64,000 bases of DNA from assembly GCF_048403405.1 (NCBI RefSeq), contig NZ_CP183135.1. One strand, 5' to 3'. The stretch comes from Escherichia coli. Lineage in GTDB: Bacteria; Pseudomonadota; Gammaproteobacteria; Enterobacterales; Enterobacteriaceae. Every line of letters starts with the position of its first letter. Positions within the stretch are counted from its first letter, which is position 1. Below, piece after piece: positions 1-64,000 of this stretch. The notes below the pieces were generated by a model. The model had not been told where the DNA came from. It saw only the letters and a list, made by a program, of their open reading frames with translations, and did no database searches. The position numbers and the translations under genes were made by a program.

Positions 1-575
1 AATAAAAAGCCGCGGTAAATAGCAATAAATTGGCCTTTTTTATCGGCAAGCTCTTTTAGGTTTTTCGCATGTATTGCGATATGCATAAACCAGCCATTGA
101 GTAAGTTTTTAAGCACATCATCATCATAAGCTTTAAGTTGGTTCTCTTGGATCAATTTGCTGACAATGGCGTTTACCTTACCAGTAATGTATTCAAGGCT
201 AATTTTTTCAAGTTCATTCCAACCAATGATAGGCATCACTTCTTGGATAGGGATAAGGTTTTTATTATTATCAATAATATAATCAAGATAATGTTCAAAT
301 ATACTTTCTAAGGCAGACCAACCATTTGTTAAATCAGTTTTTGTTGTGATGTAGGCATCAATCATAATTAATTGCTGCTTATAACAGGCACTGAGTAATT
401 GTTTTTTATTTTTAAAGTGATGATAAAAGGCACCTTTGGTCACCAACGCTTTTCCCGAGATCTCATCTATTGAAACAGCTTGATAGCCTTTTTCAACAAA
501 CAATATTCGTGCTGAGTTAACCAGTGATTGATAGGTACTCTTAAAATTTTCTTGTTGATGATTTTTATTTTCCAT
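1..575 (-). CDS. tetC: TetR-family regulator, Tn10 TetC-like; the last ~6 codons lie beyond the window start
   Basis: Minus-strand frame open to the window edge with ATG at 573-575 (MENKNHQQENFKSTYQSLVNSARILFVEKGYQAVSIDEISG...), TetR-type N-terminal HTH; AT-rich and divergent from tetD as in the Tn10 tet region. Confidence 0.6.
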   Translation of the reverse strand, partial: MENKNHQQENFKSTYQSLVNSARILFVEKGYQAVSIDEISGKALVTKGAFYHHFKNKKQLLSACYKQQLIMIDAYITTKTDLTNGWSALESIFEHYLDYIIDNNKNLIPIQEVMPIIGWNELEKISLEYITGKVNAIVSKLIQENQLKAYDDDVLKNLLNGWFMHIAIHAKNLKELADKKGQFIAIYRGFL

Positions 576-662
576 GATAGATTTAAAATAACATACCGTC
601 AGTATGTTTATGGTATCATGATGATGTGGTCGTGACAATCTTAAGAACATTTAGGTTATTTT

Positions 663-1079
663 ATGTATATTGAACAGCATTCTCGCTATCAAAATAAAGC
701 TAATAACATCCAATTAAGATATGATGATAAGCAGTTTCATACAACGGTTATCAAAGATGTTCTATTATGGATTGAACATAATTTAGATCAGTCTTTACTG
801 CTTGATGATGTGGCGAATAAAGCGGGTTATACCAAGTGGTATTTTCAGCGGCTGTTCAAAAAAGTAACAGGGGTCACACTGGCTAGCTATATTCGTGCTC
901 GTCGTTTGACGAAAGCGGCTGTTGAGTTGAGGTTGACGAAAAAAACTATCCTTGAGATCGCATTAAAATATCAATTTGATTCCCAACAATCTTTTACACG
1001 TCGATTTAAGTACATTTTTAAGGTTACACCAAGTTATTATCGGCGTAATAAATTATGGGAATTGGAGGCAATGCACTGA
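663..1079 (+). CDS. tetD: AraC/XylS-family regulator TetD of Tn10 (138 aa)
   Basis: ORF-track protein MYIEQHSRYQNKANNIQLRYDDKQFHTT...SYYRRNKLWELEAMH recognised as TetD; its stop TGA (1077-1079) overlaps the IS10 inside end CTGAGAGATCCCC starting at 1076. Confidence 0.8.
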   Translation: MYIEQHSRYQNKANNIQLRYDDKQFHTTVIKDVLLWIEHNLDQSLLLDDVANKAGYTKWYFQRLFKKVTGVTLASYIRARRLTKAAVELRLTKKTILEIALKYQFDSQQSFTRRFKYIFKVTPSYYRRNKLWELEAMH

Positions 1080-2266
1080 GAGATCCCCTCATAATTTCCC
1101 CAAAGCGTAACCATGTGTGAATAAATTTTGAGCTAGTAGGGTTGCAGCCACGAGTAAGTCTTCCCTTGTTATTGTGTAGCCAGAATGCCGCAAAACTTCC
1201 ATGCCTAAGCGAACTGTTGAGAGTACGTTTCGATTTCTGACTGTGTTAGCCTGGAAGTGCTTGTCCCAACCTTGTTTCTGAGCATGAACGCCCGCAAGCC
1301 AACATGTTAGTTGAAGCATCAGGGCGATTAGCAGCATGATATCAAAACGCTCTGAGCTGCTCGTTCGGCTATGGCGTAGGCCTAGTCCGTAGGCAGGACT
1401 TTTCAAGTCTCGGAAGGTTTCTTCAATCTGCATTCGCTTCGAATAGATATTAACAAGTTGTTTGGGTGTTCGAATTTCAACAGGTAAGTTAGTTGCTAGA
1501 ACCCATGGCTCCTTTGCCGACGCTGAGTAGATTTTAGGTGACGGGTGGTGACAATGAGTCCGTGTCGAGCGCTGATTTTTTCGGCCTTTAGAGCGAGATT
1601 TATACAATAGAATTTGGCATGAGATTGGATTGCTTTTAGTCAGCCTCTTATAGCCTAAAGTCTTTGAGTGACTAGATGACATATCATGTAAGTTGCTGAT
1701 AGGTTTCCAGTTTTCCGCTCCTAGGTCTGCATATTGTACTTTTCCTCTTACTCGACTTAACCAGTACCAACCCAGCTTCTCAACGGATTTATACCATGGC
1801 ACTTTAAAGCCAGCATCACTGACAATGAGCGGTGTGGTGTTACTCGGTAGAATGCTCGCAAGGTCGGCTAGAAATTGGTCATGAGCTTTCTTTGAACATT
1901 GCTCTGAAAGCGGGAACGCTTTCTCATAAAGAGTAACAGAACGACCGTGTAGTGCGACTGAAGCTCGCAATACCATAAGTCGTTTTTGCTCACGAATATC
2001 AGACCAGTCAACAAGTACAATGGGCATCGTATTGCCCGAACAGATAAAGCTAGCATGCCAACGGTATACAGCGAGTCGCTCTTTGTGGAGGTGACGATTA
2101 CCTAACAATCGGTCGATTCGTTTGATGTTATGTTTTGTTCTCGCTTTGGTTGGCAGGTTACGGCCAAGTTCGGTAAGAGTGAGAGTTTTACAGTCAAGTA
2201 ATGCGTGGCAAGCCAACGTTAAGCTGTTGAGTCGTTTTAAGTGTAATTCGGGGTAATGACTCCAAC

Positions 2267-2770
2267 TTACTGATAGTGTTTTATGTTCAGATAATGCCCG
2301 ATGACCTTGTCATGCAGCTCCACCGATTTTGAGAACGACAGTGACTTCCGTCCCAGCCTTGCCAGATGTTGTCTCAGATTCAGGTTATGCCGCTCAATTC
2401 GCTGAGTGTAACGCTTGCTGATTACGTGCAGCTTTCCCTTCAGGCGGGATTCATACAGCGGCCAGCCATCCGTCATCCATACCACGACCTCAAAGGCCGA
2501 CAGCAGGCTTAGAAGACGCTCCAGTGTGGCCAGAGTGCGTTCACCGAATACGTGCGCAACAACCGTCTTCCGGAGCCTGTCATACGCGTAAAACAGCCAG
2601 CGCTGGCGCGATTTAGCCCCGACGTATCCCCACTGTTCGTCCATTTCCGCGCAGACGATGACGTCACTGCCCGGCTGTATGCGCGAGGTTACCGACTGCG
2701 GCCTGAGTTTTTTAAATGGCGGAAAATCGTGTTGAGGCCAACGCCCATAATGCGGGCGGTTGCCCGGCAT
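2267..2770 (-). CDS. insB: IS1 InsB
   Basis: ORF-track protein [16 protein letters not shown]...[13 protein letters not shown] (167 aa). Confidence 0.8.
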
Positions 2771-2964
2771 CCAACGCCATTCATGGCCATATCAATGATT
2801 TTCTGGTGCGTACCGGGTTGAGAAGCGGTGTAAGTGAACTGCAGTTGCCATGTTTTACGGCAGTGAGAGCAGAGATAGCGCTGATGTCCGGCGGTGCTTT
2901 TGCCGTTACGCACCACCCCGTCAGTAGCTGAACAGGAGGGACAGCTGATAGAAACAGAAGCCAC
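2689..2964 (-). CDS. insA: IS1 InsA
   Basis: ORF-track protein [43 protein letters not shown]... Confidence 0.85.
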
Positions 2965-3180
2965 TGGAGCACCTCAAAAACACCATCATACACTAAATCA
3001 GTAAGTTGGCAGCATCACCTAATTCGGGGCAGAATTGGTAAAGAGAGTCGTGTAAAATATCGAGTTCGCACATCTTGTTGTCTGATTATTGATTTTTCGC
3101 GAAACCATTTGATCATATGACAAGATGTGTATCCACCTTAACTTAATGATTTTTACCAAAATCATTAGGGGATTCATCAG

Positions 3181-3329
3181 GGTGATGCGTGCACTACGCA
3201 AAGGCCAGGCCTCAGCATTTTATTATGGTGATCCCCTGGGCGAAATGCGCCTGGTAAGCAGAGTTTTTGAAATGTAAGGCCTTTGAATAAGACAAAAGGC
3301 TGCCTCATCGCTAACTTTGCAACAGTGCC
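3181..3329 (+). mobile_element. IS26 right-end remnant (149 bp) abutting the IS10 outside end
   Basis: Sequence GGTGATGCGTGCACTACGCAAAGGCCAGG...CGCTAACTTTGCAACAGTGCC is identical to the 3' end of the two complete IS26 copies in this window. Confidence 0.85.
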
Positions 3330-3348
3330 GTGCAGACAGAAACCGTAA

Positions 3349-3585
3349 ACACCGGCATTGACATGCCGGGGAAGCCCTTATAGTACAATAATTCTCTATA
3401 TCCAAACTGACCCCGATGAGAAAAGCATGGAGACGTTGAGCACCAATCTGCAACTCGCCCGGCTGGTTGGCGTTCAGGGGACGCCGGCAACCATCATTGG
3501 CGACGAGATGATCCCCGGCGCGGTATCGTGGGAGACCCTTGAGGCGGTGGTGAAAGAAAAACTGGCGGTGGCCCATGCTCAGTAA
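3349..3585 (+). pseudogene. DsbA-family thiol:disulfide oxidoreductase, 3' fragment (ScsC-like), cut by the IS26 remnant
   Basis: C-terminal DsbA-like motif ...LQLARLVGVQGTPATIIGDEMIPGAVSWETLEAVVKEKL; in-frame stop directly after the IS26 boundary, no N-terminal half. Confidence 0.5.
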
Positions 3586-4081
3586 ACTGCGCCGCTGGCT
3601 GCGTGAAGGCGCGATCTTACTGGTTGTGCTGGCTGGCGTGATAATCCTGCTGGATGTCTGGCGTTCTCCGCAGATGCCGGCCATGTTTGACAGCACGCCG
3701 CTGCATACGCTGGACGGGGAAACCGTAACGCTGGCGTCGATCAGTGAAGAACGCCCGGTGCTGCTCTACTTCTGGGCGAGCTGGTGCGGTATCTGCCGTT
3801 TCACCACGCCGGATGTCGCCCGTTTGCAGTCGGAAGGGGAGAGCGTCATGACCATCGCGCTGCGTTCCGGTAATGACGGGGAGGTTTCCCGCTGGTTATC
3901 GCGTAAAAGGGTGACGTTCCCCGTCGTGAATGATAGCGGCGGTGAGATATCACGAAACTGGGAAATCAGCGTCACGCCAACGCTGGTGGTGGTGTCGAAG
4001 GGGCAGGTGGTAACTACGACCAGCGGCTGGACCAGCTACTGGGGCATGAAGTTACGTCTGTGGCGGGCAGCCATGTTTTGA
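3575..4081 (+). CDS. membrane-anchored thioredoxin-like protein (ScsD-like)
   Basis: N-terminal hydrophobic anchor followed by WCGIC (CxxC) thioredoxin motif; 168 aa. Confidence 0.6.
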   Translation: MLSKLRRWLREGAILLVVLAGVIILLDVWRSPQMPAMFDSTPLHTLDGETVTLASISEERPVLLYFWASWCGICRFTTPDVARLQSEGESVMTIALRSGNDGEVSRWLSRKRVTFPVVNDSGGEISRNWEISVTPTLVVVSKGQVVTTTSGWTSYWGMKLRLWRAAMF

Positions 4082-4317
4082 TAGCGTGCCGGGGAAACCC
4101 GGCATTTTTTAACCCATTGTAAGGATGTGTAAAACGAGCGGAGAGCGTGTTTTCTGTTATTTTTGCTGCTTTTTTACCGACGCCAGTTATTATTTTTTAC
4201 CGCTGCCTGATGTTGCAAACCTGAATTGATAATGGCATATCTGTTTTAATTGAATGAAAGTCTGTGATACGTTCAGGCGATTTTTTCGATTTCCATTTTG
4301 ACAGGGATAACAATTCA

Positions 4318-5079
4318 ATGCGCAAGGGTAAAATTATTGTTGCATCAATGATGGTGCTTTGTGTCCTTATTTTTGTTGCGGCGGCGGCATGGTTTATGCT
4401 GTTCCAGGGAGAAATGACGGAGCCGACAGAGGAGGAAAAACAGGCGGCAATTTTACACGCTGCGGGCCTGATGAAATCAGAGACCCAGGATAAAAAATCA
4501 GTCGAAACGCTCTATCATCGTTATATTATTCAACGCCATGTTAATTTAGATTCCGGCGAACTGGTGGCTGGCAGCAGCGCGGACACCGCGCGGCAGAAGT
4601 GTGAAAAACTTGCCCCTGAACGCGACCCAGCGCAGGTTCGTCAGCGCTGTACGGTGGCGGATGTGTTCTTTGTGAAAGATAAAAATAATGAAATTCAGCA
4701 GGTTATCATTCCAGTTACCGGTAAGGGTGCGAAATCCATGATGCATGCGTTTCTTGCTCTGGGGCTGGACGGTCGTACGGTGAGAAATCTGTATTATTAT
4801 CAGCAACGGGAAACGCCGTTTCTGGGGGCTAGGGTGGAAGACGCCAACTGGCGCAAACAGTGGCCAGGGAAACGATTATTAGATAACAGCGGACATCCTG
4901 CATTGAAAATAGTACAGGATAAACCTGAACATGCCGATGAATATACCGTTGACGGTATTTCCGGTGCGACGTTGACATCAACCGGCGTTGAGAAAAGTAT
5001 TAACTACTGGATGGGGCCGCAGGGATATGGTCAATTCTTACAGCGTCTTGCCAGCGATCGAAATAACCTTAATCTTTGA
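4318..5079 (+). CDS. FMN-binding-domain protein (NqrC/RnfG-like), membrane-anchored
   Basis: DGISGATLTS motif typical of covalent-FMN domains; N-terminal TM segment; start placed at in-frame ATG 4318 (MRKGKIIV...). Confidence 0.5.
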   Translation: MRKGKIIVASMMVLCVLIFVAAAAWFMLFQGEMTEPTEEEKQAAILHAAGLMKSETQDKKSVETLYHRYIIQRHVNLDSGELVAGSSADTARQKCEKLAPERDPAQVRQRCTVADVFFVKDKNNEIQQVIIPVTGKGAKSMMHAFLALGLDGRTVRNLYYYQQRETPFLGARVEDANWRKQWPGKRLLDNSGHPALKIVQDKPEHADEYTVDGISGATLTSTGVEKSINYWMGPQGYGQFLQRLASDRNNLNL

Positions 5080-5365
5080 ATATTGCTGTACGCAATAACG
5101 CGTTTTATTTCTGCCTGCCGATAATGAATAATATCACTGTCGGCAGGGGGATTTATTCCTCTGTTACCGCGCCTGCCTTGCCGTTAATTCCATGAGAAAA
5201 ACAGGGAGATAACGTCCCTTTTATCAACGCATAATGTGTGTGTTCATCACGATTTGATGAAATAAGTTTACATAACTTGTCGTCTGCTGACATTTTTATG
5301 ATCCAGGTCATGTATAACGCGACAAAAAGATATGATAATAATTATCATTTGTATTCTTTGGCGGT

Positions 5366-7312
5366 GTGCACGTGCGTAACTTCCGTAACTCTTTGTTGGT
5401 TACTCTCTTTGGCTTGTTTATAAGCATGAGTGTCTGGGCGTCGACGAATTATGCGCCTTTGATTGAAGATATCGAGCAACGTCTTGATAAAACAGCGGAA
5501 CTTTATCAGCAACAGCATGCCGACGAGGCGCGCCGCACGGTACAAATGGCCTATTTTGAGGTGTTCGAGAACCTGGAAGGGCCGATCCGCATCAACATTT
5601 CCGCGCGCAAAAGTTACGAGATGGAGAGCGCATTCGGCGAGATCCGTCGAATGATTGGCGAGAAAAAACCGCTCGCTGACGTCCAGGCGCGCATTGACTG
5701 GCTGAAAGCCGCACTGCGCGAAGTGGAACCGGTGCTGGATGGCGGACATCGTCTGGTGGCCGAAGAGCAGCACAACGCGCTGTCCAGGGACGACATTGCC
5801 GTTCACTGGCAGGAGAGTTTCAGGACGATCGACGATCTGCTGGCGCAGGCGGTCACTGAATATCAGGCCGGGAATTACAGCGTTGCCAGTCAGCACGTTC
5901 AACAGGCGCACTATCAGGGCTTTAAAAACTCTGAGATGGAGATGTCCCTCAGACAAAACCGTTCTGCAAAAGATGCCGCCTCCATTAACCAACAATTCTC
6001 ATCCCTGATTGCGCTGACCGCGCAACCTGACCATCTCAACGATGTCTCCTATCAGGTCACTACGCTGCTACAGGATATCGAGGATATCTTACCCGGCTTG
6101 CCAACCACCCGTGACGATCAGCAGGTTGCCGCAGCGCAAAGCGCAGACAACATTCCGGCGGCGGACGAGGGAAATAACCGCACCGACTGGGCTGAGGTGA
6201 CGACGGGAATTAACCAGAGCATTCAGGACGCGATAGCGCGCTATCAGGGCGGCGATGCGAAGAATGCGATTCTGGATATCCAGGATACCTACTTCGACCG
6301 CTTCGAAGCCAGCGGCATGGAAAACAAAATCGGCTCTCGCGATTCGGCATTTAAAACCACGCTGGAGGCGTATTTTACCCGCCTGGTCAGTCTGATGAAG
6401 GCCGGTCAGCCGGTTGAGCGCCTGAATGCAGAGGCCAGCGCGCTGACGCAGGATCTGCAAAAAGCCGTGACGATGCTGGGCGAAGGCGAAGAAACCCAGT
6501 GGAGTCTGCTGCTCTATAGTCTGATGATCATCGTGCGCGAGGGGCTGGAAGCGCTGCTGATTGTTGCGGCAATCGTGGCCTACATGGTGAAAAACAACCA
6601 TCAGGATAAGCTGCCGCTTATTCGTCAGTCGGTAATTGTGGCGCTGATCGCCAGCGTCATCACCGCCGCTATCTTCCAGATGCTGTTTACTAACTCCGGC
6701 GCCAGCCGTGAACTGCTGGAAGGCATAACGATGCTGATTGCCGTCGTGATGCTGTTCTTTATGAGTTACTGGCTGCTGTCCAAAGTGGAAGCGCGCCACT
6801 GGAAAGCCTGGCTGGAAGGCAAACTGTCTCATTCCCTGTCGCGAGGCTCCCTGGTCGGACTATGGCTGACCAGCTTCCTGGCGGTGTACCGCGAAGGGGC
6901 GGAAACGGTGCTGTTCTATTACGCTCTGATTGGCGATGCAAACACGGTATCCGGCCATATGGCGATTGGCGCCGGTTTTGTGATTGGCTGCGTGGTGCTG
7001 CTGCTCGCCTGGCTGGTGATGCGTTACTCAGTGGTGCGCCTGCCGCTGAAACCCTTCTTTATGTTTACCGGCAGTTTCATGTATCTGATGGCCTTCGTCT
7101 TTGCGGGCAAAGGCGTTCTGGAACTGGTGGAAGGCAAACTGTTCCAGCCTACGTTGATTAACGGCTTCCCTGAAATCAGCTGGCTGGGGATTTATCCCTA
7201 CGTGGAAACGTTGTTACCGCAGGTCGTATTGCTGCTCGCGGCGCTGGTGGCGCTGTGGGTGATGCGGCGCAAAAGCGCGGTTCCCGGGGAGACGATAAAA
7301 AATAACCCATAA
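5366..7312 (+). CDS. FTR1-family iron permease with large N-terminal periplasmic domain (FetM-like)
   Basis: 648 aa; signal peptide, ~370-aa soluble domain, then multi-TM FTR1-type region (...REGLEALLIVAAIVAYM...). Confidence 0.7.
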   Translation: MHVRNFRNSLLVTLFGLFISMSVWASTNYAPLIEDIEQRLDKTAELYQQQHADEARRTVQMAYFEVFENLEGPIRINISARKSYEMESAFGEIRRMIGEKKPLADVQARIDWLKAALREVEPVLDGGHRLVAEEQHNALSRDDIAVHWQESFRTIDDLLAQAVTEYQAGNYSVASQHVQQAHYQGFKNSEMEMSLRQNRSAKDAASINQQFSSLIALTAQPDHLNDVSYQVTTLLQDIEDILPGLPTTRDDQQVAAAQSADNIPAADEGNNRTDWAEVTTGINQSIQDAIARYQGGDAKNAILDIQDTYFDRFEASGMENKIGSRDSAFKTTLEAYFTRLVSLMKAGQPVERLNAEASALTQDLQKAVTMLGEGEETQWSLLLYSLMIIVREGLEALLIVAAIVAYMVKNNHQDKLPLIRQSVIVALIASVITAAIFQMLFTNSGASRELLEGITMLIAVVMLFFMSYWLLSKVEARHWKAWLEGKLSHSLSRGSLVGLWLTSFLAVYREGAETVLFYYALIGDANTVSGHMAIGAGFVIGCVVLLLAWLVMRYSVVRLPLKPFFMFTGSFMYLMAFVFAGKGVLELVEGKLFQPTLINGFPEISWLGIYPYVETLLPQVVLLLAALVALWVMRRKSAVPGETIKNNP

Positions 7313-7349
7313 TCGTTGTATAGCCGTTGTTTTAGACGAGAGGATACGT

Positions 7350-7880
7350 TTGATGACCATGAAGAAAACCCTGATTGCCAGCGCAGTGATGGCCAGCATT
7401 TTCATTGCGCCAGCCGCGTTTGCTTTTAAAGAGTACCCGGCAGGCGAGCCTGTCACCATGAATGAAATGGAGCTGGCGGCCGTTTACCTGCAACCGATTG
7501 ATATGGAACCGCGCGGCATGGGCTTACCGGCAGCAAAAGCCGATGTTCACCTTGAAGCGGATATCCACGCTGTAGAAGGCAATAAAAACGGCTTTGGCGC
7601 AGGGGAATGGATCCCGTACCTGACCATCAGCTACACCCTGGTCAACAACGACACGGGCGAAAAACAGGAAGGCACCTTCATGCCGATGGTTGCCAGCGAT
7701 GGCCCGCACTATGGCGCGAACATCAAAATGATGGGCGTGGGCAACTATAAAGTGACCTACCACATTGAACCGCCGTCAAAAGCCGGGATGCATCGCCATA
7801 CTGACAGCGAAACAGGCGTAGGCCGCTGGTGGAAACCGTTTGATGTGAGCTACGAGTTTAAATATGTCGGTCTGAACTAA
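7350..7880 (+). CDS. periplasmic P19-type iron-binding protein (FetP-like)
   Basis: 176 aa with signal peptide, immediately downstream of the FTR1 permease as in FetMP/P19 systems. Confidence 0.7.
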   Translation: MMTMKKTLIASAVMASIFIAPAAFAFKEYPAGEPVTMNEMELAAVYLQPIDMEPRGMGLPAAKADVHLEADIHAVEGNKNGFGAGEWIPYLTISYTLVNNDTGEKQEGTFMPMVASDGPHYGANIKMMGVGNYKVTYHIEPPSKAGMHRHTDSETGVGRWWKPFDVSYEFKYVGLN

Positions 7881-7983
7881 AACCGACTAACCAACGCGCC
7901 AGGAGGATTCCCCCTTCTGGCGCGTTGGTCAGACCGATCATATGCCCGTCGCTTAATTCAACCCGCCGTACAGAGTCGAAGTT

Positions 7984-9363
7984 ATGAGTTACTTTTTCGT
8001 CACGACGCTACAGGTCTTTTTCTGCATTGCGCTTCTTTCCGGTGTTCTCTGGAGTCGAAACGATCCTCCCTCTTTACGTCCGCTGACCTGGACGCTGCTG
8101 ACCGGGCTGATTGCCGGCGTGCTGGCGGGACTGTTTATTCACGGCAGCCAACCGGTACAACTGCTGCTGGTTGGGGCGGAGGTCATGGTATCGCTGCTGT
8201 TTGTCCTCAGTTTCTGGTGGGCTTCAACGCGTATCCGCTATCTGTGGCAGGGGATTCTGATTTTCGGCGCTGCCCGCCATTGGGCGCTGGACCCTAATCT
8301 GGGCGGGCTGACCAGTACGCATGTGCTGAATACTGACCTGCTGTTAAACCTGACGGCCGTCGTTCTCGCTTTTGCGATCCTCTGTCTGGCGGGCGTACTC
8401 TGCGCGATGCTGCTGCGGCGTATTCGCGGCCTGTACTGGCCGTTAACGCTGATTCTGCTGGTGATGATCTGGCTGCCGCTGAGCGGCAACCTGCTGTTGT
8501 TGCTGATGAAATTACAGGTTGTTCCGCTGGGAAAATCACTGCTGAGCTTCGTGGCGAAAGTCACAAATAACACGGCGCTGTATAACTGGGCGGGAGCCGC
8601 GCTGCTGCTGGCCCTGGCGCTGTGCTGGCTTCCGGCGCTGTTGCGGGCTTTTCGACAGACGCGGGAAACCGAAGAACCGATTGCTCACCGTCTGGCGCTG
8701 GCGCAGCGTCGCAACGCTTTGCGGCTGTGGTTGGTCACAATCGGCTGCGCGGTGGTCGTTATCGCAGGCCAACTGTGGTGGGATAAAGTGGCCTCGCAGC
8801 CGCCGCAACTCTCTGAAGCCGTGCCCGTAACGCTGGGGAGCGATGGCATGGTGCGCCTGCCGGTTGAACAGCTTCGTGACGGTAAACTGCATCGTTTCGT
8901 CTGGGTGGCGGACGATGGCAAAGCGGTGCGCTTCTTCGTGATTAACCGCTATCCCGACAAGCTGCGTTTTGGCGTGGTGTTCGACGCCTGCCTGCTGTGC
9001 GGCGATCAGGGTTATGTCATGGAGGGCAATCAGGTTATCTGCGTCGCCTGCGGAGTGCATATTTTTATTCCGTCTATCGGCAAGGCCGGTGGCTGTAACC
9101 CGGTGCCGATTGAAAACTGGCACAATGATGAAAAAGAGCTGGTGATCCCCGGTAAAGAACTGGCGACAGGGGTGAACTACTTCTCGACGGTCATGACTAT
9201 TAAAGTGACCGATCCGGTCGATGGTTCAACGTTGACCAATACCTCAGCCGATTACAAATACAGCTATGGCGGCAAGACCTGGTTCTTCTCGTCAGAGGCT
9301 AACTATGAACGCTTCCGTGAAACGCCGGAGCAGTTTGTTCCTGCCGACATGAGGGAGGAATAA
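7984..9363 (+). CDS. polytopic membrane protein with C-terminal Cys-rich metal-binding domain (FetA/Cj1660-like)
   Basis: 459 aa; N-terminal multi-TM half; C-terminal CLLCGDQGY...CVACGVHIF...GGCNPVP and GGKTWFFSSEANYERF. Confidence 0.55.
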   Translation: MSYFFVTTLQVFFCIALLSGVLWSRNDPPSLRPLTWTLLTGLIAGVLAGLFIHGSQPVQLLLVGAEVMVSLLFVLSFWWASTRIRYLWQGILIFGAARHWALDPNLGGLTSTHVLNTDLLLNLTAVVLAFAILCLAGVLCAMLLRRIRGLYWPLTLILLVMIWLPLSGNLLLLLMKLQVVPLGKSLLSFVAKVTNNTALYNWAGAALLLALALCWLPALLRAFRQTRETEEPIAHRLALAQRRNALRLWLVTIGCAVVVIAGQLWWDKVASQPPQLSEAVPVTLGSDGMVRLPVEQLRDGKLHRFVWVADDGKAVRFFVINRYPDKLRFGVVFDACLLCGDQGYVMEGNQVICVACGVHIFIPSIGKAGGCNPVPIENWHNDEKELVIPGKELATGVNYFSTVMTIKVTDPVDGSTLTNTSADYKYSYGGKTWFFSSEANYERFRETPEQFVPADMREE

Positions 9364-9365
9364 TC

Positions 9366-10649
9366 ATGCTGTGGCGGATGTTACGACAATCCTGGGGGCG
9401 CAATTTACGCCGCAAAGTGCTGGCGATAATCACCGTTTTTCTGGCCTCCAGCCTGATCTCGGCGCTGCTGGCGGTGTCCATTGATATCGGCGACAAAATG
9501 TCCAGAGAGCTGAAGTCTTATGGTGCGAACATTTTGATTGAACCCGCCGGACAGGCTGCGCTGCCCGCGCTGTTTAGTGAGAGCAGTAATCCGCTTTCCG
9601 GTCAGGATTTTCTTGATGAAGCCGAGCTGCCGAACATCAAAGATATCTTCTGGCGAAACAACATTGTCGGGTTTGCGCCGATGCTCGGCGGCGAAGCCAG
9701 CGTGGAGGGAGAACCAGTGCGGATTCTGGGCACTTTCTTCAGTCAGCCAGTGGATATTCCTGATGAAGAGGGATATGAGACGGGGCAGAAAACGGTCAGC
9801 CCATACTGGCAGGTGACCGGCGACTGGCCGCAGGAACCCGCAGGCGCAGAGCCGCAGACCTTAGTCGGGCACGCGCTGGCGCGGCAAATGGGCTGGAAAC
9901 CCGGTGATAAGCTGACATTACGTACCGAAGGCGAAGCAGTGCAGGTCACCGTCAGCGGTATCCTCTCCAGCGGCGGCGATGAAGATAACCAACTGGTGAT
10001 GCCGCTAAGCACGGTACAGCACCTGCTGGGGCTCCCCGGAAAAGTGCAGGCGATTCGCGTCTCGGCGCTGACGGTGCCGGAAAACGAACTGTCCCGCCGC
10101 GCGCGGGAAAACCTGGACGCGCTCAATGCCGAAGAGTACGACCTCTGGTATTGCACGGCCTATGTGTCGTCGATCGCGCATCAGCTGGAAGAGGCGATTT
10201 CCGGTGCGGAAGTGCGCCCGGTATGGCAGGTCGCGGCGTCCGAAGGGGTGGTGATCGATAAAATTCAGTTGCTGATGGCGGTCGTTACCGTCGCGGCGCT
10301 GGTGGCTTCCGCAATGGGGATCGCCTCGCTGATGACCAGCACCATTATGGAACGCGCCAAAGAGATCGGTTTGATGAAAGCGCTGGGTGCGCGACAGTGG
10401 CAAATTATGCTGCTGTTCTACCTGGAAGCGGCGTCCAGCGGGCTGGCTGGCGGTGCGCTGGGATGTATTGCCGGGTGGGGGCTGGCGAAAGCGATTGGCG
10501 TCATGCTCTTCGACGCGCCGCTTAATTTTGCCTGGATTGTGGTGCCGTGCGTACTGGTGATTGCGGTACTGATTGCGTTGATCGGCACCTGGTTCCCGGC
10601 CCGGCGGATTGCCCGGCTGTATCCTGTGGAGGTGCTGTATGGCCGCTAA
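9366..10649 (+). CDS. ABC transporter permease, FtsX-like
   Basis: 427 aa; N-terminal TM, large periplasmic domain, C-terminal TM bundle. Confidence 0.7.
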   Translation: MLWRMLRQSWGRNLRRKVLAIITVFLASSLISALLAVSIDIGDKMSRELKSYGANILIEPAGQAALPALFSESSNPLSGQDFLDEAELPNIKDIFWRNNIVGFAPMLGGEASVEGEPVRILGTFFSQPVDIPDEEGYETGQKTVSPYWQVTGDWPQEPAGAEPQTLVGHALARQMGWKPGDKLTLRTEGEAVQVTVSGILSSGGDEDNQLVMPLSTVQHLLGLPGKVQAIRVSALTVPENELSRRARENLDALNAEEYDLWYCTAYVSSIAHQLEEAISGAEVRPVWQVAASEGVVIDKIQLLMAVVTVAALVASAMGIASLMTSTIMERAKEIGLMKALGARQWQIMLLFYLEAASSGLAGGALGCIAGWGLAKAIGVMLFDAPLNFAWIVVPCVLVIAVLIALIGTWFPARRIARLYPVEVLYGR

Positions 10650-11769
10650 ACGTACCATGCTCTGGCTGCTGGTGTGGCGGGCGCTGCGTCTGCGTTTTCA
10701 GCGGGTCAGCGTGGTGTTTGCCGCGCTGATGGTGGGGGCGACCATCGTGACGGCGCTTTCTGCCGTCTGGTTCGACATTAACACCAAAATGAGCGAAGAA
10801 CTGCGCACCTTCGGCGCGAATTTTTACATCGGGCCGGGGCACGGTTCCAGTATGCCGCAGCAGGAGTTGCAGAGCATTCTCGATCAGGCGCCGCAGGGGC
10901 TGGTGCATGGCGCCAGTCCGTGGTTGTACGGCATGGCGCGTACCGAGCTGGAAAAAGTGGTGATGGTTGGCGTGTGGTTCGAGTCGCTGCAAAAACTGGT
11001 GCCGTACTGGCAGGTCACCGGTAGCTGGATTGGCGTTAGTTTTGACGACCGTAATGCGATGATCGGCGTCAAACTGGCGGAACGCCTCAACGTGCAGCCG
11101 GGCGACAGCATCACGCTGGTGGATCACAATCAGCGTAAGAATTTGCAGATTAAAGGCATTGTGGAGTCTGGCGATGCGACGGACAACATGCTGATCGTCA
11201 GCCTCGACGTGGCGCAGGCCTGGCTGCATCAGCCGGGCAAAATCAGCCACGGCTTGCTGAGCGTCAGTAACGATGTCGGCCAGGTGGAGAACTATGCCAG
11301 CCGGTTGCAGGCGCAGTATCCTGACCTGGAGATTCGTCCGGTGCGTAAGGTCTCTGCTTCCGAAGGGCAGGTGCTGGATAAAATTAAAGGTCTGATGGGA
11401 CTGGTCTCGATCGTGATTCTGGCGCTCTCTTCGCTGTGCGTGAATACCACGCTGATGGCGATTGTCGGCGAGCGGGCGCGCGAGTTTGCGCTGCAAAAAG
11501 CGCTTGGTTCCAGCAACGGCGATATCGTGCGGCAAATTCTGCTGGAAACCAGCATCATCGCGCTGGCGGCGGTGGCGTGCGGCTGGGTGCTGGGATATTT
11601 GCTGGCGCAACTGTTGGGATTAACGGTGTTTAATGCCGCCATTTCACTGCGTCTGCCGGTGTTGCCCATTACTCTGGTGTTGTCTTTACTGGTCGCCATT
11701 CTGGCGGCGATTGTTCCGGTGCGACGCGCGGTAAGCGTCGAGCCTGCTAAAGTGCTGAAAGGAGAGTAG
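10639..11769 (+). CDS. ABC transporter permease, FtsX-like (second copy)
   Basis: Paralogous architecture to the preceding gene; start placed at ATG 10639 (MAAKRTML...) overlapping the upstream stop. Confidence 0.7.
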   Translation: MAAKRTMLWLLVWRALRLRFQRVSVVFAALMVGATIVTALSAVWFDINTKMSEELRTFGANFYIGPGHGSSMPQQELQSILDQAPQGLVHGASPWLYGMARTELEKVVMVGVWFESLQKLVPYWQVTGSWIGVSFDDRNAMIGVKLAERLNVQPGDSITLVDHNQRKNLQIKGIVESGDATDNMLIVSLDVAQAWLHQPGKISHGLLSVSNDVGQVENYASRLQAQYPDLEIRPVRKVSASEGQVLDKIKGLMGLVSIVILALSSLCVNTTLMAIVGERAREFALQKALGSSNGDIVRQILLETSIIALAAVACGWVLGYLLAQLLGLTVFNAAISLRLPVLPITLVLSLLVAILAAIVPVRRAVSVEPAKVLKGE

Positions 11770-11773
11770 CGCC

Positions 11774-12469
11774 ATGTCCGTTACGCATATCCCTCAGGTG
11801 GCGATCGAAACCCGCCACTTATACAAACGGTTCGGTGACGTTACCGCCCTGGATGACATTAATCTGCGCATTGCGCAGGGTGAATTTGTCGCCATTATGG
11901 GCGCTTCTGGTTCTGGTAAAACCACGCTGATGAATATTCTGACGTGCCTTGATACGGCGACGGAAGGGCAGGTGTTTCTTGATGGCACCGATGCCGCCGC
12001 GCTGGATGAAGAGGGGCGCCGTCGCTTTCGCGCCGAGAAAATCGGCCTGGTATTTCAGCAGTTCCATTTGATCCCGTTCTTAACTGCGCTGGAAAACATC
12101 ATGCTCGCCCAGCATTACCACAGCGTGGTGGATGAAGCGGCGGCGAGGAAGGTGCTGGAACAGGTAGGGCTTGGGCATCGTGTGACGCACCTGCCGAGCC
12201 AGCTTTCCGGTGGTGAGCAGCAGCGTGTGTGTATCGCCCGGGCGCTGGTCAACGAACCGCCGGTTATTTTCGCGGATGAACCGACGGGCAACCTGGATGA
12301 AGAGAATGAGCAGCGGGTGCTGGATCTGCTCACCGATCTGCATCGTCAGGGGCGCACGATTGTGATGGTGACGCACAACCCTGCGCTTGGGCAGTTTGCC
12401 GACCGTATTCTGCGGCTGCAACACGGTAAATATCTGGGTGAGGAGGCCAATCAACATGCGCTGGCATAA
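11774..12469 (+). CDS. ABC transporter ATP-binding protein
   Basis: Walker [10 protein letters not shown], signature LSGGEQQR, Walker [12 protein letters not shown]. Confidence 0.85.
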
Positions 12470-12941
12470 TGTGCTGTTACTCGCGGCGGCGATCCTGATA
12501 AGCGGGTGTAAAGAAGAAAAGCTGGCGGTCGGGGCACCGGCCCCGGCGCTGGCGGCGTTTGATCTGCAAGGCCAGGAGTCAGGCCTTGAACGCTGGCAAG
12601 GAAAGGCGGTGTACCTGAATTTTTGGTCTGCGGGATGCGGGGGGTGCCTAGCGGAAATGGACACGCTGGAAGCGCTGAGCAAAAAATGGGGCGATAAAGT
12701 GGTGGTTGTGGCGGTCAATACCGACCCTGAAACGGTCAGGATCAACGATCTGCTGGCAAAACATCAGATAACCTATCCGGTGGTGCGCGATCAGCTCAAC
12801 ATTACCCAGGAACGTTATCAGGTGATCGGCACGCCGACCTCCGTACTGATTGACTCCGAAGGACGCGTTCTGGAGCTACACCAGGGTATGCGTAAGCCGT
12901 CTGAGTTAGAGGCCACGTTTGCGCGCCTGGCGGCGCGATGA
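12456..12941 (+). CDS. TlpA-like thioredoxin-fold lipoprotein
   Basis: Lipobox LISGC after start [22 protein letters not shown] motif. Confidence 0.65.
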   Translation: MRWHNVLLLAAAILISGCKEEKLAVGAPAPALAAFDLQGQESGLERWQGKAVYLNFWSAGCGGCLAEMDTLEALSKKWGDKVVVVAVNTDPETVRINDLLAKHQITYPVVRDQLNITQERYQVIGTPTSVLIDSEGRVLELHQGMRKPSELEATFARLAAR

Positions 12942-12965
12942 ACGACGCGTACGGAGAGATACCCA

Positions 12966-13451
12966 ATGGCATTTATCTGGAACGACGAAAGCCTTGCGAT
13001 TCTGCGGGAAAACGCGGGCATCCTCACGACAGAGCAGATAGCGCAACTGCTTCACACTAATATTACCGCCGTGCGGAATATGGCCTATCGGCTGAAACTG
13101 AGCCTTCGGGTGACGGCGTATAATCACCGACGCATAGCGCAGGTTCAGGCGCTTTATGCCTCTGAGACGTTGAGTCTCAAAGAGATCGCGGCGAAAACGG
13201 GGCTGACGGCCAGTACCGTGCAATATATCGTGTACGTGAAATCAAAAAATAAGCCCTACGCCACCACGGAATATGTCTCTTTTGAAACGGAGAACGCCGT
13301 TCATTACCGCGTGCAAAAAGAATTTGTCGATACGGAACGTTCCCTGCTGGACAACATCTCTGATAACACGCGATTTCGTGAACTGTATCTGACGGACGGC
13401 ACTTTTTATTGCGCCCGCAATATTAAGTATGAGGTTTTTATCTCGGAGTAA
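12966..13451 (+). CDS. hypothetical protein with possible helix-turn-helix segments
   Basis: 161-aa ORF, no family recognised; coding-like composition. Confidence 0.4.
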   Translation: MAFIWNDESLAILRENAGILTTEQIAQLLHTNITAVRNMAYRLKLSLRVTAYNHRRIAQVQALYASETLSLKEIAAKTGLTASTVQYIVYVKSKNKPYATTEYVSFETENAVHYRVQKEFVDTERSLLDNISDNTRFRELYLTDGTFYCARNIKYEVFISE

Positions 13452-13572
13452 CCGGAACACGCTGACCTGCCGGTTATCTTCTGGAATCTCCCGTTTTGCG
13501 AAACCGTTCCCGGAAAAATGTCATATTTCTGTCACACTCTATGAGGATTGATAACAACAAGAGGTTGTAGGG

Positions 13573-14316
13573 ATGAAAAAATTGATACTCGCCGCCGCTG
13601 TGGCAGGGGCTGTTTTATTGTCGTCCGCCGCGCAAGCGCAGACAACGCCGGAAGGTTATCAACTGCAACAAGTGTTGATGATGAGCCGACACAACTTGCG
13701 CGCGCCGTTGGCCAATAATGGCAGCGTGCTGGAGCAGTCCACGCCGAATCAGTGGCCGGAGTGGGATGTGCCCGGCGGGCAGCTCACCACGAAAGGCGGT
13801 GTGCTGGAAATTTATATGGGCCACTACATGCGAGAATGGCTGGCGGAGCTGGGGATGGTCACGTCAGGCGAATGCCCGACGCCGGACACGGTATATACCT
13901 ATGCCAACAGTCTGCAACGCACCGTTGCGACGGCACAATTCTTTATCACCGGCGCTTTCCCTGGGTGCGACATTCCGGTACATCATCAGGAAAAAATGGG
14001 CACGATGGACCCAACGTTTAATCCGGTGATCACCGATGACTCTGCGGCGTTTAGCCAGAAAGCGGTGCAGGCGATGGAAAAAGAGCGCAGCCAGATGCAG
14101 CTTGACGACAGCTATCAGCTGCTGGCGCAGATGACGGACTACAAAGATTCACCGTCCTGCAAAGAAAAACAGCAGTGTTCGCTGACCGAAGCCAAAGACG
14201 CCTTTAGGGAAGGTGCGAATAAGCAGGTCATGTCTTCCCAAGCTGACTCGTTGATTAAAATTTCGCGGATCTGGGCCGATTTTTGTCCCGCAAACACATC
14301 GAATCAGCCTATTTAG
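13573..14316 (+). pseudogene. agp: glucose-1-phosphatase (histidine acid phosphatase), 5' portion only
   Basis: Signal peptide plus RHNLRAP active-site motif and close resemblance to E. coli Agp through ...[13 protein letters not shown]; 247 aa instead of ~413. Confidence 0.7.
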
Positions 14317-14357
14317 GCTATTTTTTCCACCATTTCTGGTGTTATTTCCGGTTTTTA

Positions 14358-15808
<1,451 letters not shown>

Positions 15809-15819
15809 ATTATCCCACG

Positions 15820-18228
15820 CTAAGACTGTTTTTTGTACAATATGGTGTCGACTGTGCGTAATGAGCGGTATTTTCCGGATCCCAGCTTAAGATTATTACG
15901 CCAGACGTAATCTCCACTCAGATTGATATGTTCCCAGCCCAGGGGAGAAAGATGAGATACCAGTTGCTCATTTATCGGGATACCTTTTCGTTTTAGTGAC
16001 TCAATAGCTCTTTCTATATATACCGTGTTCCACAACGTGATCGCCGCTGTCAGTAACGTCAGCCCGCTGGCGCGGTAACTCTGATTCTCCAGCCCACGAT
16101 CCCTTATTTCACCCAGACGGTGCATAAAGACCGCTCGCGCAAGGGCATTACGGGCCTCACCCTTATTCAGCCCCGCCTGTACGCGTCGGCGCAGACCGGG
16201 ATCACGGAACCAGTCCAGCATAAATAGTGTCCGCTCAATGCGGCCAATCTCTCTCAGCGCTTTGGCAAGTCCATTCTGTTTTGGGTAACTGGCTAACTTT
16301 TTCATCATCAGCGATGCGGTGACTGTCCCCTGCTTAATCGAGGTTGCCAGGCGCAATACCTCATCCCAGTGTGCCTCAATGTCTTTGATATTCAGGCTGG
16401 TTGTTGATATGACGGACTGAAGCCCCGGATAGCGTTCGGCCTTTCCATGAATAAACAGCCGCTTGTCATGAAGATCCCGGATCCTCGGCGCAAAAGCGAA
16501 TCCCAGCAGGTGCATCAGGGCGAAAACATGTTCAGTGAAGCCTGCGGTATCGGTGTAATGCTCGGTAATTTCCAGATCGCTTTCATGGTACAGCAGGCCA
16601 TCAAGCACGTGGGTTGAGTCGCGCACCCGGCTGATCACTTTGGCATAGAACGGGCTGTATTGGTCTGAGATATGCGTATAAATCTGCACGCCCGGCTCCT
16701 GACCATATTTAAGATTGACCTGACCGGCATAACGTCCGTGACTGCCTACCCGAAAGTTCTGCCCGTCTGACGATGATGTTGTCCCGTCGCCCCAGAATGC
16801 GGCCAGAGGCCGCGCTTTCTGAGCGTTGACCAGCTCGGCCAGTGCCGCTGAATAAGTTTCATCTCTGATGTACCATGCCTGAATACCTTCGAGTGACGAT
16901 TTTGTTGCCCCCGGGCAGGACTCCGCCATTTTTGTCAGCCCCAGATTGATGCCGTCGGCCAGAATGGTGGTCAGCAACAGTCTTCCGTCTTTTGGTCTGA
17001 CGTTATTATTTTTGAGGTGCGCGAAGTGACGCGTAAACCCCGTCCAGCTGTCCACTTCTTCCAGTATCTCTGTAATTTTCGGATGAGGAAGCATGCCATA
17101 AACCAAATCGGCAAAGGGCGAAACACCCGAAGGGACGCTGTTCTCCAGCGGAGTGATTTTTACTCCTTTATCTGAAATATCAACATCGGGCAAATCACCG
17201 GCAAGCGCCATCGCGTTAACTTCTTCCAGACGCGATGCAAGAAGCGTCATACGGGCCTGAAGATATGCCTGGCAATCGGTCTGAACGGCCAACTGTAACT
17301 GGTCATTGTGGCGGGATTTCTCAAACTCAGCAGTCGGGATGAGATAATCATCAAAATTTCTGTAGCGGCGCGATCCTTTTACCCAGATATCACCGGAACG
17401 TAGCGCCCCCTTGAGTTCATTCATTACGCAAAACTCGTAGTACTTGCGGTCGATTCCTGAAGGCGTGAGTACCAGTTTTCGCCAGCTTTCAGGGATAAAT
17501 CCTGTTGGCGCCGATAGCGGCACTTTACGAAGTTGTTTACGGTACATTTCCCTGATGGTGTCCAGCGCATCGCTGAGCGTCTGCGCCGCAGGTGTCGCCA
17601 TGAACTGCAATGCTGACAGCATACGCGGGGCGTATTTACGCAGCGTACTGTATTTTTCGGTGATCAGGTGAAGCGGGTCGAAATTGCCCTTACGGGACAG
17701 AAACCGTGTTTCTTCCAGGCTGTTGATGAACTCCTGCCAGGGAAGGACATCTTCTATCGCTGCCCAGGGATCTTCACCGGATTCTCTGGCATGCAGTAGT
17801 GCCTGACCGACAGTAAAATATTGCTTCAACTTGCTCTGGATGAGTTTCCCCGTCAGCTGAAGCCTCTCGGCTTGTGTGCGTTTTGCCTGGCTGAACAGAG
17901 TGCCCAGAATACGTTCGTGCAGTTCGATAACCTCATCAGTCAGTGTGGCCCGCGCTTCCTGAATGACACAAACCAGCGTAGCGTAACGTCTGACATCGGT
18001 GAATTTAGCCAGATCTCTGCTGCTCATTTTCCGGCCCTCACGCGCCAGTTTAAGCAACCTGTTCTGGTGAACGGAAAGTGCAATACCATCAGGCAACCCC
18101 AGCGCAGCGATGGAATTAAGCCGGTCGATATGTTGCAGCACATTTTTACCGTTTATTTTACCCGGAGGCTGTAGCAGCCATGCCAGACGGGAAGGTTGTT
18201 CACCCTCTGATATGAGCAGGCTGTCGAG
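15820..18228 (-). pseudogene. tnpA: Tn3-family (Tn21-subgroup) transposase TnpA, N-terminal ~190 codons removed by IS26
   Basis: The 999-aa track ORF is TnpA-like only downstream of the IS26 boundary; its first ~190 aa are antisense read-through of IS26. Confidence 0.85.
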
Positions 18229-19048
18229 GGCACTGTTGCAAATAGTCGGTGGTGATAAACTTATCATCCCCTTTTGCTGATGGAGCTGCACATGAACCCA
18301 TTCAAAGGCCGGCATTTTCAGCGTGACATCATTCTGTGGGCCGTACGCTGGTACTGCAAATACGGCATCAGTTACCGTGAGCTGCAGGAGATGCTGGCTG
18401 AACGCGGAGTGAATGTCGATCACTCCACGATTTACCGCTGGGTTCAGCGTTATGCGCCTGAAATGGAAAAACGGCTGCGCTGGTACTGGCGTAACCCTTC
18501 CGATCTTTGCCCGTGGCACATGGATGAAACCTACGTGAAGGTCAATGGCCGCTGGGCGTATCTGTACCGGGCCGTCGACAGCCGGGGCCGCACTGTCGAT
18601 TTTTATCTCTCCTCCCGTCGTAACAGCAAAGCTGCATACCGGTTTCTGGGTAAAATCCTCAACAACGTGAAGAAGTGGCAGATCCCGCGATTCATCAACA
18701 CGGATAAAGCGCCCGCCTATGGTCGCGCGCTTGCTCTGCTCAAACGCGAAGGCCGGTGCCCGTCTGACGTTGAACACCGACAGATTAAGTACCGGAACAA
18801 CGTGATTGAATGCGATCATGGCAAACTGAAACGGATAATCGGCGCCACGCTGGGATTTAAATCCATGAAGACGGCTTACGCCACCATCAAAGGTATTGAG
18901 GTGATGCGTGCACTACGCAAAGGCCAGGCCTCAGCATTTTATTATGGTGATCCCCTGGGCGAAATGCGCCTGGTAAGCAGAGTTTTTGAAATGTAAGGCC
19001 TTTGAATAAGACAAAAGGCTGCCTCATCGCTAACTTTGCAACAGTGCC
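18229..19048 (+). mobile_element. IS26 copy 1 (820 bp)
   Basis: 14-bp IRs GGCACTGTTGCAAA at 18229 and ...TTTGCAACAGTGCC at 19048. Confidence 0.95.
18292..18996 (+). CDS. tnpA: IS26 transposase Tnp26
   Basis: [57 protein letters not shown]... Confidence 0.9.
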   Translation: MNPFKGRHFQRDIILWAVRWYCKYGISYRELQEMLAERGVNVDHSTIYRWVQRYAPEMEKRLRWYWRNPSDLCPWHMDETYVKVNGRWAYLYRAVDSRGRTVDFYLSSRRNSKAAYRFLGKILNNVKKWQIPRFINTDKAPAYGRALALLKREGRCPSDVEHRQIKYRNNVIECDHGKLKRIIGATLGFKSMKTAYATIKGIEVMRALRKGQASAFYYGDPLGEMRLVSRVFEM

Positions 19049-19094
19049 TTTAAGCGTGCATAATAAGCCCTACACAAATTGGGAGTTAGACATC

Positions 19095-19694
19095 ATGAGC
19101 AACGCAAAAACAAAGTTAGGCATCACAAAGTACAGCATCGTGACCAACAGCAACGATTCCGTCACACTGCGCCTCATGACTGAGCATGACCTTGCGATGC
19201 TCTATGAGTGGCTAAATCGATCTCATATCGTCGAGTGGTGGGGCGGAGAAGAAGCACGCCCGACACTTGCTGACGTACAGGAACAGTACTTGCCAAGCGT
19301 TTTAGCGCAAGAGTCCGTCACTCCATACATTGCAATGCTGAATGGAGAGCCGATTGGGTATGCCCAGTCGTACGTTGCTCTTGGAAGCGGGGACGGACGG
19401 TGGGAAGAAGAAACCGATCCAGGAGTACGCGGAATAGACCAGTTACTGGCGAATGCATCACAACTGGGCAAAGGCTTGGGAACCAAGCTGGTTCGAGCTC
19501 TGGTTGAGTTGCTGTTCAATGATCCCGAGGTCACCAAGATCCAAACGGACCCGTCGCCGAGCAACTTGCGAGCGATCCGATGCTACGAGAAAGCGGGGTT
19601 TGAGAGGCAAGGTACCGTAACCACCCCATATGGTCCAGCCGTGTACATGGTTCAAACACGCCAGGCATTCGAGCGAACACGCAGTGATGCCTAA
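19095..19694 (+). CDS. aac(6')-Ib-cr: aminoglycoside/fluoroquinolone acetyltransferase AAC(6')-Ib-cr
   Basis: [16 protein letters not shown]...; both cr substitutions visible (GDGRWEEE = Trp to Arg, TTPYGPAVY = Asp to Tyr). Confidence 0.9.
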
Positions 19695-19790
19695 CCCTTC
19701 CATCGAGGGGGACGTCCAAGGGCTGGCGCCCTTGGCCGCCCCTCATGTCAAACGTTGGGCGAACCCGGAGCCTCATTAATTGTTAGCCGT
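19695..19790 (+). other. attC recombination site of the aac(6')-Ib cassette (approximate)
   Basis: Imperfect inverted repeat ...GGGCTGGCGCCCTTGGCCGCCCC... between cassette genes, ending near GTTAGCC. Confidence 0.45.
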
Positions 19791-19824
19791 TAAAATTAAG
19801 CCCTTTACCAAACCAATACTTATT

Positions 19825-20655
19825 ATGAAAAACACAATACATATCAACTTCGCTATTTTTTTAATAATTGCAAATATTATCTACAGCAGCGCCAGTGCAT
19901 CAACAGATATCTCTACTGTTGCATCTCCATTATTTGAAGGAACTGAAGGTTGTTTTTTACTTTACGATGCATCCACAAACGCTGAAATTGCTCAATTCAA
20001 TAAAGCAAAGTGTGCAACGCAAATGGCACCAGATTCAACTTTCAAGATCGCATTATCACTTATGGCATTTGATGCGGAAATAATAGATCAGAAAACCATA
20101 TTCAAATGGGATAAAACCCCCAAAGGAATGGAGATCTGGAACAGCAATCATACACCAAAGACGTGGATGCAATTTTCTGTTGTTTGGGTTTCGCAAGAAA
20201 TAACCCAAAAAATTGGATTAAATAAAATCAAGAATTATCTCAAAGATTTTGATTATGGAAATCAAGACTTCTCTGGAGATAAAGAAAGAAACAACGGATT
20301 AACAGAAGCATGGCTCGAAAGTAGCTTAAAAATTTCACCAGAAGAACAAATTCAATTCCTGCGTAAAATTATTAATCACAATCTCCCAGTTAAAAACTCA
20401 GCCATAGAAAACACCATAGAGAACATGTATCTACAAGATCTGGATAATAGTACAAAACTGTATGGGAAAACTGGTGCAGGATTCACAGCAAATAGAACCT
20501 TACAAAACGGATGGTTTGAAGGGTTTATTATAAGCAAATCAGGACATAAATATGTTTTTGTGTCCGCACTTACAGGAAACTTGGGGTCGAATTTAACATC
20601 AAGCATAAAAGCCAAGAAAAATGCGATCACCATTCTAAACACACTAAATTTATAA
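19825..20655 (+). CDS. blaOXA-1: class D beta-lactamase OXA-1
   Basis: MKNTIHINFAIFLIIANIIYSSASASTDISTVASPLFEGTEGCFLLYD... 276 aa. Confidence 0.9.
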   Translation: MKNTIHINFAIFLIIANIIYSSASASTDISTVASPLFEGTEGCFLLYDASTNAEIAQFNKAKCATQMAPDSTFKIALSLMAFDAEIIDQKTIFKWDKTPKGMEIWNSNHTPKTWMQFSVVWVSQEITQKIGLNKIKNYLKDFDYGNQDFSGDKERNNGLTEAWLESSLKISPEEQIQFLRKIINHNLPVKNSAIENTIENMYLQDLDNSTKLYGKTGAGFTANRTLQNGWFEGFIISKSGHKYVFVSALTGNLGSNLTSSIKAKKNAITILNTLNL

Positions 20656-20792
20656 AAAATCTAATGGCAAAATCGCCCAACCCTTCAATCAAGTCGGGAC
20701 GGCCAAAAGCAAGCTTTTGGCTCCCCTCGCTGGCGCTCGGCGCCCCTTATTTCAAACGTTAGACGGCAAAGTCACAGACCGCGGGATCTCTT

Positions 20793-21233
20793 ATGACCAA
20801 CTACTTTGATAGCCCCTTCAAAGGCAAGCTGCTTTCTGAGCAAGTGAAGAACCCCAATATCAAAGTTGGGCGGTACAGCTATTACTCTGGCTACTATCAT
20901 GGGCACTCATTCGATGACTGCGCACGGTATCTGTTTCCGGACCGTGATGACGTTGATAAGTTGATCATCGGTAGTTTCTGCTCTATCGGGAGTGGGGCTT
21001 CCTTTATCATGGCTGGCAATCAGGGGCATCGGTACGACTGGGCATCATCTTTCCCGTTCTTTTATATGCAGGAAGAACCTGCATTCTCAAGCGCACTCGA
21101 TGCCTTCCAAAAAGCAGGTAATACTGTCATTGGCAATGACGTTTGGATCGGCTCTGAGGCAATGGTCATGCCCGGAATCAAGATCGGGCACGGTGCGGTG
21201 ATAGGCAGCCGCTCGTTGGTGACAAAAGATGTG
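20793..21233 (+). pseudogene. catB3: chloramphenicol acetyltransferase CatB3, 3' end removed by IS26
   Basis: [38 protein letters not shown]... hexapeptide-repeat CAT; homology stops at the IS26 IR at 21234. Confidence 0.85.
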
Positions 21234-22053
21234 GGCACTGTTGCAAAGTTAGCGATGAGGCAGCCTTTTGTCTTATTCAAAGGCCTTACATTTCAAAAAC
21301 TCTGCTTACCAGGCGCATTTCGCCCAGGGGATCACCATAATAAAATGCTGAGGCCTGGCCTTTGCGTAGTGCACGCATCACCTCAATACCTTTGATGGTG
21401 GCGTAAGCCGTCTTCATGGATTTAAATCCCAGCGTGGCGCCGATTATCCGTTTCAGTTTGCCATGATCGCATTCAATCACGTTGTTCCGGTACTTAATCT
21501 GTCGGTGTTCAACGTCAGACGGGCACCGGCCTTCGCGTTTGAGCAGAGCAAGCGCGCGACCATAGGCGGGCGCTTTATCCGTGTTGATGAATCGCGGGAT
21601 CTGCCACTTCTTCACGTTGTTGAGGATTTTACCCAGAAACCGGTATGCAGCTTTGCTGTTACGACGGGAGGAGAGATAAAAATCGACAGTGCGGCCCCGG
21701 CTGTCGACGGCCCGGTACAGATACGCCCAGCGGCCATTGACCTTCACGTAGGTTTCATCCATGTGCCACGGGCAAAGATCGGAAGGGTTACGCCAGTACC
21801 AGCGCAGCCGTTTTTCCATTTCAGGCGCATAACGCTGAACCCAGCGGTAAATCGTGGAGTGATCGACATTCACTCCGCGTTCAGCCAGCATCTCCTGCAG
21901 CTCACGGTAACTGATGCCGTATTTGCAGTACCAGCGTACGGCCCACAGAATGATGTCACGCTGAAAATGCCGGCCTTTGAATGGGTTCATGTGCAGCTCC
22001 ATCAGCAAAAGGGGATGATAAGTTTATCACCACCGACTATTTGCAACAGTGCC
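21234..22053 (-). mobile_element. IS26 copy 2 (820 bp), inverted relative to copy 1
   Basis: IRs at 21234 (GGCACTGTTGCAAAGTTAGCG...) and 22053; identical Tnp26 ORF on minus strand. Confidence 0.95.
21286..21990 (-). CDS. tnpA: IS26 transposase Tnp26
   Basis: Same 234-aa protein as copy 1. Confidence 0.9.
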
Positions 22054-22389
22054 CCATCAGGGACAAAGATCTGGCTGGTCGCTGGCATCACCGATATGAG
22101 AAACGGCTTCAACGGCCTGGCGGCAAAGGTGCAGACGACGCTGAAAGACGATCCGATGTCAGGTCACGTTTTTATCTTCCGTGGGCGTAATGGCAGTCAG
22201 GTAAAGCTCCTCTGGTCTACCGGCGATGGACTGTGTCTGCTGACCAAACGGCTGGAGCGCGGCCGCTTCGCCTGGCCGTCAGCCCGGGATGGCAAAGTGT
22301 TCCTCACACCGGCACAGCTGGCGATGCTCCTTGAAGGTATCGACTGGCGGCAGCCTAAAAGACTGCTTACGTCCCTGACTATGTTGTAA
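22054..22389 (+). pseudogene. tnpB: IS66-family TnpB (Orf2), first codons removed by IS26
   Basis: ...WLVAGITDMRNGFNGLAAKVQTTLKDDPMSGHVFIFRGRNGSQVKLLWSTGDGLCLLTKRLERGRF... Confidence 0.8.
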
Positions 22390-23271
22390 GCCTCTTTATC
22401 CTGGTCGACGCTGAATGAGCCTGGTAATATACCCGGTATGAGCAGCTCACTTCCTGACGATATCAATGCACTGAAACGTCTCCTTGCCGAACAGGAGGCG
22501 CTGAACCGTGCCCTGCTGGAAAAGCTGAACGAGCGTGAACGCGAAATAGACCATCTGCAGGCGCAGCTGGATAAACTCCGCCGGATGAACTTCGGCAGTC
22601 GTTCCGAAAAAGTCTCCCGCCGTATCGCACAAATGGAAGCCGATCTGAACCGGCTTCAGAAAGAGAGCGATAGAGAGCGATACGCTGACTGGTAGGGTGT
22701 ATGACCCGGCAGTACAGCGTCCGTTGCGTCAGACCCGCACCCGTAAGCCGTTCCCTGAATCACTACCCCGTGACGAAAAGCGGCTGTTGCCTGCGGCGCC
22801 GTGCTGCCCGAACTGCGGCGGTTCACTGAGCTATCTGGGCGAGGATACCGCCGAACAGCTGGAGTTGATGCGTAGCGCCTTCCGGGTTATCCGGACGGTA
22901 CGGGAAAAACATGCCTGTACTCAGTGCGATGCCATCGTGCAGGCACCTGCACCTTCGCGGCCCATCGAGCGGGGTATCGCCGGACCGGGGCTGCTGGCCC
23001 GCGTGCTGACCTCGAAGTATGCAGAGCACACCCCGCTGTATCGCCAGTCAGAAATATACGGCCGGCAAGGTGTGGAGCTGAGCCGTTCACTGCTGTCGGG
23101 CTGGGTGGATGCATGCTGCCGGCTGCTGTCTCCGCTGGAAGAGGCGCTTCATGGCTATGTGCTGACTGACGGTAAGCTCCATGCTGATGACACGCCTGTC
23201 CCGGTGCTGTTGCCAGGCAATAAGAAAACGAAGACCGGGCGGTTATGGACCTACGTTCGTGACGACCGTAA

Positions 23272-25402
<2,131 letters not shown>

Positions 25403-37965: not shown

Positions 37966-38880
37966 ATGCTCTCAATAAAAAAAGTAACCATGCTCTTGGG
38001 GTGCCTAGTCCTCACCTGCTCGATAGCATTTCAGGCGAGTGCAGCTGAAAAATTCAAGGTCATTACAACTTTTACCATCATCGCAGATATGGCCAAAAAC
38101 GTGGCTGGAGATGCTGCAGAAGTCTCATCCATAACCAAGCCTGGTGCAGAAATTCATGAGTATCAGCCTACCCCTGGCGATATTAAACGTGCGCAGGGGG
38201 CACAACTGATTCTCGCCAATGGTATGAATCTGGAATTGTGGTTCCAACGCTTTTACCAGCATCTCAATGGGGTTCCAGAAGTAATTGTCTCTTCGGGTGT
38301 GACGCCAGTAGGGATCACCGAAGGGCCCTATGAGGGCAAACCTAACCCCCATGCCTGGATGTCGCCAGATAATGCTCTGATTTACGTCGATAATATTCGT
38401 GATGCGTTTATAAAATACGATCCGATAAATGCACAAACCTACCAACGTAATGCCGATACTTATAAAGCCAAGATTACCCAAACCCTTGCCCCCCTGCGTA
38501 AGCAGATTGCGGAACTCCCTGAGAATCAGCGATGGATGGTCACCAGTGAAGGGGCTTTTTCTTATCTCGCACGCGATTTGGGGCTAAAAGAGCTTTATCT
38601 GTGGCCGATTAATGCCGATCAACAAGGAACACCGCAGCAGGTACGTAAGGTTGTTGATATAGTTAAGAAAAATCATATCCCGGCAGTCTTTAGCGAGAGT
38701 ACGATTTCCGATAAACCAGCGCGTCAGGTTGCGCGTGAAACCGGCGCGCACTACGGTGGTGTGCTCTATGTCGATTCCCTGAGCACAGAAAACGGCCCGG
38801 TACCTACGTATATCGACCTTCTGAAGGTTACTACCAGTACGCTGGTACAGGGAATTAAAGCCGGAAAAAGGGAGAAATAA
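37966..38880 (+). CDS. sitA: Mn/Fe ABC transporter periplasmic binding protein SitA
   Basis: 304 aa, signal peptide, first of four co-oriented overlapping ABC genes. Confidence 0.85.
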
Positions 38881-39707
38881 TGATGCAATCTGCAGGCATT
38901 GTCGTTAATGATGTTACTGTCACCTGGCGTAACGGGCACACAGCACTGCGCGATGCATCCTTCACAGTACCAGGCGGATCTATTGCCGCTCTGGTTGGGG
39001 TAAACGGTTCCGGAAAATCGACGTTGTTTAAAGCGATTATGGGATTTGTGCGTCTGACCAGCGGGAAGATATCTGTTCTGGGTATTCCCACACGACAGGC
39101 GCTACAGAAAAACCTGGTTGCCTACGTCCCTCAGTCAGAAGAGGTTGACTGGTCATTTCCTGTACTGGTGGAAGATGTGGTGATGATGGGCCGCTATGGG
39201 CATATGGGTATGTTGCGTATCGCCAAAAAGAGGGATCGTCAGATTGTCACCGATGCGCTGGAACGTGTCGATATGGTGGATTTTCGCCATCGACAAATCG
39301 GCGAGCTTTCCGGTGGACAAAAGAAACGCGTCTTTCTGGCGAGAGCGATTGCACAGCAGGGTGATGTGATCCTGCTGGATGAACCTTTTACCGGCGTTGA
39401 TGTGAAAACCGAAGCGAAAATCATCAGCCTGTTGAGGGAGTTACGCGCGGAAGGCAAAACGATGCTTGTCTCAACGCACAATCTCGGATCCGTCACGACA
39501 TTTTGCGATTATACGGTCATGGTCAAAGGCACCGTCCTGGCAAGCGGGCCGACAGACACCACTTTTACAGCCGAGAACCTGGAGCTGGCTTTTAGCGGCG
39601 TACTGCGCCATGTCACACTTAACGGCTCGGAAGAAAGCATTATTACTGACGATGAACGCCCTTTTGTGGCACATCGACCGTCAGCGGTGCAGAGGGAAGA
39701 AAGATGA
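38880..39707 (+). CDS. sitB: Mn/Fe ABC transporter ATPase SitB
   Basis: Walker [10 protein letters not shown], signature LSGGQKKR, Walker B ILLDEP. Confidence 0.85.
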
Positions 39708-40561
39708 ACGTGCTACTGGAACCCTTCAGCTATGAATATATGCTCAATGCGATGTGGGTCTCGGCGATGGTCGGCGGTCTCTGCGCTTTCCTGTCATGCT
39801 ATCTGATGCTAAAAGGCTGGTCGCTGATTGGCGATGCGCTGTCGCACTCTATTGTCCCGGGTGTTGCGGGGGCATATATGCTGGGGCTTCCGTTTTCTCT
39901 GGGAGCCTTCTTTTCCGGCGGACTGGCAGCGGGCAGCATGCTGTTTCTTAACCAACTCACTCGCTTAAAAGAAGATGCCATCATCGGCCTGATCTTCTCG
40001 TCCTTTTTTGGCCTGGGGCTGTTTATGGTGTCATTGAACCCGACATCCGTGAACATTCAGACCATCGTCCTGGGCAATATTCTGGCAATCGATCCGGCGG
40101 ATATCCTGCAACTCACTATCATTGGCATTCTCTCGATCATCGTGCTTTTTTTCAAATGGAAAGATCTTATGGTGACCTTTTTCGACGAGAATCACGCCCG
40201 TGCTATTGGATTGCATCCGGGCAGATTAAAAATCCTCTTCTTCACCCTGCTGTCGGTTTCGACCGTTGCGGCGCTGCAAACGGTTGGTGCCTTTCTGGTG
40301 ATCTGTCTGGTGGTGACTCCCGGTGCAACAGCATGGTTGTTAACCGATCGTTTTCCCCGCCTGCTCATGATTGCTGTAACTATTGGCAGTGTGACCAGTT
40401 TCCTCGGCGCGTGGGTCAGTTACTTTCTGGACGGCGCGACAGGTGGAATCATCGTGGTGGCGCAGACACTGCTGTTTCTTTTAGCATTTGTCTTTGCGCC
40501 CACCCATGGGCTTTTGGCAAATCGTCGGCGTGCGCATAAAGCGCTGGAGGATCGCTCATGA
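39704..40561 (+). CDS. sitC: Mn/Fe ABC transporter permease SitC
   Basis: 285-aa multi-TM permease. Confidence 0.85.
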
Positions 40562-41415
40562 TGGCATTATTACTGGAGCCACTGCAGTTCACCTTTATGA
40601 GTCACGCACTGCTGATTTCACTGGTAGTTTCCATACCCTGTGCGCTGCTGTCGGTCTTTCTGGTCCTGAAAAGTTGGGCACTGATGGGTGACGCGATGAG
40701 TCATGCGGTTTTTCCTGGCATCGTGCTTGCCTGGATTCTGGGGTTACCTCTGGCTACAGGGGCATTCGTCGCCGGAGTATTCTGTGCGGTGGCGACGGGA
40801 TACCTGAAAGACAACAGCCGAATCAAGCAAGATACAGTGATGGGGATTGTTTTTTCTGGCATGTTTGCCGCAGGTCTGATCTTGTATATTGCAGTCAAAC
40901 CAGACGTACATCTTGATCATATTCTTTTCGGCGACATGCTCGGGATAACCATCGGCGATATAATCCAGACGGTGATTATTGCCGGACTGGTTACACTTGT
41001 TATTAGCGTAAAATGGCGGGATTTTTTGCTGTTCAGCTTTGATTATCAACAGGCGCAGGCAAGCGGTTTGCATACGAGATGGCTGCATTATGGGCTGCTG
41101 TGCATGGTCTCCCTGACCATTGTGGCGACGCTGAAAGCGGTTGGTATCATTCTCTCTATTTCTCTTCTCATTGCGCCTGGTGCCATTGCGGTACTCCTGA
41201 CACAACGCTTTCATATTGCGCTCCTGCTGGCGACTGGCATATCGATATTGGTCTCAATGACTGGTGTCTGGCTGTCCTTTTTTATCGACAGCGCGCCAGC
41301 TCCGACAATTGTTGTCTTATTCGCGGTCATGTTCATCATGACGTTTACCGTTACCAGCATCAACGCACGCACAAAGGAAAATGCCGAACCACGGGATTTG
41401 TTATCATCCGATTAG
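40558..41415 (+). CDS. sitD: Mn/Fe ABC transporter permease SitD
   Basis: 285-aa multi-TM permease paralogous to SitC. Confidence 0.85.
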   Translation: MMALLLEPLQFTFMSHALLISLVVSIPCALLSVFLVLKSWALMGDAMSHAVFPGIVLAWILGLPLATGAFVAGVFCAVATGYLKDNSRIKQDTVMGIVFSGMFAAGLILYIAVKPDVHLDHILFGDMLGITIGDIIQTVIIAGLVTLVISVKWRDFLLFSFDYQQAQASGLHTRWLHYGLLCMVSLTIVATLKAVGIILSISLLIAPGAIAVLLTQRFHIALLLATGISILVSMTGVWLSFFIDSAPAPTIVVLFAVMFIMTFTVTSINARTKENAEPRDLLSSD

Positions 41416-41882
41416 CAGAACACTCGGCCAGCAACATCCGCTTATTGGCGATGCGCTTGAACGAATAATGCACAGACTTATGATTCTGATAAGTTTTGTT
41501 GCCAGAGAGTTGCTGCGGACTGGATAGCAAGTAATGTCGATTCTCAGGGGTAGCAAACAGCGCAGTAAAATGAGGGAAGTAGTGGCAAAACATAGAGAAA
41601 ATTGGGGGGCGAGGGCCAGTGATGTAAAAAACCACGCTAAGAGTTTAATTAATTGTTTGTATTGAAGTTTAATGATCTTAACTCACCCTTAAGAATATCT
41701 TCCGGTAACGAAGACGTATAATGCCCCAGCATATTTATATGGCTATGTATCAGCAGCGATAATCTTGCCGGATGCTACTCCTCAGGAGTTTCTCCCGATT
41801 TGCGAAGATGTGACAACGCCTCCTGCATGTAAAGTGTGTTTCACAGCACAACCGCATTGGTCACCAGCCCCAGAGCACCTAG

Positions 41883-42317
41883 TTGATCTTCCTGCCCTTA
41901 ACGGTAGCTGAAGATGACTGGGCTGGATGGAAAATCCTGCATGGTGCATTGGGAGAGCAGATAGAATTGGTTGGCGACGATCTGTTTGTGACCAACGTAA
42001 AGTATATTCAGCGCGGCATTGACGAAAACCTTGCCAATTCAGCATTGATTAAACTCAACCAGATTGGTTCCCTGAGTGAAACCTTTGATGCGGTACAACT
42101 TTGCCATGACAACAACTGGGGCACCTTTATCTCACACCGCAGTGGTGAGACAGTGGACAGCTTTATCGCCGATATGACAGTTGCAATGCGCGCAGGTCAT
42201 CTCAAAACGGGAGCTCCATGCCGGGGTGAGCGTATTGAAAAATATAACCAGCTTATGAGAATTGAGGATGAACTGGGTTCATCGGCGCAATTTGCCGGAA
42301 AGTCTGCCTTTAAATGA
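41883..42317 (+). pseudogene. eno: enolase C-terminal fragment
   Basis: ...[29 protein letters not shown]...[29 protein letters not shown]...[13 protein letters not shown] is the C-terminal third of enolase. Confidence 0.7.
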
Positions 42318-42657
42318 CATTATTGTGCCAATCCCCCAGGCTTACACGTCGGGGTTATTCTGGAGGAATGATGAAAGCTCACGTTTTTGTTATTTCTATG
42401 CTTACTGGCATTGTCGTCACCTATGCCGTGTTACTTCTTGGTTGCTTGTTCATCGATAAAACGCTCCCCACTGTAGATGTTGTCATTCTGTCACTTGTCG
42501 TGGGGGCTTCTGCTCAGCAATTGTCGAGGGTATTAATGTCAATAAATAGAACCTTCCCTTATCTTGCATGTAGTCAAAGGATATAAATTAACAATATCAG
42601 TCAAATGAGAACATATTCTGATATTGTTACGATAAAAAATTATTTTATGAGGGGTAC

Positions 42658-43038
42658 ATGATTAAATCACTTTTTGCCGTCATTATCGGCGGTTCTGTTG
42701 GATGTACTCTGCGCTGGTTACTGTCCACACGCTTTAACAGTCTTTTTCCAAATCTACCTCCAGGTACACTGGTGGTGAACCTCCTTGCCGGGTTAATTAT
42801 TGGTACTGCGTTGGCGTACTTTTTACGACAACCACACCTTGATCCTTTTTGGAAATTAATGATAACAACGGGACTTTGTGGAGGTCTGAGTACTTTCTCT
42901 ACATTTTCTGTTGAAGTATTCGCATTACTCCAGGCGGGAAATTATATATGGGCTTTGACGTCTGTACTTGTTCACGTCATTGGCTCCCTCATCATGACAG
43001 CTTTAGGCTTTTTTATCATAACCATACTTTTCGCATGA
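42658..43038 (+). CDS. crcB: fluoride ion channel CrcB
   Basis: 126 aa, four TM segments, MIKSLFAVIIGGSVGCTLRW...GGLSTFSTFS. Confidence 0.85.
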   Translation: MIKSLFAVIIGGSVGCTLRWLLSTRFNSLFPNLPPGTLVVNLLAGLIIGTALAYFLRQPHLDPFWKLMITTGLCGGLSTFSTFSVEVFALLQAGNYIWALTSVLVHVIGSLIMTALGFFIITILFA

Positions 43039-43100
43039 GAATTCATTAACGTTACAGGTTTATCAACTAATGTGACGCTTAGGATAGAATTTCGCTCCAT

Positions 43101-43161
43101 GGTATGCGTTTGCAGTCATTACAGTCTCCATGACGACTGTAATGACTGCAAACGCATTACC
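43101..43161. repeat. long near-perfect hairpin (26-bp arms, 8-nt loop) downstream of crcB
   Basis: GGTATGCGTTTGCAGTCATTACAGTC / tccatgac / GACTGTAATGACTGCAAACGCATTACC. Confidence 0.5.
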
Positions 43162-43417
43162 TGACATATCAGTATAAACAATGAATTAACCTCTTGGCGT
43201 ATTTTTTACATCACTGGCCCTCACCCCCCAAAATTCTCTCTGAAAAATTGTTGCGGTTAACGTTGCCAATGTATCCACCCATTTCAGAAGACGATCTGGC
43301 ATCCTGGTGGCATGCTGCGATGTGCTTCAGGTGAGTGCACTGGGCGGTCAGCACAGGCGGTTTCGACAGCGAAATTGCACAGGACGTTATGCCGGCTGTG
43401 AGTACAACATCATAGCC

Positions 43418-44611
43418 TTACTTGATTGTACGGTAATGCCAAATACATGCAGACACTATGGTAAATAATACAGCGGCAAATAATGCCGTCACAATCAGCG
43501 CGATTGAGACACCTGTTTTCGACGCCAGTGGCACCAACAATGCGCACAGCCCATAGCCAAGTGTGTGACTGGCCGCAAGCCAGCCCGCGCCTGCGCCGTC
43601 GGCCAGCTTATCATTCAGTAAAAGTTGATAAGCGGGTGTTGCCAGAGCGGCCCCAAATGACAGCACTGCACAGCCCAGGTAAAACAACCATAGCTGTTCA
43701 GTGAGCATGATAGCCAGACCACTACTCATCAACACCCCGGCACTCAGGAGCAGAGCCACTGGAGTCAGGCGCTGTGGACGGAGTACCACGAACTGCGCGA
43801 TAAGCGCAGCTATTGCGGACAGCCCCAACAACCACGCCACCTGTTGGCTAATAGTGGTGGTATCAGTATCGAACTGGCGAGTAAGGGCTGGCGAAAGTCC
43901 AAGCTGCATCATGCTCATTGCCGCAGCCAGTAACATTGCGCAAAGCAGATAAGGCAGGCAATCCCGCTTCAGGCTGACGCTCTTGCGCTCCGGTGTGGGC
44001 TGTGGTGGTGTGCCGGGCAACCGCAGAAGCATCACCACAGCCCACACCGGAGCTGCCATCAGCATCCACACTGGCGCCAGAGGGTGAATGACCAACATTG
44101 CCGCCGCGCACAGCGGCCCGAATAGCCTGCCGCAGCTCAGGCCGGAGCTGATGGTTGCCAGAGCGGCCATGCGATTCCCTTCTCCCGCTCTCTGCAATGC
44201 CCAGACCTGACAGGCTGGCACCATTGCTGACACGGTCAGACCGTAGACGATCCGGGCGATGATTAATATTCCCAACCCCACCGCTGTTGTTACGGCACCG
44301 GTAGCCATCAGCACGCTTCCCAGCCCAAGCAGGGTAAAGCTTACGCCATATCCTCCCAGAGCCCACAGCACCACAGTCTTACTGCCAGTAAGGGAAATTT
44401 GCTTTCCCCACCATGGGGAAGATGGCAGAAACAGCATTGAGCCCAGCATCAGCAGGGCAGCCCATACAGACAGACTCAGATTTGTCTGTATGACCAGAAC
44501 AGGGAGTACAACCAGCAGACCGTTCTGTCCGATACCGAGAAGACCGGCACTGAACGCCAGTGGCCAGCAGGACAGGGTTTTTTGGGGCGTATCTTCGATC
44601 TTAGATGACAT
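43418..44611 (-). CDS. shiF: MFS transporter ShiF (aerobactin-locus associated)
   Basis: 397-aa 12-TM protein divergent from and immediately upstream of iucA. Confidence 0.7.
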   Translation of the reverse strand: MSSKIEDTPQKTLSCWPLAFSAGLLGIGQNGLLVVLPVLVIQTNLSLSVWAALLMLGSMLFLPSSPWWGKQISLTGSKTVVLWALGGYGVSFTLLGLGSVLMATGAVTTAVGLGILIIARIVYGLTVSAMVPACQVWALQRAGEGNRMAALATISSGLSCGRLFGPLCAAAMLVIHPLAPVWMLMAAPVWAVVMLLRLPGTPPQPTPERKSVSLKRDCLPYLLCAMLLAAAMSMMQLGLSPALTRQFDTDTTTISQQVAWLLGLSAIAALIAQFVVLRPQRLTPVALLLSAGVLMSSGLAIMLTEQLWLFYLGCAVLSFGAALATPAYQLLLNDKLADGAGAGWLAASHTLGYGLCALLVPLASKTGVSIALIVTALFAAVLFTIVSACIWHYRTIK

Positions 44612-44746
44612 TGTAATGTTTCAACACCATGTATTAATTGTGTTTATTTGTAAAATTAATTTTTCTGACAATAACATTTCTCGTTGATAATGAGAATCAT
44701 TATTGACATAATTGTTATTATTTTACTGTGTAGGAGCTGTTTGATT

Positions 44747-46471
44747 ATGATCCTGCCCTCTGAAAAATCCGCCACAGATGTGGCTGCGCAGTGCTTCCTG
44801 AATGCCTTGATTCGTGAAACCAAAGACTGGCAACTGGCGGAATACCCGCCAGACGAATTGATTATCCCGCTGGACGAACAGAAGTCGCTCCATTTCAGAG
44901 TGGCTTATTTCTCCCCAACCCAGCATCACCGCTTTGCATTTCCTGCTCATCTGGTCACGGCATCAGGCAGTTATCCTGTCGACTTTACCACTCTCTCCCG
45001 GCTTATTATTGATAAGCTCCGGCATCAACTTTTTCTGCCAGTTCCCCTCTGCGAAACTTTCCACCAACGCGTGCTGGAAAGCTACGCCCATACGCAACAG
45101 ACAATTGATGCCCGCCATGACTGGGCCATCCTGCGTGAAAAAGCGTTGAATTTTGGCGAGGCTGAGCAGGCACTGCTGACAGGACACGCTTTCCACCCTG
45201 CACCTAAGTCTCATGAACCGTTTAACCGCCAGGAAGCTGAACGATACCTGCCTGACATGGCACCTCACTTCCCGCTGCGGTGGTTTTCGGTGGATAAAAC
45301 GCAAATCGCTGGTGAAAGTCTGCATCTTAACCTTCAACAGCGGTTGACGCGATTTGCCGCAGAAAATGCGCCCCAGTTACTCAACGAATTAAGTGACAAT
45401 CAATGGCTGTTCCCGCTGCACCCGTGGCAGGGAGAATATCTTTTGCAGCAAGTGTGGTGCCAGGCACTTTTTGCTAAAGGACTTATCAGAGACTTAGGCG
45501 AGGCCGGCACGTCGTGGCTGCCGACCACCTCTTCCCGCTCCCTCTACTGTGCTACCAGCCGCGATATGATCAAGTTCTCCCTGAGCGTTCGGCTGACCAA
45601 CTCCGTCCGTACTCTGTCTGTGAAAGAGGTGGAGCGAGGAATGCGCCTGGCACGTCTGGCGCAAACCGACGGCTGGCAGATGCTACAGGCCCGCTTCCCT
45701 ACTTTCCGGGTAATGCAGGAGGACGGCTGGGCCGGGCTGCGCGATCTTAACGGCAACATCATGCAGGAAAGTTTGTTTTCCCTGCGTGAAAACCTGCTGC
45801 TGGAGCAGCCGCAAAGCCAGACCAACGTTCTGGTTTCCCTGACTCAGGCCGCACCGGATGGCGGTGATTCGCTGCTGGTTTCGGCGGTAAAACGCCTGAG
45901 CGATCGCCTCGGTATCACTGTGCAACAGGCCGCCCACGCATGGGTCGATGCTTACTGTCAGCAGGTGCTGAAGCCTCTGTTTACGGCTGAAGCGGATTAC
46001 GGCCTGGTGCTGCTGGCGCATCAGCAAAATATTCTTGTGCAGATGCTTGGGGATCTGCCGGTCGGATTTATTTACCGTGACTGCCAGGGCAGCGCGTTTA
46101 TGCCTCACGCGACAGAGTGGCTCGATACCATTGACGAGGCGCAGGCGGAAAATATTTTCACCCGTGAGCAGTTGCTGCGCTATTTCCCTTATTACCTGCT
46201 GGTTAACTCCACTTTTGCCGTAACTGCTGCGCTGGGTGCTGCCGGGCTGGACAGCGAAGCGAATCTGATGGCTCGTGTACGAACATTGCTGGCTGAAGTG
46301 CGTGACCAGGTGACTCATAAAACCTGTCTCAACTATGTTCTGGAAAGTCCGTACTGGAACGTAAAAGGTAACTTTTTCTGTTATCTGAACGATCATAACG
46401 AGAACACCATCGTTGACCCTTCGGTGATCTATTTTGATTTCGCTAACCCGCTGCAGGCTCAGGAGGTCTGA
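44747..46471 (+). CDS. iucA: aerobactin synthetase IucA
   Basis: 574 aa from ATG 44747 (MILPSEKSATDVAAQCFLNAL...), IucA/IucC family. Confidence 0.85.
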   Translation: MILPSEKSATDVAAQCFLNALIRETKDWQLAEYPPDELIIPLDEQKSLHFRVAYFSPTQHHRFAFPAHLVTASGSYPVDFTTLSRLIIDKLRHQLFLPVPLCETFHQRVLESYAHTQQTIDARHDWAILREKALNFGEAEQALLTGHAFHPAPKSHEPFNRQEAERYLPDMAPHFPLRWFSVDKTQIAGESLHLNLQQRLTRFAAENAPQLLNELSDNQWLFPLHPWQGEYLLQQVWCQALFAKGLIRDLGEAGTSWLPTTSSRSLYCATSRDMIKFSLSVRLTNSVRTLSVKEVERGMRLARLAQTDGWQMLQARFPTFRVMQEDGWAGLRDLNGNIMQESLFSLRENLLLEQPQSQTNVLVSLTQAAPDGGDSLLVSAVKRLSDRLGITVQQAAHAWVDAYCQQVLKPLFTAEADYGLVLLAHQQNILVQMLGDLPVGFIYRDCQGSAFMPHATEWLDTIDEAQAENIFTREQLLRYFPYYLLVNSTFAVTAALGAAGLDSEANLMARVRTLLAEVRDQVTHKTCLNYVLESPYWNVKGNFFCYLNDHNENTIVDPSVIYFDFANPLQAQEV

Positions 46472-47419
46472 ATGTCTGGGGCAAACATTGTTCACAGCGG
46501 ATATGGACTGCGCTGTGAAAAACTCGACAAGCCTCTGAATCTTGGCTGGGGGCTGGACAATAGCGCGGTGTTGCACTGGCCCGGGGAGCTGCCAACAGGG
46601 TGGCTGTGCGACGCGCTGGATCAGATATTTATCGCCGCACCACAACTTTCAGCAGTGGTTCTTCCCTGGTCCGAATGGTGTGAGGAGCCACAGGCGCTGA
46701 CGCTTTTCGGACAGGTACAAAGCGACATTATCCATCGTTCCGCTTTCTGGCAGTTACCGTTATGGCTGAGTTCTCCGGCAAACCGGGCCTCCGGTGAAAT
46801 GGTTTTTGATGCAGAGCGTGAGATTTATTTCCCGCAGCGCCCCCCCCGTCCGCAGGGTGAAGTTTATCGTCGTTACGATCCACGCATTCGCAGGATGCTG
46901 AGTTTCCGCATTGCCGATCCCGTTTCTGATGCAGAACGTTTCACTCGCTGGATGAACGATCCGCGCGTTGAGTATTTCTGGGAGCAAAGTGGCTCACTGG
47001 AGGTTCAGATCGCCTATCTGGAACGCCAGCTCACCAGTAAACATGCATTCCCGCTGATTGGTTGTTTCGACGATCGGCCGTTCAGTTATTTCGAAATCTA
47101 CTGGGCGGCGGAAGACCGCATTGGTCGCCACTATTCGTGGCAGCCCTTTGACCGTGGCCTGCATCTGCTGGTTGGTGAACAGCAATGGCGCGGAGCCCAC
47201 TATGTGCAAAGCTGGCTGCGCGGGGTGACACATTACCTGCTGCTGAATGAGCCACGTACGCAGCGCACAGTACTGGAGCCACGCACCGATAACCAGCGCC
47301 TGTTCCGCCATCTTGAGCCTGCGGGATACCGGACAATTAAAGAGTTCGACTTCCCACATAAACGCTCGCGCATGGTGATGGCGGATCGTCATCACTTCTT
47401 CACGGAGGTCGGTCTGTAA
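46472..47419 (+). CDS. iucB: N6-hydroxylysine acetyltransferase IucB
   Basis: 315 aa, position in the iuc operon. Confidence 0.85.
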   Translation: MSGANIVHSGYGLRCEKLDKPLNLGWGLDNSAVLHWPGELPTGWLCDALDQIFIAAPQLSAVVLPWSEWCEEPQALTLFGQVQSDIIHRSAFWQLPLWLSSPANRASGEMVFDAEREIYFPQRPPRPQGEVYRRYDPRIRRMLSFRIADPVSDAERFTRWMNDPRVEYFWEQSGSLEVQIAYLERQLTSKHAFPLIGCFDDRPFSYFEIYWAAEDRIGRHYSWQPFDRGLHLLVGEQQWRGAHYVQSWLRGVTHYLLLNEPRTQRTVLEPRTDNQRLFRHLEPAGYRTIKEFDFPHKRSRMVMADRHHFFTEVGL

Positions 47420-49161
47420 TGAATCACAAAGACTGGGATTTGGTCAACCGCCGCCTGGTGGCAAAAATGTTGTCTGAGCTGGAGTATGAGCAGGTTTTCC
47501 ACGCGGAATCTCAGGGCGATGACCGCTACTGCATTAACCTGCCGGGAGCACAATGGCGCTTCATCGCTGAACGTGGTATCTGGGGCTGGCTCTGGATTGA
47601 TGCTCAAACTCTGCGCTGCGCGGACGAGCCAGTACTGGCTCAGACGCTGCTGATGCAGCTAAAGCAGGTACTGTCAATGAGCGATGCAACCGTTGCTGAG
47701 CATATGCAGGATTTGTATGCCACGCTGCTGGGCGACCTGCAACTACTGAAAGCCCGTCGCGGGCTGAGCGCCAGTGACCTGATTAATCTTAATGCCGACC
47801 GCCTGCAATGCCTGCTGAGCGGTCATCCTAAATTCGTTTTTAATAAAGGTCGCCGTGGCTGGGGTAAAGAGGCGCTGGAACGATATGCGCCAGAGTATGC
47901 CAACACCTTCAGACTGCACTGGCTGGCGGTAAAACGTGAACATATGATCTGGCGCTGTGATAACGAGATGGATATTCATCAGTTGTTGACGGCCGCAATG
48001 GATCCGCAGGAGTTTGCCCGCTTCAGTCAGGTCTGGCAGGAAAACGGACTGGATCATAACTGGCTGCCGCTGCCGGTACATCCGTGGCAGTGGCAGCAAA
48101 AAATCGCTACCGACTTCATCGCTGATTTTGCCGAAGGCAGGATGGTGTCTCTCGGCGAGTTTGGCGACCAGTGGCTCGCCCAGCAGTCGCTGCGTACCCT
48201 GACCAACGCCAGTCGCCGGGGCGGGCTGGATATCAAGCTGCCGCTGACCATCTACAACACCTCATGCTACCGGGGGATCCCTGGCAGATACATCGCTGCC
48301 GGACCACTGGCTTCACGCTGGCTACAACAGGTTTTTGCGACCGACGCCACCCTAGTGCAAAGCGGCGCAGTGATACTTGGTGAACCGGCTGCAGGCTATG
48401 TCTCCCATGAAGGCTATGCCGCGCTTGCCCGGGCTCCCTATCGCTACCAGGAAATGCTTGGTGTTATCTGGCGGGAGAATCCGTGCCGCTGGCTGAAACC
48501 GGATGAAAGTCCGGTTCTGATGGCAACACTGATGGAGTGCGACGAAAACAATCAGCCGCTGGCAGGCGCATATATAGACCGCTCCGGGCTGGACGCTGAA
48601 ACCTGGCTTACGCAACTGTTCCGGGTGGTCGTGGTTCCTCTGTATCACCTGCTTTGCCGCTACGGTGTCGCGCTTATTGCACATGGACAAAATATAACTC
48701 TCGCCATGAAAGAGGGGGTTCCACAGCGTGTTCTGCTGAAAGACTTCCAGGGCGATATGCGACTGGTGAAAGAAGAGTTCCCCGAAATGGACTCTTTGCC
48801 TCAGGAGGTTCGTGATGTTACATCCCGCCTGAGTGCGGACTATTTAATCCATGATTTGCAGACGGGTCACTTCGTGACAGTACTGCGTTTTATTTCGCCA
48901 CTGATGGTTCGTCTTGGCGTACCTGAAAGGCGATTTTATCAACTGCTGGCAGCAGTGTTGAGTGATTACATGAAAAAACATCCACAAATGTCAGAGCGTT
49001 TTGCGCTTTTCTCACTTTTCAGGCCACAAATCATTCGCGTGGTGCTGAACCCGGTAAAACTGACCTGGCCTGATCTGGATGGCGGCAGCCGCATGCTGCC
49101 GAATTACCTTGAGGATCTGCAAAATCCGCTGTGGCTGGTAACTCAGGAATATGAATCATGA
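47419..49161 (+). CDS. iucC: aerobactin synthetase IucC
   Basis: 580 aa IucA/IucC-family protein. Confidence 0.85.
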   Translation: MNHKDWDLVNRRLVAKMLSELEYEQVFHAESQGDDRYCINLPGAQWRFIAERGIWGWLWIDAQTLRCADEPVLAQTLLMQLKQVLSMSDATVAEHMQDLYATLLGDLQLLKARRGLSASDLINLNADRLQCLLSGHPKFVFNKGRRGWGKEALERYAPEYANTFRLHWLAVKREHMIWRCDNEMDIHQLLTAAMDPQEFARFSQVWQENGLDHNWLPLPVHPWQWQQKIATDFIADFAEGRMVSLGEFGDQWLAQQSLRTLTNASRRGGLDIKLPLTIYNTSCYRGIPGRYIAAGPLASRWLQQVFATDATLVQSGAVILGEPAAGYVSHEGYAALARAPYRYQEMLGVIWRENPCRWLKPDESPVLMATLMECDENNQPLAGAYIDRSGLDAETWLTQLFRVVVVPLYHLLCRYGVALIAHGQNITLAMKEGVPQRVLLKDFQGDMRLVKEEFPEMDSLPQEVRDVTSRLSADYLIHDLQTGHFVTVLRFISPLMVRLGVPERRFYQLLAAVLSDYMKKHPQMSERFALFSLFRPQIIRVVLNPVKLTWPDLDGGSRMLPNYLEDLQNPLWLVTQEYES

Positions 49162-50435
49162 AAAAAAGTGTCGATTTTATTGGTGTAGGGACAGGGCCAT
49201 TTAATCTCAGCATTGCTGCGTTGTCACATCAGATCGAAGAACTGGACTGTCTCTTCTTTGATGAACATCCTCATTTTTCCTGGCATCCGGGTATGCTGGT
49301 ACCGGATTGTCATATGCAGACCGTCTTTCTGAAAGATCTGGTCAGTGCTGTTGCACCTACAAATCCCTACAGTTTTGTTAACTATCTGGTGAAGCACAAA
49401 AAGTTCTATCGCTTCCTTACAAGCAGACTACGTACAGTATCCCGTGAAGAGTTTTCTGACTACCTCCGCTGGGCTGCTGAAGATATGAATAACCTGTATT
49501 TCAGTCATACCGTTGAAAACATTGATTTCGATAAAAAACGTCGATTGTTTCTGGTGCAAACCAGCCAGGGAGAATATTTTGCCCGCAATATCTGCCTTGG
49601 TACAGGAAAACAACCTTATTTACCACCCTGTGTGAAGCATATGACACAATCCTGTTTCCATGCCAGTGAAATGAATCTTCGTCGGCCGGACCTTAGTGGA
49701 AAACGGATAACCGTGGTTGGTGGAGGACAGAGTGGTGCAGACCTGTTCCTTAATGCATTACGCGGGGAATGGGGAGAAGCGGCGGAAATAAACTGGGTCT
49801 CCCGGCGTAATAATTTTAACGCACTGGATGAGGCTGCTTTTGCTGATGAGTATTTTACACCTGAATATATTTCAGGCTTCTCCGGACTGGAGGAAGATAT
49901 TCGCCATCAGTTACTGGATGAGCAGAAAATGACATCGGATGGCATCACTGCCGATTCTTTACTGACCATTTATCGTGAGTTGTACCACCGTTTTGAAGTT
50001 CTGAGAAAACCAAGAAATATCCGTCTGCTACCCAGCCGCTCGGTAACAACTCTGGAAAGTAGTGGTCCTGGCTGGAAGTTGCTGATGGAGCATCATCTGG
50101 ATCAGGGCAGGGAGAGCCTGGAAAGTGATGTGGTGATTTTCGCCACAGGTTACCGTTCTGCGTTGCCACAAATACTTCCCTCACTGATGCCCCTGATCAC
50201 CATGCACGATAAGAACACCTTTAAAGTGCGTGATGACTTCACTCTGGAATGGAGTGGCCCGAAAGAGAACAACATCTTCGTGGTCAACGCCAGTATGCAA
50301 ACCCATGGCATCGCCGAACCCCAGCTCAGCCTGATGGCATGGAGATCTGCACGTATTCTTAATCGCGTAATGGGACGTGATTTATTCGATCTCAGTATGC
50401 CGCCCGCCCTGATTCAGTGGCGCAGCGGCACCTAG
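49158..50435 (+). CDS. iucD: L-lysine N6-monooxygenase IucD
   Basis: 425 aa, N-terminal FAD motif IGVGTGP, second GGGQSG motif. Confidence 0.85.
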   Translation: MKKSVDFIGVGTGPFNLSIAALSHQIEELDCLFFDEHPHFSWHPGMLVPDCHMQTVFLKDLVSAVAPTNPYSFVNYLVKHKKFYRFLTSRLRTVSREEFSDYLRWAAEDMNNLYFSHTVENIDFDKKRRLFLVQTSQGEYFARNICLGTGKQPYLPPCVKHMTQSCFHASEMNLRRPDLSGKRITVVGGGQSGADLFLNALRGEWGEAAEINWVSRRNNFNALDEAAFADEYFTPEYISGFSGLEEDIRHQLLDEQKMTSDGITADSLLTIYRELYHRFEVLRKPRNIRLLPSRSVTTLESSGPGWKLLMEHHLDQGRESLESDVVIFATGYRSALPQILPSLMPLITMHDKNTFKVRDDFTLEWSGPKENNIFVVNASMQTHGIAEPQLSLMAWRSARILNRVMGRDLFDLSMPPALIQWRSGT

Positions 50436-50516
50436 GGAAAACGCAGCCGGAGGCTGCTTCTTTAACTCGCTACACAGCATCTTTGGGCTGATTTTTTCCG
50501 CCCGTATGGAGGAATA

Positions 50517-52718
50517 ATGATGATAAGCAAAAAGTATACGCTTTGGGCTCTCAACCCACTGCTTCTTACCATGATGGCGCCAGCAGTCGCTCAACAAACC
50601 GATGATGAAACGTTCGTGGTGTCTGCCAACCGCAGCAATCGCACCGTAGCGGAGATGGCGCAAACCACCTGGGTTATCGAAAACGCCGAACTGGAACAGC
50701 AGATTCAGGGCGGCAAAGAGCTTAAAGACGCACTGGCTCAGCTGATCCCTGGCCTTGACGTCAGCAGCCGGAGCCGCACCAACTACGGTATGAATGTGCG
50801 TGGCCGCCCGCTGGTCGTGCTGGTTGACGGCGTGCGTCTCAACTCTTCACGTACCGACAGCCGACAACTGGACTCTATAGATCCTTTTAATATCGACCAT
50901 ATTGAAGTGATCTCCGGTGCGACGTCCCTGTACGGCGGCGGCAGTACCGGTGGCCTGATCAACATCGTGACCAAAAAAGGCCAGCCGGAAACCATGATGG
51001 AGTTTGAGGCTGGCACCAAAAGTGGCTTTAGCAGCAGTAAAGATCACGATGAACGCATTGCCGGAGCTGTCTCCGGCGGAAATGAGCATATCTCCGGACG
51101 TCTTTCCGTGGCATATCAGAAATTTGGCGGCTGGTTTGACGGTAACGGCGATGCCACCTTGCTTGATAACACCCAGACCGGCCTGCAGTACTCCGATCGG
51201 CTGGACATCATGGGAACTGGTACGCTGAACATCGATGAATCCCGGCAGCTTCAGTTGATCACACAGTACTATAAAAGCCAGGGCGACGACGATTACGGGC
51301 TTAATCTCGGGAAAGGCTTCTCTGCCATCAGAGGGACCAGCACGCCATTCGTCAGTAACGGGCTGAATTCCGACCGTATTCCCGGCACTGAGCGGCATTT
51401 GATCAGCCTGCAGTACTCTGACAGCGCTTTTCTGGGACAGGAGCTGGTCGGTCAGGTTTACTACCGCGATGAGTCGTTGCGATTCTACCCGTTCCCGACG
51501 GTAAATGCGAACAAACAGGTGACGGCTTTCTCTTCGTCACAGCAGGACACCGACCAGTACGGCATGAAACTGACTCTGAACAGCAAACCGATGGACGGCT
51601 GGCAAATCACCTGGGGGCTGGATGCTGATCATGAGCGCTTTACCTCCAACCAGATGTTCTTCGACCTGGCTCAGGCAAGCGCTTCCGGAGGGCTGAACAA
51701 CAAGAAGATTTACACCACCGGGCGCTATCCGTCGTATGACATCACCAACCTGGCGGCCTTCCTGCAATCAGGCTATGACATCAATAATCTCTTTACCCTC
51801 AACGGTGGCGTACGCTATCAGTACACTGAAAACAAGATTGATGATTTCATCGGCTACGCGCAGCAACGGCAGATTGCCGCCGGGAAGGCTACATCCGCCG
51901 ACGCCATTCCTGGCGGCTCAGTCGATTACGACAACTTCCTGTTCAACGCCGGTCTGCTGATGCACATCACCGAACGCCAGCAGGCATGGCTCAACTTCTC
52001 CCAGGGCGTGGAGCTGCCGGACCCGGGTAAATACTATGGTCGCGGCATCTATGGTGCTGCAGTGAACGGCCATCTTCCTCTAACAAAGAGTGTGAACGTC
52101 AGCGACAGCAAGCTGGAAGGCGTGAAAGTCGATTCTTATGAGCTGGGCTGGCGCTTTACTGGCAATAATCTGCGTACCCAAATCGCGGCCTACTATTCGA
52201 TTTCTGATAAGAGCGTGGTGGCGAATAAAGATCTGACCATCAGCGTGGTGGACGACAAACGCCGTATTTACGGCGTGGAAGGTGCGGTGGACTACCTGAT
52301 TCCTGATACTGACTGGAGTACCGGAGTGAACTTCAACGTGCTGAAAACTGAGTCGAAAGTGAACGGTACCTGGCAGAAATACGATGTGAAGACAGCAAGC
52401 CCATCAAAAGCGACAGCCTACATTGGCTGGGCACCGGACCCGTGGAGTCTGCGCGTGCAGAGCACCACCTCCTTTGACGTGAGCGACGCGCAGGGCTACA
52501 AGGTCGATGGCTATACCACCGTGGATCTGCTCGGCAGTTATCAGCTTCCGGTGGGTACACTCAGCTTCAGCATTGAAAACCTCTTCGACCGTGACTACAC
52601 CACTGTCTGGGGGCAGCGTGCACCACTGTACTACAGCCCGGGTTACGGCCCAGCGTCACTGTACGACTACAAAGGCAGGGGCCGAACCTTTGGTCTGAAC
52701 TACTCTGTGCTGTTCTGA
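50517..52718 (+). CDS. iutA: ferric aerobactin TonB-dependent receptor IutA
   Basis: 733 aa, signal peptide, TonB box region, C-terminal ...NYSVLF. Confidence 0.85.
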   Translation: MMISKKYTLWALNPLLLTMMAPAVAQQTDDETFVVSANRSNRTVAEMAQTTWVIENAELEQQIQGGKELKDALAQLIPGLDVSSRSRTNYGMNVRGRPLVVLVDGVRLNSSRTDSRQLDSIDPFNIDHIEVISGATSLYGGGSTGGLINIVTKKGQPETMMEFEAGTKSGFSSSKDHDERIAGAVSGGNEHISGRLSVAYQKFGGWFDGNGDATLLDNTQTGLQYSDRLDIMGTGTLNIDESRQLQLITQYYKSQGDDDYGLNLGKGFSAIRGTSTPFVSNGLNSDRIPGTERHLISLQYSDSAFLGQELVGQVYYRDESLRFYPFPTVNANKQVTAFSSSQQDTDQYGMKLTLNSKPMDGWQITWGLDADHERFTSNQMFFDLAQASASGGLNNKKIYTTGRYPSYDITNLAAFLQSGYDINNLFTLNGGVRYQYTENKIDDFIGYAQQRQIAAGKATSADAIPGGSVDYDNFLFNAGLLMHITERQQAWLNFSQGVELPDPGKYYGRGIYGAAVNGHLPLTKSVNVSDSKLEGVKVDSYELGWRFTGNNLRTQIAAYYSISDKSVVANKDLTISVVDDKRRIYGVEGAVDYLIPDTDWSTGVNFNVLKTESKVNGTWQKYDVKTASPSKATAYIGWAPDPWSLRVQSTTSFDVSDAQGYKVDGYTTVDLLGSYQLPVGTLSFSIENLFDRDYTTVWGQRAPLYYSPGYGPASLYDYKGRGRTFGLNYSVLF

Positions 52719-52790
52719 CCGGTATTCCTTTACAACAAAGGTACGCTGATATCAACATGGCCGCTGACAGCCAAGTTGATATCATATAAT

Positions 52791-52851
52791 ACACGACATA
52801 ATCTGTAGTCAGGGAGGATAGACTCTTTACTGACTACAGATTATGTCGTGT
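52791..52851. repeat. perfect 22-bp inverted repeat with 17-nt spacer just downstream of iutA; core resembles RepFIB iterons
   Basis: ACACGACATAATCTGTAGTCAG ... CTGACTACAGATTATGTCGTGT; core CTGTAGTCAG also occurs in the iterons at 33950-34000. Confidence 0.5.
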
Positions 52852-53243
52852 TCCGTGCTCATTTCCTCAAAAAAATACAAGAAAAGAATTAGTATTCTAA
52901 CAAAAAGTGAAATAAATTGTATCAAACTCCCTCTTTTAATCCTGTTGAGTAAATCAGCTTTTGCAATAGGATTGAAAGAGTGTAAGTGGAATCTCTTCCG
53001 GATACTCGTTACCACCGTGGCTAGAATATCTACGGCTGCGGGCCAGTAATAGATTAAGTGATAACAGCTGTCTGGAAATGTAGGGGCGTATCCACTAATC
53101 ATAATCATTGTGAGATAAATATTACGGGGCATTTTATAATGAATAAAATATACTCTCTAAAATATTGTCATATTACCAATACCATGAAGGTGATGCTGCC
53201 AACTTACTGATTTAGTGTATGATGGTGTTTTTGAGGTGCTCCA

Positions 53244-53519
53244 GTGGCTTCTGTTTCTATCAGCTGTCCCTCCTGTTCAGCTACTGACGGGGTGGTGCGT
53301 AACGGCAAAAGCACCGCCGGACATCAGCGCTATCTCTGCTCTCACTGCCGTAAAACATGGCAACTGCAGTTCACTTACACCGCTTCTCAACCCGGTACGC
53401 ACCAGAAAATCATTGATATGGCCATGAATGGCGTTGGATGCCGGGCAACAGCCCGCATTATGGGCGTTGGCCTCAACACGATTTTACGTCACTTAAAAAA
53501 CTCAGGCCGCAGTCGGTAA
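53244..53519 (+). CDS. insA: IS1 InsA
   Basis: 91-aa InsA ORF. Confidence 0.85.
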
Positions 53520-53540
53520 CCTCGCGCATACAGCCGGGCA

Positions 53541-53930
53541 GTGACGTCATCGTCTGCGCGGAAATGGACGAACAGTGGGGCTATGTCGCGCCAGCGCTGG
53601 CTGTTTTACGCGTATGACAGTCTCCGGAAGACGGTTGTTGCGCACGTATTCGGTGAACGCACTATGGCGACGCTGGGGCGTCTTATGAGCCTGCTGTCAC
53701 CCTTTGACGTGGTGATATGGATGACGGATGGCTGGCCGCTGTATGAATCCCGCCTGAAGGGAAAGCTGCACGTAATCAGCAAGCGATATACGCAGCGAAT
53801 TGAGCGGCATAACCTGAATCTGAGGCAGCACCTGGCACGGCTGGGACGGAAGTCGCTGTCGTTCTCAAAATCGGTGGAGCTGCATGACAAAGTCATCGGG
53901 CATTATCTGAACATAAAACACTATCAATAA
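53541..53930 (+). pseudogene. insB: IS1 InsB, N-terminal region disrupted by the 11-bp deletion
   Basis: Track ORF (129 aa) matches InsB only from ...[11 protein letters not shown] onward. Confidence 0.7.
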
Positions 53931-54183
53931 GTTGGAGTCATTACCGCGCTTCCTGGGGGGTTAATGGCTGATGACGATAAAATCATATATCGAATGATTT
54001 ATTTCTCTGCCTGTAAATATCAGGCCAGGATTTATTATGCGATTAATGATAAATATCATATCATCTGCGGGTTTCCCTCCACGCAGGTCCGGTTTCCGGC
54101 GAAACCGGAGCCTCATTTTTCGGCCTGAAGTTTTGTCGTTGACTACTTTTTACCGGCTTGTGCCCAGTTGAGAAGCCGCTGAC

Positions 54184-55206
54184 TTAGTTTCTGAATCTCC
54201 GAAGATGGCTTTCCGGAATAAAATAGATGTTGCCCCGTGCCCGTGAGCAGGCCACGTATAGCCTGTTACGGGATGATGGTGGAAGTGCTGCCAGCTTCTG
54301 TTGGATGAGGCGCATCCAGTGGTTGGCCCCCATCACGATGCAGACGTCCTGAAAGTGGTCGAGTCCTTTACTGCCCCCCCAGTTCATTGAGTGGCATCCG
54401 TAACGGTGATGTTCGCGATAGAAGAGCTTGATCATCGTGTTGTCCGCGTGCAGGGCCGCTGAACGCGCTTCATCCGTGACGATTTCAATCTGGGTGGTAT
54501 GTGTTCCATGAGCCGAAATGCGAATGTTCAGTTGTCCGGTAATGAACTCACACACTGTAGCTGAACAGCGCCATGTCCGGCTGAGCGTCTCACAATCCAC
54601 CATGATACCCGCAGCCCTGAAGCGAGCCTCGTATCGGGTTATGTCTTCATGCAGCGTAGCATTGACGTTACCGTCGCGGCTTGTGTCAAAGGTATGCTGA
54701 TAAAAATCCCCGCAGCACAGCACTGAGATTTCCGCGCGGCATAGCTCCAGCAGAAAATTAAAGTCATGGCCGGCAAAGTCCTGGACTTCATCAACGAACA
54801 ACTCATCGTAGTAACGGGCAAGTCGGGTACGGATATCTGGCAGCAACCCCCGGGCTGTCAGCAGGTGTGCGAGCCGCCGGTGATACAGCCGTCCGGCGGG
54901 ATCCTGATAATGCCGGATATTCGTGCGCGGTATTCTGGAAGGGGGCTGGTTGAAGCTCAGACCACGCGATGACAGTTGCTCCTGCAGGAAAGGGCGAAAA
55001 CAGAAACCGTGCAGAAACTCAAACCAGGTCATCACACGGATCCCGTACGGTATGTAGCCAAAGCGTCTGATAATCTGCGCCCGCAGATGTGCTTCATTAT
55101 TTACGGTGAAGGTCAGGATCAGCGTCCGCCGGTCCTCTCTTAACCGACGTATCAGCAGCGTGGTTTTACCCGAGCCGGCAACCGCAAATATCACTCTCTT
55201 ATCCAT
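54184..55206 (-). CDS. compact SF1 (UvrD-like) helicase-family protein, 340 aa
   Basis: Walker A AVAGSGKTT, motif II FVDEVQD, motif V WGGSKGLDHFQDVCIVMG, motif VI LYVACSRARG; start overlaps the upstream ATPase gene by 16 nt. Confidence 0.55.
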   Translation of the reverse strand: MDKRVIFAVAGSGKTTLLIRRLREDRRTLILTFTVNNEAHLRAQIIRRFGYIPYGIRVMTWFEFLHGFCFRPFLQEQLSSRGLSFNQPPSRIPRTNIRHYQDPAGRLYHRRLAHLLTARGLLPDIRTRLARYYDELFVDEVQDFAGHDFNFLLELCRAEISVLCCGDFYQHTFDTSRDGNVNATLHEDITRYEARFRAAGIMVDCETLSRTWRCSATVCEFITGQLNIRISAHGTHTTQIEIVTDEARSAALHADNTMIKLFYREHHRYGCHSMNWGGSKGLDHFQDVCIVMGANHWMRLIQQKLAALPPSSRNRLYVACSRARGNIYFIPESHLRRFRN

Positions 55207-56755
55207 GCCAGTGCCTCCTGGATATAATCAGGAACGGTCAGCTTTTCGGCGTGCAACTGTAACAGCTGGAATGCTGCTTCTGCCTTATTGGCCAGCATGT
55301 AATCCTGAACCGTGAGTGTCCGGCGGGTTCCGCGGAAAAGCGCATCACACAGGTCGGCATTATCCTGATACAGGCAGATTTCAAATGTGGAGCGGCTGTT
55401 GTCGTGGTCAGCAAATGCCCGGGAGCGGGAACAAAGCACGTCAGCATAGCGTTCATCGCAATTTTGCTGATAGTTGCCGTCATTGTCGCGAAGGGCCGCG
55501 ACACGATTTTCCAGAAGACGGGCCAGTTCAAGATAACGACGGAAACTCGTTCCGCCGATAGCGATGATGTGAACCCCGTCATCCTCCGGTGCCCTGCCAT
55601 ACAGGCGGTGATAAAAGGCCTCGATCAGAATAAACTCAGCATCCCCCTCCACGAGCAGCACGCGTCTGGCCAGCGCAAATTCCAGCACGTTATTATCCGG
55701 TGCTTTCATGAAGAAGGCGGCAGTCTCAGCGGAAAGTTCATTCATCAGTACCGGCCGGGTAGCTCCGAGGAGAATAGCCTTACGTAGGTCGAGGCGGGAG
55801 GAGATATGGCTACTGTGTGTGGCAATAAACACCTGCGTCTGCCGTTCCGTGGCAAGCTGATTAACCAGCCTCTTCATACTGACATGGCTGAGATGATTCT
55901 CCGGCTCCTCAAGCAACAGCGCGTGGATCTCTCCCCCTGCTGCTGATGCCGCTGCAGCGCAAACTCCGTTTTGATGAAACACTGTCTTCCTTTTCCGCGG
56001 TGACGAATGGAAATACCGTCCTCAGTAATGTCCAGGTTCGCCTCAAGACCTGATTTAGCGCCGGAACGCACGCCAAACTGATACGTTTTCAGCGTGTCGT
56101 TTATGGCGGACAGATGCCGGGCGCAGAAGTGCATTTTCTGTTGCCGGTAACTGTTTTCAAGCCGGTACCGATCGGCCACCGGCACATTGACGCTGTAAAC
56201 TGTGCGCGTATACTCCTGTGCGGCATGCTCGTTATCAATGCGTGCACTGTCTAAGAACAGATGGCGCAGATAGCGTCTGAAGCCTGCGAAATGACCACCG
56301 GAGAATGTGCTGAACTGCACGGAATAGTATTCATAGGGAAAATTATCAGGATCCTGCTGCAAAACATGGTGTATATCCTGACCGTATTCCTCCATCATGG
56401 GAGCAATGCGCATTCTGAGACCATCCGCATCGATACCCGCCAGATTTTGCCTGCCGTTCAGGTCAGGCTCTCCCCCATTACTCAGGAAAACGTCAGCGGT
56501 CAGCACGGGTAACTGATCGGCACGGCGCTCACCTTCCTGAAAATGCCTGACTGCTGACTGTGACAGGAGCGATTCCACCCCCAGCGCCTCAACCCGATGC
56601 CTGCTGTCACTCAGCACAAGGTCAAGAGCCAGCAGAATAGTGCTTTTCCCGGACTCATTGTCCCCAACCAGAATGTTACGATCGTTGCTGAAGCGCAGGT
56701 CCAGTTCCGGAAACTTTTTGAAGTTTTGCAGCATAAGCCGCGTGATCAGTGGCAT
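55191..56755 (-). CDS. OLD-family ABC-ATPase/TOPRIM nuclease-like protein (~520 aa); frame broken once at a C5 run (55933-55937)
   Basis: N-terminal ORF has Walker A GDNESGKST; C-terminal ORF has Walker B/H-loop LLLEEPENHLSH and TOPRIM-like LLVEGDAE ... RDNDG. Confidence 0.55.
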
Positions 56756-56829
56756 TTTTTTATTCCTTTATATACCGCTGCCTGAAAGAGCGGCCGGCCG
56801 CGCCTGACCGCCTGTTTTGTTTTACAGCG

Positions 56830-57246
56830 TTATCTTACCCAGTCTTCCAGCACAAGACCCGGTACCCGCTCAAACTCTCTCACATTATTCGTCACCAGAA
56901 TGGCACAGGCAGCGATGGCGTGTCCGGCTATCGCCGTGTCGTTCGGACCGATCGGCGTGCCGGCGAGACGCAGTGCCACCTTAATCTCCGTGGTCGCATC
57001 CACCGCGGCGCGGTCCCACGGCAGGACGGCATCGAGCCTCTCACAGAACGCGTCAACCAGTTGCACGTGGCGTGGCGAGGCCTTCGGACCGGTGGCACCG
57101 AAGCGCATCTCGGAGTAGGTGATGGCCGAGACCACGATACGGTGACCGCGCAGCACCGACTGCTCCAGGTGCTTAAGCAATGCTTCAGGTTGCTCGCGCA
57201 TGATGAACGAGCAGATGTTCGTGTCGAGCATATAGATCTTGTTCAC
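56830..57246 (-). CDS. vagD: PIN-domain toxin VagD (VapC family)
   Basis: MNKIYMLDTNICSFIMREQPEALLKHLEQSVLRGHRIVVSAITYSEMRFG... 138 aa. Confidence 0.85.
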   Translation of the reverse strand: MNKIYMLDTNICSFIMREQPEALLKHLEQSVLRGHRIVVSAITYSEMRFGATGPKASPRHVQLVDAFCERLDAVLPWDRAAVDATTEIKVALRLAGTPIGPNDTAIAGHAIAACAILVTNNVREFERVPGLVLEDWVR

Positions 57247-57473
57247 AGGTTAACTCGTCCTTCGTCGCTGACAACGTCCTCGCGCTCCGTCATAAAGTCC
57301 GGATCGGCCTTTTCTAGCTCCAGGAATGAGCCCCAGGTCGGCCGGACGGGGCGCAGAATGATGCTGTCCCCTTCCCGGACGATCTCCAGCTCGCTCACCC
57401 CCTCAAAATCCAGATCGCGTGGAAGGCGGATAGCACGGTTGTTGCCATTTTTAAAAATGGATACGGTTCTCAT
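57243..57473 (-). CDS. vagC: antitoxin VagC (AbrB/SpoVT-type)
   Basis: MRTVSIFKNGNNRAIRLPRDLDFEGVSELEIVREGDSIILRPV... from in-frame ATG 57473; overlaps vagD by 4 nt. Confidence 0.85.
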   Translation of the reverse strand: MRTVSIFKNGNNRAIRLPRDLDFEGVSELEIVREGDSIILRPVRPTWGSFLELEKADPDFMTEREDVVSDEGRVNL

Positions 57474-58032
57474 GATTCTCTCCCGGGTAAGTGTGGATAT
57501 GTGATGCATATCCGGAATGATGTTCATTGCACCGGGTGTGTGCATATGTTTAGTATAGGCAGATGTCAGGCATATGGATATGTTCAGCCTATGTTATTTT
57601 CTCTCTTTCCCCGTGCAGATCCGGTTTCTGGTGGTTCCGGATCCGCGGATCCTTCGCTGCCGCCCGCTGGTCCGCTTTCACAGGATGTGGTGTCCCGCTC
57701 CGCTGACATGACACTGTATGTTGTGTTTCTTCCCGTGTTCCCGAGCCAGTCATCAGCGGCAGAAAAGATCGCTTCGCTTATTCACTGATCCTGATTCACT
57801 TCCGGAAAATCCTGAATCCGATAAAAATCGGATCATAGAAAAACAGTCATCCTGTAATTTATCATGGTTACTACATTGCAGGTTATTATTGTCATGATTA
57901 CTTTTCAGGTCAGTTATTGATGGTGGTGTTAATAATAGCTGGATAACAATATTCCGTTGCCGGAGGCATGTTATAGCGTAATACTGGTGTATACTTAATG
58001 GTGTACAGAGAGTATGTAAGATGAGGTGCATT

Positions 58033-58558
<526 letters not shown>

Positions 58559-59365
58559 ATGTCAGGCTCCGTTATACACAGCCAGTCTGCAGCCATGGTA
58601 CCGGCAGTGTATTCTGCCGGACAGTCTGCACAACTTCCTGTTGCCATTGATTATCCGGCAGCTCTGGCACTCCGCCAGATGTCGATGGTTCATGATGAAC
58701 TGCCGAAATATCTGCTGGCTCCCGAGGTGAGTGCCCTGCTTCATTATGTCCCGGATCTGCGCCGCAAGATGCTGCTGGCCACTCTGTGGAACACCGGCGC
58801 GCGTATTAATGAAGCACTAGCGCTGACGCGGGGGGATTTTTCGCTCACGCCTCCGTATCCGTTTGTGCAGCTTGCGACCCTGAAACAACGGACCGAAAAA
58901 GCTGCCAGGACGGCGGGGAGAATGCCCGCCGGTCAGCAGACTCACCGGCTGGTTCCGCTCTCTGACTCCTGGTACGTCAGCCAGCTGCAGACGATGGTGG
59001 CAACACTGAAAATACCCATGGAGCGGCGTAACCGTCGCACAGGAAGGACAGAGAAAGCGCGGATCTGGGAAGTGACGGACAGAACGGTCAGGACCTGGAT
59101 TGGGGAGGCGGTTGCCGCCGCTGCTGCTGACGGTGTGACGTTCTCTGTTCCGGTCACACCACATACGTTCCGCCATTCCTATGCGATGCACATGCTGTAT
59201 GCCGGTATACCGCTGAAAGTTCTGCAAAGCCTGATGGGACATAAGTCCATCAGTTCAACGGAAGTCTACACGAAGGTTTTTGCGCTGGATGTGGCTGCCC
59301 GGCACCGGGTGCAGTTTGCGATGCCGGAGTCTGATGCGGTTGCGATGCTGAAACAATTATCCTGA
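58559..59365 (+). CDS. resD: tyrosine recombinase ResD (F-type multimer resolvase)
   Basis: 268 aa, ...HTFRHSYAMHMLYAGIPLKVLQSLMGHKSISSTEVYTKV, directly after ccdB. Confidence 0.85.
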   Translation: MSGSVIHSQSAAMVPAVYSAGQSAQLPVAIDYPAALALRQMSMVHDELPKYLLAPEVSALLHYVPDLRRKMLLATLWNTGARINEALALTRGDFSLTPPYPFVQLATLKQRTEKAARTAGRMPAGQQTHRLVPLSDSWYVSQLQTMVATLKIPMERRNRRTGRTEKARIWEVTDRTVRTWIGEAVAAAAADGVTFSVPVTPHTFRHSYAMHMLYAGIPLKVLQSLMGHKSISSTEVYTKVFALDVAARHRVQFAMPESDAVAMLKQLS

Positions 59366-59829
59366 GAATAAATGCCTTGGCCTTTATATGGAAATGTGGA
59401 ACTGAGTGGATATGCTGTTTTTGTCTGTTAAACAGAGAAGCTGGCTGTTATCCACTGAGAAGCGAACGAGACAGTCGGGAAAATCTCCCATTATCGTAGA
59501 GATCCGCATTATTAATCTCAGGAGCCTGTGTAGCGTTTATAGGAAGTAGTGTTCTGTCATGATGCCTGCAAGCGGTAACGAAAACGATTTGAATATGCCT
59601 TCAGGAACAATAGAAATCTTCGTGCGGTGTTACGTTGAAGTGGAGCGGATTATGTCAGCAATGGACAGAACAACCTAATGAACACAGAACCATGATGTTT
59701 GGTCTGTCCTTTTACAGCCAGTAGTGCTCGCCGCAGTCGAGCGACAGGGCGAAGCCCTCGAGTGAGCGAGGAAGCACCAGGGAACAGCACTTATATATTC
59801 TGCTTACACACGATGCCTGAAAAAACTTC

Positions 59830-60842
<1,013 letters not shown>

Positions 60843-60844
60843 TC

Positions 60845-61100
60845 TGAGGGTTATCTGTCACAGATTTGAGGGTGGTTCGTCACATTTATTCTGACCTACT
60901 GAGGGTAATTTGTCACAGTTTTGCTGTTTCCTTCAGCCTGCATGGATTTTCTCATACTTTTTGAACTGTAATTTTTAAGGAAGCCAAATTTGAGGGCAGT
61001 TTGTCACAGTTGATTTCCTTCTCTTTCCCTTCGTCATGTGACCTGATATCGGGGGTTAGTTCGTCATCATTGATGAGGGTTGATTATCACAGTTTATTAC
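60845..61100. repeat. incC iterons of RepFIA
   Basis: Five direct repeats with core TGAGGG-n-TTTGTCACAG / TCGTCAC downstream of repE. Confidence 0.6.
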
Positions 61101-61420
61101 TCTGAATTGGCTATCCGCGTGTGTACCTCTACCTGGAGTTTTTCCCACGGTGGATATTTCTTCTTGCGCTGAGCGTAAGAGCTATCTGACAGAACAGTTC
61201 TTCTTTGCTTCCTCGCCAGTTCGCTCGCTATGCTCGGTTACACGGCTGCGGCGAGCGCTAGTGATAATAAGTGACTGAGGTATGTGCTCTTCTTATCTCC
61301 TTTTGTAGTGTTGCTCTTATTTTAAACAACTTTGCGGTTTTTTGATGACTTTGCGATTTTGTTGTTGCTTTGCAGTAAATTGCAAGATTTAATAAAAAAA
61401 CGCAAAGCAATGATTAAAGG

Positions 61421-64000: not shown

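What the first reader, a model, noticed from the sequence alone, without database searches (positions are those of the whole stretch)
54184..56755. OLD-family ATPase/TOPRIM gene plus minimal SF1 helicase gene downstream of vagCD: candidate Gabija-like defence module
Seen in sequence: an ABC-type ATPase (GDNESGKST, LLLEEPENHLSH) fused to a TOPRIM-like domain (LLVEGDAE, RDNDG), followed with a 16-nt overlap by a 340-aa protein carrying only core SF1 helicase motifs (AGSGKTT, DEVQD, LYVACSRAR). Both are co-oriented with the vagCD toxin-antitoxin pair. Established knowledge: OLD-family nucleases paired with UvrD-like helicases form anti-phage modules such as Gabija (GajA/GajB). Inference: this is a compact, divergent member; the helicase is well below the ~490 aa usual for GajB, so it may represent an uncharacterised variant. 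The ATPase frame is broken at a C5 run, so it may be an artefact-split gene or an inactivated one.
Basis: partly seen in the sequence, partly recalled or inferred. Interest (0 to 1): 0.7.

Follow-up and report, generated by a model that had tools for sequence, protein, structure and literature searches.

The report
Frameshifted compact Gabija on IncF plasmid
This is a copy of a known anti-phage system, Gabija (a nuclease gene plus a helicase gene), that is common on E. coli and Klebsiella IncF plasmids; here a one-base deletion has broken the nuclease gene, so the finding is correct but ordinary.

Summary
On the minus strand, downstream of vapBC (vagCD), lie an OLD-family ABC-ATPase/TOPRIM gene (55191-56755) and a 340-aa SF1 helicase gene (54184-55206) that overlap by 16 nt.

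**Family.** The halves of the ATPase and the helicase together match existing PADLOC Gabija models end to end: GajA PDLC00102 (532 positions) and GajB PDLC00148 (369 positions). The short helicase is therefore already a modelled Gabija subtype. It is roughly GajB without the 2B domain.

**Distribution.** The 521-523 aa + ~343 aa pair, with the same 16-nt overlap, recurs without vapBC in Pseudomonas and Acinetobacter chromosomes. About 2,300 plasmid records and 734 of 5,426 complete E. coli genomes match the region or its frameshift site. Wu et al. already reported Gabija with tmn and VapBC on E. coli plasmids.

**Frameshift.** The break is C5 at 55933-55937, against C6 in about 97% of E. coli-type copies. 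The window is identical to pCREC774-1 (NZ_CP183139.1), where PGAP marks the gene as frameshifted. Four records carry C5 plus a further gajB frameshift, and others carry an IS91-family insertion in gajA. This favours real, recurrent inactivation, but reads are needed to confirm it.

**Open point.** I found no experimental test of this compact subtype. Interest is low.

The parts
55191..56755 (-). gajA pseudogene: OLD-family (class 2) ABC-ATPase + TOPRIM nuclease. It encodes 521 aa when intact and is split here into two ORFs.
   Evidence: The two halves match PADLOC GajA PDLC00102 at profile positions 3-287 and 284-531 of 532. Pfam gives AAA_15 and OLD-like_TOPRIM at 4.4e-16. phmmer hits solved B. 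cereus GajA at 1.6e-10, with TOPRIM E370 aligned to E379. PGAP annotates it as 'ATP-dependent nuclease, frameshifted' in the identical record NZ_CP183139.1.
55874..56755 (-). N-terminal gajA ORF of 293 aa: 272 native residues, including Walker A K37, followed by 21 out-of-frame residues.
55191..55982 (-). C-terminal gajA ORF of 263 aa, from an out-of-frame GTG. It holds Walker B LLLEEPE, the H-loop ATHSSH, TOPRIM E370 and D424/D426.
55933..55937 (.). Frameshift site: a C5 run (G5 on the coding strand) where intact alleles have C6.
   Evidence: locate the site. An 81-bp query finds C5 in 19 plasmid records, against about 701 at 98.8% identity. The sampled rows of that band span one extra base, which is C6. 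In complete E. coli genomes the counts are 27 against 672.
54184..55206 (-). gajB: compact 340-aa SF1A (UvrD/Rep/PcrA-like) helicase, intact and identical to WP_000361402.1.
55191..55206 (-). 16-nt overlap between the end of gajA and the start of gajB.
   Evidence: The same 16-nt overlap occurs in the Pseudomonas and Acinetobacter loci.
56830..57473 (-). vapC (56830-57246) and vapB (57243-57473), also called vagD/vagC: a neighbouring toxin-antitoxin pair that is not part of the Gabija unit.
   Evidence: RefSeq annotates WP_001034044.1 and WP_001261286.1 in identical DNA. The gajAB pair occurs without vapBC elsewhere.

Best explanation
This is a plasmid-borne Gabija anti-phage module of a compact subtype: GajA of 521 aa and GajB of 340 aa.

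**How an intact copy would work (inferred from work on B. cereus Gabija).**
- GajA is a class 2 OLD nuclease. Its ABC-ATPase domain holds the TOPRIM nuclease in check while nucleotide levels are normal.
- GajB is a UvrD-like SF1A helicase/NTPase. It docks on the GajA ATPase domain and engages DNA ends or nicks.
- Phage infection releases DNA nicking or cleavage and nucleotide hydrolysis, which blocks phage replication.

The helicase here is essentially GajB without the 2B domain, with a smaller 1B insertion. This is inferred from length and from the model.

**State in this window.** A one-base deletion in a G6 run upstream of Walker B splits gajA, so the nuclease/ATPase cannot be made as one chain. 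The module is most likely inactive. gajB and vapBC are still intact, so the loss is probably recent.
For: **Family.**
- Full-length matches to PADLOC GajA and GajB models of matching length.
- Pfam OLD-like_TOPRIM plus AAA_15.
- Solved GajA hit at 1.6e-10, with the catalytic Glu aligned.

**Conserved unit.**
- The pair (521-523 aa + 343 aa, 16-nt overlap) occurs in Pseudomonas and Acinetobacter. In Acinetobacter it lies beside a Wadjet system.
- Catalytic motifs are invariant.
- dN/dS between the E. coli and Klebsiella alleles is 0.12 for gajA and 0.13 for gajB.

**Known context.**
- In pEGY3 the same locus is followed by Tmn (PADLOC, 2224 bits) and a second vapBC.
- This matches the Gabija-tmn-VapBC plasmid arrangement of Wu et al..

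**Frameshift likely real.**
- The window is identical to NZ_CP183139.1, where the gene is flagged as frameshifted.
- There are no other indels against pEGY3 over 10 kb.
- Four records from different submissions carry C5 plus a second 1-bp deletion in gajB, a nested pattern.
- An independent IS91-family insertion in gajA exists on other plasmids.
Against: - Neither the window's copy nor any member of this compact subtype was found to have a phage-defence phenotype in the papers I could search. The mechanism is transferred from the longer B. cereus system.
- By sequence alone the helicase is not detectably related to solved GajB. phmmer finds nothing, and the profile hits PcrA and UvrD first.
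- The C5 run is a homopolymer next to a GATC site, which is the kind of place long-read assemblies err. One C5 record (CP027119) also has a frameshifted vapB.
- No reads are available.
Confidence: 0.8

Rival explanations
1. The module is intact and functional in the real plasmid, and the C5 run is an assembly error (homopolymer under-call).
For: - About 97% of E. coli-type copies have C6.
- The deletion lies in a homopolymer 7 nt from a GATC site.
- One other C5 record also has a frameshifted vapB, which suggests an error-prone assembly.
- gajB shows no decay in this window.
Against: - The window has no other indels against pEGY3 across 10 kb of sit/iuc genes.
- Apart from an 11-bp IS1 deletion, there are none in the 4.4 kb around the locus.
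- C5 recurs in 19 plasmid records and 27 genome records from many laboratories.
- All four records with the extra gajB deletion sit on the rare C5 background, as expected for descent rather than for independent errors.
Confidence: 0.27
2. The pair mainly serves the plasmid, in competition with other mobile elements or in stability, rather than protecting the host from phage. Its repeated loss reflects a cost to the plasmid.
For: - The system is overwhelmingly plasmid-borne in E. coli: 737 places on plasmids against 9 on chromosomes.
- It sits among toxin-antitoxin and partition genes near RepFIA.
- Wu et al. propose a role in plasmid maintenance and conflicts between mobile elements.
- Hong et al. 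report Gabija acting on transduced plasmid DNA under certain conditions.
- gajA has been inactivated independently by a frameshift and by an IS91-family insertion.
Against: - Homologous pairs also sit in chromosomes of Pseudomonas and Acinetobacter. The Acinetobacter copy lies beside Wadjet, a known defence system.
- This reading is not exclusive of anti-phage activity.
- No experiment on this subtype was found.
Confidence: 0.15
3. vapBC and the two downstream genes form one integrated four-gene system, with the toxin-antitoxin pair regulating the nuclease/helicase.
For: - The genes are co-oriented with only a 74-nt gap.
- The association holds on E. coli and Klebsiella plasmids.
- No convincing terminator lies between them.
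Against: - The gajAB pair is conserved without vapBC in Pseudomonas and Acinetobacter.
- A second, separate vapBC copy sits next to tmn on pEGY3. vapBC therefore behaves as an independent module.
Confidence: 0.05
4. It belongs to another OLD/ABC-ATPase defence family (PARIS, Septu/retron PtuA, P2 Old) rather than to Gabija.
For: There are weak hits to PtuA, AriA, MAD3 and Old models.
Against: - The PtuA, AriA and MAD3 hits cover only the first ~50-85 residues (the P-loop), against full-length coverage for GajA.
- The NCBIfam hits score 19-39 bits, far below their cut-offs of 172-725 bits.
- The Old model (PDLC02358) matches only the C-terminal half, at 4e-11, far weaker than GajA.
- The partner gene is a UvrD-like helicase, not an HNH nuclease or AriB.
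Confidence: 0.02

Closest known systems
Gabija of Bacillus cereus VD045 (GajA 578 aa, GajB 494 aa; solved 4:4 complex, e.g. PDB 8jqb, 8tk1, 8sm3)
   Same: - Both are two-gene operons of an OLD-family ABC-ATPase/TOPRIM nuclease and a UvrD-like SF1A helicase.
- The TOPRIM Glu is aligned (E370 against E379), and Walker A, Walker B and the H-loop are present.
- The helicase fold matches GajB.
   Different: - GajA is about 57 aa shorter.
- GajB is 154 aa shorter, about the size of 1A + 1B + 2A alone. It has no room for the 111-aa 2B domain defined in PMC10822852.
- Helicase sequence similarity to B. cereus GajB is undetectable by HMMER.
- In this window gajA is frameshifted.
Plasmid-borne Gabija-tmn-VapBC cluster of E. 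coli conjugative plasmids (Wu et al., bioRxiv 10.1101/2022.08.21.504612)
   Same: The arrangement gajB-gajA-vapC-vapB, then a divergent tmn and a second vapBC, is seen in pEGY3 with 99.9% identical DNA. I infer this is the system that paper counted on 104 plasmids.
   Different: - The window lacks the ~8.5-kb block of tmn, vapBC2, a HEPN-family nuclease gene and a DUF3800 gene. Here vapB abuts ccdA, a junction shared by 301 plasmid records.
- The Gabija that paper tested came from ECOR49 and is a longer form: its primer encodes MRIETVYIKGL, and GajA has mutated residues up to K528.
- The paper's reference plasmid CP083423.1 was not available for a direct check.
Class 2 OLD nucleases (Schiltz et al. 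classification: an OLD gene in tandem with a UvrD/PcrA/Rep-like helicase; from my own knowledge)
   Same: ATPase + TOPRIM architecture with an adjacent helicase gene.
   Different: None at the level of the definition. The helicase partner is unusually small.
Rep/UvrD/PcrA SF1A helicases, including the engineered Rep lacking 2B (from my own knowledge)
   Different: It is about half their length, lacks a 2B domain, and is encoded with an OLD nuclease rather than standing alone.

Membership tests
Gabija (GajA/GajB) | GajA: an N-terminal ABC-type ATPase fused to a C-terminal TOPRIM nuclease (OLD family) | tested here: met
   The two halves cover PADLOC GajA PDLC00102 at positions 3-287 and 284-531 of 532. 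Pfam gives AAA_15 and OLD-like_TOPRIM at 4.4e-16. Solved GajA is hit at 1.6e-10.
Gabija (GajA/GajB) | GajA catalytic residues: Walker A Lys, Walker B, H-loop His, TOPRIM Glu and Asp residues | tested here: met
   K37, LLLEEPE 280-286, ATHSSH (H314/H317), E370 (aligned to B. cereus E379) and D424/D426 are all invariant in the three-genus alignment.
Gabija (GajA/GajB) | GajB: an adjacent, co-directional UvrD-like SF1 helicase | tested here: met
Gabija (GajA/GajB) | Both genes intact (a complete system) | tested here: not met
   gajA is split by the C6-to-C5 deletion at 55933-55937. PGAP marks it as frameshifted in the identical record. This concerns this copy only, not the family assignment.
Gabija (GajA/GajB) | Canonical four-domain GajB (1A, 1B, 2A, 2B), as in B. 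cereus VD045 | tested here: not met
   The protein is 340 aa against 494 aa. The C-terminal half (about 185-340) is the size of 2A alone, and no segment could hold a 111-aa 2B. This is a trait of the type example, not of the PADLOC family definition, which includes 365- and 369-position GajB models.
Gabija (GajA/GajB) | A GajA4:GajB4 supramolecular complex | not testable with these tools
   No multimer prediction or biochemistry is available here.
Gabija (GajA/GajB) | Protection against phage that needs both genes | not testable with these tools
   No experiment on this compact subtype was found in the literature searches.
Class 2 OLD nucleases | An OLD-family gene in tandem with a UvrD/PcrA/Rep-like helicase gene | tested here: met
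PARIS / Septu / retron-Ec78 PtuA / P2 Old | A full-length match to AriA, PtuA or Old, and the matching partner (AriB, HNH PtuB, or none) | tested here: not met
   The PtuA and AriA hits cover only the P-loop residues (~1-85), and the Old model matches only the C-terminal half at 4e-11. The NCBIfam hits score far below their cut-offs. The partner gene is a helicase.
VapBC-coupled four-gene system | vapBC conserved together with the nuclease/helicase pair | tested here: not met
   The pair occurs without vapBC in Pseudomonas (L003-L005) and Acinetobacter (L006-L007).

The most novel reading that the evidence does not exclude
The 521-aa GajA plus 2B-less 340-aa GajB pair may be a mechanistically distinct Gabija subtype that nobody has tested.

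- It would be the dominant plasmid-borne form in Enterobacteriaceae, present in about 13% of complete E. coli genomes and on more than 1,300 Klebsiella plasmid records.
- The helicase would act without the regulatory 2B domain.
- Repeated knock-outs of gajA (a slippage-prone G6 run specific to the E. coli allele, and IS91-family insertions) would reflect a real cost or conflict, for instance with co-resident mobile elements.
Probability: 0.25. Interest if true: 0.45.

Novelty: already known. Interest (0 to 1): 0.2.

Why it matters
As it stands this matters little. The locus is a broken copy of a system that defence-finder tools already recognise and that has been described on E. coli plasmids.

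Two points have modest value.

- **Annotation.** Each half of the split gajA covers only about half of the GajA model. A tool that requires near-complete coverage of the model could therefore miss the system in this plasmid.
- **An untested subtype.** The compact pair is very widespread on resistance and virulence plasmids (IncF types) and evolves under purifying selection, yet appears never to have been tested. A natural GajB without the 2B domain would be a useful comparison for the B. cereus and P. aeruginosa models. It could also bear on phage therapy against E. coli and Klebsiella.

Tried and rejected
- **Was this the tested ECOR49 Gabija?** GajA H317 exists in both, so I suspected it was. 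I rejected this. The ECOR49 primer encodes MRIETVYIKGL and has no match in the window. The mutated residues (GajA K35, E379, D495, K528; GajB K27/T28, D183/E184) do not fit this protein.
- **PA14 Gabija.** Its GajB motif is DESQ, against DEVQ here, so I did not treat it as the same subtype.
- **Linkage of the frameshift to the SNP at 55417.** No plasmid record (of 766) carries the window's base there. Only one of 703 E. coli genome records does, so the SNP is private and gives no lineage signal. That one record identified the source plasmid, pCREC774-1.
- **Wu et al. reference plasmid.** CP083423.1 is not in the collections.
- **Helicase against the PDB by sequence.** phmmer gave no hit. A profile hit PcrA and UvrD but not GajB. 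The link to GajB therefore rests on the PADLOC models, the fold and the gene context.
- **Promoter and terminator scan of 53900-57900.** Counts were not above the shuffled background, so the operon structure stays unresolved.
- **NCBIfam.** It has no specific model for either protein.
- **Literature.** Searches by protein accession and by IncF, ColV or pKpQIL plus Gabija gave nothing specific.
Full report
**What is there**

All genes of the finding lie on the minus strand.
- vapB/vapC (vagC/vagD) end at 56830.
- After a 74-nt gap comes a 293-aa ORF (55874-56755) with the Walker A motif GDNESGKST.
- A 263-aa ORF (55191-55982), in another frame, carries LLLEEPENHLSH, ATHSSH, LLVEGDAE and RDNDG.
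- A 340-aa ORF (54184-55206) carries AGSGKTT, DEVQD, GDFYQ and LYVACSRAR.
- The last two genes overlap by 16 nt.

**The split gene**

I compared the window with the near-identical plasmid pEGY3 (NZ_CP023145.1). The two ATPase ORFs are one gene. The window has C5 at 55933-55937 where pEGY3 has C6. With the sixth C restored, the product is a 521-aa protein that differs at one residue from the annotated WP_001128474.1.

The frameshift falls after residue 272, in a variable loop just upstream of Walker B. The N-terminal product therefore keeps only Walker A. Walker B, the H-loop and the whole TOPRIM domain are out of frame.

**What family it is**

- Against PADLOC, the two halves cover GajA model PDLC00102 at positions 3-287 and 284-531 of 532 (3.6e-39 and 1e-58). 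The helicase covers GajB model PDLC00148 at 1-352 of 369 (1.9e-47). Second models of 534 and 365 positions fit as well.
- Pfam finds AAA_15 and OLD-like_TOPRIM at 4.4e-16 in the repaired protein.
- phmmer against the PDB finds B. cereus GajA at 1.6e-10, with the TOPRIM glutamate aligned (E370 here, E379 there).
- The helicase is too divergent for Pfam (E about 0.005) or for PDB sequence searches.
- An AlphaFold model built on 36 homologues is confident (pLDDT 88).
- Its best Foldseek match in the PDB is GajB (8tk1_F, 2.7e-10), followed by PcrA, UvrD and Rep.
- Hits to PtuA, AriA and MAD3 are confined to the P-loop. The Old model matches only the C-terminal half, far more weakly than GajA.

So the pair is a class 2 OLD nuclease with a UvrD-like helicase, which is Gabija.

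**The short helicase**

B. cereus GajB is 494 aa, with these domains (PMC10822852):
- 1A: residues 1-72 and 157-223
- 1B: residues 73-156
- 2A: residues 224-305 and 417-494
- 2B: residues 306-416

In the model of the 340-aa protein, the N-terminal half is a 1A-type fold. It carries a three-helix insertion of about 72 residues (61-132), which I read as a reduced 1B. The C-terminal half (about 185-340) is the size of 2A alone. I infer that this is a GajB lacking 2B. This rests on lengths and secondary structure, not on a residue-level superposition.

It is not a one-off. The family has 2,737 clusters at 90% identity. The listed full-length members are 339-376 aa, nearly all 339-349 aa, and come from Enterobacterales, Pseudomonas, Acinetobacter, Achromobacter and Cupriavidus. 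Motifs I, II, III and VI are invariant across 36 members at 49-89% identity.

**A conserved two-gene unit**

In Pseudomonas (L003-L005) and Acinetobacter (L006-L007) chromosomes, the 343-aa helicase is preceded by a 521-523-aa AAA_15/OLD-TOPRIM protein with the same 16-nt overlap. No vapBC is present. In Acinetobacter the pair lies next to a Wadjet JetABCD system.

The three GajA proteins share 53-59% identity, and all catalytic motifs are invariant. Between the E. coli allele and the Klebsiella allele (pBSI029-KPC2), dN/dS is 0.12 for gajA and 0.13 for gajB. Both genes are therefore maintained by selection where they are intact. vapBC is a neighbour, not a component.

**How common and how known**

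- The 2.75-kb region matches 2,298 of 72,556 plasmid records: 1,328 Klebsiella, 686 Escherichia, and also Enterobacter, Citrobacter and Salmonella.
- The frameshift site matches 734 of 5,426 complete E. coli genomes, almost always on plasmids.
- RefSeq annotates the genes as 'AAA family ATPase' or 'ATP-dependent nuclease', and as 'helicase UvrD'.
- In pEGY3, vapB is followed divergently by a 1,264-aa protein that is Tmn (PADLOC, 2224 bits). After it come a second vapBC, a HEPN-family nuclease gene, a DUF3800 gene and then ccdAB.
- This is the arrangement Wu et al. (bioRxiv 10.1101/2022.08.21.504612) describe for 104 E. coli plasmids: Gabija and tmn with VapBC. I infer it is the same system, but their reference plasmid was not available to check.
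- The Gabija they tested came from ECOR49 and is a longer form. The PA14 system studied by Hong et al. has a different GajB motif.
- I found no experiment on the compact subtype. Subscription journals are not covered by that library.

**Is the frameshift real?**

*Frequency.* An 81-bp query over the site finds C5 in 19 plasmid records, against about 701 in the 98.8% identity band. The sampled rows of that band span one extra base, which is C6. In complete E. coli genomes the counts are 27 against 672.

*Source.* The window (49377-61457) is identical, base for base, to NZ_CP183139.1. That record is plasmid pCREC774-1 of E. coli strain 774 (human urine, Taiwan), where PGAP marks the gene as frameshifted.

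*For a real mutation.*
- The window shows 8 SNPs and no indel against pEGY3 over 10 kb of sit/iuc genes. Around the locus the only other indel is an 11-bp deletion in IS1. The assembly is therefore not riddled with homopolymer errors.
- Four records from different submissions carry C5 and also a one-base deletion in the C7 run of gajB at 54374. All four sit on the rare C5 background, as expected from descent with further decay.
- C5 occurs on plasmids with tmn (CP025329) and without it (CP027703 and the window).
- On NZ_CP059918, gajA with an intact C6 run is interrupted by an IS91-family insertion. CP142586 shows the same split, two-piece match. Loss of gajA has therefore happened more than once.
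- The Klebsiella allele has no G6 run.

*Against.*
- The site is a homopolymer close to a GATC.
- One C5 record also has a frameshifted vapB.

I put the chance that the frameshift is real at about 0.7. Only reads can settle it.

**Mechanism**

*Shown here:* the domain make-up, the catalytic residues, the fold, the conserved pairing and the purifying selection.

*Inferred from the B. cereus work:* an intact pair would form a GajA-GajB complex. ATP bound to the GajA ATPase domain restrains the TOPRIM nuclease. Infection relieves this, and GajB senses DNA ends or nicks and hydrolyses nucleotides. A 2025 preprint on the P. aeruginosa system instead proposes attack on DNA ends that RecBCD cannot load onto.

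*In this window:* the split gajA cannot give a single-chain ATPase-nuclease, so the module is most likely dead.

An SD-like AAGGAAG lies just upstream of the GTG that opens the C-terminal ORF. Reading the sequence, a separate C-terminal fragment could in principle be made. I regard a functional split enzyme as unlikely and did not test it.

**Verdict**

The claim of a new variant does not hold at the level of classification, because the system is already modelled, annotated and reported on plasmids. What remains open is the biology of the compact, 2B-less subtype and why gajA is repeatedly lost.

- Novelty: already known.
- Interest: 0.2.

Noticed in passing
window 49377-61457: This stretch is base-for-base identical to NZ_CP183139.1, plasmid pCREC774-1 of E. 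coli strain 774 (human urine, Taiwan). It is a plasmid carrying aerobactin and sit genes next to a RepFIA replicon: ccdAB, resD-like integrase, repE, sopAB.
   Followed up: yes
window 53189-53945 (deletion at 53586): The IS1 copy 238 bp downstream of gajB is 757 bp rather than 768 bp. An 11-bp deletion (GGGGCTAAATC-type) in the transposase region makes PGAP annotate two separate IS1 CDSs, so this copy is probably defective.
   Followed up: partly
window 2252-3019 (-), 36898-37665 (-), 53189-53945 (+): The window holds three IS1 copies. The sitABCD, iucABCD and iutA block (37666-53188) lies between two inverted IS1 copies, like a composite transposon.
   Followed up: no
window 57594-57990, compared with L009 1035-9590: In pEGY3, an ~8.5-kb block sits between vapB and ccdA: tmn (1,264 aa), a second vapBC, a HEPN-family nuclease gene, a hypothetical gene and a DUF3800 gene. 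The window lacks this block and has ~360 bp of other sequence instead. The tmn-less junction is shared by 301 plasmid records.
   Followed up: partly
window 53044-53188: About 146 bp between iutA and the IS1 left end have no counterpart in pEGY3 or in the ExPEC XM plasmid.
   Followed up: no
window 54374 (C7 run in gajB); L012: Four plasmid records (CP027703, MF174860, MG656414, CP127318) carry a one-base deletion in this C run of gajB in addition to C5 in gajA. Both genes are broken there.
   Followed up: yes
L013 (NZ_CP059918.1), equivalent to window ~55526-55530: An IS91-family transposase element (~1.7 kb) is inserted in gajA on a turkey E. coli plasmid whose C6 run is intact. A swine plasmid (CP142586.1) shows a similar two-piece match.
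   Followed up: partly
window 55417: G here (GajA Ala446) is private to pCREC774-1. No plasmid record of 766 has it, and only one of 703 E. coli genome records does. The others have A (Val).
   Followed up: yes
window 49158-50435 (iucD); L010 1-1115: PGAP flags iucD as frameshifted in pCREC774-1. Yet the window has no indel against pEGY3 in this gene and keeps a 425-aa ORF. This is probably a matter of the reference model or start codon rather than a lesion.
   Followed up: partly
L006 7194-13032; L003 272-3028 and 9350-11503: The Acinetobacter homologue of the pair lies next to a Wadjet system (JetA-D domains). The Pseudomonas homologue lies near a helicase IV-like gene and an AAA_13 ATPase gene. 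The Wadjet neighbour points to a defence island.
   Followed up: no
L014 (pBSI029-KPC2), gajA codons ~270-274: The Klebsiella allele reads CAGGGAGAG (QQQGELH), one Gly codon shorter and without the G6 run. The slippage-prone tract is therefore specific to the E. coli-type allele.
   Followed up: yes
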